A DNA stretch of 63,312 nucleotides, the filler included, from Collodictyon triciliatum (lineage: Eukaryota), in NCBI GenBank assembly GCA_043381765.1. It is 5 parts of 5 records of this genome, joined end to end, with 100 filler letters (N's around TTAATTAATTAA, not from the genome) between each part and the next. Parts side by side here need not be neighbours in the genome. Positions count along the whole stretch, not along the records: positions 1 to 15,310 come from JBHJMP010001690.1; 4 more parts are not named here. One strand, written 5' to 3'. Made by a program: the position numbers and the translations under genes. This document shows positions 1 to 63,312 of the stretch, in pieces. The notes under the pieces were generated by a model. It was not told the origin of the DNA. It did no database searches and saw only the letters and a list, made by a program, of their open reading frames with translations. Positions within the stretch are counted from its first letter, which is position 1. Every line of letters begins with the position of its first letter.

Positions 1-99
1 TTTCTTTTTCTCTTTCTTTTTCTCTTTCTTTTTCTCTTTCTTTTTCTCTTTCTTTTTCTCTTTCTTTTTCTCTTTCTTTTTCTCTTTCTTTTTCTCTTT
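1..99. repeat. Pyrimidine 12-mer tandem repeat (TTTCTTTTTCTC)n
   Basis: About 8 direct copies at the window start. Confidence 0.9.
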
Positions 100-175
100 G
101 TATTTCTCTATTTCTATGACAATTAAGATAGTTTACCTGTGAAGCAATTTTTAATGATAAAAAAATGATATTCAG

Positions 176-3109
176 TTGTCTGTGCTTCCCCAGTCACTTT
201 CAAGTATGGCGAATTTAAAATTGTTGGACATTGATAGCAATAACGTAATCGTCTATATCGTAATCCAAAATTGTACGCAGATGCCTTGTAGTTTCAATCA
301 ACCAAAAAAAAAAAAACATTCAAAAGCCAAGCTATTCAACAAAATCCTTTTTCAACTAAAAGAAATTATAAACAGCTGACTTCTTTATCGGGGTCCTTGT
401 TCCGAATAAGCAGTCTCACTCAACTTAAAGCTCACGGAAATCAAGTAGATATACATTCCCAGAAAAAACCATTGGTCAAACTATACTATGTGAGTACCAC
501 AGTCTTTATAATACAAATATGCAGATAGCAGTCGTTGATGATGGAATCCGCAACCTGACAAACCTCGTTCACATTTCCTTTGGAAGTAACAAAGTACGAA
601 TCGTCATATACAGCGTTCTCAAAATTGCTCTAGTGAACCACTTTGTTCTACCCCTCTGATTTTAATGAAAATGATATCATCAATTTGCAGCTGTCATCCA
701 TTCCCTTCGGAATTACCGATTTGACCGCACTTAGTGTTTTTCTTACACACCAAAATCCCATACCCTCAACCCTTGCCAAAGCTTGGGGGGCATATAATTT
801 CTCGTCGCAGATATTGCGCGTCTCTTCCCTCGGCTTTACAGGCAAAAATGAACTTGAATTTGATTTTATCCAAGGCTTCCCTGGATATTCATTCTCTGGA
901 ATCTTGGTAAGGGGAAACATAAAACTGTGTGATGCGTGCCTTGTGGCAATTTTTTTTTTTTTTTAAAAAAAAAAAGGCATGCTTATTATTATAATTAGAT
1001 GGAGCTGGCTCCGGCCAACCTTTGGTCATTGACAGATACAATTCACCTGGACCTCTCTGGGTCACAGGTCTGGCAATGAATTTTGTTGTTATCATTATTA
1101 TCTTGTCATCATCGTTCAAGAATGGATGAAATCACACCTCAATTGTGTTAAAAAAAATCGGCATTTTGTTTGATTCAAAGATAGTTAGAACTTTAACCAT
1201 TGCTCTTTATATAAATGATAAATCTTGCCATGTTGCAAAGATATCCTTCATCCCGGATGATATTTCGCAACTGTCACAGCTAAGGACACTTACCATATCT
1301 GATAATAATGTTTGTGAAAGAGTTGTTTTTACTTTCTTTTTTTTTTTTTTAAGAAAAAAAATCAAATTGTAATAATCTCAGTATCTTTGCAATATCCCAT
1401 TCGCTGATAGATAATAGCACGTTTACTTTGATAAAAAAAAAATAGTTGAGTTTTCTCCCAGACACTTTGGGAGACCTCCAAATGCTGGAAACATTATCTT
1501 TGGACCAGAACCACGTATATATACTATCTTGAAACACAAAACTGTATTTCGCTGCCACTCAAGTGTATACTTTTTTCTTTTTTTTTTTTTTGCTTTGCCT
1601 TTGCGTGGGAAAACCACGAATACTGTCCTTGGCGGAGTACAATAAAAATGGTAATCCAACATAAAGGTCGCATTTTTTCCAGCGTCCCTCTCTCGCTTAA
1701 CGAACTTGCAGTCCCTTTCATTCCAGAGAAATCAGGTTGACATATTCTACATGCCCTGACTTTGGTTGACACTTGAACACTATTTGTCTCGTTGAGTTTT
1801 ATCATTTTTTTTTTCACTCTCGGGCTACCTTCAATGCAATTTAAGAGACCAGGTGACTCTAAACTCCTTAATATTTGAAATGAGTGCAGGTTTCTACTCT
1901 GCCAAGCTTCTCCGAAAATGCCAGACTTACAGATTTTGTCTTTTTCAATAATAGTGTAAGATAGTTAACTCATTCTCCACCATTCCAGTTTCATATAATT
2001 TTTGTTTGCTTACGCATCTTCTTTCCTTGGCAGTTTATAACAATCATGTAATGATTTTTTTATTTACTCGAACAGGTATCAGAGATACCCGAATCTATAG
2101 GTTCGCTCTCGATGCTTCAAAGCCTATCTGCGAGCTCAAACAAAGTAATTTAATGAAACCGACTCAAGTCTCACCGTTTCCGTAGGAATAGGAGTTAAGC
2201 AAATGGGTCTCTGAAATAATAATCTCTGTGCCTTTAGATTACATGTCTCCCTGAAAATATGTCTAAATTGCAATCTCTCACTCTTTTGGAGTTGGCGAAC
2301 AACAAGGTTGAGATTATTGCTGACTGTTTTCCATCATAATTGGTCGCTTCTATGTCAGTTTTAAAAGGCTTTTGATTTGCTTACTTTCTATCCATTCCTC
2401 TTATTCCCTTTCTTTCATTCCTTTTTATTTCTCTTTCGATTTGAGGCTGACAACCACAAACATGTTTGTTGCATAATCGTTACAGATATCCCATTTACCA
2501 GAGGGCTTCGGTTTGGTGAAGGATTTGAGGATTCTGGATATTATAGGAAACCCGGTTAGATTAGCACAATACAGAAAAAAAAACGTTGCATTAGATTTAT
2601 AGCATATTCACATGCAGGAAAGCACATATCGTTTTCATGAAGATATCACTCATATGACTTGTATTTCCTTATCATAAAAGATATCTTACATCCCGTCCAC
2701 AATTCATCACATGAGCAATCTCACCGAGCTCGTCTTTGGAAGAGAACGAGTAAAGTTTACTATCGCGAGAGAAAACATAGCCCTGATTTAAAAGAATAGC
2801 ATCACAGCATTGCGCAAGCAAAACGTTTATCTGTCCTGTCACACTTTTTTTTTAATCAATCTGTTGTAGCCGCAGAGATACCGCATACACTACCACGCCT
2901 TTGAAAACTCGTCTCTGAAACAAGCGTTCGAATCGCAGCTCCATTATTTGAGCTACCCAAACACAATGCATCTCATGACCAAAGTCGAGCGATTGATTAT
3001 CTACGGCTTGGATATTTACTCACTGCCTGCGCAATTCATCCCCCAGAATGCATCTTACCTCTCCTTGTCAGGCAACAGGATTCGCCTCCTTCCAGATTCC
3101 TTCTGTTGA
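176..3109 (+). CDS. Leucine-rich-repeat protein, multi-exon, 5' end outside the window; 3' end uncertain
   Basis: AG/GT-bounded exons 176-244, 376-444, 525-593, 691-906, 999-1067, 1241-1309, 1446-1514, 1667-1735, 1890-1955, 2076-2144, 2238-2306, 2486-2554, 2681-2749 and 2870-3109 splice in phase 0. They give LRR units such as LSVLPQSLSSMANLKLLDIDSNN, LSFLPDTLGDLQMLETLSLDQNH and ITCLPENMSKLQSLTLLELANNK. Confidence 0.9.
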
Positions 3110-3516
3110 GAATCAAGCATTGAGATAAAGACAAAGAAAATGAATGAAAAAAAAGAGGACATGAATGCTTGTATACGGAAGAAAAAGTCAAAGCAAAATA
3201 AGCTGAACACGCGAGGCTCCTCCAGATGAAGTATCAAAAGATATCTTCAAAGTGCCAAAACATCATATTTTCATACCTTTCACTCTACTGTGATTCACAC
3301 ATAACCGTTTTCCCTATTTCATTTTCCATTCTATTTCTCATTCATATTTGTTTATTCAGTCCAAATCTATGAGATGTATCGCTCATTTACCGGGCCTTTT
3401 GGGATTGTAAGAAACGTACGGCGATTGTAATGCACCAAGATGCCTTGTTGGCACTTGCAGAGTATATGTTTCACTCGAAGCACAACAAGCGAGGTTCTTT
3501 GGCACAAGTCAGGCGC

Positions 3517-4228
3517 TTAAAAAGCTCCACCAAGCTGCATGAAATGAGAAGATTACACATATTAAATTATTAGGACAAGGATTATGGAAAACACGATGCA
3601 AAAAGAAGAAACACAATTTCATGGGTACAAACAAGACGAACTTCAACAGCAGCAATGTCGGCCGCAGAGAGTGTGGACCGGCGATATTTTTCAGGAATAT
3701 GTGTTTCTTGCAGGGTAACAACAACACGGGTGGAAGTGTCAGTCTTTTTTGGTCCTGCGGATGTAATCATGATGTGAATGTTGAAGAAGGACGCGTTAAA
3801 AACAAAATAATAATAATATTTTATTTAAATAATTAACAAGAAATATGGAAAATCGTACACAATAGTTAGAAAGATGAAAGGGAAGAAGATAAGAGAGAAA
3901 GATATGGGCAGGCATTCATCAAGAATGTGGCGTTTTGCTTCTTTCCTCTCCTCTGCTTTCAGCTTTCATTTCAATATTGATTATCAGTTCTTCGGGTATG
4001 TGGCGGTTATGTTAGTTGCTGTGATTTTGGATTTTTTCTCATGTCCAAAGACTTACGAGTGGCTGGGAAAGTGTGTCCGTGAGAAATCGGGCGGTTGGAA
4101 GGATGCGACGGGCTTTTTGGTAAAGCAGGGATTGTTTGTGCGGCCGGAGAGGTCAAAACTGCATTGTGTCCGTAGCGAAAGCGGATCAAAGGCGTGCGCA
4201 AGGCTTGTGAAAGTGTGGAAACTCGCAT
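3517..4228 (-). CDS. KGD4: Mitochondrial 2-oxoglutarate dehydrogenase adaptor KGD4 / MRPS36 family protein, 3 exons
   Basis: N-terminal MRVSTLSQALRTPLIRFRYG. After a GTAAGT..CAG intron comes IPEKYRRSTLSAADIAAVE, then a last exon LGGAF*. These match the family's PLIRF and KYRR..s.eei..i..GG motifs. An alternative ATG lies at 4258. Confidence 0.75.
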
Positions 4229-5409
4229 GTGTGCTTCGTAGGCCTGAGCGTCGGTCATTGTGAGTTGAAGAAAGAAAGAAAAAAAGAAAAAGAAAAAGAA
4301 AAAGAGAGGCAACACAAACGAAAAAAGAACGAAAGTGGGTGGCGTTTGCTGCTCGTTCCGACGTGTGGGAAACAATCTTCTCTCTCTCTCTTTCTGCCGA
4401 TTCCTTGGCACATAGGAAACAGCGCCTGACTCGACTGAGAATAAATAGAAAGCGCTAACTAGAGACAAACACAGCCGAACGCACGGAAAGTCGACTGCTC
4501 TGCTCGATCAAAGGTTTCCAGCCCCACTGATCAGACGATCAAAGAGCGCCAAGAAAAACAATATTGTACGGGAACGGCCGCAGCATCCGCCTTGAAGGAA
4601 AGGTGCAAGCTGCTTCAGGACTACGACTTGGATCGCAGACAAGCGAATGAAGAAGCCGCCAAAGTTATACAACAACGCGGCAGTCGCAACGAAAACGTCA
4701 CCGTCTTGTAAGCTTTGCGATCAAACTCGAAAAAGGAATGCACAGATTCTTTCCCACAAAAGCAAACGTCAGCGAAGCGTGCCAAAGCAGGAGAGTTTAA
4801 ACTGTTTGACCACTTTTTTCGCCCAGCAAGTAAGGTTCGCTTCTTTGCTGTGCGATCTGCTATAACGTCTGTCCAGGCCCACCGCGAATAACATCGATGA
4901 GGCGCGGAAAAAAGAGAAAAAGAAAAGCTTTTATCGTTTCTCACAGCTTCCGTTGTCGCTTAAACGGGTTAAGAACAAAGACAGTTTAGTTGAGTCTCCA
5001 GCATCAGAACCGCCCAAAGTACGATTGCATATCAACAAACAAGGCTTCTGCCGATCTGCTGTAATCCGCCCCGAAGGTTAGCAAGAGGAAAAACAAGGCA
5101 GCAGCCGTGGCAAACACCACCACAAATACTCGAAGGCTGAGCAGTCGAGTAGGGAAAGACAAGGTCAACCCAAGTTCAATCGTCAAAAGCTGTGGAGGAG
5201 GTAGAACATATCAACTAGCCCACCCATCGCCACTTAACCAAGAAGCCACTCTCAAGAGCTCTCCAGGGAGAATATGCAAGTTATTAGAAATGTTCAGCAC
5301 CCAAGAGCAATATTAACAATTCATCCAAGGAAAAGTCATGTGGGTTGGGGTCGATGATAACTTTTTTCATTCAAAATGTAAGTTACAATATACTGGGCGG
5401 TACTATCCT

Positions 5410-5411
<2 letters not shown>

Positions 5412-5480
<69 letters not shown>
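5412..5480. repeat. (CAA)n microsatellite
   Basis: About 22 perfect CAA units. Confidence 0.95.
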
Positions 5481-5481
<1 letters not shown>

Positions 5482-6296
5482 CCCTCCGCCCCCGCCCCCA
5501 AGAATTCCGAACGAAACCACTTTTAATGATAATAGCCTTGTTTTGGTCAGGAGCATACAAAAAGGTTATCAGATGTTGAATGACGAATGAGCAAATTAAG
5601 CCGGAAAGCATGTGCGAAAATAGCTTGATATTTCAATTGCCAAATTACGCACAAACAAAAAAAAACTCCGTGTTTTCCAACCCATTTATAATTGGTAGGT
5701 GGTGTTACATGAGTACTGGCATTGCAATTTTATTTAGTTTGTGAATTTGACATTCTGTGGGAACAAACTAACCATCACATATAGTTTGTGTCATTTGCAC
5801 AATTTAGAATAGATTTAAAGGAATAATATAACCATCGACCAGGAAGAATATCGATCTATCATGCAGAGATTTGCATACATCACATTTCTTGTATTATACA
5901 AAATATTTAGCATTAAGAGAATGTTTAGTGGCTGTATGATGCATAAGGAAATCACATCCATATTATTTACAAATCAAAAAAGCAGTTAAAAAAGAATTCA
6001 TCTCATATTGAGACATATTTATATTCACGAATAGTTTATTTCATAACGAAGAAAAATAAAAAAATATCCAGAGTTAATTATATTGAACTTTGAACAGTAG
6101 TACAGTATAACCTTGCTAGCCTATAGAAACTATCCAAAATGCATTCAAAATAAATATTGATAAATCAAGCAATATCCATTCATGAAAAAGTAGGATAGCT
6201 TATTTTACATTGAGTTGATTGTAAATGGCACATATTGTAACTGATTAATACGATGTTTTTATGCAACACACACGAAGGAATAGGAAGATTCGAAAC

Positions 6297-9200
6297 ATGT
6301 CTGCAACCGAAACAAGCACCGAGGCCAACGCCAGCCTTATCACCATCGACGAAGTCTGCAGAATTACATACATATCATTTCATCAAAAATTATATATATA
6401 TCAAAGAGGATTGATTGCTTACGCCAACAACTGAGCACAGGCTGTCCTCGAATGGGTGAACCACCACCTGGGAAAAATCGAGCTCAAGGCGACGAACATC
6501 CGCGATGATTTTATGGACGGGTTCTTTTTGGCCATGCTAATTGATGCGGTCACCGGAAAGTCCTTGGGAAGCTACCATTCGCGCTTGTTTGCGTATGATT
6601 TATTAATTGTATCCAAATCATTTATTCTTCTCATGGATTAGTATTTAATCCCTGTATTTATATCAGTGACAAAGCTATTGAGGAGGAAGTTCTTGTTAAC
6701 GAGAATCAGAAACTCATTGTTGATTGGTTTCTGACATTGAACGTGCGTTATGAGGCTGTTGCTTCTAAGGCCCATTACGCCGGTTTGCCTTATTTACTTT
6801 AAAGGGAATTGTTTGAAATCTTTCATATATCACTCATTTATTTTGTATGATTGACATATACCTATCTTACAGATTTGGTCTACACAATTCTCCAGTATCT
6901 AATTGGATTAAGTGTTGGCCATTTGGGAAGTCTTGGGGTAACAAAAAAACCTAATTTTTAAAATTTTCATTTTGATTTATATTTCGAACCATGTTGAAAT
7001 ATAATTTCTAATCATTAAATTGTAGAAAAAATGTCGTGAGAGGTACGATATTGCCAAGAAGCTCTACGAAAGAGTGAAGGCTCCGTTTCCTTTTCATGGT
7101 TGAAATTCGATTTATCTTATATTTTTATGATTATTCGATATATTTTTTGTTTTATCAATTTTTCAACTAAATTAAATTTAAATATTGATGCAGGTCTTGG
7201 TCTGGAAGAAAAAGGCTCTGTCGTACTAACCCGTACTTGCATTCTTCTTGACAAGGTTATCCATGAATTAATTTAAAAATAATTAAAAAATTTTACCTAA
7301 ATCCTTCCGATATGTGAAATATAATCGTGTATTTAAACCAGATGAAGCTTGCTCGTGAAGACCTGAAAGAGAGGCGATACAAGAAGTGGAATCCGGCTCC
7401 ACAAAGATACGTGACACCAACACCATTGCCGCTCATTGTCTTTGACGAGCGTGTCATCCGTGTTTTCCTTTCCTCGACTTTCCGTGACATGCAGCAAGAA
7501 AGAGACGAATTCTTCAGGAATGGAGCTCCAGAGTAAGTTCAATTCAATCCAATTAATAAATAAATCCATGATGAGGAATTATAATTTGATGCATTTATAT
7601 TACCAACAGTATTATCATTATGTCAGGTTGAAAAGACTTGCGAAATCGAAGGGATTAGACCTTGTCTTTATCGATTTGCGCTGGGGACTGACTTCTGAGG
7701 ACAGTAGTGAGGGATGGGTAAATACTATATTATTAACTCGTTATTTTTATGATAATTTTAAGAATATGCTGCATTATATAAAAGAATAAACTTCAATTTT
7801 CTCTTATTGCTTTCAAAGGTTGTGATTCGTTGTCTGGACTCTATCGGAAAATGCCCATACTTTGTGTGCTCTCTCGGTGCGCGCTACGGCTGGATTCCTG
7901 ACCAAAACAAAACGGAGCTGAATAAGCAAGCCCGCCTTGAGGAGCTGCTGAATACCAAGCCCGATGCCACCATGAAGGATATTTGGGTGGAATGGCGCAG
8001 TGAAACCAATAGCCGCTTTCCATTCATTGACGGAATGCCTGAGCTGAGTGTGACTGAATACGAGGTGAAGCTAATAATAGCGTGTATTCTGTATCTTCTC
8101 GTGAATAATTACAGTAGAAAAATAAACAAATTATTCTCTTAATCAAATATACATGTTCAGATTCAGTATGCCTGTCTGATTGACAAACCAGCATGCAGCC
8201 GCGCCTTCTTTTACCTCCGCGATGAGCACTATGCTGTCCAACATGCCAAGAGCGAGGAAGAAAGAAAGCTGTTCCAGGCTGAAAGCGAAGAGGCGGTAAA
8301 AATTGATAGAAAGTCTTTGTTTTTATTTTCAAGTTATTATTATATGATTATTTAATGATTCGATTTTTTGACACTTGTTTTAATGTATTTCTTTTAGCGT
8401 AAGAGGCAGGAGGAGCTCAAAGGGAAAGTCAAGGCCAAGTTCGGGCATGTTGTGTACAAAGGAGCGAAAGAGTATTCGGACTTTGTGACATACCATCTCT
8501 CCTACGCCATCGAGCGTGACTTTGGGAATCAAACTGTATTTTTTTTTGTAATTTTTGTGGATTTATGGATTTATGGATATATATTTCATTTCATTTGTTG
8601 ACATAACTGTATCCTAGGTGAGAGACCCTGAAGACCAAGCGCAGCACCAGTTCAAGATGCATCGACTGGCTGGGTTTGGCGGAAGAAAGGAGCTTCTCAA
8701 GATAATCACGGAGCAAGTAAGACGAAAAATAATGGAATTAAAATGACAACAATATCCTTTGATTTTTTCTTTTCTTATCAATAAATTATTTTTATCAGTC
8801 CATGAGTCAGCTGAGCATGGAGAAATCCAAAATCATCGTTCTTGCTGCCGAGTCTGGGATTGGAAAGTCATCGCTCATGGCTGCTACAGCGAGAGACCTC
8901 GAAGGGCTGAAGCATCCTGGGCTGCATATCTTTTTCCATTTTGTCGGATGCACCAACCTCAGCAACTACATGGAAAGGTTATTTATATTTCTTTTTGTTT
9001 TTATAAGTATAAAGATATTTTATTGTGTTTCTAAAAAAATACTTGTTTTATTTTAGTATTTCTATTCGCTTCTGGAATCTGGTCACAAACTCTGCCAACT
9101 TTGTCGAGGAAAAGAAGCAGGAAGCTGGTATTACAGCATTTCATTTTTATTTTTATCTTTTAATTCAAATGTCGTATAATTATTCAAGCATTCATCTTAT

Positions 9201-12200
9201 TTTGCCACCAGAATACGAAAAAGAGGGACTGCACGGCCTACTGAAAATTATTCAGGAGAAAACCATGTAATTCTTCAATTTTTATGACTGTTTTCATGAT
9301 TAAATCAAAATTAAAATGCTTTGAATCGAATAAAAAATTGATATTAATATTAAATTATATATTTTAGGGACGAGAAGTTTGTCTTTCTCATCGATGCCAT
9401 CAACCAAATCCACCCGTCGCAAGGAACGCCAGCTCCGCATTTGCTGACCTGGTTGCCCAAAGAAACGCCACCTAATGTTGCCATGGTTGTGTCGACCATT
9501 CATACCCATGAATCTTGCACGGTATTTAGTAATATTTTTTTGGGATATGTTTGTATTCTGCATAAAAATGATTTGAGTGGAAGGTTAATTAATGTTTCTC
9601 TGTCATAAGTCTGCCAAGAAAAGCGGACTGGAGCCGATTCCCATCGCCAAGTTGACTGAGGGTGAAGTTAAGTATGGAGTCGAATCATTCCTCATCCGCT
9701 ATGACAAGACCCTGAACGAAAAGCAAGTTGAAATGATTCTGACTGACTTGAAAGATACTGGTGAGACATTTTTAAAAGAGTATATATTTTGATTAAATTT
9801 TATAAGGAATAATTTAGTTTAGTTACTAATTATCTGATATTCATTATAGGCCATCCGCTCTATCTCCGCATCATTCTGGATGAAGTTAGGGTGTTTGGTG
9901 TCTATGAGAAGCTCGATGAAGAACTGTTTGCCCTGCTTTCGACCAATGGTGTCATTGAGCTTTACACTCTGATTATTAAGCGCTGGCAACTGAAGTTTGA
10001 CAGGAAAGGTGAGTATTGGTTGCATGTTTCACAAAAAAAAAATTCAAATTATAATTGCTACTTTTGTTGAATGAATCTTTTTTTTATTACAGTTTCATCA
10101 ACCGATGGAAAAAAGACAATACATGTCGAGTATGTCTCCCTCTCGATGAAGGTTCTTTTTGTCTCCCGCATTGGCCTGAGTGAAGGTGATTTGGATAAGT
10201 ACATGAAAGACGCGATTGGCACAGGATTCGAGCTTGCTGAATGGTTTTCTTACTCTTGAATTTTAATAGAATCAATATGTTTACCCATTTCTTTTCTTTT
10301 GATTTTACTTATCTTTTATTCATTCAAATAGGAAATCCTTCTTCTTTACCCTCATCGAGTCGCTTTTCGTCCGCAATGGAAGGTTGGTCTTATTTTTAAA
10401 TCCTTTCGTTCGTTAATTTGTGCTTTCGTAATAATTTTATTTTGATAATCTTAATCATTGTTTATTATAGATACATGTACTTCCACCAGCTGCTGTTTGA
10501 GACCACCGAAAAGGTCTACTTATCCGAAAAGAAAGAGATGGAAAAAACGCACGAAAAGTACGGAAAATGGCTGTTTGGCCAATATTTTGAGGTTGTTGAC
10601 GCGGATGAGGAGCTTGTTGCTGAGATATGCTACCAGCTTCTGAAGGGCAGTTCGTTTGACTTACTTGTCGAATACATGAAGCAAAAACATGTAATTTTTA
10701 TCTTTAATTCGAGTATTCTATACATAATGAAACGATTTCAATGATTATTTTTTTTTATAATTTATAGGTTATCAGTGTCATGCTTGGTGGTCGCTATCGC
10801 TACGAGTTCTTTACATGCTGGAGAGCAATCAACGCAAGTGGGGCGGCAAACTACAAAGAAGCTTATGGGAGCTTGGCGAAGGTTTAATTGATTATTTTCT
10901 TTTAATTTTTGAATGTTACTACTCACAAAATATAATTATCAATCATGATTTACCTTTTAATTTTTCAGTCTTTGGATAAAGTGGGAGACCTGCTCGTTGG
11001 ATTTTTCTTGGAGTCTTTTGAGAACTCGTTTCTGTTGTCTGTTCTGAATGTGCGCCTTGGACAACATCAAACAGAAGGTGTGGAATTCAATTTTCGTTTA
11101 TTGAGTAATATTTTAAGGGAAATTATGGATTCAATTTATTTACAATATTTCTTAATCTAAGACTCAAAGGCTGTTGATTATCTGAATCTTGGTCGTGTGT
11201 ACAAGAACCTCCAAAAGTAAAAACACGGTCGATGAATAAAGTTAATTAAGACATGATAACAATAAAATGCAAAATTTCTTACATATAAAATTAAACAGCT
11301 GGTCTGAATCCATGGTCTATTACAAGAGATGTCTTGATTCAGTTGAGAAGAATACCGATAATTCCCGGCGTATCGCCACCATTCATGAAGAAATGGGAAT
11401 CATCTACCAGCAACAGGATAAGTAAGGCTCGCTTTCAACTTTTAAAAAAAGTATATTATTGTGTTTCAAAAAATAGATGTTCTTATTTGCTTATTAAATA
11501 GAATTGATGAAGCTCTTGATGAATACGAGAAATCACTGGAATTGAGAACCAAACTGATGGGTGAGAACAACTTGCAAGTGGCCCAATCGCACGACCGCTT
11601 CGGAGACATCTATGTAAAGCAGTCAAAGTAATATTATTTCATCGTATTCCTTATCTTCTGCTTTTATTTTGTAAAAATACATATATGCTGATCCAATCTT
11701 TATGATAGGAATGAGAAAGCTCTGGCTGAATACATAAAGGCCATGGAAATCCGCCAAAAGAAAGTCGGAAACGAGCATCCACTAGTCGCAACATCGTACC
11801 AGAACTATGGCCATGTCTCTCTGGCTGGGAAAAAGTAGCATATTCATTCGATTTAAGACAGTTTTATATAGGGTTATTTATTTTTGAGAAATATTAAAAT
11901 GATTGAATCATCAAGGTATGAAGAGTCTGTTGAAAACTACGAAAAGGCAAAATCAATCCTTGAAAAATCGTTGGGAGCCAAGCATGCATCTGTTGCCTCG
12001 ACAATCCAGTTTATTGCAAACGTTCATCTTGCCCGTGGAATGTTCGAATTTCTAATTTTTAGATGTTTGCATACAACAATTTTTCCTTTCTTTCAATTTT
12101 TTCAAGATGAGTGTGGTTTCATATCTTTCATTTGTATGGACTCTATTTGGGAGCTGTGATTTTCGCATAATATAACTAATTTTAATTATCAAATAACTTT

Positions 12201-14990
12201 TGTCTTATATAGGAAAACGGAGGCCTTATCGTCATTAAAGCAATCGCTGGATATTTTCATGTCTGCCCTGGGTGAAAATCATCCGAATGTTGTGGCCTGC
12301 AATGAGATGATTGGAGATATCAGCCATGATTTGAAGATGTATCTCTTTTTCATATATATATTGAATTGAAACAAAAATATATTTACTCGCTCATATTATC
12401 TTAGTTTTAAGGGTGCTCTGGAGGCGTATACAAAGGCGCTGGATATTCGCATGAGAACACTGGGTGAAAAGCATGCTGATTATGCGACTGCCCTTGAAAA
12501 TGTTGGCAGAACAAACTTTGAGCTTCAAAGGTGCATTTACATATTTATTAAAAAATCAAATTATTAAATTGAATATTGTAAAAAACAAACTACTCAATAC
12601 TAAATTTTAAATCAAGGTTGGACCAAGTCATTGAATACTTCCAGAAGGCTGCTATTATCAGGAAGGAGACAAATACTATAATGTCACTGAAAGATGGCCC
12701 GCAAATTGATAATGTTATCCGACTCATGAAGGATAAAAAGGAGCATGAAGCTGCCATTCAGCTTTACATTACGCTGATTCATCTATTCAGTAGACTTTTC
12801 GTCTTGGATTATCTTGGAATATGGAGCAGCTGTGAGAAAATCGATAACATTTACAAGGAACTGAAGCAACATAATGAAGCAGTGCCGTTCTGGGCTGATA
12901 TGAAAGATAGATTCGCTGATAAACTCGGATGGATTCACCCCAGAACATTGAACTCGTGCGAATACTTGTCCGTCCATTCAAAAGAAATCGGGGTCAACAA
13001 AGAGCCTGTCGAGTTTACAAGAGTCAAGGAATTCATCAGTGAAACTCTTGATGATGCAAAACTGGATGAAGAATGGAATCGTGAGCAAATCATCGCATCA
13101 TTATTCAGAATTGTCTACATGTCAAAGAAACATGAAAGCAAATCAAAGGCTGCATCTGATGCAATCACACTTTTGAATTTCATGAATGTTTTGTTTGGTG
13201 GAATGGATTTATCAAACATCAAAATTCCACATGCAAATCTCAGTAACTCAATCCTTGATGGTGCAAACCTCACTGGTGCCGACTTGGATGGTGTTGATTT
13301 CACGAATTCGATGCTTGGTGATTGCATTTTTGATAATGCAAATATGAATAATGTGAAATTCGGAATTCCTCATTATAAACTAGAAGGACATACAAATGAA
13401 GTCTGGAATGTTTGCGGTATTCAAGGGCCGAATGGCGAAAACTGGTTGGCTTCTGGAAGCAATGATAATACAATTTGTATTTGGGATGTAGCCACAGGGA
13501 ACCAACTGAGAATATTAGATGGGCATACAAGCGATGTCTGGAGTATCTGCAGTATTCAAGGACTGAATGGTGAAAACTGGTTGGCTTCTGGAGGCTGGGA
13601 TAAAACAATACGTATTTGGGATGTAGCCACAGGGAACCAACTGAGAATATTGGAAGAACATGCAACTGATATCTGGAGTGTTTGCCGTATTCAAGGACCG
13701 AATGGTGAAAATTGGTTGGCTTCTGGAGGTGGCGACAACACAATACGTATTTGGGATGTGGCCACAGGAAACCAAATCAAAACATTGAAAGGACATATGG
13801 GTGTTGTCAATAGCATTTGCAGTATTCAAGGGCCGAATGGCGAGAATTGGCTGGCTTCTGGAAGTGGTGATAAAACAATAAGTGTTTGGGATGTATCCAC
13901 AGGAAACCAAATTAAAATATTAAAAGGGCATGTCAAAGATGTCATTAGTATTTGCAGTCTTCAAGGACCGAATGGCGAAAATTGGTTGGCTTCTGGAAGT
14001 GGTGATAAAACAATACGTGTTTGGGATGTAGTTTCAGGAAATCTAATCAAAATATTCGAAGGGCATACAAATGATGTTATGAGTGTCTGTAGCATTCAAG
14101 GACCGAATGGTGAAAAGTGGCTGGCTTCTGGAAGTAATGATAAAACAATATGTATTTGGGATGCAACCACTGGAAACCAAATTAAAACTTTAGAAGGTCA
14201 TGAAAAACCAGTCATGAATGTTGGTATTATTAAAGGATCGAATGGTGAACATTGGCTGGCTTCTGGGAGTGAAGATAATAAAATACGTCTTTGGGATATG
14301 GCCACAAATACCCTAATCAAAACGTTAGAAAGACATATAGAGCGTATCACTAGTGTTTGTAGTATTCAAGGACCGAATGGTGAAAATTGGTTGGCTTCTG
14401 GAAGTGATGCTAAAACGATACGTATCTGGGATGTAGCCACAGGAAACCAAACACACAGCCTGCAAAAATCGGAAGTTACATTCGATGAGAAGAAACATTT
14501 GGTAAAGAAAGAAAATCCAGATGAAATAATTGCAGTATTCAACAGAACAAGTGATGCGATGAACATGATTGATACCAACAGAGTCCAAGATGCAAGAACA
14601 GTCCAGATTTCCAGCCCAGGAGAGTTGGAAGGCGGAAACATCCAAATCAGAAATGTCGCAAGATTGAGTCAATTCAACAAAACCCTTCTATTTTCAATCG
14701 GTGCTGTTTCTTTCGATGCGGACTTTGCTGCCTATTGTGAGCAGGGTGAAATCACAGCGTTTCAAGCTCAAATAATGGCTGAGTGCTATGAGAATGGATG
14801 GGGTGTTGAGAAGGACAGCGATAAATCAGCTGAGTGGAGGCAGATTGCAGAGAACTTTGAAAATGATAATGATAGTGATGAAGAATACGAAGACGAACAC
14901 GAGGATGGAGATGGAAATGAAGATGGAAATGACGATGGAGATGACGATGGAGATGACGATGGAGATGACGATGGAGATGATCTGATCTGA
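6297..14990 (+). CDS. NLR/STAND-like protein: calponin-homology-like - DUF4062 - NACHT/NPHP3-like P-loop NTPase - TPR repeats - pentapeptide repeats - 8x WD40 - single Sel1-like motif - acidic tail
   Basis: ATG at 6297. CH-like segment AVLEWVNHHL..NIRDDFMDGFFLAMLIDAVTG. DUF4062 segment IRVFLSSTFRDMQQERD..FIDLRWGL..PYFVCSLGARYGWIP. Walker A AESGIGKSS (about 8847-8873), Walker B FVFLIDAINQ (about 9378-9407) and GHPLYLRIILDEVRVFG. TPR exons span 11299-12530. The terminal exon 12617-14990 is the 790-aa ORF, joined in phase 2. Confidence 0.88.
13380..14459 (+). repeat. Eight tandem 135-nt (45-aa) highly similar WD40 repeats
   Basis: Consensus L.GH...V.S(V/I)CSIQGPNGENWLASGS.DKTIRIWDVATGNQIK.; exact 135-nt period from 13380 to 14459. 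Confidence 0.97.
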
Positions 14991-15187
14991 ATTAATACGA
15001 AAATCGCATCTTAAAAAGGTAAGAAATATCAATAAACTCACAAAAATTATATGCTTTCAACTATAATCATTTTAGATAGATACTTCATGAAGTTTTTCAA
15101 GCTGATAAGATCGCTTTTTCTAGGAGAGGTTCATGGAAACAAAATTAACTCTAAATAAAACCACACCTTATCAAAGTGGATTTGAAA

Positions 15188-15310
15188 TCTTCTTTTCTTA
15201 TCTTCTTTTCTTATCTTCTTTTCTTATCTTCTTTTCTTATCTTCTTTTCTTATCTTCTTTTCTTATCTTCTTTTCTTATCTTCTTTTCTTATCTTCTTTT
15301 CTTATCTTCT
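15188..15310. repeat. 13-mer tandem repeat (TCTTCTTTTCTTA)n abutting an assembly spacer
   Basis: About 9 direct copies. Confidence 0.9.
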
Positions 15311-15410
15311 NNNNNNNNNNNNNNNNNNNNNNNNNNNNNNNNNNNNNNNNNNNNTTAATTAATTAANNNNNNNNNNNNNNNNNNNNNNNNNNNNNNNNNN
15401 NNNNNNNNNN
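15311..15410. other. Artificial assembly spacer (44 N + TTAATTAATTAA + 44 N)
   Basis: The identical 100-nt structure recurs at 28152-28251, 37634-37733 and 60447-60546; the core has stop codons in all six frames. Confidence 0.97.
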
Positions 15411-15584
15411 ATTCTAAATATTTTTTAAATTATTTTTTTTTTTTTTTTAGGGTCAGTAAGTTTTTTTTTTTTTTTTTTTTTTTTGCTTTTTGAGTTTCTT
15501 TCCGGTAAAAATCGATATCATTTACATAGCTAAGCACGCTATTGCCTTGACATTTATGTTTATTTAAATTATAATGCGAATAAT

Positions 15585-18500
15585 TTACGATACCAGTTTT
15601 AAGAATCTCTTCAGGTGCCCCAGATTCCTGAATGAATATGAAGGAATAAATTTTAATGGCATATGTTTTACAGTATAATATTAATCCTCTTTAACTCGAT
15701 ATTATCTCTTCCATACTTACACCCCCTATAATTATGGTGCTTTTTTCGTTACTATTTTTTTCCAGGGGATTATTTTCAACATTCTGTTCGTTGTGGTCGT
15801 CTGAATCAGGATTAGCATTCGGTGCACCAGCTTCATCCTTTAAAAGTAGAGTTAGCTCCTTCATGTGCTATCTTAAAAAAACAACTAAAACACCTTTGGA
15901 GGCGTATTATGGATTTAAATCTGGAGAAGTCGATTACTAATTTCCCAAAATCTATACGGGAGCCAATCAAACCACTTTCCTCGACCATTTGAATTAAGAA
16001 TAAACGGTCTTTCCGGTACTTTCTTTCCTCTAAAAGTGGCGCCAGTCAGTTTTGCTTTGATAATTACTGCAGCTATACTTGTTTATGACTATCGTGATAT
16101 TCCATAAAAAAAAAACCTTGTTTTAGTTGCAGTCGGAGACTTTTGACTTCAAGCCCCGACTCACTTTTCAGAGCAGTGATTTGTTTTTGGAGAGATATCT
16201 TTTCTGCTCTTAGAACTTCGATAGAAGTTGCTAATTGAAATCACAGAGTCCTTGGTTAGTAAAGCAGCATATCATTTATGAGCATTTATGGATTGAAATA
16301 TGTCAATGGATAGGGTAAGATTGGACGAATAAAACAAAGAAGAGGTATGGTCTTTCAAACCTGATTTTTCTGCATTAGATCTATGAAGGAAAATGAAAAG
16401 TTCAATCATAAAATCAGCAATACAATGAAACATGTGTGGATATTGGTGTATATACAAATATAAAGGAAACTTGAGCTCATTATTCTGCTTCGTTAGATTC
16501 TCTATCTCATCAGCCAACCGAGAACTCTATATGAACCGATGGTTTGAGAAGAATTATAATCGACTCAGTGCTTTTTTTTTTTTAATAATTCATATAAATT
16601 ACCATTTCCTGCTCCGTTATTTTTCCAAGAGCCTATGAACAATTAGAAATAATTAGGACGGCAATCCCAAATTTTACTATTAAAAACTCACCATTCTTTC
16701 AGCATATATTTTCATGCCTTCTACTTTTTCTCTGAGAAATACCTGGATTGAAAAAAAAGTGATATTGTTTGCTTTAAAAGGATTTTTCAAAGTTTCTAAG
16801 AAGAGTTTGATACAATTTAATCAGGAAAAAAACAACAACTTAAAACATAGGGGATGCAAGATCTTTGAATGAATGTCTAATTGACATGTATTCTGGATAT
16901 TCAAAACCTCATCATCCAATTCTCTATATATAAACTGTTGAAAAGAAACAAAAAAAAAACCTCCTGATCCAAAAAACTTTGCGACCGAGGAAGCATGTTT
17001 GGTCCAACAAGGTGAATGCCACGCGAATTTTTACTAGTATGACCAATCATTTCATCCCTCCTAATTTCAAGATAGCTGTTAAGAATCGAAAATCTGTTTT
17101 CTGATTCTTTGATGCTCAGCGTTGCTCCTGTTTGTGAGGCAGAGGAAGAAAAAAAGAAGTGAATAGTGAGTAGGTCGTCTGATTTTACTATATAGCAATA
17201 TTTCAAAAAAAATTCAAAAAAAACCTAGTATATCCGCAGATAATTTCCCTACAAGTTCAGTGGCAGCAAGGACTTTCTGTTTGATTTCTCTTTCGGTGTG
17301 GTTGGAAGTTTGATTTGAAGATTAGTTCATTAGAATGTTATTGTAACAGTAACTATTTCATACGGAAAGAGTCTCTCTCTTTCTTTTTTTTTTAGGGGGA
17401 AATGAAATAATAGAATTACTCATTTGCGTCAGGGTCTTCTTGTTGAGCAGAAAATAGCTGTGCATAACACACTATATTATAAATATGCTCAAATGAAAAA
17501 TAAATATGTAAACTGAAACTTTTCTCATTCTTTTGAGTCGTTAAATTCGAAGGTAAGAAAAAGCATTCAAACATTTGAACACTCACATTCCAATATATTT
17601 GAATGGAGGGCCATGATTCTTTGCTTGGATGATTTTATCATTGACGAAAGGCCATCAAACGACGCTCTGTAAATATCTAGCTGTAATACGAATCCATAAA
17701 AATTGAATGCAATTAAACTTTCTTTAGAAAACCAATGTAAAAATTAGGCCGTGATAGACTCTATTGTTCGATTCGATGTAAGAATTCATTATAAAGATTA
17801 CATCATGACTCAGGCCTTCCTCGACCAATACATTTTCCTCAGCGTCATCTTCCAGCCTCCGATTCAGCGAATCGACGATGGAAAACCTTTTATTTTTGAA
17901 CCAGGAGAATTGAGAAATTCGTTCAGGAATAGAACTATGACTAATGTCAGAGTGTGATTACCATTTGTTAAGAGTTTCCATGACTTGATGTCTGTCGCAA
18001 AACCTGCTTTCAACATTTCCTAACAACTTGATTGTATTTTCTAATGAAGGATCAATTAAAATAGCTCAGGTTACCGAGTCCAACGTGACATACACATACT
18101 GAAATAAAACACATCCCAGGTTATTCTAGGAGGCTGCATATGAAACGAACCTTTGGTGGCATCGATACTTCTCATTACATTTCCCTGAACTGATGTGTCA
18201 ATATCATCTCCATCTACCTCATAAGTTGCCAGCATCGACTTTTCATACTCTGACAATACCCTTTACATATCAATTTAGTCTATGCGTTGGTTCAAATCAA
18301 GAGAAAAAATCATGCAAACAACTAATTGTCTGATAAAATAGATGTATTCAAGGGCGCGGCATCTTTTCAGATGAAACAATTTCGACCGAGACATTTATTT
18401 CATGTGTGTCTTAATCAAAGGTACTCGATTATTCTTACCGAGTAACTCGCGTTTGAATCTCGCCAAGAGTTTTTGATGCCTCACGAGCTGCATTCAACCT

Positions 18501-19990
18501 AAAATTCTTAGTTTCATGCGGGACAATTATTATATGATTTTTGGAAGAAGAAAAAAAAAGCTCATCAACAGCATGATTCTATGAAAAAGAAAAATGATAC
18601 ATTTCCAGTTATATGGTAGGTTAAGAATTCGCCTCCCAATTGATTCGGTACATACCGACTCCTGTATGCGGCGATGTCTAGTATCTGCGAAGGGGCTTCC
18701 AAGATTTGGTCTCTGCGCAGCTGTTGGAGAAGACATAAAGTGAAAGCCATTCGTCCCGATCAGATCAGTCGGACTCTGAAGCACCGGTGGAAATGATAGG
18801 GTTGTGCGGGCCACTTCTGTTTGCTTTCCAGATGTCGCATTCTGATTCACTCTGAAATGTTGTGAGATACATACCAAGTAAGGTTTATTCCTTTGCATAT
18901 TTCGATAAGTTATGAGTTGAACAAGAACCAGCGAAAGAAATAATGATACTTGACACAGTGATATGAATCAATAAATAAAATAAAATGAGTACACATGCTT
19001 CTTGGGCGGAGATATCATTTACAGGATATTTTGTATGAAACAAAAATTGACTGGTATAGGATATTTAACTTACGCGATGTGGAGTGAATTGATTTTCTTT
19101 CCGCTAGCCACAGGAGGCAGGACAGATGATTTATTGGCGATGATCTATATTTGTTCGAGTTTTATTTTTGTTTTTTTGAAAGAAACAAAAAAATTTGGGA
19201 AAAAACACTAGAGATGAAAATAAGAAAGAAATCGGAGTCAGATAGCACTGAGAACCTTTTGTGGAGGCGAGCTACCCGACGAAACCCAACTTTGCTTCAC
19301 TAGAACTAATATAAAAGAGCGAATAACATAGTACAATTCAACTTAGATTTATTCATCACAGTCTCACTTTAAATCAGCAAGGATGTTGATATCTCATGAA
19401 GCAATCGGTTAATTATCATCAACATACATACATACATACATACATACATACATACATACATACATACATACNNNNNNNNNNNNNNNNNNNNNNNNNNNNN
19501 NNNNNNNNNNNNNNNNNNNNNNNNNNNACCCACGAATCATACCCCCAAACAATCATGCAATCATATTCATACAAACGAGTGTACTCAAGAGCAAACCCTG
19601 GCGCGCAGTTGCAGGAAACTCAGGTCTGAACAACGTGGGAGACTGACTCGCAACAAACACAGCAGAGTCCTTTGGCAGAGGAACAGACTGGCTTCGAAAC
19701 GGGACAAAGGAAGCGGATGATTTGCTGGACTGTGTTGCGGAGCTGATTGCAGGCAGCTTGTCAGACTCTGCCTTTGTCCTTGCGTGTTGGATGCGAGCGA
19801 CTTCGGCATCGTTTTCGTGTTCGGTTCTTTGGCCGACTCGTGCGGGCGACTCGCCTGAAGTGAAGTGGACTTCTCTGTGGGGCGGACGATCGCCGGCTGC
19901 GTCTGTGTCTTTGTGAGTCCGCAGAACCGAGCGCCGATTTGTGCCGGGCAGAGACGCTGCCGCTTCGTGGTTGCGGTCGGTTGTGTGCAT
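15585..19990 (-). CDS. Hypothetical multi-exon protein with a low-complexity N-terminus and C-terminal coiled coil (boundaries approximate; may be 3'-truncated by the spacer)
   Basis: Minus-strand AG/GT-bounded exon-like segments include MHTTDRNHEAAASL.., SEYEKSMLATYEVDGDDID.., SQSFLDQE|VFLREKVEGMKIYAERM and ADEIENLTKQNNELK. No family recognised. Confidence 0.55.
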
Positions 19991-20388
19991 CTGCGCTCGT
20001 CTTCGCCTGCTTTGTGAGGCTGCGCAAAGGAAAACTCCGTCGCTAGAATTCGTTGCAAAGTAGAGACGAATGACCCCAAACAGTGATTCGGGCACGGATT
20101 AAAATCGCGGAGGCCGGTTGAAACGGAGTGACTCATTTATATTATCAGTTTGTTGTTCGTTGTTCCTTCCTTCTTTTTTTTTTTTTTTTTTTTAATCATT
20201 TCTTTTAATTGCTTTTTTTTTCTTTTTTTTATTTTCTTCGTTCTGTTTTTCGTCTCTCTTAGCTCATTTGCTCTTGCTCTTTCTCTTTTTTGTTTGGCTG
20301 TTAACTGGTGTTTGCGTAAGGGAGTTGAATATTGTCCTCGTGTCTCTGACTCTTTTTTTTTTCTTTTCTCCCTTTCTCCGCCTAGCAG

Positions 20389-23334
20389 ATGTCAGTGATA
20401 CGCTCGTTGGTGAGTAAAAAAAAGAAGCGATTCCAGGACAAGGGATACGACCTTGATCTTTCCTGTAAGTTGACGGCCTTCTTAGTCAATCGCTTCTATT
20501 TGGACACACTTTGCTCTTTCGTGCCTTGTTGAAAAAGAGAACTTATCGCTGGCGTCCGCCAATCCTTGATCTTACAATAACATCGCAGACGTGACAGACC
20601 GCATCATAGCCATGGGGTTCCCAGCGGAAAAGATGGAAGGAATATATAGAAACAGAAGAGAAGAAGTCGTCCGGTGCGCTTTTTTTTACAATGCTTTTAT
20701 TCTTGCTTCATTGCCTCATTGCTTCATTGCTTCATTGCTTCATTGCTTCATTGCCTAGATTTCTGGAAGAGATGCACAGAGACCACTACAAAATATACAA
20801 TCTGTAAATCAAATCATCATAGTTTCTTTCTCTTTTTTTTCAGTGACAAGTAGGAATGTTTTTTGCCTCGTATTTCTTCCAATATAAATTCAAACCAAAC
20901 TTTTGGATGTGATAATAGATGCTCCGAGAGGCACTACGATCCTTACTTCTTTCACAACCGTGGTATGTTGAATTTATTCCAGTAATATCGTTCGAAACCA
21001 TACAATTAATTGGGTTTACTCATGAAATATCTGTATACGCAGTCTATATATCTCTGTATTCTCCCACCAGCTTTGTTCACAGGGTTTCTTTGTTGAATAC
21101 ACCCAGTTGCACGATTCCCATTCGACGATCATAACGTCCCACCATTCGACCTCATAGCCAGCTTCTGCAAGGATATGGTGAATAGAAAAATAAAAGGAGA
21201 ACCAACCCTTCTTTAAATGCATGATAAAGTAACTTTGTCAGAACTGTTGCTGAGAAAAAATGAATATATCCTTTGTAAATCTTATTATCTATCCCGGGCA
21301 TTTATTATCACAGGATGAATACTTTGACGAACATCCAGACAACATAGCCGTGGTGCACTGCAAAGCCGGAAAAGGTCGCACTGGACTCATGATTAGTGCA
21401 TATATGCTTCATTCAAAACAGTGGAACACCGCCTACGAAGCATTACAGTTCTTTGCTGTGAATAGGACAGATGATCTGAAGGTACGTGTATTGATTGTTT
21501 TCGCATTCTTCTGTGCAGTTTATTCCGTGTATTCCGTTAGCGTCTGAAATGAAAGAGGATGAATGAGCGAAACAGAACATTTGCATGGCTATAGGGCGTT
21601 ACGATACCCAGTCAAAAGAGATATGTGCACTACTTTGAGCAATTTACAAAAGATAGGACTTATTTCAGTCCAAAGTATGAGCTCAAGGCCATTCGCTTTC
21701 ACTCTGTTCCTATGTTCGACTATAAAGGCTCATGCGGTATGCGTTTTCTTGAAAGCATCAACGACTACAAAAACAACGCCATACCAACCAACACACTTTC
21801 CCTTGATGACAAAATGCCATTAACATCATAACCATTTGCATCATTAGATGCGTGGTTCAAAATCAAGCTAATGAAAGAACTTGTATACAGCTCCAAATAC
21901 TCAGTATTGAATTATTTGTTTATTTGTTGGTGTATTTATTGATGTCATTTTTATTTAATAAAAAGTTTCTTTTCTACGGAAATCAGCTTTAATATTCAAA
22001 TGAACGTTATAAATAATGATAAGGGAACCATATGTAAGTTTTTAAATCGATTTTATTTCACTTAATCAATTCAGATTCGCCCGGTTATTGACCAGGAAAA
22101 GGATGTTATGGAGTTTGCTGTGGATAATTTAGTGATTTATGGGGATGTCAAGATGGAATTTTACCATCGAGAAACATTCTCCAGTGTATAATATACCATA
22201 TCTTTTGTATTTTCTAGCATATTCATATAGACCAATTAATACTGTCACAACAACTTCAAAACAATTATTCAATCATTAATGCCTCCGAATTCAGCAATAT
22301 TCGATCAGCACGGTTCTGTTTGGGAAAACATACTGATGGCCTTGATTTATCATTGCAGATTGAGATGTTTCACTTTTGGTTCAACACAAAATTCGTTGAT
22401 CCCAATGACGCGTATTTTACCCGAGAACAACTTGACCGTGCCCACAAAGAAAAACGAAAGAAGCATTTCAAGGTATTATTTCATTAGCATGGATTTTTCG
22501 ATTGTCCTACAAAGAAAAAGAATGACTTTACACTTGTTATTCAGCTAAAGCAAATACGTATATATTGGCGAAACTCTAAATGACTGGAGACTTCTTTTTT
22601 TTTTTTTTTGTCGGTGGTTTTTTTTTTGTATATATTTGTGTATGTTGTTTGTGGTTTTCCGCTTACATACTTGAATTTCACTTAATATTTTTTATGGTTG
22701 TAATCACAGCCAAACTTCCGACTCGAACTTGTTCTGAATTTGATTGGAATTGAGGACGAGACGATGAGCCGGATGGGGTATTGAGTTATTCCACAGCTCA
22801 ATCTGAGAATTAATCGTTGTGTTTGATCAAAGAAGAAATAAGCTGATATAGCCCACTTTACAAACAACCAAAGTCACATCAGCCCCGAAGTGAGCCGTTA
22901 CGAGCAGACTGTAGATGCTTTATCTGTGTCTCATGACAGTGACAAAACCTCCTTACGAAACCAAGAAATCAGCCGCCTCTTCCGAAACATGAAGCCCAGA
23001 GGGAGCATAGTCACAACTCTCAACCAAGAGCCCGAGCAGAACGAAATGCAGGGAGTATGTGTCGAACACGTTATTTTCATTTGCTATGACTCGACCTGGG
23101 TCCTTCCATATGTTTATTTTTCCAATTTTCACTTGTCATCCGTTCATATGGTTGTCGTGTGTTTGGCGGATGGAATTTCCGGGTGAAATTCTGCAGTATG
23201 ACGACGAGGAGGATTTGATGGCCTTCTGCGGTGCAGAGGCGAACCTGATGGGCACAGCGACGATGGAAGAGATGACGCTTCATGCAGCAGATTATTCGGT
23301 CGAATGCACAGATGACTTACTTTTGGAGGTTTGA
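20389..23334 (+). CDS. PTEN: PTEN-family phosphatidylinositol 3-phosphatase (phosphatase + C2 domain), multi-exon
   Basis: MSVIRSLVSKKKKRFQDKGYDLDLSY, IIAMGFPAE, FPFDDHNVP, catalytic HCKAGKGRTG and GVTIPSQKRYVHYF. The C2 domain has GDVKMEF and MFHFWFNT. Confidence 0.95.
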
Positions 23335-23862
23335 ACTGTTCAAAGGATGAGTAATCTGTTGACGGAATTGCTCTGGCTCCTCTTTTCTTTTCTTTTCTTT
23401 TCTTGTTAATCAAGATTGTTGGCATTCTAAAGGGGATTCAGGATGTATCTGCTTTGGAAATCACACACGATTCACTCGAAGAGCTTCAGGTATAAGCTAT
23501 ATCCAGAAAGCTGCACACTTCTTTTCTTCTTTTCATTCTTATTATTTCTCAGCCCTCTTTCCCTCTCCCATCTCGTCTGTGCTCTAAGGGTATCACGGGC
23601 GATGCCACTCACACGCTTTTCGACAGAATACAAGGTTTCGTTCGGCCTCGGACCGGATGCTCATCTCTTCTGTCGACCAGTATATCCTGCCGCACGCAAG
23701 CAATCCGGAGCAAATTGTCCACCTTGCGAATGTTCTGAAGCAGCAATCAGAGACAATCATGTAACCATCAAACAAAAAACCCGACTCGTTTCTGTGTGGT
23801 GATTGTGCATCTGCTGTCTTCCACTCTACCCTTCATTTTTTTTTTTTTTTTTTTTTTTTTTT

Positions 23863-23915
<53 letters not shown>

Positions 23916-23995
23916 GAATGTCGTTTCTGTTATTATATTGTTATTTTTTTTTTCCTTTTTATGGTGCACACAATACTCATGAGAACCAGAAATCA

Positions 23996-24006
23996 CAACA
24001 ACAACT

Positions 24007-24084
<78 letters not shown>
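23996..24084. repeat. (CAA)n microsatellite preceded by a long poly-T tract (23836-23912)
   Basis: Seen directly. Confidence 0.9.
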
Positions 24085-24085
<1 letters not shown>

Positions 24086-24099
24086 ATACAAAAATAACA

Positions 24100-24968
24100 A
24101 TGAAAATTGAACCGAAACAAAGGCGGCGCATCGCAAAGCCAAGCCAGAGCGCAAATGGGCCGGAGAAGAAGAGACTTTTGGACGCCGAAAACTGGTGTAA
24201 ATGCATGCTTGAAATCACCCGCGTGAGTACACCATCTGCCTCCAAAGGACTGAACTCAATTGCCTACCCTGTTTATTCAATTCGTTGATATTTTTCTTTC
24301 CTTTGAGAGCACACACAACCGAATCCAACAGCACAAATGGCACGATATAATATAATGCGAGATTATCCGAGTAGGAAAAAAAAAAGAATAGTTGTTAGCA
24401 GAGCGAGATACTGGTATTTTGTGTGGTTTGTGGAGGTTAAAACTCAGCTGAATGGAGCCGAGCCGCCCTCTCCTCAGGCTTTTTTTTCTCTTCTCTTACC
24501 TGCTTTTCCTCTCCGCATCGTCGCTCTTGGCCGCGTCTGCAGATGATGCAGAGGAGACTGAAGAAGCACCGCATCGGCGCTGCCGTCCACTTTGAGACAT
24601 TCGCACTGCCGGTCAAGGCGGACGAGGACGAGGACGACGAGGAGGACGAAGCAGAGGAGGGCGAGGCGTCTGTCAGCGAGCGAATCCAGCTGTGCCTGCA
24701 GGAGGGCGACAAGGTCCTCACTCCTTTGATTGCGTGTCTCTGATTGCTGTGATGCGTCTGCCTGTTTGCCATCCCCTCGCGAATGCCGAGAGGGCGGGCC
24801 ATGTGGCCGGCTGAGTCAGGCGTCTTCTCACCCACGCGGCCTCAGATTCACAGGGAAATCGATGCCAACCTGCGCGCTCTCCATGCTTTCATCCGCCCGC
24901 ACGAGACTCCGCTCATCACCGTGAAGATCATTGTGGGCGTTGCCTTGTCCACGAACCAGCTTTCGTGA
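24100..24968 (+). CDS. Small hypothetical 3-exon protein with an acidic tract
   Basis: MKIEPKQRRR..MLEITR|gtgagt, cag|MMQRRLKK..EGDK|gt, and cag|IHREIDANLR..NQLS* all join in phase 0. No family recognised. Confidence 0.5.
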
Positions 24969-25776
24969 TGGGATGGCGCGTGGCTTCCCGGCCGCTGCTT
25001 CGCTGCTCAGCTCTGCTTTCATTATCTTTTCCTTTCTTTTTTAATTGAGGAGAATAAAGACACGACTTTGGTCTTGGAAAGCTGCTGGGTGAGATGGGGG
25101 TTTTGCCAAGTTATTTCATTGTGTTATGATTTATAAAAGACGAGGGGAAAAAAAGTGAGAAAAATAAGTTTGTCTGTGGGCCGATTTTTTTGAATGATGG
25201 GAGGTGGATTGAGAAATTAAGCAGGGTTTTGTTGAAGCACAGATAGCAAAGCCGAACCTGCCTCGGAATTGGACATCATACAGACTCTGTTAACCCCAAT
25301 TACGAAGCAGCTCGATTGTCGTGGGTTGGTGAGTTATATGAATCCATGGGAGAAAACGTAAAGTTCACGGGATGAATATGAATGGGCGTTTGTTTAAAAA
25401 AAAAAGCGATGGGCGGGAAAATTGAGTTCAGTCATGAATGTTGTCGATGATTCCAGGGAGAAAGCGGGGTGATGATTGTTCCTTCTTCGGGCTGCTGCTT
25501 TTTCTTCTATCTGATGTATGATTCAAAGCCCCTGCGGTTCCTTTTGTGATCTGCTCGTCTGTCAAGTTGTGGTTAGTGAGGGGCGCTCGTGTTATTTCTT
25601 ACGAAACGGTCGTTCTCGCATCAATTTATGCCGTTTTTGTTTCAGCTCAAGTTGAATATTTTGTGTGAATATTCGAAATAAGAGATTGGACACAAACCTG
25701 TTAGGAAAGAAGGGTGGAGTTGAACTGGAGTGCAAGAACAAGAGAAGCAGACGAGAATAAGGTCAGACCACAGCGC

Positions 25777-28120
25777 CTATTCCTCATCGCCAAGCATGTC
25801 ATACATGTTTTTGGAGCGGACATCCACCTTGACAACCTATCGACACGTGTCAAATTCAGCGACCATTTCTTTGCGTGAATAGAAGTAAAAATAGAAAGTG
25901 GCATGGAAAATGATTATCAAATGTAAGCCGCACCTCAAGCTTCTTCCCAGTGGGCTTCTTGGATGCAGCCTTTGGTGGTTGAGGCGACTCGAAGGAAGCA
26001 GATTTTGCGACCGCCGGCGCGGGCTTCTTTTCGGGTTGCTGGGTCTGTTTCTTGGTGAAGGGCTGTCTCGGCTTCAGTTCGGCCGCCTTCGGCTCCGGGG
26101 TTGCGCCGCGTGTCCACTCGCTGTCTGACGGGGCTCGGATAGCCGGGTTGAAGTCCGATGAGCGTTGCGCCGCGCTGGCTCCGGGATTTGCCTTCTGTGT
26201 CTTCCCCGAGGGCGAGGCGCTCTCTACAGCTACAGCGGGTGTCTGCTCGGCAACCGGAGAGGCGGCAGCTTCCGCAGAGGGCTCTACGGTCTCAGGGACA
26301 GTCTGGGCCGCACTCTCTTCAGCATTCTGGGCCGCCTGTGCAGCTCTCTCTGCGGCTTCCTGTTGTCTCTTCTTCTCCTCCTCCTCGTGTTTCTTGCGGA
26401 GATACTCAGACTCATCACGGGGCTTGGCACCTCCGAATGGGTCGGGCTTTGTAATCTTCAGCTTCTCCTCGGTCGGAGATGGTGTGTTGGTTGCAGAGGC
26501 TCCGCGGGGAAGGATTTTGATGCGGAGCTCCTCTGGTCGGGGCACAAGCACCTCGGGTTCGGCTAGGAATCGAATTGGAAGTAGAGAAGGACGAGAATGG
26601 TAGTGTGAGGAAAGCTGGTTTCTTGTTTGCATTCGCTTTTCTTAGATGATTGTATAATTGTTCAGGGTTACTGGCCTACCAGGTTCCTCGGGCTGCTGCT
26701 TTTGTTGGTGGGAGTGTGAATGGGAATGGGAATGGGAGTGGGGGTAGGATTGGTGGTGATGGTGTGATGAGTTGGACGAGCTTGAGGAGAAGAAGGAAGA
26801 CTGCTGGCCGTGTGGGCGCTCTTCACGAGGACCGCGTGATGGATTATCGAAGGGTGCTGGAAGAATGGCAGAAAATTTGATTAAAACAAAGTAATGCTTC
26901 ATTTATCGCCAATTAAGTAGTTTAGGTAACGAAATATGTTGTTATTATTTTCGGTTGGGGTTCGTCGGCGACTGAGTAAAGAGGTTACTTTTAGGAACGG
27001 AGAACTTGACCACGAATCCTTCCGAGAATTCCTGTATAAAGAAAAAAGTAGCAAAGTAAACGGTAAGTCGCCATTCGTGGAATTCAACCCCTGATCTCCT
27101 AGTAGTTGGGGTAATGGCTAAAAAAAAAATACAGCGAGAAGATATTGCTCTCACCCATTCTTTTAATTCCAGGGCCTTGTGGAAGTTTTGCTTGTCCTTC
27201 ATGTCCACATAGGCAGACATTGACTGATATCGCCCACGGTTGCCGGGCAGGCGTGGCTCACCAACGATCTGGGCATTTACATATCTTTAGCACACGAGGA
27301 AACGGCCATTACCATGAAATCAGCAAACTTGGTGGAAAAAGGATTGTGTATATGTAGGTGACCAGTGCATCGGGAAAGAAATGCAAAGAAATAACCGCAC
27401 CTCCAGATTGAACGTCTCCACGTACTTCCTGATCTGCTCGGCGGTTGCGGTGGACGGGAGATTGCTGATCTGAACCTCGAAGCCTGTCACAGAGCGGGAC
27501 TGAGAATCGCGTGACTGTGACTGCTGTGGCTGCTGGTCTCTGCGATCGGAAGGCTTTCCACCCTGACGACCGTGGAAGTTTTTGCGGTCGCCAGCAGGTT
27601 TGCGGCCGCTTCCCTGTCTCCCGTCACGACCATAGATTTCGAAGCCTAAGACCAAGAAATGAGTGTGTGTGTGTGTGTGACAGTTAGTAGCAGAACCTCG
27701 CAAAATATTTATGAATCAAAAAGGCTGGAGCAGAATAGTAAACCGGAGCTCTCTTTATGTATGAATATGGGGATTCAAGGGGACTAGAGATGGCTAGGCT
27801 AGTGTCTGAGTTGCGGAGAATACGAGTTGCAGAAACTTCAGGGAGGAATCATGTTTGCCCCTTGGGGGAACATGGGAAGTGGACACAAAGAAAAATGGGA
27901 AGTACTTGTGGTCTCTGTGCTGTGTGAAGAAACTTGCGGGACGTATTCTTCAGGCTCGGGCAAAGGCTCCTGCTCTGTATTTGGACGGCGTTAGTGTGCG
28001 TCTGAGTCTCTGGTTTCTATGCCTGTTGAACAAACCAGCCAGGGCAGCCCAGTCCTCCTTGGGGGCCTTTCCAGTAAAGGCGTCACGGTTAATACGGTCT
28101 TTCTTGGAGGTGCGTTCTGT
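25777..28120 (-). CDS. eIF4B/eIF4H-like RRM translation factor, 5' end lost in the spacer
   Basis: N-terminal EDWAALA. RRM with FEVQISNLPSTAT and SAYVDMKDKQNFHKALEL. Family-like IKILPR and KPDPFGGAKPRD. C-terminal KNMYDMLGDEE*. Confidence 0.75.
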
Positions 28121-28151
28121 GTGAGGTTGCGATGGGGGGAAAATTGCGTTA

Positions 28152-28251
28152 NNNNNNNNNNNNNNNNNNNNNNNNNNNNNNNNNNNNNNNNNNNNTTAAT
28201 TAATTAANNNNNNNNNNNNNNNNNNNNNNNNNNNNNNNNNNNNNNNNNNNN
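28152..28251. other. Artificial assembly spacer
   Basis: 44 N + TTAATTAATTAA + 44 N. Confidence 0.97.
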
Positions 28252-30657
28252 CCTGAAGGACTCTGACTTTGACGCAAAGCCCATGGTATGTCTCTCATTG
28301 CTTGCTTCACTCGTGAAGGTGTATTATGTTCGTTTGCTGGAAATATAATGCCGAATGTAGCCTAGTTTTTTTTTTAATATCAAGACCCGTTTTTCTTTTC
28401 TTCTTTTTCTATTTCTTTTCTTTCTTTTCTTTTCTTTTCTTTTTCCTTTTCTTTTTCCTTTTCTTTTTCCTTTTCTTTTTCCTTTTCTTTTAAATTCATT
28501 TTATTTTCTTTTATTTTCTTTTCTTTTTCTTTTCTTTTTTTCTTTTCTTTTTTCTTTTCTTTTTCTTTTCTTTTTTCTTTTTTCTTTTTCTTTTTTCTTT
28601 TTTTCTTGATTTTTCTGTTCGAATCGTGAAGGTGTTGCTCCTCGGGCAATACTCTGTTGGAAAGACCTCGTTTATCCGATACTGCATCGAACGGTGAGTG
28701 ACGGCCTACGGATAACGCAAATACTATATTGCATTCCTTTTACATTCCGACACACTCTTTCCAAAGTGACTTCCCTGGAATCCGCATCGGCCCGGAGCCC
28801 ACCACCGACCGATTCATTGCTGTTATGCACGGCCCTGAAGAGATGAACATCCCCGGAAACGCATTGTCGATCCAACAAGACAAGCCTTTCACAGGACTCA
28901 GCAAGTTCGGCTCAGGTAGCTCGTTGTATTTTTTAGAGCTAATAGGGTATAATGTTCAATTCAAGTGCAATCCTCTTGATTGTTATTTTTTATTTTGGGA
29001 AAGATTACGTACCAACCATCCATCCTGACATCATCTATACAGCTTTTCTCTCTCGCCTGGAAGCGGCAGAATGTCCAGCACCTATGCTTGAGCGAATCAC
29101 ATTTGTTGATACCCCCGGTGTGTTATCTGGTGAGAAGCAGCGCATAGGGAGGAACTATGAGTTTTCCAATGTCGTGGGTTGGTTTGCAGAGGTTAATATA
29201 TATGCTATTTTTTCACAATCCTTTTTTAATAAAAAAAAAAAACCACTCGAAACATCATCACCACTCTGTCATAATATGAAACAGAAAGATAAAAGTTATT
29301 AATATTAGCGTGCTGATCTGATTCTGTTGTTGTTTGATGCCCACAAACTTGATATTTCTGATGAGTTCAAAGATGTCATTGAGTGCCTCAGAGGTAACTA
29401 ATAGAACCGGGACCGTCTTAGTATACATTATTTTCTATAATTTTTCTTACTTTCTTGGTAATTTTCAAATTAAAGATATTCAAAAAAATTAAGGACACGA
29501 TGACAAAATCCGTGTGGTTCTGAACAAGGCCGACATGGTCACCACCCAGCAACTGATGAGAGTGTAAATATAATTTTTGTACCTTAAAAAAAAATAGCAG
29601 TGGTGTTATTATTACTTTTGACAACAAAAGTTTTCTCTTACAAAAAAAAAACCCTTCGAAATCATCGATTTTTTTATGAAAGTTATGGCGCATTGATGTG
29701 GTCCCTTGGGAAAGTCATCCGGAGTCCGGAGGTCGTCCGAGTGTACATCGGAAGCTTCTGGGACCAACCACTCCATTATGAGGACAACAAGGTTAGAGGT
29801 CACTTCTGAAAGATGATATCTCGTCACTGGATTTATCAAAATGTCAGGAAGGCCTTACTATTTTAATTTGAAGGCTCTCTTTGAAGCAGAGGAGAACGAC
29901 TTGTTCAAGGATTTAAGAAGTCTCCCTCGATTTGCGGCTATGCGAAAAGTTGGTCTTAAAATACACATTAGTCCGAAAATAATTGTAATTATCAAGAGAT
30001 GAAGATCTGGTTATAGTTTTATTGGCTGTTGAGATGATCTCCAATTGGCTTTGAAAATACACTATTCATTTTGTCATCCTTTTTCTTCATATCTTCGTGT
30101 ACTAGCTAAACGAACTTGTGAAACGAGCAAGAATGGTCAAGCTGCATGCTTATATCATGAACAGTTTGCGTGAGCAAATGCCCAGTCTCCTCGGTAAGAA
30201 GAAGAAGCAAACACGGTTGATGGAGAATTTGGACGAAGAGTTTGATAAAGTTGTGCAGGTTCTTTTTTTTTTCTTTTTTCTTTATTTAGATTTCAATTCA
30301 ACAGTTTATTGAGGAAGAGAAAAGGTTGTGCAGGTTCTAGTTGATATTATTTTTGATCGGTTTGTTCTTCTTGAAACCATCTCAGTAAATATTCTTGTAA
30401 TTATCTCTTTTTTTTTAAAACCCCCTCTTGAAATTGCCTTTTATTTAAGTTGTCGAAAATTCCCCGGTCAGACTTCCCCAGCATTGAAAAGTTCAAAGAG
30501 GTTATGGCCAACCTCGACCTGTCCAAGTTTCCCAAACTAAACCCCAAGCTGGTTGAGGCTATGGACATGGCTTTGGCGTCCGATATCCCGAAACTCATGA
30601 AGCAACTTGCCCCAGATGCATGTTTGCCGTTGTTTTCTTTATCTTCATTTGCGCGCC

Positions 30658-30690
<33 letters not shown>

Positions 30691-31369
30691 GATGTGTTAC
30701 CTGTGGTGATAATCCTGGAGAGGATGTTGATATCGCGAACCCTCAACAAAAGTATGCAAAACAAATAGCATCCAGTAAGGTGGAGAGCCTGAACCCTTTC
30801 GCCGACACAAATCCGATGAACTGGGTTGTCACAGACGAGATGCAGGATGCCTTCCGTCAAAAGTTTGATGCGTTGAACCCTACAAACGGAAAACTAAGCG
30901 GTGCGCAGGTTTGTGCTGCAAGATACCAAGCCACTCATTTCTCTTTGTTCACATTGTTATCGTTTTGATTTCCTGCCTTTAAGCAATTGGATATATGGGC
31001 GAGTCAGTGAGTGAATCGGTGAGAGGTTGCTTGGTTAGGTTAATGATTTAAAAGTATCCAAAAAAAAAAAGTAAAGAAAAAAAAGAGCTGAATATTTGAA
31101 CAAGACTCTAAGATTTCTTTCTCTCTTTTACCATTTGTGTGGCTCTCTTTCCCCAGGCAAAGAGTGTGATGGTAGAGTCTGGACTCAGCACGGAGACCCT
31201 TCGGGATATCTGGTCGCGAAGTGATTTGGACAAGGACGGAAGCCTGGACATTTGGGAGTTTTGCCTTGCCATGCACTTCATCGGTGAAAAGAAGCGTTCG
31301 CCTGAATATGTGATTCCCAATCCTTTGCCGACAGAGCTCGTGCCCCCGGCAAAACGCATCTTTGACTAA
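28252..31369 (+). CDS. EHD1: EH-domain-containing dynamin-like ATPase (EHD/RME-1 family), 5'-truncated
   Basis: [63 protein letters not shown] and [23 protein letters not shown]. The C-terminal EH domain reads [23 protein letters not shown]. Confidence 0.96.
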
Positions 31370-31663
31370 ATGAAGTCACTTGATAAGAAGTGAAAAAGGA
31401 GGGAAAAACTACTTGGAGGGGAGGAATTGATTCAGAAAATCGAGCAATTGTTCGACTTTGGTGATAAAAAGAAAGAGAAGCTTCGTCTCCTCTATAAGCT
31501 ACGTGGTAATAGACGGTCGTGGAGTTTTCTATTATGAGTGACCATTGTTGGTTTCCCTCAATGGATTCGATATGATGACTTGTGTAGGGCATTTCACGCG
31601 TTTAGAATGTGATTGGATGTTTTTTTCTTATTCCTTCCATTCGCCAGATACTCATGTGTGGCG

Positions 31664-33270
31664 TTAGATTAGCTCCACTTTATTTTCCAATAATAAGCCC
31701 ATCATAGGCTGGTAGCGCATAAGATACAAATCTCCTTTCGAGAGCTCAAGCGCGTCGTCCTGGTCGTCTGCAGGGGTGAACACTCCGATTTCCTCGGTCA
31801 CTCGAACAAATACATGTGTGTTGTAGTTTGGTTTCGGTACTGGAAGTAGAAGACAAAAAAAAATCATAATCAGCATGACATCATATATATTGAGCCCTAA
31901 ACGAAGGAAGTCACGAATGTGAAATCTAATTAGGGAGCTCTTTTTCTTTCTTTCTTTCTTTCTTCCATTCTGATATATAAAAAAATAATAAAATCATATG
32001 AATGTGTACCCATGTCTTCTTGCCGGTCTTGAACAGTAAGGCTTCTAAGATTTTCTGGAATATAACTCAAGAATGACCTGTTCAGTCCTTCCTCGATAAT
32101 TTCTCTATATCTATTGAATTTTGTCAAAGTTACGAAGGGAACCTCAGAACCACCTTGTGCCATTGAATAAACAGCACGAAGATAAAATTAAAACCACTGA
32201 GCAAATTTTGTCGTTCATTATTTAAAATATAAATGACTAGTCTTTGAATATAGATTCAATAAAAATAAAATAAAATAAACATGTTTCGGTGGGGTTAAAC
32301 TTCTGCGAATCATTACTTGGAGACGAATTCAAGCTCTTGCGCGGACAACCGGCCCATAAGGTCTCGGCTGGATAGGATGTGAGTGTTGAATTCCTGAATC
32401 TATAGCATTTAATTTGCTTTGTTATTTAGATTCCTCATATCAGTTTAAACTACTTAACCCGATGGGAATATGTGTGAATACAAAATGATTTAAAGAAGAA
32501 AGGGAAATCAATAATATTGTCGTGATTTTCATATATATATACATGACAACAAAACGATTATTAAAAAAAAAATGATAATAAAAAATAGCAAAGATAGATT
32601 TTTTTGTTATTAAGATAAAATGATAGACAGAGTTCTCTGAAGTAACGCATGTAATCTCCATTTCATAATAATCGAAGATGCAGTATTCAAGGAAAACAAA
32701 TATGCGCGTGCGAAGACTTTTTCTTTTCTTTTTCTTTTTTTACTTTTTCCAGCCGTGTGCGCAAGTATGATCGGATCATGAAGCGGATCCTCTCCACCTC
32801 CATCCTGTACAGAGAAGCCATCAAGGCATCTGACGGGTTTCCCACACCAAGCGTGTTGTCTTCCTTTTTTTTTTTTTTTTTTTTTTTTTTTGAACAAAAA
32901 AAAAAAGATTTAATAGGGAATGGACAATAAGAGTTGTGCATGAGGGCATATATGAAAAGCTGTGCGTCATACACTTTGTGGCACAATGACGACGATTGTA
33001 GCAGCCCAACAAAAAGATTATCACTTATCCCTCACAGCTAAAAGGAAACCATCTGTTTTGTGTAATTCGATAAGAAAGGCACTTTTTGCAGCCACCCCCC
33101 ACCTGGTTTTCCAGTTGCTCAAGCATGTTTTGGACGAGCGTCTCCTGAAAGGGAAGAAGCTCGGGAGAAGATCGCTCGTTGATCCACGCCTGCCGCAAAC
33201 TGCGGACATCCTCGCTCATATACGACACCGAATTGACGCCGCCTTCGTCAGTCGTATTGTCGTCTCCCAT
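31664..33270 (-). CDS. SLD5: DNA replication GINS complex subunit Sld5 (GINS4)
   Basis: LRQAWINERSSPELLPF, MEVERIRFMIRSYLRTRLEKI, RLSAQELEF and PNYNTHVFVRV..KGDLYLMRY..VELI*. Confidence 0.95.
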
Positions 33271-33288
33271 TCTGCGTGTGTGTGTTGG

Positions 33289-33345
<57 letters not shown>

Positions 33346-33429
33346 TTTTTTTTTTGAGTGTGCTTNNNNNNNNNNCAAACTGCTTTTTCAAAAAACAAAG
33401 ATCTTTTAGCCTTATTCGCCCAGAATTAA

Positions 33430-35900
33430 TTATGCGGTTTATACAGAGCAGCACTATTCCCGAAGGCGTTGTCTGTCGTTGTTGTTTGCTTGGTCTGCTG
33501 GTGCTTCCGCAATGTTGCGTCAGAATGCTCTATGATTTGATACTTCACTTTATTCAAGTTGAACTTCAAGAACACTAGACGAGCTGTTCAGGAAGCTGTA
33601 TTGCACGAGGTTTTCCAGCCTGGATACATTGATTTCTCGTCCGGGTGAATCATTGGAGCGAGAGAATGCACGCACACTCCATAGGGACCACAGCATATGT
33701 CCCCTTGTGACTGTCCAGAGTATTCTAGAGTCGTGGGTCATTTGGTATTGTGGGCCAAACAGGATGTCAGACGCACTGAGTCGGTTGGGAGCATAATCAA
33801 GCTCAGAGAGCATCTTGTGGGTAGACTCTGTCACTTTTTGAGCCAGGGACCACTTCAAAAATGTGTGTTCGATAGAGTCATCTCCACTATGGCACATGGT
33901 GCATTCTGGGGAGGTCGTTGCTGCATGAACTACACGCGCACCTATCCACAGCTATCTGTTGGATATATTGAGAAGTAGGGCGCGGTGTTTCGGGAGTAGC
34001 TGAGGTATACGGGCTTGCTTCCAGCTTTTGACTATCGGCGGGTCTATAATCCCTATGGTTTCGGCCCAACGATTCATTTTCTCCGGTTTGTAGGGATTCG
34101 GACTGATGATTTTATATCGAAACAGCTTGGAGTACGCCATGGCCATCGAGAATTGCGGAGAGTCAGGTGTAATGGATCGCCTTTGGTTCTTCAGGCGAAA
34201 GAAAAATGGCGACGGCGCTCAGTATGAGATGGGGCGTCGTGAGTGCCATTCTCCTTTGTTGTTCAGGGCGGCTGTGGTTGGGGTTGCAGTCGTAGAGTGG
34301 AATATCGATGCATGAGTACCAGGTGTGAAGCTCCCGTCCTTTTGGAAAGTGACTTGTTGAAGGAAGAAGGAGCTGTTTCGACAGCCATTTTATCCCCATA
34401 AACAGCGCTTGAAGAGTCATTGTCGTTCCCGAAGCTTCAAGGTGTTCACTTTCTTCTTCAGCAGAACCTTCTATGACGACGACAGGTTGGATGGACTATC
34501 CTTCTTGCAATCCCGAGTCTGGAACGTCGTTTGTTATGGATTGCGCAGTGTTTGATGAAGGAGTCTATTGAGTAGTTCCAGGAGCCATGCCGTCTAAACT
34601 GGATGATGGCTGTAGTTTACTGGGTGCCATTATGCTGTTTCCCGATTCTGTTACCAAGTTGGCTTGGAATTCCCTTTCCTTGGCATTCTCTCCACGATTT
34701 GAAGGTGAGTTTAGTAAGATATCATCGGCTTGGGGAAGTTGGCAATCTTGGAGACTAACAATGTTTCCTCCACTTCTTCGAAAGTACGATTCCATTACTT
34801 ATATCATTTCCTCCGTGTTCATTGGCGAACTTGATGAGGCACTTTCGGGCAAATCGCCTGGTGTTTCGTCCATCATTTTGATGTCCATTTCCTGATTCTT
34901 GAGACAGTCCATTATCATTTGTCTTGATTGAGACTTCGAGCACTTCATCCGCGGGTGTCTTGCCACGGTTTCTTCCTCTGACATTAGAAGACGAAAGCCT
35001 TGCTTTTGGCCTTGTTTATGGGCTCTGGACTTGTTTTGCACAGACGATTCCTGCACGGTTGGCCAGTCTTTAGCGAAGAAGTCGGCTACTTTTGCGTTGT
35101 GGCCCGAGAAGCGAGTGGTGGTGTTTTGTTTGTTGGTGGCCGCTTGTTTGGTGGTGATCGGCTTGGCAGTAGCTGTTTTTTTGTGGTTTGTGGTTTGACC
35201 TTTTGTGTCATTCCCTTCTTTGTTGGGGAGAGTTGATGGGATGTCAGACTCTTTGAGAGCGCGTATCTCCACACGACAGCATCTATCATGAATGACGACA
35301 AAGGTAGGGTTTTCCATTTTTTTTCTTGTTCTTCGTCAAAAGTAACGAGTGCATCATTCATGCATATTCCTCCAGGATTTGTCCAGTTGACTTTGATTGG
35401 GGTGGAGCATTCGCTGCAGGCCTTAAAAATATCTGTCCAGTGACCCAGTGGTATGTTGGACAGGTGCGCAACATTTGTGACAGTTTTTGCTGGCATGGGA
35501 GTGTATTGGTGGTTGAGGAGACGGAAAGACCCCTCTATAATGAAGGCAGCTACGTTTTCTTTTCTTGGGAAGCGCGATTCTGAGTCCGAGGGCAAGGTTG
35601 TCCACCATTAGAGTCACGTCTTTTTCGTAGCACTTTCGGGCTTCCATAACCTCCCGCAGTTGCTTGCACATGTTACTACGGTTTGCGAAAGAGAGGACGG
35701 GCCATTGCTTGCCCCGAAGGCGGACAAAGCAGTCTTCGTCTTTGAAGAGTTCGTTCTCAATCACACATTTTAGTCGTAGTACGTCAGCCACAAAGGATCG
35801 ATCGGGAGGTTCCGTTTCCCGATGCAAGCTCGACCGCGCACGAGGCTGACTTTCGCCAGCCTCGCGCCTGGTCTCACTGAAGTCCATCGTTGCCTGCATC
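33430..35900 (-). mobile_element. Degenerate, internally deleted non-LTR retrotransposon (LINE, L1/Tx1-like): ORF1-like region plus post-RT/zf-RVT end of ORF2
   Basis: About 2.4 kb, intron-free and more GC-rich than its flanks, with frameshifts and in-frame stops. C-terminal ECTMCHSGDDSIEHTFLK and LWSLWSVR resemble the LINE zf-RVT region. No endonuclease or YxDD RT motif is visible. Ends are approximate. Confidence 0.7.
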
Positions 35901-36988
35901 TAACAATTGAGTGACCCTTTGGAAGTGAACCTGTGTTTTTTTTGCCTTGTAACGACTCAGCCTCGTTTCTCACAACCTGCAAACTGTAAAAGAATAACAG
36001 CAACATTAGGTCATCTGCGCTTGCACATCTCAGCAATTTTTAAAAAAAAAACATAAATTTTCCACAACTAGTGAAAAGACTCTCCAAATGGCATAATTCA
36101 AATGTGGAAATTATAATTGAAACTATATTATAGTATATATAAGCATCATAAACGTTTCAAAATTCCATATTATTGTATTGAGTATATATTGAGATTGTTC
36201 ATGTATTCCGATTTCAAGGCCTTATTCTGGAATGACTCGGGCTAGTTTAGCGGAGTTTGCTACTGTCCGCTACAGCTTAACGCATGATGACGAAAATCAA
36301 AAAAAAATTAATCAAGAATCAATCGGGGCCAAATCGTGATTCATCTTGTCCAAGACACGGCCTTCTGTCGAGCGGCTCCTGTGTTGGAAAGCCCGCAAAG
36401 CACTTCCCGTTCGCAATCCATTTATTGCAACGTCGGAACGGCCAGGCTGAGCCCGCTCTGTTTGAAACTGTTGCAATTGTGACTCGGAGACGTTGAGACA
36501 GCACTGTTTCCCAGCCAGGATTGTTTTGAACTCAAATACCACCCGTGGGCTTTTGTATCTGGTGGCCAAAACCTTTTTTTTTTGTTTGTTAGTATTATTA
36601 TTTTTATGAGTTCCTTCTGCGCCCTGTCTGTCGAGCTCTGTTCGAGTGGTGTCAAGCTACGAACAAAAGCGAAGAAATTGGCCATTTTTTTCATCTTTTC
36701 TTTTTTTTTCTTTCGTCACAGAGCCTTTTGCTGTGATCGTTATGCGCGGGTGGTTCTCCTCCCAAGCGTAATTTCTTCCTCATCCTCTTTACTTTGCAAT
36801 AAATGCACGCTCTTGTTAACAGAACCAAAGCACCGACTCTTCAACATATGAACATCAACAGAAAACAAGGAACACCAGTTCCGTAATACTTGCTCTTTGC
36901 CTGGCTGGCACTATGGCATCTTTCCTCTTCTATTCGATCACTCACAACACCGCCACAAACGCTCTAAAACAATACCTTTTTCCAAGGA

Positions 36989-37456
36989 ATGGCCTCCATT
37001 TTTCGCGGCACCCGCGCCATCGTCCCCAAGGTGTGTCCCTCTTCTCGCTGTGCATTTCGCACCATTTGCGAGATCTGCCGCTTTTTCTCTTGTGTGTGCG
37101 CATATATCTTTATTTTTTTTCCGTCTCTCACTTTCACTCACTCCACCAAAGATGGCCAAACTGATGTCTTCGTCGAGCCAAATCAGGACCCCTGTCACCC
37201 AAGTCACCAGGTATGTCAGCTTTACAGGCAGACACGAATTCCTTTTTTTTTCTTTCTTTGGCCGCAACAGAAAAACAGATAAGTAGTAACCGAAACGAAA
37301 CCAATTCCGACCAGACTCAGCAATGGCCTCCGCGTGGCCACAGAGGAAGGAAACTCGGAGACCTCGACTGTTGGCCTTTACATCGACTGCGGTTCCCGCT
37401 TTGAAAACGACAAAAACAACGGCGTTGCTCATTTCCTGGAGCACATGTTCTTTAAG
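36989..37456 (+). CDS. PMPCB: Mitochondrial processing peptidase beta / M16 core protein, first three exons only (3'-truncated by the spacer)
   Basis: Presequence-like [14 protein letters not shown], then [42 protein letters not shown] with the HxxEH zinc motif. Confidence 0.88.
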
Positions 37457-37503
37457 GTACGCCTAGAGCGCAAAATTCGCATTTACTTAGATTGATTATG
37501 TCT

Positions 37504-37633
37504 GTATGTATGTCTGTATGTATGTATGTATGTATGTATGTATGTATGTATGTATGTATGTATGTATGTATGTATGTATGTATGTATGTATGTATGTATG
37601 TATGTATGTATGTATGTATGTATGTATGTATGT
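37504..37633. repeat. (TATG)n microsatellite at a contig end
   Basis: About 30 units. Confidence 0.95.
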
Positions 37634-37733
37634 NNNNNNNNNNNNNNNNNNNNNNNNNNNNNNNNNNNNNNNNNNNNTTAATTAATTAANNNNNNNNNNN
37701 NNNNNNNNNNNNNNNNNNNNNNNNNNNNNNNNN
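37634..37733. other. Artificial assembly spacer
   Basis: 44 N + TTAATTAATTAA + 44 N. Confidence 0.97.
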
Positions 37734-37856
37734 AAAAAAAAAAAAAAAAAAAAAAAAAAAGGAGCCTGAAAGTAAAAGCAAAGCAAACGCCAACACAAAA
37801 ACACAACTAGACCGACGTTTCATAACGATTCTCTGCGTGCTGCCTACTCAGAGTTT

Positions 37857-40800
37857 ATGCTGATTCTTCAGCCACTAACCCCAAAGATGACTCTCACAGC
37901 AATCAGCGATCCGGAAACACTCGACTCTGTGCAGTCCTGTGATCATCCCGCACCCCCTACAACACGAGCTTCCTCCTCCGGAGTCATGCAGCCTGCACTT
38001 CAGATCATAACCGCACATTATCAACCGAGCGTCGATTTACCTGCTCTGCACAAAGAGCAGAACGACAAAAGTGGAGAAGGTGACGGCTGGATCGAGTCAA
38101 ACTTCTCGCCCGACGGGTATGTGCTTACTCCAAAGGTAGACTCGTTCAATGCACCGAAGCCTGCCGAGCGACCCCACTTCCCAATCCCTACTCGCACTCC
38201 ACCTCTTTCTGCTCGCTCGCGCTCTCAGAGCCAGTCGGGCGACTCTGCCATGAATGCTCAGTTGGATAGAAATCTCGAGCAAGTCGGTTCCGTCCCCAGC
38301 GATATAAGAATTGGTCTATCGAGCAAAGGGAATCATCACAAGCAGGTGACACTCTATTTTGCATCGACTTGCCAATGTCTAATTACTTTCTTCTTTTTTT
38401 CTTTTCTTTCTTAGTTCACACTCATTCTGTTCATGTTTAATTTTATTGTCTGCGTTTACGTTCATCTTAATGCTAATGTTTATGTTCGATTTCTCTTCCT
38501 GTTTTCTCTCAATAAACTGTTGAAAAGAAACCAAAAAAAAATGTTCAATTTCTCTTCCGGTATAAAAAACTAACATACAAATAACGCATATATTTCCTTT
38601 TTATAATTAATGTGTAGCGTTGTGATAATTCATAATATCTAATCTACTGTGTTTTTTATGAAATTTGTTTAGAGCGATATCGAAAAAGCTGTTGATTTAT
38701 CACAGATAAAAGCCGTGATTCCACCACCTCCAACTCACCAACCTCCAAAGCTACCCCGAATCTCTCCGGAGGTTTTTTTCCTCATTATTAAATCATTATA
38801 CTCAATTAGCTTTAATTTATGAGTAACAAACTTAATCATGCAATAATCTTTCCATTTTTATGCGAGCTCAGTTGGAAAAGGAGCTGTTGATTGGGCTGGT
38901 TGACAGAATAGAGCGACTTTATGACATAGAGAAGAAGAAGCGCGAAACAAGCGACTGGATGTGCAAGCAACTGAGAGAAGAAGTGGAGGCAGTCAAAAAG
39001 CGCGAGTCGCTTTATGCAACCCAATTAGCTCAATCGATGAGAATAGAAGAGCTTTCTCCAATCGATCACAATATCGAGGAGGAGCAACTATTTGCGACAA
39101 AGTACCAGGAAATGTTAGAATTTGATGCAGATGCTATGGAATCCATCAAGATTATTCAGCGGTGGTACAAGAAGACAAGATTAATTCAGAAGCTGCGTGA
39201 GATTAGTAAGTCATAACGATAATTCATACCATTCGCCTTTTGTTTGCTAATGTATGGCAGAAATTTACCGACATGAGTATGTTTGATTATTCTTGTTTAG
39301 TTTCCATCTACATCAAGGATGCAGAGAAGAGAGGTTACCACCACAATTATACTCGAGTTGTGTCATACTTTGTACATATTGAAAGCCCGAATCCTGTTAT
39401 TACTCCCTGACTCAAATGGTTGTTCTATGCTAAATATAAAGTATAACTAATCAGACATGATAAGAGCCGCCCTTGGGAAAAAAATACAGCGCACTAGAGC
39501 TGATATATTGAAAGATATTCGTGATCTAGAAGTAAAATATGTTAGAAATCTGAACATGATATTTCAGGTGAATGACTTTATTTAATAAAAAAAGGTGAAA
39601 AAAATGAAATGCATTCAAATTTGTTAGAAATTTCATACAATCTGGGTGTAATTCAACTCTAATTATTTTTTTGAACAACAACTGAATCGATAGTTCTTCT
39701 TGTCTCCTTTAAAAAGCGCTTGCAAAACTCCCAATCCCATTCTTCAAGAAAACGAGATCGATTCCATATTTTCTCACATAGATTTATTTCTGAAATTTCA
39801 TCGGTATTTAATTTTCTCGTTGTATTACCAAGCATTCAATCCAGACTCAACAAAACATTAATTTTTTTTTTATGTAGGAGGCAACTGATAGAAATAGAAA
39901 ATCTTATGGAAGTAGACATGAATACTTCCCTAGACGAGACGTTTCTTGACTTTGTATGTTCTATACTTAATCATCTAAATGAGATTTAAAATTGTGAACC
40001 ATAGTGGATATACACATATATTAACAAAAATGTCTGGTAGACTCGCTTGCTGCCGGAATATTATACATACACAGAAAACTATCCAAAAGCAATGAAAACG
40101 TTGCGCGAGAGTGAAAAGAGACACGAAGTTTCCGAATTTCTCAAGGTTTTGATAACATTTTGATCAATTTAACCATCCTTTCACTTTTTTTGTTTTTATG
40201 TATCGCAGCACATTTTCACCGATTTTATGACATCATATTGTGTTAATATTTTAGAAAACATATGAGAATCCTTATTGCGGGCGTTTTCCTCTGGCTATTT
40301 TACTTTATCTTCCTATCTCCTACGCAGCGAAAATCTACGAATATCTCAAGGTTTTTTCTTTTCTTTTTTTCTTTTTTTCTTTTCTTTTCTTTTCTTTTCT
40401 TTTCTTTTCTTTTCTTTTCTTTTCTTTTCTTTTCTTTTCTTTTCTTTTCTTTTCTTTTCTTTTCTTTTCTCTCTCTCTCTTTCTGCTACAGTTAACATTT
40501 TTTACATAGTAAATATCACCCTGTTAAAAGGCTTGGTATAATTAAATGTAAAAAAAATAGTACGTGAATGATTCAATCACTACTGATACGCGACCTCACC
40601 GAAAGCTTGTTGAAACTATGGCAATTTTTGCAGACTACATGAGTAATTTTTTTATTGTAAAAATCATGGATATAACATGAATAATAGCTTTTGTTAGTAG
40701 AACGAACGTTCAATTTTTTTCTTTTTTGCAGACGAAAGTCAAGAAGACCGTGCTATTGCTGAGAATTTGCAAAAGATTATTACTATCCAGCAAAAGATCT

Positions 40801-43800
40801 ATGATTATCAGCCAGTAACAGAATATATATTTGTATATACTAAATCTGGTCTTGTTTAAAAAAAATGAAGCTTTCTTATATCAAATAAATTTTAACTCTG
40901 CATGCTTTTCTCCTAGGATGATTCCTTTTATGACCGTGCCTTTATTCGGGAAGGTCTTTTGAATAAAATGTATGAAAAGAATGAAGACATTCGCCCATTC
41001 CGTTACTTTTTTTTGTTCTCGGATTCCCTCATCGTTACCTCCTTGATAAATCACCAAAAATCTCCGTTCAAGGTTAGTTTCCTTTATTTTTCCTTTATGT
41101 TTTCTCTCTCTCCCTTTTTTTGAAAATAGAAACAGAACATTTATACTTTCTAAATTACTCGATTTGAGTGATATTTCCTTTCGTTCGATATCTATTCCAA
41201 CTTTGTCTAGGTGATTCATGAAATAAAATTATCTGAAATTTTGGTGGAATTACACGCTGATACTGCAAGTATAATTAAAATATAAAAGTTTATACTCACT
41301 CATCGCTTAAAATAACCGCGTTTTAGTTTTGAAATGTGGTTCACCCAAAGCTCTTTATATAATAGGAGTGAAGAATATATTTTCTATAATAACAAATGCA
41401 AACAGTCCACCAGAAAGATTCTTTACTAGTTCCTTAAGTGAGAGGGAAGAATGGATAAAAGCCATCAAAGTAACGAAACTATTGCCTCTATAGAATCATT
41501 TTTCTTTCCTTGTGTACTATTCTTGGATATCGATTTAATTATAAACTTACATTTCTCTTTTCACATTGAAGGTCGCCATCGTAAAATACGTGAAAAAGAC
41601 ACCTACGATGCCAGAGAAAGTGGAATCGCAACCATCGAAGAAATCATTTAGTTTGGGAGGATTGATAAAATTTAAGGTTTATAACTTTACTACCTTGACG
41701 ATTTAAAATCATGCAATCAAATCCTCAGTCATACATGTGGCTTACAAATAATCATATGTATAAAGAGCAATCCTTTCAGCTCGAGAAAAGGTACGAACGA
41801 TGTGAAGGTATTTGTCTTGAATAAAATTAAAATCAAGCTATATTGAAGGATAAAAAAACATCATAAAAAAGGAATGGAAACCCTGACAATCATTATTCCG
41901 CAGGATGAAAGTGACATATTCAAGGTTTGTTCTCAAGGAAGCATCAACTCTCTAGCATCACTGATACAGCAAGGTTGTCTTTTAGAACAATTATATTCCT
42001 CTCACAAAATAAATCCACAAACCGGTGATACCTATATTTCTGCAAATATTAGTTAACTGGCAGGGATAATCACAATATTTTTCAATAATAACCAAGGATG
42101 CAATCTGGAAAAGGCAAATGTTGTTGGAGATAGACCAATCCACATTGCTACAGCTGCAAATGACATCAGAATAATATCAATGCTCCTCGATAATAGAGTA
42201 AATATGAATGCTCGAAATCAAAATGGGTATTTTCCATTAGTATATCATAGTTTTTGTTTCGTTTCGTTTCGTTTCGTTTTTTGTATTGTTTTTGTTTTGT
42301 TTTTGAAAAAAAAGTCGTCTCTACTTTCTATTATTCTTGCTTCTTCTTGAGCCAGAAAACTATATACCCAAAAGGCTATGTATATATCTTGTGAATGCGT
42401 AATCATAACAGTGTGTGTTTTTTTTCATTCAAAGGGAGACCCCTCTTCATATTGCTGCTTTGGGGAACCATGTCAAAGTAACGTGTTTACTGCTTGAGAA
42501 AGGAGCTGACCCCAAGATTACGGACAACGACGGTCGAGTTCCGGCGGATTTGGCCACTTTGGCCACTTTAAAACGTGTTATTGAAGGCAAGTTGAAAGTA
42601 GCGAGTCATACTGGTCTATAAATTGAAATCGTGATTATTGAAAGAATAAATTCTCTGCATTCGACTAACTATATGAATGCAATATTTCAGACTATTCATC
42701 TGGAAAAAATAAAAGGCGTAAGGACATTCGCCTTTTTTTTTTAATTCATATGCTTCCATATGCATTTGTATCAGCAAAATTGTATCTTAGACCAACAAAT
42801 CTTTATTGCCTTTTTTTTTATGGAAAAAATCATTCTTTTATGATTGCCGTTATACAATTTTTCAATAATTCATTATAATTACTCCTTTTTTTCCAAAAAA
42901 AAAAACTCATCACTTTCCTCAAACCCTATGTAGATTCTGTTGTGTCAAACCTCAGCGCCAACGCTTTATCCTCTGAGCCATTTGATAAGGCGTATAAATT
43001 CGGGGGTTCTAGTCGGGAGCGTAACAGACAGACAACATCTTTTTATCAACTTATCGAAATATTTGATGAGGACACAAATGTGGAGCTCTTGGCTGGGGAA
43101 TCTATTTCGATTAAGGTTAGAGTAAAAACCCAGAAAGAAAAATAAGCTTGTATGGTAGTTTTCTATTTTTTTTTTCTTGATCTCTTTATTTCCTTTTCCC
43201 TTTGTAAGATATATGCTGAACTGTACTATGTTTGGTTCAAAAACAGTTTGAACTCGAGTGCTCATCTACAAAATGGTTTTGTGTCATCTAATAGATTGAT
43301 GAAGTTGTTGAAGTTTTTGATGGTTCCGTGGCTCGCCAGGGTCTTATACTTATCACAAACTATAGATTGATTATATACTCTCCATCAAAAGTAGAGGTAT
43401 GGCTGTATGCAATCAGCTTCTTTTTTTTCTTTTACGATATTTACATTTTTAAAGTTCGCTTAATTTTTTCCTGACAATTTAACATAAACTTTATTTAACA
43501 AGGCTTCTACCAGTTTCCAATACGATATTCCACTAAGCACGATTGATACTGTGGACAAAACTTCGTAATTTATTGAAAGCTAGAACGAAATAATATTTTG
43601 AACAGTTGTAACTCCTGTAATACAATTTTAATTCTTATGAAATAGAATACAAGGTGTGTCCTCCTCCGGTCTTGAAATTCACTGCAAGGATTTCCGCATC
43701 ATCCGCATCAGCTTTGCTCAGGTAGCTCTACGGTCATATATATTTATGAACCTGTATGAGACCTTTCTAGAGATTAATTACACTTCTTTTTGTTCAAATG

Positions 43801-46008
43801 AGCTGTTTGAATTCTTTTATTTTTTTTAAGCTCAAATAATATGTACTTTCAACGTGCGTGTCTGCCAAGGATATCGAACTACTTATCTTTATCTATTATC
43901 ATTCTGATAAAATCAAAATTTGTTATTTCGAATGCCTACGGTGTCATAGGCATCTCAAAACAGAAAAAGGGTTCAAAAAACATTGTGTGATAACTATTCC
44001 CCATTTGCATTCTTCCACACAATTTCTAACCCGGTAGTGGATGGGTGGTCAGTCTATACAGTTGAATCTGACTTTGCTAGGATGAATGTTCCTGGTACGA
44101 GTTTGACAGGCTATCAATGAAAACTATAATTTGAAATTTGAGCTCTCTAATCGAAAAAAATTCATCATTTTTTTCTCATTTAGACCCTGAATGGAAGCTC
44201 ACAGATATGAACTCAGAATTTCGACTATGTTCAACTTATAATAAACGGCTAGCTGTGCCGACTATCATGCTTGACGTCGAGCTCAAGGCTGTGGCTCACT
44301 TCAGAAGTCGAGCTCGGATTCCTGCACTTTGTTGGAGGAAACCATCCACAGGTTTGTTTTCAGCATAGCAAGACAGAGAAAAATCCAATATAAGCTTAGT
44401 TCACTCACTTCAAAATAGGCTAACAGTATGCAAAACAATAGGTGCAACGATATCTCGTTGCAGCCAACCACGTGCAGGAATTACCGGCTATCGATGTCTG
44501 GAGGATGAGAAGCTATTAAAAGGTAAGAAAATTAGTCGTGCATAATTGAGGTCCCGAGTAATAAACAATATGAATTTTTTCTTGAAATCAGCTATATCTG
44601 CGTTGAATAAGAGGAGCGACCTTCTCTATATAATTGATTGTCGCCCGCGTGTGAATGCAGTTGCAAATCAGGCAAAAGGTGATCAATCATAATTAGATAG
44701 ATCTCTATCAAGAGTGTTTTAGTTTACATCCTGGCAAATGAAGTACTTTTAAACTATCAATATATGCACAACTTTTAGGAGCCGGCTTTGAAAATACTGG
44801 AAACTACACTAATTGTGAAGTTATATTTATGGACATTGAGAATATCCATGTCGTGCGCGATAGCTGGAAGAAACTTCAGGTGAATCTGTTGATACACTAT
44901 TTTATTTATCTCTTTGCTATGATCTAATTATACATGAAATCCTGATCATATCGTTGTTGTTGTTTCTTTTAAAAAAATAATAAAAAAACTGATGGCACAT
45001 ATTTATCGCAAAAAAGGAATTGACATTTGGCATCGGACAAGGTGAAGATAGCCGCTGGTATTCGATGCTCGAAGGAACTGAGTGGCTCATTCATATCCAG
45101 TCAATTATTCGAGCAGCCAAGTTTATTGTCGACCAAATGAATACCAGGGAATGTTCATTCCTTGTGCATTGCAGTGGTAAGCAAATGCGATATGAGAATT
45201 TCTGTGTAAACCATGAACTATTTTACTTGTCATGAAATGAGTGTTGTCCAGCACTAAGTTTATAAGAATTAATCAAGCTGACGTTTTAAAAAAAAAATGT
45301 TACCGAGTCTTACTTTGTGTGCTCCTAGTCAATTCACAAGCTTACTCACATTGTATTGCCAGATGGATGGGACCGCACTTCACAAGTTGTTGCGCTGTCA
45401 GAATTACTATTGGACCCACACTATCGTACCATATGTGGATTCGAAGCGTTGATTGAGAAGGAATGGTTGTCGTTTGGACACAAGTTTGCCACGCGTTGTG
45501 GACACGGTCCTCCAAATTGTGAAAGCGACCAAAGAAGCCCTATTTTTCTTCAATTTTTAGAATGTGTGTGGCATATCACAAGACAGTATCCAACTGCCTT
45601 CGAGTTCAACGAGGCATTTCTTATCACTATAATTGACCACGTATATAATTGCCGTTTTGCCACGTTCCTGTGTGACTCTGTCAGCGAACGCCACCAGGTT
45701 TTCTCTTTCTCCTTTGCGCGATTGTAAACGAACTTTGTACACATTATTGTTGTTTTCAGGGAAAGAATTTGTGTGATTATATTCAAAACCATCACCCACC
45801 CTTTTTTTTTCTGTCAAATTTGCTGCAGCTTCTTCTTTATTCAAAACCATCGCTCTGGACGTGGATGAATCAGGATTTGAAGGCATACCGGAACATGCTT
45901 TACCAAAAAGTGGACGGGCCACTGACACCGAGCGACGGGATGTGGAATCTGCGACTCTGGACAAATATGTATCTGCGGTATAGCTCGGTTCGGCTACTTA
46001 ACCAATGA
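37857..46008 (+). CDS. Multidomain myotubularin: coiled coil/IQ-like - divergent RhoGEF (DH) - PH - ankyrin repeats - PH-GRAM - active myotubularin phosphatase
   Basis: [12 protein letters not shown]-like [19 protein letters not shown] and [13 protein letters not shown] segment [24 protein letters not shown] segments GDRPIHIAT and [16 protein letters not shown] segment [10 protein letters not shown]. Phosphatase motifs [55 protein letters not shown] and [12 protein letters not shown]. Confidence 0.85.
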
Positions 46009-46726
46009 AGAGACTTTGGCATGTGTGGTAATCGACCTGGATATAAATTGAATCGTCTGCCCAGATAACGGCAATCACGCCCACTTTCCCCTGGCCACCA
46101 TCATCTTCTCCTTCGTCACTGTGTCGCGCAGTTCGGCTCCTAGCAATTCACCCGCCGCGTCTTATCAGAACTCATCATATCCACACGCTATAGTAAGTGG
46201 TGGATTTCGTTTCAATACTAGTGAAGCCGATGTATTATGTGATATCTAACATATTTGTTTCTATGATAACCGATAAATAAGACACATTCTCCGGTATTAT
46301 GTATTTACCAGTAAATTCCACATATGCACGATCTTTTTCTTGTTTTGAAAATTCCGTACATCACAAGACGGGCCAATTTTACGGAAAAGCACACCGGATG
46401 ACGTGGCGCGACGTTTGATGAACACGCGCTTTACGACACGTGACGTACCGCCCTTTCGAACAGAGGCCCTGTGCAGAACAAGATACATTCAAGGACAACA
46501 ACACCGAAGATACAGTGCATCGCTGAACATCGTGTGCCGCTTTTTATGCCTCAACAGCAACACAGACCGCAAATCACTTGCTTCATTGCCCAACTGCATA
46601 GAATCAAAAGGCTCTTCGGAATCAGCAAAGTGACTCGCAGATTGATCGGAAGCGTCGCGCACGAGGAAACTAACTGCCTGCCCCAGGTTGCCAAGTAGCT
46701 GCGATAAGAAGAGAGAAAGGCTAGAG

Positions 46727-50757
<4,031 letters not shown>

Positions 50758-51586
50758 AACCCGTACCGAAGCATCGATTGTGATTGCGATTGTGATTGTG
50801 ATTGTGATTGTGATTGTGATTATGATTATGATTATGATTGGTTGTTAGCATTTCTATTTCTATTCCTTTTTTTTTCTTCTTTTTTGGCTGGAACTCTGTT
50901 GACTGCGGAGAAAACGGAGGATTCTCTCATTCCTGCGTTCTTTGCAGAAGCCTTTTCCCCCTTTTGCGCCTGCTGCTGTTTTGCATCGAATCGTTGGTTA
51001 TGCAGATTCCATCACGATCGACTTCTGATGTGTGGCCTGCCTTCGAAACTCTGTCCTTATGCTTGTGGGGGCAGAGAGAAAGAAGGCGAAAGGGCAGCGA
51101 CTCGAGCAGAAACAAACCAAAGAAAAGAAAAGAAAGGAAAGGGGGTTTGAAGAGCAAGACACAAGTGACAAAGCAACGAACCCCCTAAAGTGACAAGTCT
51201 ATTTATGCTTTCCTTCGTCTTATTTCATCTGTTCTATTATCCTTGCACTTTTTTCCTTGTTGCTTTTGCACTGCTCCGGTTGTGACTGCGAGAAACCGAA
51301 GAAAAAAAAAAGCAGCAACGAAGCCTTTCCTGACAACCTTTTCTTTGTGCATCCGGGCGAGTTTTGGAGTTTGTGTGACTTCCTGTTGCATTTTGCCGTA
51401 CACACTCCACTTTCTTCTGTTTTAATATATTCATGGAGCTCAACAGTCATGTCGGGTGGGTGTGAAGTCAAAGGTCGCAGCTGAGTGGGTTTTGTCTTAA
51501 TGGTTGCTTCCGTTTTCAATGGGGATGAATTAAGAGCGAGTTTGTGTTTAGTTTGCTGCTTCATCGTGGCAGTACGGAGGACTCTG

Positions 51587-56875
<5,289 letters not shown>

Positions 56876-57281
56876 ACAGCATCCCGGAGCAGAAGACACC
56901 GCACGATAATGTGGGGAAAGAAATACATATGAAATCCACTGCGATTGTTGTATCAAGTTCCTATATATACTTCTTTTCTTATTTTTCTTTTTAATAATCA
57001 TGAAGCGCTATCCCTATCCCCGTGATTGCAAACATCCCCAAAACCAACACAAAGAAGACAAGAAAACGGATAAACCCAATCCAACCTCGCTGCCTGATAG
57101 AAGACACTGATGCACCAGCACTCCTACCCATGACACTATGATTGCCTTTTATTTTATGTTTCCCTCATTCTCTCTGAGATACTCCGAGATAAACAATCAC
57201 CCTAGAAACAAAACAAAAAAAACAGAAGCAGGGACACGGATAGACCGAGTATCATTTATTGTTGCGTAAATCCGCCCTCAC

Positions 57282-57317
<36 letters not shown>

Positions 57318-57448
57318 GTAGGAGCTATATATATAAGGGAGAAAAGCGATGCCTTTGACAACACCGCGCTCCCTGCATGCAGTAGGACAGAGCCAAGAAA
57401 GGGGGAGCAAGAAAAGAAGCAAAATCGCAGGCCTCTCATCACCCCGCA

Positions 57449-60058
57449 TCACATGGACACTAGCTTGCGCAAGGCGTCGTCATCGCCCTGGTCGCAGGCG
57501 CGCAGATACCAGTGGGCAGCGGCGGAGGCAGAGACGGGGACGTCGTGGCCGGCCGCGTGGGCCTCGCCGAGGGCGCGCTGGGAAGGGAGATACCCGTTTG
57601 TGGCGGCCATGAGGCACCAGCGCAGCGACTCGCGGGCGGACTCGACCGTCCAGCGGTTGCGGTAGCAGACATGGAGGTTGCTCTGCGCGACGACGCTGCC
57701 CTGCTCGGCGGCCTTGTGGAACCAGCGGATGCCCTCGCCGACGTTGCGCTCCGTGCCCTGGCCGCGCGCGTAGTAGAAGCCGAGGGTGGACTGGGCGGAC
57801 GCGTAGCCCTGCTCGGCAGACCGCAGATACCAGCGGAAGGCCTCCTCCATGTTCTGCTCCACGCCGTGCCCGTTGCCGTAGCACATCCCGAGGTTGCACT
57901 GCGCGTACATGTAGCCCTTCTCAGCCGCGCGCCGGTACCACTCGAAGGACTTGGCCTGGTCCTTGGGCACGCCCACGCCGTTCCAGTACATGTTGCCGAT
58001 GCTGTTTTGCGCGTGCAGGTTCTGCTGCTGCGCCGCGCGCATGTACCAGTCGAACGCCTGCGCGTAGTCCTGCCCGACGCCCCGCCCGTGCTCGTACGAG
58101 TACGCAAGATTGTCCTGCGCGCTGGCGTTGCCCTTCTCCGCCGCCGTCCGGAACCAGTGCACCGCCTGCGCGTAGTCCTGCCCGACGCCCCGCCCGTTCT
58201 CGAAGCACAGCCCCACGTTGTTCTGCGCGCTCGCGTTGCCCTTCTCCGCCGCGCGCATGTAGTGCGCAAACGCCTGCCCGTAGTCCTGCCCGACGCCCCG
58301 CCCGTGCTCGAAGCAGATCCCCACGTTGTTGAGCGCGTAGATGCTCCCGTTCTCTGCCGCGCGCATGTACCACCCAAACGCCTGCGCATAGTCCTGCCCG
58401 ACGCCGTTGCCCTTCTCGTAGCAGATCCCCAGGTTGTTTTGCGCGTACGAGCTCCCTTGCTCCGCGGCCTTGCGGTACCAGTGGATGGCCTGCGCGTAGT
58501 CCTGCCCAACGCCTCGTCCGTGCTCGAAGCATGACCCCAGGTTGTTTTGCCCATCCTCGTTGCCTTGCTCCGCGGCCTTGAGATACCACTGAGCCGCCTG
58601 TGCGTAGTCCTGCCCAACGCCCCGCCCGTTCTCGTAGCAGATCCCCACGTTGTAGTACGCACTCGTGTTCTCCTGCAGCGCAGCCTTCAGGAACCAGTGG
58701 AAGCCTTGCTCATAGTCCAGCTCCACCCCGACCCCGTTGTAGTAGCACGTCCCGAGATAGTTTTGCGCGTTGGCGCTGCCTTTGACCACCGCGCGCCGGT
58801 ACCACAGGATGGCCTGCTTGTCGTCCTTGGGCACGCCTTGGCCCTTTTCGTAGCACAGTCCCAGATTGCTCTGCGCGTACGGATCTTGCGCGTCGGCCGC
58901 CTGCCGGTACCAGTAGATGGCCTGCGACAGATCCTGCGGCGTGCCTTCGCCCTTCTCGTAGCAGATCGCAAGGTTGTTTTGTGCAGTGATGTGTCCTTTC
59001 TTTGCCGCCCGGGTGAAAAAATCAAACGCCTTGCCGTAGTTGCGCGCCACTCCTTGTCCGTTCCAGTAGCAGATACCAATCGTGCGCTCCGCATAGATGT
59101 TCCCCAAGTGTGCGGACACAAGATAGAACCGGGCCGCATCCGCATGCTTCTCCTCCAGCAGGTCCAGCAGATAGCCGGTGAGAAAGTGGCATTGAATCGC
59201 CATTTGGTCTTCCAGGCTCCCTTCTGCATCAGAGCCCGGTACTGTGCCTGAAGAGCTACCCTGCAAAGTGTCGCTTTTAGTCGTGTGAGACTCCTTTTCT
59301 AGTCTGGCAGGCTTTCCAGGCAGCGGACGAGCGTCATATCCGGCCTGCACATTCGATAATGTCTGGCCTGGTGGCTCGTCACTGGTTGGCCGTGCAGCCA
59401 CTGGGGCTGAAGAGTCGAGATTTTCCTTGGCAGAGAAGCAAACTAGTGGTGTCTGCAATGAGTCTGACGCAAGCTTTGTCTTGGCCTTCGCAAGTCGCGG
59501 CGATTGGGCCAAGGGCGATTCCTGCTGCAGACGAAAGCCCGACTCTGCATCCCCCTCAACAGCAGCAGACGGTACAGAGGCTTCATCATCATGATCATCA
59601 CCTATGTTTGCTGCGTCGTTGCTTGCAAGAGTCTCGTCCTCAGAAGGCGGCTCCACTTGGGTCTTTGGCGTGTTTTCTACTGTGTGCTCGGGCCCCAACT
59701 CAGCAGCAACCTCGGCCAGCAGCGTCCCAGAAAGAAGCTCCGGACGCAGAGGAAACTTTGCACAGAGCTTTGCGAGGGCATTGCGTGAGCGGACCAGTGC
59801 GTGGGCCGAGCAGGAGCGCGCTTTGTTGTACTGCTCGTCTACAAGATCTTTTTCTCGCGGGTGGTCGATCAGGGCCGGGCGGTAAAAGTAGATTGCGCGC
59901 AGGCAAAGCATGGCCACCACAAAGTCCGGCTCCAGGCTCAGCAGCGTCTCGAGATCCTTGTGGGCCTCCTCCGCGCGATACTGCGACATGCAAAGCACCG
60001 CGGATTCGAGCAGTGCGGTGATTCGTGGATCGGGCGCTGCGGAGGCTTTGCTGTCCAT
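57449..60058 (-). CDS. Intronless Sel1-like repeat protein (869 aa, about 15 SLRs) with an N-terminal TPR-like segment
   Basis: Uninterrupted ORF. 36-aa units AQNNLG.CYE.G.GV.QDY.QA..WY..AAEQG begin at 59092. Confidence 0.95.
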   Translation of the reverse strand: MDSKASAAPDPRITALLESAVLCMSQYRAEEAHKDLETLLSLEPDFVVAMLCLRAIYFYRPALIDHPREKDLVDEQYNKARSCSAHALVRSRNALAKLCAKFPLRPELLSGTLLAEVAAELGPEHTVENTPKTQVEPPSEDETLASNDAANIGDDHDDEASVPSAAVEGDAESGFRLQQESPLAQSPRLAKAKTKLASDSLQTPLVCFSAKENLDSSAPVAARPTSDEPPGQTLSNVQAGYDARPLPGKPARLEKESHTTKSDTLQGSSSGTVPGSDAEGSLEDQMAIQCHFLTGYLLDLLEEKHADAARFYLVSAHLGNIYAERTIGICYWNGQGVARNYGKAFDFFTRAAKKGHITAQNNLAICYEKGEGTPQDLSQAIYWYRQAADAQDPYAQSNLGLCYEKGQGVPKDDKQAILWYRRAVVKGSANAQNYLGTCYYNGVGVELDYEQGFHWFLKAALQENTSAYYNVGICYENGRGVGQDYAQAAQWYLKAAEQGNEDGQNNLGSCFEHGRGVGQDYAQAIHWYRKAAEQGSSYAQNNLGICYEKGNGVGQDYAQAFGWYMRAAENGSIYALNNVGICFEHGRGVGQDYGQAFAHYMRAAEKGNASAQNNVGLCFENGRGVGQDYAQAVHWFRTAAEKGNASAQDNLAYSYEHGRGVGQDYAQAFDWYMRAAQQQNLHAQNSIGNMYWNGVGVPKDQAKSFEWYRRAAEKGYMYAQCNLGMCYGNGHGVEQNMEEAFRWYLRSAEQGYASAQSTLGFYYARGQGTERNVGEGIRWFHKAAEQGSVVAQSNLHVCYRNRWTVESARESLRWCLMAATNGYLPSQRALGEAHAAGHDVPVSASAAAHWYLRACDQGDDDALRKLVSM

Positions 60059-60387
60059 GTTTTCCCTCGCCGGTGGGTTTCCTTGGTCGTGGGTCTGCGA
60101 TCGTATTTGTTCCTTGGTGGCTGTGCGGTTTTCTGTTTGCGTTTCAATTTGTCTTCCTCTACGTTGTTGTTGTTATTTTTTTTGTGGTTTTTTTGTGGTT
60201 TTTTTGGTTTTTTTGGTTTTTTTTCCTTTATTCGATTCAAAGTGTAGCGTTTGTTTTATGTTTTATGTTTGTTGTTTTATGTTTTATGTTTGTTGTTTGT
60301 TGTTTGTTGTTTGTTGTTTGTTGTTTTTTGTTTGTTGTTTTTTGTTTTTTTGTTTTTTTGTTTTTTTTATTTTTTTTTTGTTTTTTT

Positions 60388-60446
<59 letters not shown>

Positions 60447-60546
60447 NNNNNNNNNNNNNNNNNNNNNNNNNNNNNNNNNNNNNNNNNNNNTTAATTAATT
60501 AANNNNNNNNNNNNNNNNNNNNNNNNNNNNNNNNNNNNNNNNNNNN
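60447..60546. other. Artificial assembly spacer
   Basis: 44 N + TTAATTAATTAA + 44 N. Confidence 0.97.
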
Positions 60547-61187
60547 TTATGTTTTTTTATGTTTTTTTATGTTTTTTTATGTTTTTTTATGTTTTTTTAT
60601 GTTTTTTCAATAAAACCGCAAGATCTGTTGCCTTTATTCCTAGATTAACTATGCATGTCAGTATTCACAAGTACTCTATGTTGTTCACACAAACTCAAGC
60701 AGGGACAGCGAGAAGAGGGTGCAAAAGGAGTAATGCCTTGCAAAAAGTTCCCCGCCCCTTTAAAAAAAAACTGGACGATTAAGCGCCTAGCAAGGAGAGA
60801 GAGAAAGCTAGCGAGAAAATACGCATGTGCGCGCGTACGAGAGAACCAAAGGTGGGTGGGTTAGTGGGATGGGTGCGTCTGTGCGTTTGTGAGTTTGTGA
60901 GTTTGTGAGTTTGGCCTTGGCTGTGTGACTGGAATGGCTATGAGGGGTAGGAATGGGACAGAGGCAGAGAGAAGAGGCGATCCGTAAATGTTGCGGTCAA
61001 AACTGCAGAGGGTGCAAGGAACCGAATCAGTGTGGCAAACGCACAACAGAGGAAGGGAGGAAGGGAGGAAGGGTTGCTTTGGGTCTGCAAGTTTATGCAT
61101 AAGAGAAAGAGAAAGCGAAGGAGAAAGCGAAAGCAAAGGAGAGAGCGAAAGCAAAAGAGAAAGCAAAAGAGAAAGCAAAGGGGTGCG

Positions 61188-62942
61188 CTACGAGCGCGGG
61201 AGGGACGGGGCGGAGAGGGAGGGGCGGGGCGGGGAGTTTGCGAGGAGGGCGTCGCGTGCGCGTGCGAGTGCGCGGATGTCGAAGGGGGTGAGGTCGGGCA
61301 GGGCGCGGGGCGGGAGGGCGGGGTCTGCGAGGTCGAGGTCGAGGAAGTCCTTGCCGGAGAGCCTGTGGTGGAGGAGGAGGGCGGTGGTGCGGTCGGAGAG
61401 GTGCATGTAGAAGAGGAGGGCGCGCAGCTCCTGGGGCCGCAGGGAGGCGAGGGCGGCGGGGCTGACGCGGGTGGTCATGAGGGAGTTGAGGGCCAGGTAG
61501 TCCTTGATGGAGCGGAAGACGGGCTGCTCGGCGATGAAGAGCGCCTCCACCTCGCGCAGGGCGGGGCGCGCCTTGGGGTTGTCGGCCATGCCGCGCTTGA
61601 TCATCTCCTGGATGGCCACGGGGCAGCGCGCAGGGGGCGCCCGCGACGCCTTGGCCGGCACCGCGCCGCTCAGCATCTCGCACACCAGCGCCAGCAGCGA
61701 GAAGACGTCGCTCTTTTCGCCCTGGTGCCCGCGCCGGTCGTCCAGCTCGGGGCCGTGGTAGTCGCCGTCGCCGTGGCTGTGGCTGTGGCTGTGGCTGTGG
61801 CTGTGGCCTTCGCCGTCGCTGCTCTGCTTGAGGCGGTGCAGCCCCACGTCCGTCAGCTTGCACACGCCGCGCACCACGAGGACGGTCGTTGCGCGCACGT
61901 TGCGGTGGGCCACGGGCGGGCGCTGGGCGTACATGTAGGCGAGGCCCTTGCAGATGTCCAGGCCGCAGCGCAGGGCGTCGAGCAGCGGCAGGCCCTTGAT
62001 GATGGTCTGGCGCGCAATCAGGGCCCGCAGCGTCTCGCCGGGCGCGTCCTCGCTCACCACGGCAAGGTCCGTGTCCACGATGCAGACGCCGTAGAGCTGG
62101 ACGATGTTGGGGTGCGTCAGGCGCTGCAGCTGCTGCCCCTCGTGCACCGCCGCCTCCACGTCCACCCCGGGGTCCTGCAGCCCCGCAATCGCCACGCGCC
62201 GCACGCTGACCGCCCGCTCCAGCCACGTCCCGCGCCACACGCGCCCGTTGCCGCTGCCCCCGCCGCTGCCCCCGCCGCTGCCCTCGGCCGTCAGCCGCAG
62301 ATCCGCCGCCCGCAGCTGCACGCGCTGGCCCACGCCGACCGCCCCGCCGCCCTCCGCCCCCGCGCCTGCCCCCGCATCCGCATCCCCCGCCGTCTCGTCC
62401 GTCAGGAAGCGGATCCACATGCGCAGCGCCCCGGCGTGCTCCTCGCGCGTGGTCGACGGCGGCTGCGCACGCACCAGCTCCTCCATGTGCCGCAGATCCG
62501 CCAGCCGCAGCCGTGCCGCCTCTGCGCCGTCCAGCGTCTGCCGCGCAGCCTGCAGCTCCTCGCCGAAGTGGTGCACCTGCTGCACCAGCGGACACAGCCA
62601 GTCCTCGCCGATCCCCAGCCCCACCACGCCCTCCAGCAGCGCCCCCGTCCCTGTCCCCGTCCCCGTCCCTGCTCCCGTCCCTCCTCCGCCCTCCCCGTCC
62701 GCCCCTGCCTTGGGCCCCCGGCACAGCTCCCCGATCCGCACCGCGTGCAGCAGCGTCTGGTTCAGCCGCGTCAGCGTCACCCGCACCCCCTCGTTCGTCT
62801 GCGTCCGCTGCCGCTCCAGCGCCTCCCTCAGTCCCCCCACCTGCCCCACAAGATACTTGATCTGCTGCTTCAGGAATACCGCCTGCTCGCTTGCTCGTTC
62901 CAGCTGCTCGATCAGGTCCAGTCCAAAGCTTGCAGAGTCCAT
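61188..62942 (-). CDS. Intronless TKL-type pseudokinase with an N-terminal MLKL/MCAfunc-like helical domain and a C-terminal SAM-like domain (584 aa from the ATG at 62942)
   Basis: Kinase subdomains GRVWRGTW, VSVRR, LTHPNIVQLYG, GLAYMY..PPVAHRNVRATTVLV, KLTDVGL, YHGPEL, KSDVFSL and NPKARP. The VAIK, HRD and DFG residues are substituted. The terminal domain calls are by resemblance only. Confidence 0.85.
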   Translation of the reverse strand: MDSASFGLDLIEQLERASEQAVFLKQQIKYLVGQVGGLREALERQRTQTNEGVRVTLTRLNQTLLHAVRIGELCRGPKAGADGEGGGGTGAGTGTGTGTGALLEGVVGLGIGEDWLCPLVQQVHHFGEELQAARQTLDGAEAARLRLADLRHMEELVRAQPPSTTREEHAGALRMWIRFLTDETAGDADAGAGAGAEGGGAVGVGQRVQLRAADLRLTAEGSGGGSGGGSGNGRVWRGTWLERAVSVRRVAIAGLQDPGVDVEAAVHEGQQLQRLTHPNIVQLYGVCIVDTDLAVVSEDAPGETLRALIARQTIIKGLPLLDALRCGLDICKGLAYMYAQRPPVAHRNVRATTVLVVRGVCKLTDVGLHRLKQSSDGEGHSHSHSHSHSHGDGDYHGPELDDRRGHQGEKSDVFSLLALVCEMLSGAVPAKASRAPPARCPVAIQEMIKRGMADNPKARPALREVEALFIAEQPVFRSIKDYLALNSLMTTRVSPAALASLRPQELRALLFYMHLSDRTTALLLHHRLSGKDFLDLDLADPALPPRALPDLTPFDIRALARARDALLANSPPRPSLSAPSLPRS

Positions 62943-63312
62943 CCTCCCTTCTTCCTTTTCTTTTTCTTTTCCTCCTGCAATACGATCCAAGCGAAAGAAA
63001 AGGCTGTCAAGATATTGTGTATTCAAGAACGTGGGAAAGAAAAAAGCAGTGTTTTCTCTTTTCTTTTTTTTGCTCTTCTTTCCTGCTGCTAGGACTCCTG
63101 TCGCGTGGTCTCAGCCAAGACTTGCTCACCAGGCTTCCACCACTCAAAAAGAGTAGAGGAAGGCGGTGGAGCGGGTGTCAAAGGCGCAGGAAAAAATAGC
63201 AAACAAAAAAAAAAAAAAAAAAAAGGTAGTTTTTTTTTTTAAAAAAAATAAAAAAAATTACAAAAAAAAGAAAAAAAAAAAAAAAAAAAACAAACCAGAA
63301 AAAAAAAAAAAA

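Follow-up and report, generated by a model that had tools for sequence, protein, structure and literature searches.

Near the start of a 63-kb window of the Collodictyon triciliatum genome (the window being the whole stretch of DNA analysed, 63,312 nucleotides) lies the expressed 3′ part of a gene whose product ends in at least 15 leucine-rich repeats (LRRs) of the 23-residue type. The repeats appear to be encoded by old, duplicated cassette exons that are now spliced constitutively, a reading to which we assign a probability of about three in four. The gene is transcribed and correctly spliced in two RNA runs. We regard the locus as real and ordinary: an old and stable case of a gene layout for which brown algae, ciliates and humans provide earlier examples.

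The visible gene model consists of 14 exons and 13 introns, with 1278 coding nucleotides (426 codons). Its features, in window positions, are as follows:

1..100, no strand: CTTTTTCTCTTT-like simple repeat opening the window; probably an assembly break that removes the 5′ part of the gene
101..175, plus strand: 3′ end of an intron with its upstream exon outside the window, acceptor ...attcag at 170-175; each of the three frames is closed by stops, and an in-frame ATG exon is absent
176..244, plus strand: first visible LRR cassette exon, 69 nt, phase 0; scores 29.4 bits against the array's own profile; no RNA cover
376..444, plus strand: LRR cassette exon, 69 nt, phase 0; own-profile match; no RNA cover
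525..593, plus strand: LRR cassette exon, 69 nt, phase 0; own-profile match; no RNA cover
691..906, plus strand: probable exon of 216 nt in phase 0, encoding 72 aa in an open frame between acceptor ttgcag and donor gtaagg; predicted, no RNA cover
999..1067, plus strand: LRR cassette exon, 69 nt, phase 0; own-profile match; no RNA cover
1241..1309, plus strand: LRR cassette exon, 69 nt, phase 0; its last 7 letters form the loose end before 1446 in a cDNA contig of run X1
1446..1514, plus strand: LRR cassette exon, 69 nt, phase 0; RNA joint 1514>1667
1667..1735, plus strand: LRR cassette exon, 69 nt, phase 0; RNA joints on both sides
1890..1955, plus strand: shorter LRR cassette exon of 66 nt in phase 0, encoding 22 aa instead of 23; RNA joints 1735>1890 and 1955>2076
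2076..2144, plus strand: LRR cassette exon, 69 nt, phase 0; RNA joints on both sides
2238..2306, plus strand: LRR cassette exon, 69 nt, phase 0; RNA joints on both sides
2486..2554, plus strand: LRR cassette exon, 69 nt, phase 0; RNA joint 2306>2486
2681..2749, plus strand: LRR cassette exon, 69 nt, phase 0; RNA joint 2749>2870 (runs X1 and X3)
2870..3109, plus strand: last coding exon, 237 nt coding (2870-3106), 79 codons followed by TGA at 3107-3109

That each LRR occupies one phase-0 exon of 69 nt (66 nt in one case), with all exons cut in the same register, had been proposed in a first-pass annotation and is borne out here. All 12 proposed exons are preceded by AG, followed by GT and open in frame, with the lengths claimed for them (11 of 69 nt and one of 66 nt), and six joints are present in RNA. 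Spliced in order, the 12 exons give a single open reading of 275 residues, with one LRR per exon and every exon in phase 0. Each exon starts four residues ahead of a conserved Pro and ends one residue past the Asn of the LxxLxLxxN motif. The solenoid unit is 23 residues long in 11 of the 12 cassettes and 22 in the other, and its consensus is of the type LxxLPxxLxxLxxLxxLxLxxNx; the Asn at position 22 and the Pro at position 5 are each conserved in 10 of the 12 exons, and the Leu at position 14 in 11. These cassettes have the attributes that define the LRR superfamily, namely tandem repeats of 20-30 residues with the core LxxLxLxxN/CxL. As a control for chance, open 69-nt intervals between AG and GT were collected across the whole 63-kb window, which holds 95 of them on the plus strand and 71 on the minus strand. 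The 11 exons of 69 nt match 6-8 of the 8 LRR scaffold positions (ten of them at least 7). The nine other intervals listed at a score of 5 or more all score 5-6 and are scattered elsewhere; we consider them noise, one being a poly-Val microsatellite.

The exon list of the first-pass annotation was correct for all 12 of its entries but missed the probable exon at 691-906 and the last exon. The former lies inside the 405-nt interval 594-998 that had been read as an intron, and its sequence features suggest that it probably belongs to the gene. It begins in LRR register with one recognisable repeat, followed by about 49 irregular residues; the match to the repeat profile is confined to its first 14 residues, and the stretch 760-906 is a poor LRR. 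An open frame over 72 codons has a probability of 0.005 given intron composition and of 0.04 given the exon's own composition. The GC content of this exon is 44%, compared with 32% in introns and 43-48% in exons generally. The last exon contains a diverged stretch (its first half, again a poor LRR), about two further LRRs and a partial one; the end of the protein falls within an LRR. The stop codon directly follows this LRR, and a Roc-COR module after the LRRs is absent. An RNA contig of run X3 passes the TGA as far as 3112 without a further joint, which marks the end of the gene. At the other extreme, the 5′ part, comprising an N-terminal effector or anchoring region, was probably lost at the assembly break. 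Simple repeats also flank other contig joins in the window.

RNA contigs demonstrate the splicing of 6 of the 13 introns, exactly as proposed. The joints 1514>1667, 1735>1890, 1955>2076, 2144>2238 and 2306>2486 are found in contigs of run X1, all of them GT..AG at the predicted bases, and 2749>2870 is present in runs X1 and X3. The 7 introns of the 13 that have no RNA support are all on the 5′ side except for 2555-2680, which is retained in one X3 contig and there introduces an in-frame TAG at 2600-2602. The five X1 joints occur at an equal depth of 7.12, and 31 loose nucleotides, five exons of 69 nt, one of 66 nt and 5 further nucleotides sum to 447, a length that fits one contig. From this equal depth and length arithmetic we infer that a single 447-nt cDNA contig links six consecutive cassettes in genomic order. 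No skipping joint is found among the eight joints listed from the RNA contigs, which are assemblies of public runs that drop rare isoforms and leave low-level exon skipping invisible. Every run holds at most 0.12 of the sampled words, and the stretch 101-1162, which has no RNA cover, is uninformative on expression. The RNA contigs differ from the window by 1-2% (the changes in exons are two synonymous and two non-synonymous), and therefore the same exon order holds in a slightly different strain.

The exons are deeply diverged, to the point of saturation. Their pairwise nucleotide identity has a mean of 39% and a maximum of 49%, compared with 28% for random intron 69-mers, and identity at codon position 3 is 25.5% against a random expectation of 25%. 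Neighbouring exons are no closer to each other (38.7% identity between adjacent exons) than distant ones (39.4%). The claim of the first pass that divergence is greatest at the exposed x positions is not supported: the x positions of the concave face have a mean entropy of 2.55 bits, against 2.33 bits at other non-scaffold positions (one-sided Mann-Whitney p = 0.13). BLAST comparisons of intron to intron and of unit to unit returned A/T homopolymer matches only, with no intron homology. A scan of the window in six frames with the array's own profile recovered no relic or antisense LRR exons beyond the known ones, at a low sensitivity to strongly diverged units (the profile is overfitted, and the RNA-verified 66-nt exon scores only 0.8 bits). 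One weak profile match, at 32035-32070 on the minus strand, was rejected as an LRR relic, being half a motif in a non-LRR context. The array most likely arose by the tandem duplication, long ago, of a unit made of an exon plus its intron. The copies would then have diverged to saturation and would now be spliced constitutively in genomic order, presumably also across the 5′ exons outside RNA cover. The exon layout may accordingly be seen as a fossil of domain growth, not as a working generator of diversity.

Comparison with known structures places the repeats in a broad class. The profile of the 12 exons matched 180 distinct PDB sequences at E ≤ 0.001. The top match is Leptospira LIC11098 (3e-54), with 15 stretches in an exact 23-residue period, and the next are FLS2 (3e-44), LRRD1 (6e-27), SHOC2 (about 2e-25), LRRC8D (3e-24) and RSU1 (2e-15). 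Single exons are too short for Pfam models, with best scores of 15.5 bits for LRR_8 (cut-off 27), 13.9 for LRR_1 (20.6) and 12.5 for LRR_14 (40); 11 of the 14 single pieces have no Pfam match, and the last exon matches LRR_1 at E = 0.059. A 23-residue repeat with LP at positions 4-5 is shared with domains of the SHOC2, RSU1, LRRC8 and LRRD1 type, and also with many ROCO proteins; the SHOC2-like 23-residue repeats form the class called 'Ras-group LRR'. The likeness to SHOC2-type domains does not extend to orthology, and the per-repeat scores are no better than those against plant 24-residue ectodomains such as FLS2.

Searches for closer relatives gave generic matches. The last exon has no word-sharing relative in the 'longer' band of a word-indexed protein collection. 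Against 1.84 billion representatives, it matched 49 generic LRR proteins through residues ~20-79, with several stretches in each and at internal positions, and no ortholog is among them. The 12 best of these matches include six proteins that carry LRR families only and two LRR-Roc(-COR) proteins with the LRRs ahead of Roc; the remainder are one kinase-LRR, one TIR-LRR, one TIR-NB-ARC-LRR and one protein combining LRRs with Listeria-Bacteroides repeats. When all 14 pieces were aligned, 487 of the 7999 candidates scored in the 'longer' band proved to be generic LRR proteins, whereas the 303 candidates of the 'near' band of short lengths included none. Orthology to a named member (SHOC2, RSU1, PIRL, LRRC8 or others) was rejected, as the matches are generic and multi-stretch only. 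Since no ortholog was found, function can be read solely from the type of domain. On this basis, the LRR domain most likely gives a larger protein a curved C-terminal surface for binding other proteins.

Arrays with one LRR per exon have been described in several lineages, and the first-pass annotation had recognised the cassette layout of Ectocarpus LRR-ROCO genes. The general idea of LRR cassettes holds, but the particulars differ. The brown-algal module is 72 nt long and encodes 24 aa (Zambounis et al. 2012, PMC3341825), and its introns are in phase 2 (Teng et al. 2024, PMC11378527). The latter paper also reports that the LRR exon arrays of Ectocarpus ROCO genes are alternatively spliced. 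The brown-algal 'type I LRR exons' of Ectocarpus and Saccharina, found in LRR-ROCO and other loci, resemble the present ones in carrying one LRR per exon, in their identical, frame-preserving lengths and long tandem arrays, and in the broad consensus LxxLxLxxNxL, the variable part of which contains a Pro. Their register is GxxPxxL...NxLx, whereas it is LxxLP...Nx here, and their LRRs stand ahead of Roc-COR, whereas the present gene stops after the LRRs. They also show recent shuffling, alternative splicing, and introns that contain relic exons, either non-coding or in reverse orientation, while the exons of the present gene are saturated, with no relics found and no skipping seen. Signs of recent shuffling (close exon pairs and intronic relics) are lacking within this locus, at the low sensitivity of the profile. 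Membership in the brown-algal type I or LRR-ROCO group was rejected on the grounds of the 69-nt length, phase 0, the other register and the lack of Roc-COR downstream.

The LRR arrays of Tetrahymena (Xiong et al. 2019, PMC6564038) have 90-bp exons with phase-2 introns, number thousands of genes and include young, near-identical exons. They are interpreted there as clonal expansions by exon duplication, with old groups that retain no nucleotide similarity (PMC6564038). These arrays share with the present gene tandem exons of one exact length, an LRR unit in each and a uniform intron phase; the definition given for them (exactly 90 bp, phase 2) does not cover exons of 69 nt in phase 0. Human LRR genes (Hoss et al. 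2019, PMC6642158) have exons that keep the frame and span one or two LRRs at 69-87 bp per repeat, and LRR exons of 69-87 bp are enriched. The modular pattern described for them, with frame-preserving exons of one LRR whose borders fall at a fixed structural position of the repeat, is also that of the present gene. The human NLRP exons differ, being 171 bp long with two RI-type repeats (28 + 29 aa) and with skipping shown experimentally for NLRP3 exon 5 (PMC6642158), in contrast to the 23-residue repeats and the one splice order seen here. Among the papers listed by a literature search, none describes this exact module, a 69-bp, phase-0 LRR exon array, in its title or abstract.

The first pass had read the array as a combinatorial receptor. 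On this reading, skipping or mutually exclusive splicing would combine the phase-0 cassettes in different ways, or exchange between loci would reshuffle them, and many binding specificities would result, as has been proposed for the LRR-ROCO genes of brown algae. All cassettes are indeed symmetric (0-0) with lengths that are multiples of 3, and any subset of them would stay in frame, as modular splicing needs; alternative splicing of LRR arrays is moreover reported for Ectocarpus ROCO genes and human NLRP3. Nevertheless, in the one multi-exon transcript observed, six cassettes follow each other as they do in the genome, with no skipping among the eight listed joints, and the array has neither near-identical exon pairs nor intron homology. 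Relic or antisense LRR exons in the introns (within the limited sensitivity of the scan) and an excess of variability on the concave face are likewise missing, which leaves this reading unsupported and, in our judgement, improbable. We give even less credence to the locus being a transcribed relic, that is, a piece of a gene left at the end of a contig and in decay. Such decay would be in keeping with a window that contains neither the start codon nor the 5′ part of this gene, with the in-frame TAG brought in by the one retained intron, and with the poor LRRs at 760-906 and in the first half of the last exon. However, 426 codons are open over 14 exons with intact splice sites, splicing is correct in two runs, and exon GC is clearly above that of introns; the 5′ end is missing just where the assembly breaks at a simple repeat, as it does elsewhere in the scaffold.

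The LRR array could also act as the sensor arm in a signalling or immune-type protein with several domains. The LRRs would then follow a STAND NTPase, TIR or kinase domain encoded upstream of the window, and the whole would be NLR-like or a kinase-LRR, not an LRR-only scaffold. We view this as possible but doubtful. The position of the LRR block at the extreme C-terminus, as in NLRs, is consistent with it, as are the kinase-LRR, the TIR-LRR and the TIR-NB-ARC-LRR among the 12 best representative matches and the presence of a STAND gene 3.2 kb away. These matches, however, reflect generic repeat similarity without orthology, and the same 12 contain the two LRR-Roc(-COR) proteins, the six proteins that carry LRR families only and the one with Listeria-Bacteroides repeats. 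A metagenome scan for upstream sequence yielded a single, spurious locus (L001), which was rejected as a bacterial contig with a 29-residue match antisense within a 1404-aa ORF. The gene 3.2 kb downstream is of the STAND type, with CH, DUF4062, an NPHP3_N-type P-loop, TPR_12 and WD40, in line with its description as NLR-like in the first pass. An unrelated, well-expressed gene lies between the two, however, convergent on the minus strand (3334-4245, with its poly(A) end at 3334), and two genes are no cluster; the idea of an immune cluster is weak. A more far-reaching scenario, in which this deep-branching freshwater protist would harbour a large lineage-specific family of 69-nt cassettes whose arrays grow and exchange by exon duplication, and in which the present block would do the sensing for a STAND/NLR-like or kinase protein encoded across the gap, seems to us a long shot.

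Were a lineage-specific family of this kind real, it would represent the third independent invention of receptor diversification by one-LRR-per-exon arrays, after brown algae and ciliates, with its own module of 69 nt in phase 0. The module itself differs from those of brown algae (72 nt, phase 2) and ciliates (90 bp, phase 2), which means that the design arose more than once. The locus would gain importance only if its cassettes were shown to be actively shuffled or combinatorially spliced, of which there is no sign here. The locus is useful for annotating the genome of Collodictyon triciliatum, because ORF-based tracks miss such genes. The first pass had pointed out that the ORF track largely misses this one, which is true but trivial: of the 10 ORFs of at least 60 aa in 1-3200, three touch exons in frame (176..379, 643..966 and 2377..2559), by read-through into introns. 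The array also adds a small data point on the register between introns and repeats. It provides a clean, RNA-supported example of the growth of a repeat domain by exon duplication, from a poorly sampled eukaryote.

The window DNA is eukaryotic and AT-rich (GC 31-61% in 2-kb bins), with short GT..AG introns, and the LRR gene tail with one repeat per exon is real, expressed and was correctly read. All 12 LRR exons proposed in the first-pass annotation between 176 and 2749 are open and flanked by AG and GT, 11 of them 69 nt and one 66 nt long as claimed, and in phase 0 they join into a single open frame of 275 residues. Every cassette is one LRR (consensus xSxLPxxxxxLxxLxxLxxxxNx), and the intron falls at a constant position, one residue past the Asn. 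As a chance control, all intervals in the window made up of AG, 69 open nt and GT (95 on the + strand, 71 on the - strand) were scored on eight LRR scaffold positions; only the 11 exons of this gene combine a score of 6-8 out of 8 with a serial arrangement. Nine other listed 69-nt intervals (score 5-6, scattered) were rejected as noise.

The original exon list was right in its 12 members and incomplete, omitting two further segments:

691-906, + strand: probable exon, 216 nt, phase 0, open, with a strong acceptor (ttgcag) and a strong donor (gtaagg)
2870-3106, + strand: last exon, followed by TGA at 3107-3109; a diverged stretch, about two further LRRs and one partial LRR

The first of these, which lies within what had been taken for a 405-nt intron (594-998), is probably an exon of the LRR gene, albeit an unproven one. 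It starts in the LRR register, its GC content is 44% (exons 43%, introns 32%), and an open frame of 72 codons has P=0.005 under intron composition; the repeat profile matches just its first 14 residues, the remainder being irregular. With both segments the visible coding sequence reaches 1278 nt (426 codons) and at least 15 repeats. At the other end, an RNA contig continues past the TGA to 3112 with no further joint, and therefore the protein ends in LRRs, with no Roc-COR or other domain after them.

Splicing was assessed by comparing four public sequencing runs with window positions 101-5400, which yielded spliced cDNA contigs; no public run contained more than 0.12 of the words sampled from the window. 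Five joints, all GT..AG, were found in one run, X1 (1514>1667, 1735>1890, 1955>2076, 2144>2238 and 2306>2486). Each has a depth of 7.12, and the lengths together with a 31-letter loose end sum to one contig of 447 nt, from which we infer that all five lie on a single contig. The loose end is an adaptor-like string, presumably a template-switch oligo, followed by seven letters identical to the last ones of exon 1241-1309. Both X1 and a second run, X3, contain the joint 2749>2870. Thus, splicing at the predicted bases is shown for 6 of the 13 introns in the model, and six cassettes follow one another in the transcript as they do in the genome. Divergence between contigs and window is about 1-2%, including two synonymous and two non-synonymous differences in exons, and therefore a slightly different strain has this exon order too. 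No exon-skipping joint occurs among the eight joints listed, which come from contigs blind to rare isoforms and without cover of the 5' exons 176-1067. Intron 2555-2680 is unspliced in one X3 contig, representing either pre-mRNA or intron retention; its translation would meet a TAG at 2600-2602.

The 11 equal-length exons share a mean DNA identity of 39% (maximum 49%, minimum 22%), compared with 28% for random intron 69-mers. By codon position, identity is highest at the second (57%), lower at the first (36%) and lowest at the third (25.5%), where it equals the composition expectation of 25%. Neighbours are no closer to each other than distant exons (38.7% vs 39.4%), and matches between introns, or between whole exon-plus-intron units, are A/T homopolymers only. 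An exon-derived profile, which is overfitted (it gives the RNA-verified 66-nt exon 0.8 bits), detected no further LRR units in introns or in the rest of the window, reverse strand included. Low exon identity, random third positions, the lack of intron homology and the lack of extra units argue for an array that is old and not recently shuffled. Divergence had been thought to concentrate at the exposed x positions, which the entropies do not support. Variability extends over every non-scaffold position: the mean is 2.55 bits for the five x residues of LxxLxLxxN and 2.33 bits for the remaining nine (one-sided p=0.13).

One-LRR-per-exon designs are already known from brown algae, Tetrahymena and human. 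In brown algae, ROCO LRR exons are 72 nt (24 aa) (PMC3341825) and in phase 2 (PMC11378527), with recent shuffling, relic exons, alternative splicing and LRRs ahead of Roc-COR (PMC3341825, PMC11378527); the gene described here departs from them in four of the five features compared, the fifth being alternative splicing, on which the contigs give six cassettes in order and one unspliced intron. The other systems comprise 90-bp, phase 2 exon arrays in Tetrahymena, including old groups without remaining nucleotide similarity (PMC6564038), and, in human LRR families, an enrichment of frame-preserving one-LRR exons (69-87 bp) with a constant border in each repeat (PMC6642158). The combination of 69 nt, phase 0 and a cut after Nx is one more instance of the design, apparently an independent one.

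Because single exons are too short, Pfam performs weakly on them (best LRR_8, 15.5 bits where the cut-off is 27; 11 of 14 pieces without a match). A profile built from the 12 exons matches 180 PDB sequences, the best being Leptospira LIC11098 (3e-54, 15 stretches, exact 23-residue period), followed by FLS2, SHOC2, LRRD1, LRRC8 and RSU1. The 23-residue period with LP is consistent with the 'Ras-group' LRR class; per-repeat scores fail to separate this class from plant ectodomains. 'Ras-group' LRRs are mostly cytoplasmic scaffolds. No ortholog was found, either with the last exon against protein collections or in an alignment search with all 14 pieces; one metagenome locus was rejected as spurious. 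The best 12 representative matches have mixed architectures (kinase-LRR, TIR-LRR, TIR-NB-ARC-LRR, LRR-Roc(-COR) and LRR-only) and give no indication of the domains upstream in this gene.

Downstream, two genes are recognizable:

3334-4245, - strand: convergent spliced gene (exons 4245-4056, 3753-3642 and 3534-3334), well covered, poly(A) at 3334, in three runs (X1, X3 and X4)
about 6297-14990, + strand: large multi-exon STAND-type gene with domain matches

The latter matches CH (3.5e-5), DUF4062 (6e-5), an NPHP3_N-type P-loop (0.0034), five TPR_12 pieces and WD40 (4e-70), the exons being so short that most pieces stay under Pfam cut-offs. Its TPRs are apparently encoded one piece per exon, and its last ORF (802 codons) has eight WD40 stretches (4e-70), pentapeptide-like repeats (by eye) and an acidic tail. 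Calling it 'NLR-like' is fair in a broad sense. The case for an immune cluster is weak, as the convergent gene stands between the LRR and STAND genes. That small gene has CT..AC joints and an open frame of about 105 codons, and it matches no Pfam family. Beyond 4245, X1 and X4 carry identical loose 5' letters, which may reflect an additional exon upstream or a shared leader. Separately, two unspliced X1 contigs lie at 4912-5378 (+ strand) and are about 97-98% identical to the window (one has 10 differing letters and one gap over 293 bases, the other four differing letters over 200 bases); they could be an untranslated transcript, UTR or DNA carry-over.

The 5' part of the LRR gene is absent, as positions 1-100 are simple repeat and 101-175 are intron. 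An identical artificial join (44 N, TTAATTAATTAA, 44 N) occurs four times (15311-15410, 28152-28251, 37634-37733 and 60447-60546), each time flanked by simple repeats, and N runs also occur at 19472-19527, 33366-33375 and 53002-53342. Several contigs are therefore scaffolded together in the window, an assembly break most likely truncates the LRR gene on its 5' side, and linkage beyond 15310 is no direct evidence of adjacency. Elsewhere on the scaffold, an uninterrupted 907-codon ORF (57449-60172, - strand) with many Sel1-like repeats, read by eye from the translation, sits in a 51-61% GC island amid AT-rich DNA. A 640-codon ORF (61188-63110, - strand) shows, by eye, a protein-kinase-like middle and a His-Ser dipeptide run; long overlapping ORFs in other frames there reflect its GC-rich composition.

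The array most likely arose by ancient exon duplication, and its cassettes are most likely spliced constitutively. The LRR block would most likely bind proteins, as the C-terminal domain of a product whose N-terminal part lies beyond the window.

What the first reader, a model, noticed from the sequence alone, without database searches (positions are those of the whole stretch)
6297..14990. Chimeric NLR-like receptor with a CH domain, DUF4062, NACHT-like NTPase and two different sensor arrays (TPR plus pentapeptide-WD40)
Seen: an intron-dense NPHP3-like core (DUF4062 VFLSSTFRDM, Walker A AESGIGKS, Walker B FLIDA, GHPLY) with TPRs is spliced in frame (AG at 12615-12616, phase 2) to one 2.37-kb intronless exon. 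That exon holds LFRIVYMSK..AASDAITLLNF, pentapeptide repeats, eight WD40s and a Sel1-like motif. Established: STAND/NLR proteins usually carry one C-terminal sensor type. From recall, the 'AA.(N/D)AIT.L + pentapeptide + WD40' block is the C-terminal half of a different NACHT-WD40 family, found in Mortierella-type fungi and endosymbiotic bacteria. DUF4062 is a TIR/NDT-like fold. Inference: a second NLR's sensor module was captured by recombination, retroposition or HGT onto a TPR-NLR. The N-terminal CH domain could tether the receptor to the cytoskeleton as a guard. This is a candidate protist innate-immune or non-self receptor.
Basis: partly seen in the sequence, partly recalled or inferred. 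Interest (0 to 1): 0.85.

Follow-up and report, generated by a model that had tools for sequence, protein, structure and literature searches.

The report
Protist NLR-like gene with three repeat arrays
This is one real, intron-rich gene for a very large NLR-type switch protein that joins a likely NAD-cleaving head to three kinds of repeat arrays, and the same layout recurs in a small gene family of the freshwater protist Diphylleia, so it is an old design and not a fresh gene fusion.

Summary
Window 6297-14990 (+) gives a clean 31-exon model of 2006 aa, with all 30 introns GT-AG. Its order is CH, DUF4062 (now called NIR, a TIR-like NADase), NACHT/NPHP3-type P-loop NTPase, 42-aa TPR units, helical linker, pentapeptide repeats, eight 45-aa WD40 repeats, and a Sel1-like tail. 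RNA contigs mark 17 of the 30 introns. The last junction (12530/12617) is supported only indirectly. A block of cap helix, pentapeptide repeats and WD40 placed after a STAND NTPase does occur in bacteria, mostly cyanobacteria. So the protein is a composite in architecture. The joining is old, not local. Five Diphylleia rotans transcripts at 30-49% identity carry the same TPR-linker-pentapeptide-WD40-tail order, and two of them carry the full layout from the CH domain. Trees of the two halves agree. The TPR array runs about 130 aa into the last exon, so the intron is not the module border. The NIR catalytic glutamate is kept as E351. The most likely function is a ligand-triggered, oligomerising NADase receptor; this is inferred, not shown. 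It is a new variant of a known kind, of moderate interest.

The parts
6297..14990 (+). Whole gene: 31 exons, 2006 codons plus stop. The 5' end is provisional.
   Evidence: model, GT-AG at 30 of 30 introns; RNA contig joints or loose ends at 17 of 30 introns; collinear with P0016 over model aa 18-1822, 49% identity.
6441..6937 (+). Calponin-homology (CH) domain, aa about 20-130, exons 2-4
   Evidence: Pfam CH E 4.6e-5 on exon 2 alone, below cutoff. The aligned part of P0016 scores 43.1 bits, E 5.2e-11.
7456..8202 (+). DUF4062 / NIR (TIR-like NADase) domain, aa about 214-365, exons 7-10. R223 is at 7483-7485, R291 at 7882-7884, and the putative catalytic E351 at 8062-8064.
   Evidence: Pfam; alignment with TEP1 orthologues, residue mapping; weak collinear hits to PDB 11gz_A, TEP1.
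8799..10118 (+). P-loop STAND NTPase (NACHT / NPHP3_N type), aa about 476-740. Walker A AESGIGKS is at 8847-8870, Walker B FLIDA at 9384-9398, and GHPLY at 9760-9863.
   Evidence: NACHT, NPHP3_N and nSTAND1 near threshold; 27% identity over 710 aa with P0143, named nephrocystin-3 by its source, E 8e-65; 26% over 596 aa with a TEP1.
10119..11172 (+). Winged-helix / helical region after the NTPase, aa about 741-950
   Evidence: No Pfam hit on its exons. It is 52-61% identical to four D. rotans relatives. The name is by position in STAND proteins, which is an inference.
11173..12530 (+). TPR_12-type array, aa about 951-1216. It includes five successive 126-nt exons (11502-11627, 11709-11834, 11916-12041, 12213-12338, 12405-12530), each flanked by phase-2 introns.
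   Evidence: exon sizes, phases; TPR_12 on 5 of 5 exons, all at profile positions 19/22 to 54/59.
12531..12616 (+). Intron 30 (86 nt, GT..AG, phase 2), the junction in question
   Evidence: In one search one contig ends at 12530 and another starts at 12614. The spliced reading ...NFELQR|LDQVIEYF... aligns without a gap to the P0016 transcript.
12617..13184 (+). First part of the last exon: degenerate TPR-like helical linker, aa 1217-1405. It ends in the cap motif LFRIVYMSK..AASDAITLLNF.
   Evidence: 3 full-length matches, all D. rotans; the rest are partial multi-stretch matches; 5 of 5 sampled partial hits are TPR_12/TPR_10 proteins; nine helices, residues 2-188 of the exon.
13185..13373 (+). 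Pentapeptide-repeat segment, aa about 1406-1468
   Evidence: Pfam PF00805, 43.9 bits, E 1.7e-11. The AF2 model shows one-residue strands every 5 residues at 197-250.
13377..14456 (+). Eight WD40 repeats of exactly 45 aa (135 nt), aa 1470-1829
   Evidence: WD40, 8 stretches; period 135, 7.9 copies, 79% matches; spacing 45 seven times; mean identity 77% nt, 64% aa; 32 strands, pLDDT about 90.
14622..14873 (+). Conserved C-terminal tail with one Sel1-like helix pair, aa about 1885-1968
   Evidence: Sel1 at 17.3 bits, below cutoff. It is 36-58% identical in five D. rotans relatives. The AF2 model has helices with pLDDT 72-92.
14874..14990 (+). Acidic D/E/G-rich end with a 12-nt repeat, then the stop codon
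   Evidence: period 12, 5.9 copies; pLDDT below 50.

Best explanation
The region is one gene for a 2006-aa NLR-like STAND NTPase. It belongs to a small family so far seen only in diphyllatean protists (Diphylleia rotans transcripts).

The domain order is CH, NIR (DUF4062), NACHT/NPHP3-type NTPase, winged-helix/helical region, TPR_12 array, cap helix, pentapeptide beta-helix, eight-bladed WD40 propeller, and a Sel1-like tail. This order was assembled before the family diversified. The most likely route was adding a bacterial-type 'cap-pentapeptide-WD40' module to a NIR-NACHT-TPR (nephrocystin-3 / TTC41-like) protein.

The likely mechanism is inferred from TEP1, NIR-bearing Avs proteins and APAF-1. 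At rest the C-terminal repeats hold the NTPase off. A ligand bound by the WD40 top face, the TPR groove or both allows nucleotide-dependent oligomerisation. Oligomerisation brings the N-terminal NIR domains together, and they hydrolyse NAD+. The CH domain places the receptor on, or connects it to, the cytoskeleton.

What is shown: the gene structure, the domain order, conservation across the family, and retention of the catalytic and P-loop residues. What is inferred: ligand sensing, oligomerisation, NADase activity and any immune role.
For: - Clean 31-exon model, with RNA contig joints or loose ends at 17 of 30 introns.
- P0016 (2619 aa) is collinear with model aa 18-1822 at 49% identity, and its tail also matches. 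P0140 is collinear at 39% over aa 20-1823. P0142, P0017 and P0001 cover the C-terminal parts. All are D. rotans.
- The closest outside relatives of the NIR-NTPase core are nephrocystin-3-like TPR proteins and vertebrate TEP1, at 24-28% identity and E 1e-44 to 1e-20.
- R223, R291 and E351 align with the residues that map to human TEP1 R908, R976 and E1008. The mapping rests on identical spacings (68 and 32 residues) in bat TEP1 P0160. The roles of these residues come from sections read.
- Walker A GKS and Walker B FLIDA are present.
- The AF2 model of the last exon has mean pLDDT 79.3. It shows nine helices, pentapeptide rungs, 32 strands making 8 blades, and a helical tail.
- Among the WD repeats, variability is concentrated in a few columns after 'GH' and before the conserved Asp.
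- Bacterial STAND-cap-pentapeptide-WD40 proteins exist.
Against: - No direct read across 12530/12617 was shown to me. One search hid 57 joints.
- Two shown joints (10236/10350 and 10417/10553) do not fit my exon borders, although homology with P0016 is gap-free there.
- NACHT and NPHP3_N scores stay just below Pfam cutoffs, even on P0016.
- Walker A begins with A, not G.
- Full-length human NWD1, NWD2 and NPHP3 showed no NADase activity in vitro; only TEP1 did. A kept glutamate therefore does not prove activity.
- TEP1 R954 has no counterpart in this protein.
- WD internal identity is 64% aa, below the 85% used for the fungal 'highly conserved' class (passages).
- The dN/dS of 1.30 at variable columns comes from columns picked after the fact.
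- Tree support is low: all inner branches are below 80.
- No functional or expression data exist for this gene.
Confidence: 0.6

Rival explanations
1. Recent capture at this locus. A second NLR's sensor module, as an intronless retrocopy or a bacterial gene, landed downstream of a TPR-NLR and was spliced on. In this reading the gene would be a young chimera.
For: - There is no intron in 2374 nt, where the upstream density (30 introns in 3647 nt of CDS) predicts 19.5. The Poisson P(0) is 3e-9.
- GC3 falls from 0.54 in exons 1-30 to 0.35 in exon 31. The RSCU correlation between the two parts is only 0.38.
- Outside the family, the best matches to the pentapeptide-WD40 part are bacterial. All 23 loci are prokaryotic by construction of that collection, and 18 are Cyanobacteriota. 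P0195 is 38% identical.
- The model's WD40 is more like these (37-47%) than like the WD40 of TEP1 (24-28%).
Against: - The same TPR-linker-pentapeptide-WD40-tail order occurs in five D. rotans transcripts at only 30-49% identity, two of them collinear from the CH domain.
- The ML topologies for WH+TPR and for linker+pentapeptide are identical for the five shared sequences.
- The intron lies inside the TPR-like solenoid. The exon opens with a half TPR in the same phase as the five TPR exons before it.
- The GC3 drop sits near aa 1400, not at aa 1217, and follows a gradual 5'-to-3' decline.
- No bacterial match exceeds 47% identity.
- Near-consensus WD40 repeats resemble each other whatever their kinship.
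- The absence of introns is equally explained by intra-exon tandem duplication of a 135-nt unit or by 3'-biased intron loss. Both are general knowledge and were not tested here.
Confidence: 0.07
2. It is a housekeeping scaffold, not an immune receptor. Like nephrocystin-3 (cilia), NWD1 or TEP1 (vault), it would organise a cytoskeletal or flagellar complex. The repeats would act as assembly platforms, and the NIR domain would be inactive or regulatory.
For: - The closest named relatives are nephrocystin-3-like proteins and TEP1.
- A CH domain is present.
- Full-length NWD1, NWD2 and NPHP3 were inactive as NADases in vitro.
- WD internal conservation is moderate, and overall dN/dS among repeats is 0.44.
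Against: - At least six distinct family members exist in one transcriptome, with variable repeat numbers and one TPR-only form. This looks more like an expanded receptor family than a single conserved scaffold.
- The catalytic Glu and two Arg residues are kept.
- The family is not found outside one lineage in libraries of 1.84 and 5.8 billion proteins.
- None of this is decisive.
Confidence: 0.25
3. Two genes or an artefact. The 802-codon open frame at 12582-14990 would be an independent pentapeptide-WD40 gene starting at the ATG at 12681, or the window would be a mis-assembly.
For: - The joint 12530/12617 was not among the 15 joints shown.
- An in-frame ATG exists at 12681.
- The window has N runs elsewhere.
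Against: - The spliced reading aligns gap-free with P0016 across the junction. P0016, P0140, P0142, P0017 and P0001 all run from TPR into the linker on single transcripts.
- A contig with 0 differences reaches 12614 and carries 25 further letters that are not on the intron. Another contig stops exactly at 12530.
- The first about 130 aa of the exon are TPR-like and would be a headless fragment on their own.
- There are no N runs within 6297-14990.
Confidence: 0.04

Closest known systems
Nephrocystin-3 / TTC41-type proteins (NIR/DUF4062, NACHT/NPHP3_N, TPR_12 array)
   Same: The N-terminal NIR domain, the NTPase type and the KLC-type 42-aa TPR array are shared. P0143 (named nephrocystin-3 by JGI) aligns to model aa 208-908 at 27% identity, E 8e-65. 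The D. rotans paralog P0141 has exactly this TPR-only layout.
   Different: These proteins have no CH domain, no pentapeptide repeats, no WD40 propeller and no Sel1-like tail. The TPR array here is short and gives way to other repeats.
TEP1, NWD1 and NWD2 (NIR, NACHT, WD40); human TEP1 is a proven NADase
   Same: A NIR domain lies next to a NACHT NTPase, followed by WD40. The motifs SSTFRDM, DLRWG, RYG and S(V/I)TExE are shared, as are the Arg, Arg and Glu residues equivalent to R908, R976 and E1008 (papers read).
   Different: TEP1 has TROVE and vWA parts and no TPR or pentapeptide repeats. Its WD40 is only 24-28% identical to this one. The TEP1 BB-loop Arg R954 is not matched.
Bacterial Avs2 with a NIR effector (PsAvs2), and the Swarozyc and other DUF4062 defence systems
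   Same: They share the logic of an N-terminal NIR NADase effector, a central STAND NTPase and C-terminal sensing repeats (section read; abstracts).
   Different: They are prokaryotic antiphage proteins with different sensor domains. No sequence comparison with them was made here.
Cyanobacterial-type STAND (NB-ARC/NACHT), cap, pentapeptide, WD40 proteins (L019 Halomicronema MAG ORF, L006 Nostoc ORF, MAG protein P0195)
   Same: The sub-architecture is the same: a helix with 'A(A/G)(N/D).(I/F)..LL', then a short pentapeptide run, then regular WD40 repeats. Identity over this block is 29-47%.
   Different: In these proteins the block follows the NTPase winged-helix region directly. They have no TPR array, NIR or CH domain. 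Their WD units are the usual 42 aa, not 45 aa with the 'QGPNGENW' insert.
Fungal NWD / HET-E-type NLRs with highly conserved internal WD repeats
   Same: Both have an NLR-like layout with tandem WD units much alike at the DNA level and variation concentrated at a few positions (Dyrka et al. 2014, PMC4986451, passages read).
   Different: Internal identity here is 64% aa (47-78%), below the 85% criterion used there. The effector domains differ. There is no population evidence for repeat shuffling.

Membership tests
STAND / NLR-like NTPase (NACHT-NPHP3_N clade) | Walker A GK[ST] and Walker B hhhhD | tested here: met
   AESGIGKS at 8847-8870 and FLIDA at 9384-9398. The first Walker A glycine is replaced by Ala, as it is in P0016.
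STAND / NLR-like NTPase (NACHT-NPHP3_N clade) | Profile match above the curated threshold | tested here: inconclusive
   On single exons: NPHP3_N 18.6 bits (cutoff 24.8) and NACHT 15.8 (cutoff 26.7). On P0016 residues 1-1140: NACHT 25.3, nSTAND1 24.4, NPHP3_N 23.0, all just under cutoff. The spliced window protein could not be submitted.
STAND / NLR-like NTPase (NACHT-NPHP3_N clade) | Long collinear homology with accepted members, and a tripartite effector-NTPase-repeat layout | tested here: met
   Model aa 208-908 vs P0143 ('nephrocystin-3'), E 8e-65. Model aa 214-765 vs an Ambystoma TEP1, E 1e-40. For the layout see the parts list.
NIR / DUF4062 TIR-like NADase | Profile match to PF13271 | tested here: met
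   Two exons hit profile positions 1-18 and 46-73 at 21.1 and 24.1 bits, each under the 24.7 cutoff. P0016, 71% identical over this domain, scores 42.4 bits.
NIR / DUF4062 TIR-like NADase | Catalytic glutamate (human TEP1 E1008) and active-site arginines R908 and R976 | tested here: met
   E351, R223 and R291 align with the equivalent residues of four TEP1 orthologues. The numbering was mapped by the identical spacings of 68 and 32 in P0160. The R954 equivalent is absent.
NIR / DUF4062 TIR-like NADase | NAD+ hydrolysis | not testable with these tools
   This needs an enzyme or toxicity assay. Full-length NWD1, NWD2 and NPHP3 were inactive in vitro.
Calponin-homology domain | Profile match to PF00307 | tested here: inconclusive
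   Exon 2 alone scores 24.0 bits (cutoff 26), E 4.6e-5, over profile positions 7-49. Exons 3 and 4 give no hit on their own. The aligned P0016 segment scores 43.1 bits at 36% identity to the model.
TPR_12 (kinesin-light-chain-type) array | Repeated 42-aa units matching PF13424 | tested here: met
   All 5 of the 126-nt exons hit TPR_12 in the same register. One of the five is above the 30.1-bit cutoff by itself. P0016 scores 136.5 bits.
Pentapeptide repeat | Profile match to PF00805 and a five-residue periodic strand pattern | tested here: met
   43.9 bits against a cutoff of 20.2. The AF2 secondary structure shows single-residue strands every 5 residues at 197-250.
WD40 beta-propeller | Repeated WD units that fold as blades | tested here: met
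   PF00400 at 229.7 bits in 8 stretches. There are 32 predicted strands with pLDDT about 90. Ring closure was not inspected.
Sel1 repeat | Profile match to PF08238 above cutoff | tested here: not met
   17.3 bits against a cutoff of 30.7, one stretch. It can only be called 'Sel1-like'.
Recently captured (HGT or retroposed) module | Close donor-like homologue, discordant trees of the two halves, and module border at the exon border | tested here: not met
   The best bacterial identity is 47%, over WD40 only. The two trees have the same topology. The border lies inside the TPR-like region. The compositional shift is real but not at the intron.
Fungal-type NLR repeats with high internal conservation | At least 85% aa identity among repeats (criterion quoted in PMC4986451) | tested here: not met
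   Mean 64% aa identity, range 47-78%, over 28 pairs.

The most novel reading that the evidence does not exclude
In an ancestor of diphyllatean protists, a cyanobacterial-type 'cap-pentapeptide-WD40' sensor was grafted behind the TPR array of a NIR-NACHT-TPR protein. The result would be a two-input NLR: two chemically different ligand surfaces (TPR groove and WD40 top face) gate one NADase death or signalling domain. The CH domain would hold the receptor on the cytoskeleton so that it monitors a host structure. The family would then have expanded as a protist non-self receptor repertoire.
Probability: 0.15. Interest if true: 0.65.

Novelty: new variant of a known kind. Interest (0 to 1): 0.4.

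Why it matters
In 2026 preprints NIR (DUF4062) domains were shown to be NADases in bacterial antiphage systems and in human TEP1. The same work reported that most eukaryotic NIR proteins are NLR-like, with functions largely unknown. This gene gives a concrete protist example from a deep-branching lineage. It keeps the catalytic residues and has an unusual layout of CH plus three repeat types. It belongs to a small expanded family that also contains a TPR-only form.

It therefore offers a natural comparison for asking what added sensor arrays do to an NLR, and whether NAD+-depleting NLRs act in protist immunity. It also shows how an apparent 'fresh chimera' in a single window can be an old, stable architecture.

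Tried and rejected
- No whole genome is held for this window. A paralog survey of the genome and a check of intron positions elsewhere were therefore impossible.
- Rfam found no RNA family in the window.
- tblastn of the model against the window found no second copy outside 6200-15000.
- The metagenome-contig scan, meant to find relatives' genomic loci and test conservation of intron 30, gave no answer three times and was dropped.
- An exact look-up of two window ORFs (the Sel1 ORF, and the last exon from its first ATG) found nothing. The organism therefore stays inferred from its nearest relatives only.
- A search for an upstream coding exon led nowhere. The N-termini of P0016 and P0140 give no credible tblastn hit upstream. 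The 22-letter loose end has no match in the window at up to 3 mismatches.
I read that part by eye and by BLAST instead; it is degenerate TPR.
- The Atlas feature search on the pentapeptide/WD part gave cyanobacterial and ciliate WD40 clusters at scores up to 0.93. I treat this as a lead only.
- RNA depth figures and uncovered stretches were not used as evidence.
- The dN/dS contrast (1.30 at 7 variable columns vs 0.31 elsewhere) is circular, because the columns were chosen for their variability. I do not count it as evidence of selection.
- No fold search was run on the AF2 model. Only its confidence and secondary structure were used.
- No fungal (Mortierella-type) relative turned up. Those searches were not designed to exclude one.
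- Supplementary tables of the two NIR preprints (for example the EukProt hit list) were closed. I cannot say whether these D. rotans proteins are already listed there.

Full report
**1. What is there**

Reading stop-to-stop frames and the DNA, I placed 31 exons between 6297 and 14990 on the + strand. Joined by coordinate, they give a 6021-nt CDS and a 2006-aa protein with a single terminal stop.

**2. RNA evidence**

No whole genome is held for the window. Four coded public runs were offered and all four were laid on the region. Three of them held contigs 90-100% like the region; the fourth gave only 3 pieces. These contigs skip introns, so they are transcripts of this gene or of close relatives.

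- Fifteen joints were shown, and 57 more were hidden.
- Ten of the 15 fall on my introns, within the stated ambiguity or 1 nt: 6592/6667, 6936/7025, 7097/7193, 7253/7340, 7532/7627, 8062/8159, 8294/8397, 8535/8618, 8717/8800 and 10690/10768.
- Two more do so with a few replaced letters: 9262/9368 and 12336/12406.
- One is a 'goes back' inside the acidic repeat.
- Two (10236/10350 and 10417/10553, with non-canonical ends) do not match my borders.
- Table 5c adds three introns: 6780/6885, 11077/11167 and 12040/12213.
- Loose ends add two more: at 6441, carrying the end of exon 1, and at 7719/7818.

That makes 17 of 30 introns. For the disputed intron 30 the evidence is indirect. One contig ends exactly at 12530 with 12 letters left over. 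Another contig, with 0 differences over 327 nt, begins at 12614 with 25 letters left over; 12614-12616 (AAG) are the same letters as the end of exon 30. The exons around the two non-matching joints read gap-free against P0016, so I keep my borders there.

**3. Domains**

The spliced protein could not be handed to the family tools, so I scanned single exons and a close relative.

Exon-level Pfam results:
- CH: E 4.6e-5.
- DUF4062: two exons, in profile order.
- NPHP3_N/NACHT at the P-loop exon: weak.
- TPR_12: on 5 of 5 126-nt exons, always at profile positions 19/22 to 54/59.
- Pentapeptide: 43.9 bits.
- WD40: 229.7 bits in 8 stretches.
- Sel1: 17.3 bits, under its cutoff.

Residues 1-1140 of P0016 give these scores:
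- CH: 43.1 bits
- DUF4062: 42.4 bits
- NACHT: 25.3 bits (just below its 26.7-bit cutoff)
- nSTAND1: 24.4 bits
- NPHP3_N: 23.0 bits

An AF2 model of the last exon, built on a 6-row alignment, has mean pLDDT 79.3 and pTM 0.52. It shows:
- nine helices at residues 2-188;
- single-residue strands every five residues at 197-250;
- 32 strands at 262-616 with pLDDT about 90, which is eight blades;
- a low-confidence stretch;
- a small helical tail at 685-752;
- a disordered acidic end.

**4. The TPR array and the last intron**

Five consecutive exons are exactly 126 nt (42 codons), each bounded by phase-2 introns. The last exon starts in the same phase with 'LDQVIEYFQKAAIIRKE', which continues the pattern that opens each TPR exon.

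I searched the first 196 residues of the exon against 1.84 billion representatives.
- 124 proteins scored E<=1e-3.
- Only 3 covered the whole query: P0001, P0016 and P0017.
- There was also one 77-aa fragment, P0019.
- The others matched residues about 30-130 in several stretches. All 5 that I sampled from the top of that list are TPR_12/TPR_10 proteins.

So the TPR-like solenoid runs about 130 aa into the last exon. The intron is not a border between modules.

**5. Relatives**

Every protein that shares the linker comes from the EukProt transcriptome of Diphylleia rotans.

| Protein | Length | Match to the model |
|---|---|---|
| P0016 | 2619 aa | 49% identity, collinear with aa 18-1822; tail also matches |
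| P0140 | 2401 aa | 39%, aa 20-1823 |
| P0142 | 1849 aa | 41%, aa 602-1862 |
| P0017 | 1219 aa | 44%, aa 746-1958 |
| P0001 | 2520 aa | 30%, aa 990-1786, plus tail |

A sixth transcript, P0141 (2314 aa), matches aa 198-1199 at 37% and then continues as a long degenerate TPR array with no WD40.

Region by region, P0016 is the closest or near-closest and P0140 the most distant of the full-length members. ML trees for WH+TPR (aa 746-1216) and for linker+pentapeptide (aa 1217-1475) give the same arrangement of the five shared sequences: (P0140,(model,(P0017,(P0016,P0142)))). All inner branches have support below 80, so this is agreement without strength. I left P0001 out of the first tree and P0141 out of the second because they lack those parts.

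Its best match is only 49% identical, so the gene is either a further paralog in D. rotans or a gene of a related protist.

**6. Outside the family**

The NIR-NTPase core is related at 24-28% identity (E 1e-44 to 1e-20) to two groups: proteins that their sources call nephrocystin-3 (NIR-NACHT-TPR), and vertebrate TEP1 (TROVE-NIR-NACHT-WD40). One GC-rich metagenome protein, P0153, has NIR-NACHT-WD40 and, far downstream, TPRs. So two repeat types in one NIR-STAND protein is not unique.

For the pentapeptide region, the best hits among proteins of 441-1404 aa are bacterial pentapeptide proteins that cover under half of the query. There is also one MAG protein, P0195, with NACHT, pentapeptide repeats and WD40 in that order. 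It is 38% identical to model aa 1423-1797.

A scan of prokaryote genomes returned 23 loci:
- 18 are Cyanobacteriota, 12 of them Nostoc.
- The best identity is 47%.
- 5 of the 23 matches begin before residue 60 of the query, that is, in the pentapeptide part.

I looked at 2 of the 23 loci.
- L019 is a 1198-aa ORF whose first 567 aa carry NB-ARC/NACHT. The match then starts at about aa 534.
- L006 is a 1178-aa ORF with 'GYVAGNIFNLLNQLGTNLTGYDFSGLTIWQADL...' just before its WD40. Its NTPase was not visible in the Pfam table, which WD40 families filled.

**7. Was it captured?**

In architecture, yes. The protein looks like a NIR-NACHT-TPR protein with a bacterial-type cap-pentapeptide-WD40 module added. 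Its WD40 resembles bacterial regular WD40 (37-47%) more than the WD40 of TEP1 (24-28%). Near-consensus WD repeats, however, look alike whatever their history.

At this locus and recently, no, for the reasons in sections 4 and 5.

Two oddities remain. The last exon has no intron where 19.5 are expected (P about 3e-9). GC3 falls from 0.54 to 0.35. But GC3 declines gradually along the gene, and the sharper drop is near aa 1400, at the start of the pentapeptide repeats, not at aa 1217.

The WD array is a 135-nt tandem repeat with 7.9 copies and 79% matches. Intra-exon duplication or 3'-biased intron loss would explain the missing introns equally well. I could not test either.

**8. How it probably works**

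Two 2026 preprints report DUF4062 as a TIR-like NADase.
- 10.64898/2026.09.04.749371: I read the outline and sections 5, 8 and 9, plus found passages.
- 10.64898/2026.05.01.722283: I read the outline and sections 5 and 11, plus found passages.

Their findings are as follows.
- It acts as the effector of Avs and other defence systems.
- It is active in human TEP1 through E1008, with R908 and R976 contributing.
- Most eukaryotic NIR proteins are NLR-like.
- Full-length NWD1, NWD2 and NPHP3 were inactive in vitro.

In bat TEP1 (P0160) the Arg of SSTFRDM, the Arg of RYG and the second Glu of SVTEME are spaced 68 and 32 residues apart. This is exactly the spacing of human R908, R976 and E1008. In the model these positions are R223, R291 and E351 of 'SVTEYE'. 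The TEP1 NIR crystal entry 11gz_A is weakly and collinearly hit by two exons.

With Walker A/B intact, the simplest reading is a ligand-gated, oligomerising NADase. The eight WD units differ mainly at columns 6-8 and 10 (after GH) and at columns 28-29 (before the conserved Asp). From recall, these are top-face positions of WD40 propellers. Internal identity (64% aa) is below the fungal 'highly conserved repeat' class. The role of the CH domain is unknown; a single CH domain does not by itself predict actin binding (general knowledge).

**9. Verdict**

The gene is real and the description is accurate. The 'chimeric' label is right as comparative anatomy but wrong as a recent event. It is a new variant (CH plus TPR plus pentapeptide plus WD40) of the known NIR-NLR kind.

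My literature searches for the following terms found no description of this layout:
- pentapeptide + NACHT + WD40 + TPR
- 'Diphylleia rotans' + NLR
- calponin, pentapeptide and Diphylleia within the two NIR preprints (Diphylleia was searched only in 10.64898/2026.09.04.749371)

Noticed in passing
window 57449-60172 (-): A single 907-codon open frame encodes a protein with 14 Sel1 repeats (Pfam E 9.7e-138). It lies in DNA of 57-64% G+C, far above the 35% around the NLR gene.
   Followed up: partly
window 61188-63110 (-): A 640-codon open frame with a protein kinase domain (PK_Tyr_Ser-Thr, E 1.8e-23) lies in DNA of about 70% G+C. Several long overlapping frames on both strands here reflect the high G+C.
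   Followed up: partly
whole window: Base composition is very uneven within 63 kb. Introns of the NLR gene are 22% G+C and its exons 40-47%, while other 1-kb bins reach 72%. I did not determine whether this is normal for the genome, a mark of foreign DNA, or an assembly join.
   Followed up: no
window about 15310-15410 and about 52990-53440: Runs of N are flanked by microsatellites (a 13-nt TCTT-rich repeat at 15187-15310, and AAG/CTT-type repeats). The first lies just 3' of the gene.
   Followed up: no
window 6276 and upstream: An RNA contig of a relative departs from the window before 6276. The frame stays open from 6249 to the ATG at 6297. P0016 and P0140 have 186 and 126 more N-terminal residues. 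An upstream exon is possible, but none was found.
   Followed up: partly
window 10236-10553: Two joints from one contig each in X1 and X2 (10236/10350 and 10417/10553) have non-canonical ends and do not fit my exons 19-21. They probably come from a diverged paralog, but this is not explained.
   Followed up: partly
gene CDS, aa 1-2006: GC3 falls steadily from about 0.6 in the NTPase half to 0.24-0.35 in the pentapeptide-WD part. GC at codon positions 1 and 2 stays at 0.36-0.49 throughout.
   Followed up: partly
window 5288-5590 (+): A long CAG/CAA tract gives a run of about 24 Gln in one frame, just upstream of the gene. It was not assigned to any gene.
   Followed up: no
Diphylleia rotans proteins P0016, P0001, P0141: Family members differ strongly in repeat content. 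P0016 has at least 13 of the 45-aa WD units, P0001 has a duplicated linker-like region and a very long WD part, and P0141 has only TPRs.
   Followed up: partly

What the first reader, a model, noticed from the sequence alone, without database searches (positions are those of the whole stretch)
13380..14459. WD40 array with high internal conservation and variable residues at HET-E/HNWD-like positions
Seen: eight 135-nt repeats share a near-invariant scaffold (IQGPNGENWLASG, TIRIWDVATGNQ), while variation concentrates at fixed sites. After (G)H the residues are TNEVWN, TSDVWS, ATDIWS, MGVVNS, VKDVIS, TNDVMS, EKPVMN and IERITS. After ASG they are SN, GW, GG, SG, SG, SN, SE and SD. Established: in Podospora HET-E/HET-D (HNWD) NLRs the equivalent top-face propeller positions are under positive selection, while concerted evolution and repeat shuffling homogenise the scaffold. 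Inference: a similar diversifying recognition surface exists in this protist.
Basis: partly seen in the sequence, partly recalled or inferred. Interest (0 to 1): 0.75.

Follow-up and report, generated by a model that had tools for sequence, protein, structure and literature searches.

The report
Variable WD40 sensor, protist NADase receptor
Eight recently copied WD40 blades form the likely sensor end of a large immune-receptor-like protein with an NAD-cleaving head in a freshwater protist; they differ mainly on the binding face, as such arrays commonly do, and selection for that diversity is suggested but not proven.

Summary
The eight 135-nt units and every residue listed are real. They lie in the intronless last exon of a 30-exon, 2,030-aa STAND gene: CH, DUF4062/TeTIR, NACHT-like, TPR, pentapeptide, WD40, Sel1-like tail. 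All nine TEP1 active-site residues compared are conserved. 'High internal conservation' fails the published bar: best 77% over 100 aa against 85%. The units were nevertheless homogenised or re-amplified in this lineage. The five most variable codons match five of seven HNWD positions and lie on the top face of an eight-blade model. That placement is generic: 102 of 102 unrelated arrays show it. Selection is borderline: M1a/M2a is not significant; a-priori sites give omega 1.3-1.6 (p 0.28/0.07); the post-hoc five give 2.2-2.5. An 81%-identical relative differs at 12 of 14 such sites against 22 of 87 others. Verdict: probably a diversifying sensor of an NADase-armed NLR-like family, not an HNWD member; ligand and isolate polymorphism untested. 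The scan already noted this family and such arrays on other pieces of this genome.

The parts
6297..14990 (+). Host gene: 30 exons, 6,093 nt CDS, 2,030 aa; STAND/NLR-like protein of the TeTIR(DUF4062)-NACHT class
   Evidence: All 29 acceptors AG, 28 GT and 1 GC donors, phases consistent, no internal stops. Colinear with P0157 (2,619 aa) from its second CH-like segment to the tail (tblastn). Eight GT-AG joints in related RNA(?) contigs match introns 2, 4, 6, 7, 9, 10, 11, 20.
6441..6592 (+). Calponin-homology-like N-terminal segment (exon 2)
   Evidence: Pfam CH E 4.6e-5, below the curated cut-off on one exon; 51% identical to P0157 189-239
7456..8535 (+). DUF4062 / TeTIR / NIR TIR-like NADase domain (exons 7-11; boundaries approximate)
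   Evidence: Pfam DUF4062 on exons 7 and 9. Equivalents of TEP1 F902, S905, R908, R914, R942, W943, C959 and R976 at exactly TEP1's spacing, at 7465, 7474, 7483, 7501, 7679, 7682, 7831, 7882. The P0157 domain hits the TEP1 chain 11gz_A at E 1.7e-16.
8062..8064 (+). Glutamate equivalent to catalytic E1008 of TEP1
   Evidence: P0157 alignment to 11gz_A (second, weak stretch, 9.1 bits) puts this Glu on chain residue 115 = E1008; the same motif lies at 8047-8064 in the window
8799..9521 (+). NACHT-like P-loop ATPase core: Walker A 8847-8870, Walker B 9378-9395 (second acidic pair replaced, as in P0157)
   Evidence: Weak per-exon Pfam hits NPHP3_N, AAA_16, NACHT (E 0.002-0.02); motifs; 58-66% identity to P0157
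11299..12530 (+). TPR array: exons of 123 nt and 5 x 126 nt, one 42-aa repeat each, same intron phase; old and diverged
   Evidence: Pfam TPR_12 on 5 of the 6 exons scanned; exon sizes; pairwise identity 17-34%
12617..13361 (+). Start of the 2,374-nt intronless last exon: helical linker, then pentapeptide repeats (about 13179-13361)
   Evidence: Pfam Pentapeptide E 1.4e-11; 83% identical to P0122 and 40-42% to P0002, P0157 and P0201
13380..14459 (+). Eight 45-aa WD40 units (starts 13380, 13515, 13650, 13785, 13920, 14055, 14190, 14325) forming one eight-bladed propeller. Variable codons 5-7 (d-a loop), 9 (start of strand a) and 28 (b-c turn) face the top; the conserved loop at positions 16-20 (a-b loop) faces the bottom
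   Evidence: AF2 single-sequence model: blades mostly pLDDT 75-93, strands at unit positions 8-15, 21-27, 32-36, 42-46. Best Foldseek hit is the eight-bladed Tako8, E 4e-28. Top/bottom assignment from PMC1805685 and standard WD40 topology.
14460..14870 (+). Family-specific C-terminal tail ending in one Sel1-like helical hairpin (about 14775-14837)
   Evidence: Pfam Sel1 E 0.006. Long matches to the tail in P0157, P0156, P0201, P0185, P0123 and P0002 among the 150 hits listed; 35-41% identity for four of them.
14871..14990 (+). Acidic low-complexity end (12-nt tandem repeat 14910-14980) and stop codon

Best explanation
The array is the ligand-sensing beta-propeller of an NLR-like STAND receptor whose effector is a TIR-like NADase. 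Shown here: the domain order; an intact NADase active-site signature; spliced transcripts in close relatives; an eight-blade fold; units more alike than their counterparts in distant relatives; variation focused on the top face; and rapid change of those residues against a close relative. Inferred, by analogy with APAF-1, TEP1 and HNWD proteins: the sensor arms fold back on the NACHT domain, a ligand binds the variable top face, and nucleotide exchange and oligomerisation switch on NAD+ hydrolysis, which depletes NAD+ or kills the cell. Blade duplication and conversion renew the scaffold, while the binding-face codons drift or are selected towards new specificities. The ligand (a virus, endosymbiont or prey protein, or a guarded host protein) is unknown.
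For: Architecture. Active site 9 of 9 residues; these residues are needed or contribute in TEP1 (bioRxiv 10.64898/2026.09.21.753143, sections 5 and 9 and passages). Homogenisation: third-position identity at invariant four-fold codons 106 of 140 against 0.26-0.31 expected. Seven of 8 units plus both P0122 units group apart from the 35 units of four other relatives (support 84/74; label clustering as low in 0 of 500 shuffles), whereas P0157 and P0002 units do not cluster by gene (202 and 500 of 500). Identical tracts of 41 and 40 nt; codon-permutation P 0.011 and 0.039. Unit number differs: 8 here, 7 in P0002, about 19 in P0157. Turnover: against P0122 (83% identical flank) 12 of 14 top-face sites differ against 22 of 87 others, Fisher p 2.5e-5. 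Site omegas 1.5-2.7 at the five sites against about 0.3 background; neutral simulations with the same choice of 5 of 7 sites reach the observed statistic in 4 of 45 (F3x4) and 0 of 45 (F1x4). An unrelated 22-unit control array gave omega 0.3-0.45 at the equivalent sites. The three array rows shown in table 5c all place the unmatched letters over codons 5-9, with net shifts of 135 or 270 nt.
Against: M1a vs M2a not significant (p 0.63, 0.25). A-priori seven HNWD sites: omega 1.34-1.63, p 0.28 and 0.07. A-priori four sites: 2dL 0.35-3.1. The result depends on the codon-frequency model, and conversion between units can inflate it. The same five positions are more variable than the rest in 102 of 102 unrelated arrays, and 25 of those 102 are as self-similar or more so. 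Fails HIC. The tree group is not starred and the bootstrap did not settle. P0122 may be a paralogue. The Walker B motif lacks its second acidic pair. No ligand, no activity assay, no isolate data.
Confidence: 0.55

Rival explanations
1. Re-amplified propeller with relaxed top face. One blade was amplified, the structural and bottom-face residues stay under purifying selection, and the exposed top loops simply drift (omega about 1). The propeller is a structural or autoinhibitory cap, with no selection for new specificities.
For: A-priori and M2a tests not significant. The pattern is universal in 102 of 102 arrays. Continuous amplification of propellers from single blades is common (PMC9218822, passages). 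The bottom-face loop, not the top face, is what the family conserves.
Against: All five site estimates exceed 1 (1.5-2.7) and neutral simulations rarely reach the statistic (4 of 45, 0 of 45). The control array stays at 0.3-0.45. The host protein has a sensor-switch-effector layout with an intact NADase site.
Confidence: 0.3
2. Stable housekeeping adaptor. Each blade has specialised to bind one fixed host partner, so blades differ from each other but orthologues keep their top-face residues.
For: Differences among blades alone cannot exclude this. A CH-like head suggests a cytoskeletal or ciliary setting (inference), and the relatives NPHP3 and NWD1 have no established immune role (own knowledge).
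Against: Top-face residues are not kept: 12 of 14 differ from P0122 and 34 of 35 from P0002; same-position units are no more alike (0.46) than others (0.44); unit number varies from 7 to about 19.
Confidence: 0.1
3. Assembly artefact or decaying gene: the array is a collapsed or chimeric join of paralogous repeats.
For: The scaffold has N gaps nearby (15311-15410); related runs hold many similar contigs over the array; no laid piece spans the whole stretch.
Against: The frame is open through all 8 units with no gap; units differ by 15-33% in DNA, enough to assemble; flank and tail are colinear with P0002 and P0157; background omega is about 0.3.
Confidence: 0.05

Closest known systems
Podospora anserina HNWD/NWD NLRs (HET-E, HET-D, HET-R)
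   Same: NACHT-type STAND protein with a C-terminal WD40 sensor; units homogenised within a lineage; variable codons at the equivalents of 5, 6, 7, 9 and 25 (PMC1805685; PMC12222747).
   Different: No HET domain. Units are 45 aa and 47-80% identical rather than over 80-100%. One eight-blade propeller rather than 11 HIC units in a double propeller. The codon-27 equivalent is not variable. TPR and pentapeptide modules lie between ATPase and propeller. Selection is borderline and the function unknown.
TeTIR / NIR / DUF4062-NACHT STAND proteins (TEP1, NWD1, NWD2, TTC41, NPHP3)
   Same: DUF4062 directly before a NACHT-like ATPase; all nine compared active-site residues conserved, including the catalytic Glu; C-terminal repeat sensors.
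   Different: The preprint describes either WD40 or TPR C-termini. This protein has both, plus pentapeptide, a Sel1-like tail and a CH-like head, and a lineage-homogenised propeller. The preprint's supplementary architecture figure could not be seen.
NACHT-pentapeptide-WD40 proteins of Mycoavidus, Mortierellaceae, Reticulomyxa and cyanobacteria; highly repetitive (WRAP-type) propellers
   Same: Helical linker, pentapeptide and repetitive WD40 module (P0009, P0033, P0050, P0059); same variable positions and similar or higher self-identity (PMC9218822).
   Different: Their units are mostly 42 aa and follow the NACHT directly; here the module follows a TPR arm and ends in a family-specific tail.
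Unannotated protist relatives P0157, P0002, P0201, P0156, P0123, P0185, P0122
   Same: Same 45-aa unit and/or tail; P0157 has the full domain order; P0002 joins the TPR part and the last-exon module in one transcript-derived protein.
   Different: P0157 and P0002 arrays are old (mean self-identity 0.47 and 0.42, against 0.64 here) and of different length. P0156 carries a different NACHT-type N-terminus (read from its sequence, not scored). Only P0122 shares the homogenised unit.

Membership tests
HNWD/NWD fungal NLRs | N-terminal HET domain (HNWD) | tested here: not met
   Per-exon Pfam scan of 25 segments found CH and DUF4062, no HET; five short exons were not scanned
HNWD/NWD fungal NLRs | NACHT-type ATPase plus C-terminal WD40 array | tested here: met
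   (NACHT hits are weak because exons were scanned singly)
HNWD/NWD fungal NLRs | High internal conservation (85% over 100 aa; units over 80% identical) | tested here: not met
   Best 77% over 100 aa; pairwise 47-80%
HNWD/NWD fungal NLRs | Concerted evolution of units | tested here: met
   Moderate support: synonymous identity 106 of 140 against 0.26-0.31; clustering 0 of 500 shuffles; conversion-like tracts P 0.011/0.039. One burst of amplification cannot be told from ongoing exchange.
HNWD/NWD fungal NLRs | Positive selection at codons 7, 9, 25, 27 | tested here: inconclusive
   A-priori four sites omega 1.25-1.8, 2dL 0.35-3.1; seven sites p 0.28/0.07; post-hoc five omega about 2.2. In simulations with true omega 2.2 the seven-site test passed in only 29-36% of 45 runs.
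HNWD/NWD fungal NLRs | Variable sites on the top face (d-a loop, b-c turn) | tested here: met
   Secondary structure of the AF2 model against PMC1805685; not diagnostic
HNWD/NWD fungal NLRs | Unit-number polymorphism among isolates; exchange between paralogues | not testable with these tools
   No genome held; only fragmented contigs of relatives
HNWD/NWD fungal NLRs | Allorecognition and cell-death function | not testable with these tools
   Needs experiments
TeTIR/NIR/DUF4062-NACHT STAND proteins | DUF4062/TeTIR domain directly upstream of NACHT | tested here: met
TeTIR/NIR/DUF4062-NACHT STAND proteins | RWG loop, catalytic Glu and the substrate-binding F, R, R, R, C residues | tested here: met
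   Eight residues by exact spacing; Glu by alignment of P0157 to 11gz_A on a weak second stretch
TeTIR/NIR/DUF4062-NACHT STAND proteins | C-terminal WD40 or TPR repeats | tested here: met
   Both present
TeTIR/NIR/DUF4062-NACHT STAND proteins | NADase activity | not testable with these tools
   Activity is not uniform in the family: NWD2 was weak and three prokaryotic homologues were inactive in vitro

The most novel reading that the evidence does not exclude
This free-living protist keeps an expanded repertoire of NADase-armed NLR-like receptors whose WD40 blades are drawn from a shared, recombining pool and positively selected on the binding face. That would be an HNWD-like diversity generator coupled to a TeTIR death effector, evolved independently of fungi and used against viruses, endosymbionts or non-self cells.
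Probability: 0.3. Interest if true: 0.7.

Novelty: new variant of a known kind. Interest (0 to 1): 0.4.

Why it matters
Repetitive WD40 sensors with variable top faces are known from fungi and bacteria, and TeTIR/DUF4062 NADases were described in 2026, so neither part is new. The combination is what counts: an apparently intact NADase head, two sensor arms, and a propeller renewed in one lineage while older relatives keep diverged arrays. If selection and isolate polymorphism hold up, it would be a testable case of receptor diversification and NAD-depletion immunity in a single-celled eukaryote. Four literature searches listed no paper whose title or abstract start describes this in a protist; the library lacks most subscription journals. 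This particular array is a modest example: older and less uniform than HNWD arrays.

Tried and rejected
Whole-genome search for a shared repeat pool: no genome is held. Within the window, one unit matches only the array itself. The source organism of P0002 could not be looked up, so taxonomy rests on unchecked scan notes. The metagenome scan gave 14 loci, all generic WD40 proteins of 26-40% identity and none of this family; L001 served only as a control, and it is more saturated and was trimmed to 42 codons. Homologue search with the whole last exon: 1 of the 120 listed hits (P0002) covered more than 80% of the query. Sequence look-up in earlier findings: nothing. Run search: 20 of 22 runs hold a small share (at most 0.23); only four were laid, so habitat claims from the others are not used. 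Depth over array and tail is higher than upstream in X1 and X10 (120-1011 from 12897 on, against 19-160 before), but contig depth is no copy number and 120-128 records fit two places, so it is only a hint of paralogues. The 135-multiple joints may be aligner jumps between similar units and are not counted as shuffling. A fresh fusion or horizontal gain of the intronless last exon (GC3 0.30-0.41 against 0.53) was rejected as a recent event, because P0002 and P0157 carry the same join at about 42% identity. The post-hoc five-site p values (0.019, 0.002) are not taken at face value; simulations were used instead (45 runs per setting, coarse grid, fixed tree shape). The AF2 model is unreliable for the pentapeptide part and most of the tail (pLDDT under 50). 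No complex prediction was run, since no candidate ligand exists.

Full report
Observation. The array is real. TRF finds a 135-nt period with 7.9 copies at 13381-14451, and Pfam finds eight WD40 stretches in the open frame 12582-14990. The conservation is overstated. Units are 47-80% identical in protein and 67-85% in DNA, and 13 of 45 columns are invariant. The best match over 100 residues is 77%. The HiC definition is 85% over 100 aa (PMC4986451, passages), and HNWD units are over 80-100% identical (PMC12222747, passages and section 17).

The host gene. The array lies in the last, intronless, 2,374-nt exon of a 30-exon gene at 6297-14990 coding 2,030 aa. All acceptors are AG, 28 donors are GT and one is GC, and no exon has an internal stop. 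Contigs of two related RNA(?) runs show GT-AG joints at introns 2, 4, 6, 7, 9, 10, 11 and 20; five more rows fit introns 3, 14, 22, 27 and 28 by arithmetic. The tables were cut (138 and 63 rows hidden), and intron 29 is not among the rows shown. Protein relatives cover that join: P0002 is 41% identical over 754 residues and runs from the TPRs into the last-exon module, and P0157 (2,619 aa) is colinear with the gene from the CH-like segment to the tail. A scan of 25 exon segments gave CH, DUF4062 (twice), weak NACHT/NPHP3_N, TPR_12 (five exons), pentapeptide and a weak Sel1 hit.

The effector. Earlier scan notes pointed to 2026 preprints showing that DUF4062 (TeTIR, NIR) is a TIR-like NADase. 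I read the abstract, sections 5 and 9 and passages of 10.64898/2026.09.21.753143, passages of 10.64898/2026.05.01.722283, and only the listing of 10.64898/2026.09.04.749371. Eight TEP1 residues (F902, S905, R908, R914, R942, W943, C959, R976) have identical counterparts at exactly the same spacing. R954, which one preprint places in the active site, is not conserved (W). The catalytic E1008 maps to codon 8062-8064 through P0157's alignment to PDB 11gz_A (E 1.7e-16 overall; the Glu is on a weak second stretch). Activity is inferred, not shown; some family members were weak or inactive in vitro. The preprints' supplements were not seen and may list TPR-plus-WD40 forms.

Where the variation sits. 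The five most variable positions are 5, 6, 7, 9 and 28. A single-sequence AlphaFold model gives a confident propeller, with strands at unit positions 8-15, 21-27, 32-36 and 42-46; its best structural match is the eight-bladed Tako8. Positions 5-7 are therefore in the d-a loop, 9 at the start of strand a and 28 in the b-c turn. These are the top-face elements that carry the selected HNWD codons 7, 9, 25 and 27 (PMC1805685, passages). Five of the seven HNWD positions coincide (chance 1.7e-5); the equivalents of codons 27 and 34 are not unusually variable (site omega 0.35-0.45). The control matters: in all 102 unrelated arrays with at least eight regular 42-aa units among the stored proteins, the same five positions vary more than the rest, and 25 of the 102 are as self-similar as this one or more so. 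The location is thus a general property of repetitive WD40 arrays.

Homogenisation. At five invariant four-fold codons, third positions agree in 106 of 140 pairs; codon usage predicts 0.26-0.31. Mean identity is 0.64 within the array, 0.68 to P0122's two units and 0.40-0.49 to units of four more distant relatives. In a 45-unit tree, seven window units and both P0122 units form one group (84/74, not starred; bootstrap not settled), and the window label clusters as tightly in 0 of 500 shuffles. P0157 and P0002 units do not cluster by gene. Unit 7 is the outlier. Identical tracts of 41 nt (units 3 and 8) and 40 nt (across the unit 1/2 and 2/3 borders) give permutation P 0.011 and 0.039. Unit number is 8 here, 7 in P0002 and about 19 in P0157 (15 of them extracted). 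So the array was rebuilt or homogenised in this lineage, but not very recently: pooled dS is about 0.5. Such amplification is widespread (PMC9218822, passages).

Selection. Overall omega is 0.40-0.48 and M1a vs M2a is not significant (p 0.63, 0.25). The seven a-priori sites give 1.34-1.63 (p 0.28, 0.07), and the five most variable give 2.2-2.5 (nominal p 0.019, 0.002) against a background near 0.3. Simulating neutral evolution at the seven sites and choosing the top five reaches the observed statistic in 4 of 45 (F3x4) and 0 of 45 (F1x4) runs. With true omega 2.2 the seven-site test passes in only 29-36% of runs, so power is low. A control array of 22 units gives 0.3-0.45 at the equivalent sites, so values above 1 are not automatic; that control is more saturated. 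Against P0122, whose flank is 83% identical, 12 of 14 top-face sites differ against 22 of 87 others (p 2.5e-5). This excludes a fixed, conserved binding face unless P0122 is a paralogue, but does not separate selection from drift. Verdict: suggestive, not proven.

Family and setting. The tail is shared by six relatives with long matches among the 150 hits listed, in different N-terminal contexts. The four runs laid include a freshwater and a subsurface metagenome and two small RNA(?) sets, each with many related contigs. Unchecked scan notes report many paralogues with this layout and several more uniform arrays on other pieces of this genome, and place the organism near Diphylleia. I did not verify the taxon.

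Mechanism and verdict. The most likely reading (0.55) is a sensor propeller on an NADase-armed STAND switch, diversifying on its binding face. Main rival (0.30): relaxed constraint after amplification. It works like an HNWD sensor in layout and in where it varies, but it is not an HNWD member (no HET, no HIC). It meets the sequence criteria of the TeTIR-NACHT class, as a variant with both TPR and WD40 arms. Searches for a published protist case listed none by title or abstract start. Interest 0.4; 0.7 if a shared, selected and shuffled blade pool is confirmed (probability 0.3).

Noticed in passing
window 11299-12530: TPR repeats encoded one per 126-nt exon (five of 126 nt, one of 123 nt) with the same intron phase. 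The exon size matches the 126-nt TPR exons of Ectocarpus NB-ARC-TPR genes (PMC3341825, passages), but these are only 17-34% identical to each other, so they look old rather than actively shuffled.
   Followed up: partly
window 13425-13439 and the same offset in each unit (positions 16-20): The a-b (bottom-face) loop, three residues longer than in 42-aa units, is the most conserved loop in this array and recurs in P0157, P0002 and P0201 units; possibly a conserved docking surface.
   Followed up: no
window 12617-14990: A 2,374-nt intronless exon ends a gene whose other 29 exons are 51-246 nt; GC3 is 0.30-0.41 against 0.53. Its linker-pentapeptide-WD40 module resembles those of Mycoavidus, Mortierellaceae and Reticulomyxa proteins.
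   Followed up: partly
window 9378-9407: Walker B lacks the second acidic pair, as in P0157; ATP hydrolysis may be atypical.
   Followed up: no
P0122 residues 1-44: The predicted start of P0122 reads exon 29 in another frame and runs into intron 29 (compare), which implies the same exon-intron layout in that relative.
   Followed up: partly
window 57449-60172 (-): GC-rich (57-64%) 907-codon frame with 14 Sel1 stretches (Pfam E 1e-137).
   Followed up: partly
window 61188-63110 (-): GC-rich (about 70%) frame with a Tyr/Ser-Thr kinase domain (E 2e-23); far higher GC than the first 25 kb of the window.
   Followed up: partly
window 45329-45727 (+) and 50065-50508 (+): Exons of a myotubularin-like phosphatase and a carboxyl-transferase.
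   Followed up: partly
window 54325-54471 (+): Weak WD40-like tblastn match (E 0.06-0.4); the frame tried contained stops.
   Followed up: no
window 15311-15410, 28152-28251, 37634-37733, 60447-60546: Four scaffold gaps of 44 N + 12 bases + 44 N; the one viewed holds a 12-base palindromic spacer, so these are assembly joins.
   Followed up: partly
window 176-2749: An earlier scan note describes an LRR gene tail with one repeat per 69-nt exon just upstream; not checked.
   Followed up: no

What the first reader, a model, noticed from the sequence alone, without database searches (positions are those of the whole stretch)
61188..62942. MLKL-like architecture in a protist: N-terminal helical bundle + pseudokinase + SAM-like domain
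Seen: the N-terminus LDLIEQLERASEQAVFLKQQIKYLVGQVGGLREALERQ..TLTRLNQTLLHAVRIGELC has the helical pattern I recall for MLKL N-terminal/MCAfunc four-helix bundles, and further helices follow. The kinase lacks the catalytic residues: VAIK becomes VSVRR (62196-62210), HRD..N becomes HRNVRATT (61899-61907), and DFG becomes DVG (61842-61850). The tail ELRALL..HRLSGKDFLDLD..DIRALARA resembles a SAM domain. Established: animal MLKL and plant MLKL-like proteins are four-helix-bundle + brace + pseudokinase membrane-disrupting death executors. Inference: a convergent or ancient necroptosis-like effector, with SAM-driven oligomerisation possibly replacing RIPK3-type scaffolding.
Basis: partly seen in the sequence, partly recalled or inferred. 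Interest (0 to 1): 0.78.

Follow-up and report, generated by a model that had tools for sequence, protein, structure and literature searches.

The report
MLKL-like pseudokinase gene in a protist
An intact protist gene encodes a catalytically dead kinase with a helical domain in front and a SAM-like tail behind, a layout like the cell-death executioner MLKL, but the match of the front domain to MLKL rests on weak signals only.

Summary
Window 61188-62942 (- strand) is an intact, intronless 584-aa ORF with a TKL-type kinase domain (Pfam 1.3e-23). It has lost the beta3 Lys (R248), the catalytic Asp (N348) and the catalytic-loop Asn (T353), and it reads DVG instead of DFG.

The gene looks real and constrained:
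- GC3 is 0.93 against flanks of 0.35-0.44 GC.
- Other samples carry about 99% identical coding pieces without gaps, while the 3' flank differs about 6%.
- A Diphylleia rotans transcript (P0074, 28% identity) has the same three-part layout.

The MLKL-like N-terminus is supported only weakly, though specifically:
- Language-model neighbours are MLKL and MCAfunc/MLKL_N clusters.
- The only two PDB hits of the 2-sequence N-terminal profile are human MLKL N-terminal domains, in register, E about 0.9.
- Pfam MLKL_N scores E 0.059 on P0074.
- Structure prediction gave no usable fold.

The SAM-like tail is also weakly supported.

The nearest kinase relative is an active Diphylleia kinase with a SAM-like module and Sel1 repeats, not animal MLKL, which suggests an independent assembly. 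Verdict: partly supported; a new variant of a known architecture.

The parts
61188..62942 (-). Complete intronless CDS, 584 aa plus stop (P0001)
   Evidence: ORF list and translation. GC1/2/3 = 0.76/0.49/0.93 against flanks of 0.44 and 0.35 GC. The start matches the start of homolog P0074.
62463..62942 (-). N-terminal helical domain, residues 1-160: candidate MLKL_N/HeLo-like bundle, not proven
   Evidence: Predicted helices at low pLDDT. ESM neighbours are MCAfunc/MLKL_N/RPW8 clusters, 0.84-0.76. The profile with P0074 hits only human MLKL N-terminal domains in PDB, E 0.84-0.96, in register. Pfam MLKL_N E 0.059 on P0074. No hit for P0001 alone.
62643..62720 (-). Low-complexity Gly/Thr/Ala loop (residues 75-100) inserted in the N-terminal domain; absent in P0074
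   Evidence: Alignment A2; pLDDT below 50; drives spurious PDB hits.
62388..62522 (-). Two predicted helices (about residues 141-158 and 165-185) in the position of MLKL brace helices
   Evidence: Secondary structure of both models, low confidence. The positional analogy to the brace is inference.
62262..62387 (-). Gly/Ala-rich low-complexity linker, residues 186-227
   Evidence: Translation.
61533..62261 (-). TKL-type pseudokinase domain, residues 228-470
   Evidence: Pfam PF07714 E 1.3e-23. Best PDB matches are MLK4, TNNI3K, MLK1, Src and CTR1. Motif table against 48 kinases.
62196..62210 (-). VSVRR: beta3 strand with R248 in place of the ATP-anchoring Lys
   Evidence: 47 of 47 aligned kinases have K at this column. 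P0074 also has R.
61884..61907 (-). HRNVRATT: catalytic loop with D to N (N348), K to R (R350) and N to T (T353)
   Evidence: 45 of 48 kinases have D and 46 of 48 have N at these columns.
61842..61850 (-). DVG in place of DFG; the metal-binding Asp is kept
   Evidence: DVG occurs in 11 of 349 kinase domains examined, including P0074 and 8 kinases with intact K/HRD/N. It is therefore a subfamily trait, not decay.
61773..61805 (-). (His-Ser)5 repeat inside the Ser-rich activation loop (loop = residues 365-399, 61746-61850)
   Evidence: Translation. Contigs of other runs break at 61748-61822.
61437..61532 (-). Post-kinase helical linker, residues 471-502, conserved with P0074
   Evidence: Alignments A1 and A3.
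61239..61436 (-). SAM-like helical module, residues 503-568
   Evidence: One BLASTP segment aligns it with the post-kinase module of P0141. The 3-sequence profile's top PDB hit is 2dkz_A, E 0.057. The P0141 module's top Pfam hit is SAM_1, E 0.074, and its only PDB hit is the ANKS3 SAM domain, E 0.44. There is no direct Pfam SAM hit on P0001.
60547..63312 (.). The 2766-bp contig piece that carries the gene, set apart from the rest of the window by an N/TTAATTAATTAA linker

Best explanation
This is a real, selectively maintained gene of a freshwater protist. It encodes a three-part protein: an N-terminal helical domain of about 160 residues followed by two brace-like helices, a catalytically dead TKL-type pseudokinase, and a helical SAM-like tail.

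Shown:
- the reading frame and the kinase fold family;
- the loss of the Lys, Asp and Asn needed for phosphoryl transfer;
- conservation of the whole layout in Diphylleia rotans.

Inferred, moderately likely: the N-terminal domain belongs to the MLKL_N/HeLo/MCAfunc helical-bundle superfamily, and the tail is SAM-like.

Inferred mechanism: as in animal and plant MLKLs, the pseudokinase acts as a switch that holds the N-terminal effector domain inactive. A signal, most simply phosphorylation of the Ser-rich activation loop by an active kinase, releases it for oligomerisation and membrane attack or another effector action. The SAM-like tail supplies self-association, or recruitment to the active paralog type seen in Diphylleia (kinase + SAM-like module + TPR/Sel1 repeats), which could be the upstream sensor kinase.

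The architecture was most likely assembled independently in this lineage from a local kinase-SAM family, rather than inherited from an MLKL ancestor.
For: Real gene:
- Pfam kinase E 1.3e-23.
- GC3 0.93 against flanks of 0.35-0.44 GC.
- Among the listed pieces (27 of 343 records shown), coding pieces differ at 9 of 962 nt (run X1) and 3 of 658 nt (X2), with 0 gaps. The 3' flank shows 9 differences plus 13 gaps in 357 nt (X1) and 12 plus 4 in 254 nt (X2).
- Of 3 coding differences with listed positions, 2 are synonymous and 1 is A458S.

Conserved layout: P0074 (563 aa, Diphylleia rotans, EukProt) aligns from M1 through the tail. BLASTP gives 5e-25 over 262-536, and the N-terminus aligns colinearly.

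Pseudokinase: R248, N348 and T353 at columns that are K in 47/47, D in 45/48 and N in 46/48 kinases. P0074 is degenerate as well.

MLKL-likeness:
- Whole-protein ESM neighbours ranked 1-3 are chordate MLKL clusters, 0.97-0.96, 221-223 of 256 features shared.
- Residues 1-190 alone give MCAfunc/MLKL_N/RPW8 clusters, 0.84-0.76.
- The profile of the two N-termini finds 2 PDB sequences at E<=10 out of 177,635, both human MLKL N-terminal domains, profile positions 10-58 against chain residues 11-59.
- Pfam MLKL_N E 0.059 on P0074, residues 10-122 against profile positions 7-128 of 142.

Tail.

Lineage-specific origin: in a FastTree of 346 kinase domains, P0001+P0074 has support 0.937, and joins the active Diphylleia kinase P0141 at 0.921. 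P0141 carries a SAM-like module, TPR and 7 Sel1 repeats.
Against: - P0001's own N-terminus gives no MLKL_N hit in Pfam at E<=10 and no MLKL hit in PDB. P0074's N-terminus alone hits only a ROCK1 coiled coil in PDB.
- The Pfam MLKL_N hit on P0074 (13.3 bits) is below the 27-bit cut-off. It ranks 4th of 12, behind Golgin_A5, FAM186A-B_N and SbcD_C, which look like helical noise.
- ESM scores under 0.9 are leads only.
- No MLKL chain is among the 60 PDB matches shown of 790 for the whole protein.
- The tail's best nominal PDB E-value with the 2-sequence profile is the KaiA C-terminal domain (0.0076), not SAM.
- No upstream kinase, RHIM partner or genome context could be examined.
- No run on record as RNA was available.
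Confidence: 0.5

Rival explanations
1. A scaffold pseudokinase with an ordinary coiled-coil N-terminus. The protein dimerises through long helices and a SAM-like tail, and it allosterically regulates or localises its active kinase paralog. It has no membrane-attacking effector domain. The MLKL-like signals are helical-composition noise plus the generic 'helices + TKL pseudokinase' look.
For: - AlphaFold models give long uninterrupted helices, and the VIA best matches are coiled coils.
- P0001's N-terminus alone has no MLKL_N hit.
- On P0074, coiled-coil families outrank MLKL_N.
- The nearest kinase relative is an ordinary active TKL kinase.
Against: - The models are low confidence (pLDDT 37 and 55).
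- Three different methods converge on the same rare family rather than on generic coiled-coil families.
- The PDB profile hits are MLKL only, and they are in N-terminal register.
Confidence: 0.35
2. A decaying, non-functional copy of a kinase gene.
For: Catalytic residues are lost. There are several low-complexity inserts (residues 75-100, 186-227, 380-390). No run on record as RNA holds it.
Against: - The 584-codon frame is intact, with GC3 0.93.
- There are no gaps in 962 and 658 nt of coding pieces from other samples, while the flank is gap-rich.
- All three parts are conserved in Diphylleia rotans, where the homolog comes from a transcriptome, so that copy is transcribed.
- Non-catalytic structural residues are retained: E268, D365, P398, E399, D412, R459.
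Confidence: 0.03
3. An atypical but active kinase that uses Arg248 and a non-canonical catalytic loop.
For: The Gly-rich loop is partly kept (G228, G233). The alphaC Glu and the DFG Asp are kept. DVG occurs in otherwise intact kinases.
Against: The catalytic base Asp, the catalytic-loop Lys and the Asn are all replaced together. The homolog P0074 lacks the Gly-rich loop and the whole HRD motif, so catalysis is not what the family conserves.
Confidence: 0.05

Closest known systems
[quoted passage not shown]
   Same: Same order of parts: N-terminal helical domain, two helices in the brace position, then a TKL-group pseudokinase. Language-model neighbours ranked 1-3 are MLKL clusters. The N-terminal profile hits only MLKL N-terminal domains in PDB.
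   Different: - The kinase domain is not closest to MLKL: none of the 60 PDB matches shown of 790 is MLKL.
- The degenerate residues differ. Here K to R, HRD to HRN and DFG to DVG; that MLKL keeps the Lys and has other changes is recalled, not tested.
- There is an extra helical SAM-like tail and low-complexity inserts.
- No RIPK3/RHIM context is known.
- N-terminal homology is below every significance cut-off.
Plant MLKLs (AtMLKL1-3)
   Same: HeLo-type N-terminal bundle + brace + pseudokinase + an extra C-terminal region. The authors judged it a likely convergent assembly (10.1101/681015, passages read). The best ESM neighbours of the N-terminal part are plant MCAfunc/MLKL_N clusters.
   Different: The plant C-terminal extension is a serine-rich region without a known fold; here it is a helical SAM-like module. 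No sequence-level orthology was found.
Fungal HeLo-like (HELL) domain proteins fused to kinase/pseudokinase domains
   Same: [quoted passage not shown] ESM rank 4 is a Basidiomycota kinase cluster in which 23% of members carry MLKL_N.
   Different: No direct sequence match was found. The SAM-like tail is not described there.
P0074, Diphylleia rotans transcript (EukProt EP00002)
   Same: The only protein found with the same full layout: helical N-terminus, pseudokinase with R at the beta3 Lys position and DVG, conserved post-kinase linker and tail.
   Different: Only 28% identical. It lacks the Gly-rich loop and the whole HRD motif, and it has no Gly/Thr loop insert.
P0141, Diphylleia rotans active TKL kinase with SAM-like module, TPR and Sel1 repeats
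   Same: Nearest kinase domain in the tree (support 0.921). The post-kinase module aligns with the tail of P0001 in one BLASTP segment.
   Different: It is catalytically intact (VAVK, HRD, DFG). It has no N-terminal helical domain, and it carries a long TPR/Sel1 C-terminus.

Membership tests
Protein kinase superfamily, TKL-like | Kinase fold recognised by PF07714/PF00069 above the gathering score | tested here: met
   PF07714 84 bits (cut-off 23.1) and PF00069 69.8 bits (cut-off 31.7). Best PDB matches are MLK4, TNNI3K, MLK1 and CTR1.
Pseudokinase | Loss of at least one of: beta3 Lys, catalytic Asp, DFG Asp | tested here: met
   R248 (K in 47/47), N348 (D in 45/48), T353 (N in 46/48). The DFG Asp is kept.
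MLKL / MLKL-like architecture | N-terminal four-helix bundle of the MLKL_N/HeLo type (PF22215 and relatives) | tested here: inconclusive
   - P0001 N-terminus: no hit at E<=10.
- P0074: PF22215 E 0.059, 13.3 bits against a cut-off of 27.
- PDB profile: only MLKL N-terminal domains, E 0.84-0.96.
- ESM 0.84-0.76.
MLKL / MLKL-like architecture | Two-helix brace between the bundle and the pseudokinase | tested here: inconclusive
   Helices are predicted at about 141-158 and 165-185, but at low confidence.
MLKL / MLKL-like architecture | C-terminal pseudokinase domain as the regulatory module | tested here: met
   A regulatory role is inferred, not tested.
Animal MLKL family (orthology) | Pseudokinase domain most similar to MLKL pseudokinase domains | tested here: not met
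   None of the 60 PDB matches shown (of 790) is MLKL. The nearest domains in the tree are Diphylleia P0074 and P0141. MLKL itself was not in that tree.
Animal MLKL family (orthology) | Activation by a RIPK3-type kinase or RHIM pathway partners in the genome | not testable with these tools
   No genome is held for this window. The gene is alone on a 2.8-kb contig.
MLKL / HeLo effectors | Membrane permeabilisation or toxicity of the isolated N-terminal domain | not testable with these tools
   Needs experiment.
SAM domain (PF00536 and relatives) | Five-helix SAM fold recognised by profile or structure | tested here: inconclusive
   - No Pfam SAM hit on the P0001 or P0074 tails at E<=10.
- The 2-sequence profile's top PDB hit is KaiA, E 0.0076.
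- The 3-sequence profile's top hit is 2dkz_A, E 0.057. That this entry is a SAM domain is recalled; the tool does not name it so.
- The aligned P0141 module: SAM_1 E 0.074, and the ANKS3 SAM domain is its only PDB hit, E 0.44.
- No structure model of the tail reached usable confidence.

The most novel reading that the evidence does not exclude
A protist lineage related to Diphylleia independently built a two-component death or immunity switch analogous to RIPK3-MLKL. The executioner would be an MLKL_N-like bundle + pseudokinase + SAM. The sensor kinase would be an active paralog of the same kinase-SAM family that carries TPR/Sel1 repeats. The two would be brought together by SAM-SAM interaction instead of RHIM or kinase-domain docking. 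This would make the helical-bundle-plus-pseudokinase executioner a recurrent invention in a fourth eukaryotic lineage, and a case in a unicellular organism.
Probability: 0.2. Interest if true: 0.8.

Novelty: new variant of a known kind. Interest (0 to 1): 0.55.

Why it matters
Bundle-plus-pseudokinase executioners are described in animals, plants and fungi. A survey of 67 protists using Diamond searches with human sequences reported no homologs of necroptosis regulators (PMC7539657, passages read). My three literature searches for protist MLKL-like proteins and a general one on MLKL-like/HeLo evolution found no description of one.

If the N-terminal domain is a true MLKL_N/HeLo-type bundle, this gene and its Diphylleia homolog would show the architecture in free-living unicellular eukaryotes. 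They would add a SAM-like assembly module and point to a candidate upstream sensor kinase. That would give an experimentally tractable entry into regulated cell death or antiviral defence in protists.

If the N-terminus is only a coiled coil, the gene is an ordinary scaffold pseudokinase.

Tried and rejected
- AlphaFold2 on the full length without an alignment: mean pLDDT 37, unusable.
- Complex prediction, N-terminal 1-190 against pseudokinase 225-475: no support (score 0.01, mark 0.34). The tool did not use the alignments. This counts neither for nor against.
The P0074 tail region returned only itself.
- The exhaustive phmmer search showed only its best 150 of 43,542 hits, so weaker family members may be hidden.
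- The metagenome scan with A1 gave 3 loci that match only the kinase core.
- An N-terminal HMM against all 179 fetched proteins found only P0001 and P0074.
- tblastn of P0001 and P0074 against the window found no paralog.
- PDB search with P0001 residues 1-160 alone: hits driven by the Gly-rich loop; ATP synthase subunit b E 0.059.
- PDB search with P0074 residues 1-161 alone: a ROCK1 coiled coil, E 0.34.
- The tail 2-sequence profile's top hit was the KaiA C-terminal domain, E 0.0076. I judged it a helical chance match, but it is not excluded.
- Sequencing runs: no RNA holder listed. The runs laid are contigs, so they give no evidence on transcription.
- A search for the PDB code 2DKZ in papers gave nothing relevant.
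- The window's Sel1 protein against P0141 shows only generic Sel1-repeat similarity, about 30%.
- No whole genome is held. Supplementary files were not consulted.
Full report
**What is there.** The window is not one stretch of genome. Four linkers of 44 N + TTAATTAATTAA + 44 N (at 15311, 28152, 37634 and 60447) join five contigs. The finding lies on the last piece, 60547-63312 (2766 bp), and nothing else is on it. The Sel1-repeat gene at 57449-60058 and everything upstream are therefore not its neighbours.

On the - strand an ORF runs from the ATG at 62942 to the stop at 61188-61190 (584 aa, P0001). Its codon-position GC is 0.76/0.49/0.93, against 0.44 GC in the 3' flank and 0.35 in the 5' flank. 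This is a strong coding signature. It also explains the long spurious ORFs in other frames.

**The kinase domain.** Pfam finds PK_Tyr_Ser-Thr (E 1.3e-23, residues 232-466) and Pkinase (E 3.2e-19). The best solved relatives are TKL-group and tyrosine kinases: MLK4, TNNI3K, MLK1, Src, BIK1 and CTR1. No MLKL chain is among the 60 matches shown of 790.

In an alignment with 48 other kinases (A5), the residues at the conserved columns are as follows (coordinates):

| Position | Here | In the aligned kinases | Window coordinates |
|---|---|---|---|
| beta3 Lys | R248 | K in 47/47 | VSVRR, 62196-62210 |
| Catalytic Asp | N348 | D in 45/48 | HRNVRATT, 61884-61907 |
| Catalytic-loop Lys | R350 | K in 45/48 | same motif |
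| Catalytic-loop Asn | T353 | N in 46/48 | same motif |
| Second Gly of Gly-rich loop | S230 | G in 43/46 | |
| DFG | DVG (D365, V366, G367) | DFG in 262 of 349 domains | 61842-61850 |

E268 (alphaC), D365, P398, E399, D412 and R459 are kept.

The one exception is that 61899-61907 covers only HRN.

DVG by itself is not decay. Among 349 kinase domains from the 178 fetched proteins, 11 read DVG. Eight of those have intact K/HRD/N, and three of the eight carry an N-terminal LEM domain.

**Is it a live gene?** Three lines say yes.

- A protein with the same three parts exists in the Diphylleia rotans transcriptome of EukProt (P0074, 563 aa). BLASTP gives 5e-25 over residues 262-536, running through the kinase into the tail. 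The N-termini align colinearly from M1. P0074 is an even more degenerate pseudokinase: it has no Gly-rich loop and reads FAP instead of HRD. It shares R at the beta3 position, CKLxDVG, PE and DPKARP.
- Contigs of other public runs carry pieces of the coding region at 9 differences in 962 nt (X1) and 3 in 658 nt (X2), without gaps. The 3' flank shows 9 differences plus 13 gaps in 357 nt (X1) and 12 plus 4 in 254 nt (X2). Freshwater-metagenome contigs hold short identical pieces. Only 27 of 343 records are listed. Of the three coding differences with listed positions, two are synonymous and one is A458S.
- The frame is intact over 584 codons.

No run on record as RNA was available, so transcription in this organism is untested.

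Sequence-based signals are weak, but they point at one family:

- The ESM Atlas puts three chordate MLKL clusters first for the whole protein (0.97-0.96).
- For residues 1-190 alone it gives MCAfunc, MLKL_N, RPW8, DUF7792 and PUB10_N clusters (0.84-0.76). The tool says scores in this range are leads only.
- A profile of the two N-termini (A2) finds just two of 177,635 PDB sequences at E<=10. Both are human MLKL N-terminal domains, ungapped and in register (profile 10-58 or 12-58 against chain 11-59 or 15-61; E 0.84 and 0.96).
- Pfam MLKL_N matches P0074 residues 10-122 to profile positions 7-128 of 142, at E 0.059 and 13.3 bits (cut-off 27).

Against this:

- P0001's N-terminus alone hits no MLKL_N model. 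In PDB it hits only Gly-loop artefacts.
- P0074 alone hits a ROCK1 coiled coil in PDB.
- In Pfam three unrelated helical families (Golgin_A5, FAM186A-B_N, SbcD_C) score better than MLKL_N on P0074.

The hypothesis was named before the searches, and three methods converge on the same uncommon family. On that basis I put the chance that this is an MLKL_N/HeLo-type domain at roughly 0.55.

**The tail.** Residues 471-568 are conserved with P0074. Neither tail hits a SAM model in Pfam, even at E<=10. The 2-sequence profile's best PDB hit is the KaiA C-terminal domain (E 0.0076).

The link to SAM comes through a third protein. In a FastTree of 346 kinase domains (3 of 349 dropped for more than 35% gaps), P0001 and P0074 are sisters (support 0.937). 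Their next relative is P0141 (support 0.921). P0141 is an active kinase, also from Diphylleia rotans. It has VAVK, HRD and DFG, a post-kinase helical module, one TPR and seven Sel1 repeats.

One BLASTP segment aligns P0001 272-563 with P0141 109-443, so it includes that module. The P0141 module's top Pfam hit is SAM_1 (E 0.074). Its only PDB hit is the SAM domain of ANKS3 (E 0.44). The 3-sequence tail profile's top PDB hit is 2dkz_A (E 0.057, 63 of 78 positions). I recall that entry as a SAM domain, but the tool does not name it so. SAM-like is thus plausible (about 0.55-0.6) but not shown.

**How it most likely works.** Shown: a conserved protein with a dead TKL kinase domain between two helical modules. 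Inferred: by analogy with animal and plant MLKLs (passages read in 10.1101/681015, and PMC12881547), the pseudokinase would be a conformational switch that restrains an N-terminal effector bundle. The Ser-rich activation loop (DVGLHRLKQSSDGEG(HS)5...) would be the obvious place for an activating phosphorylation. The SAM-like tail would mediate self-assembly or recruitment to the active kinase-SAM-TPR/Sel1 paralog type, whose repeats could sense a ligand.

The kinase tree and the absence of MLKL among the best solved relatives favour assembly of this architecture within the lineage from a local kinase-SAM family. That is convergence, as was proposed for plants. A docking test of the N-terminal part on the pseudokinase gave no verdict.

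**Rivals.**
- A scaffold pseudokinase with a plain coiled coil (0.35) fits the low-confidence models and the noise-level scores.
- A decaying copy (0.03) is contradicted by the conservation data.
- An atypical active kinase (0.05) is unlikely, given the joint loss of Lys, Asp and Asn and the still more degenerate homolog.

**Novelty.** Bundle-plus-pseudokinase proteins are known in animals, plants and fungi. A Diamond-based survey of 67 protists reported no homologs of necroptosis regulators (PMC7539657, passages read). My searches turned up no protist MLKL-like protein. Supplements were closed and not consulted.

If the bundle is real, this is a new variant of a known kind: a protist lineage, a SAM-like module and a candidate sensor-kinase paralog. 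The evidence is suggestive, not decisive. A deep alignment with HHpred and a confident structure model would settle it.

Noticed in passing
window 15311-15410, 28152-28251, 37634-37733, 60447-60546: The window is five contigs joined by N44 + TTAATTAATTAA + N44 linkers (a six-frame stop spacer). Gene order across these joints carries no biological meaning.
   Followed up: yes
window 12681-14990 (+) versus 57449-60058 (-) and 61188-62942 (-): Codon usage differs sharply between contigs. The WD40-repeat ORF has GC3 0.35, the Sel1 ORF 0.78 and the pseudokinase 0.93. The joined contigs may come from different organisms, or from very different genome compartments.
   Followed up: partly
window 57449-60058 (-): An 869-aa ORF with 14 Sel1 repeats (Pfam 5.4e-138). 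It is GC-rich and intronless and lies on the preceding contig. It shows only generic repeat similarity (about 30%) to the Sel1 region of the Diphylleia kinase P0141.
   Followed up: partly
P0141 (Diphylleia rotans, EukProt): An active TKL kinase followed by a SAM-like module, a TPR and seven Sel1 repeats. This is an unusual kinase-plus-repeat architecture that could be a sensor kinase.
   Followed up: partly
P0045, P0049, P0079, P0080, P0093, P0112, P0134, P0160: A subfamily of apparently active TKL kinases reads HRD[IV]KSPN and AK[ILV]ADVG (DVG instead of DFG). P0049, P0079 and P0112 carry an N-terminal LEM domain.
   Followed up: partly
window 60547-60606 and 61100-61187: A (TTATGTTTTT)n repeat lies at the contig start, and a purine-rich (GAGAAAGC-like) microsatellite lies directly after the stop codon. 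Both attract very high summed depth in all four runs, so they are common repeats.
   Followed up: no
window 61748-61822, 62240-62282 and about 62645-62682: Contigs from other runs break at the (His-Ser)5, Gly/Ser and Gly/Thr coding microsatellites. These low-complexity inserts may be length-polymorphic between strains.
   Followed up: no
window 62824-62944, run X1 record 8: A 163-nt contig matches the first 119 nt of the CDS, but 42 of its letters do not lie on the window. These may be a divergent or differently joined 5' end; which end of the record they sit at is not given.
   Followed up: no
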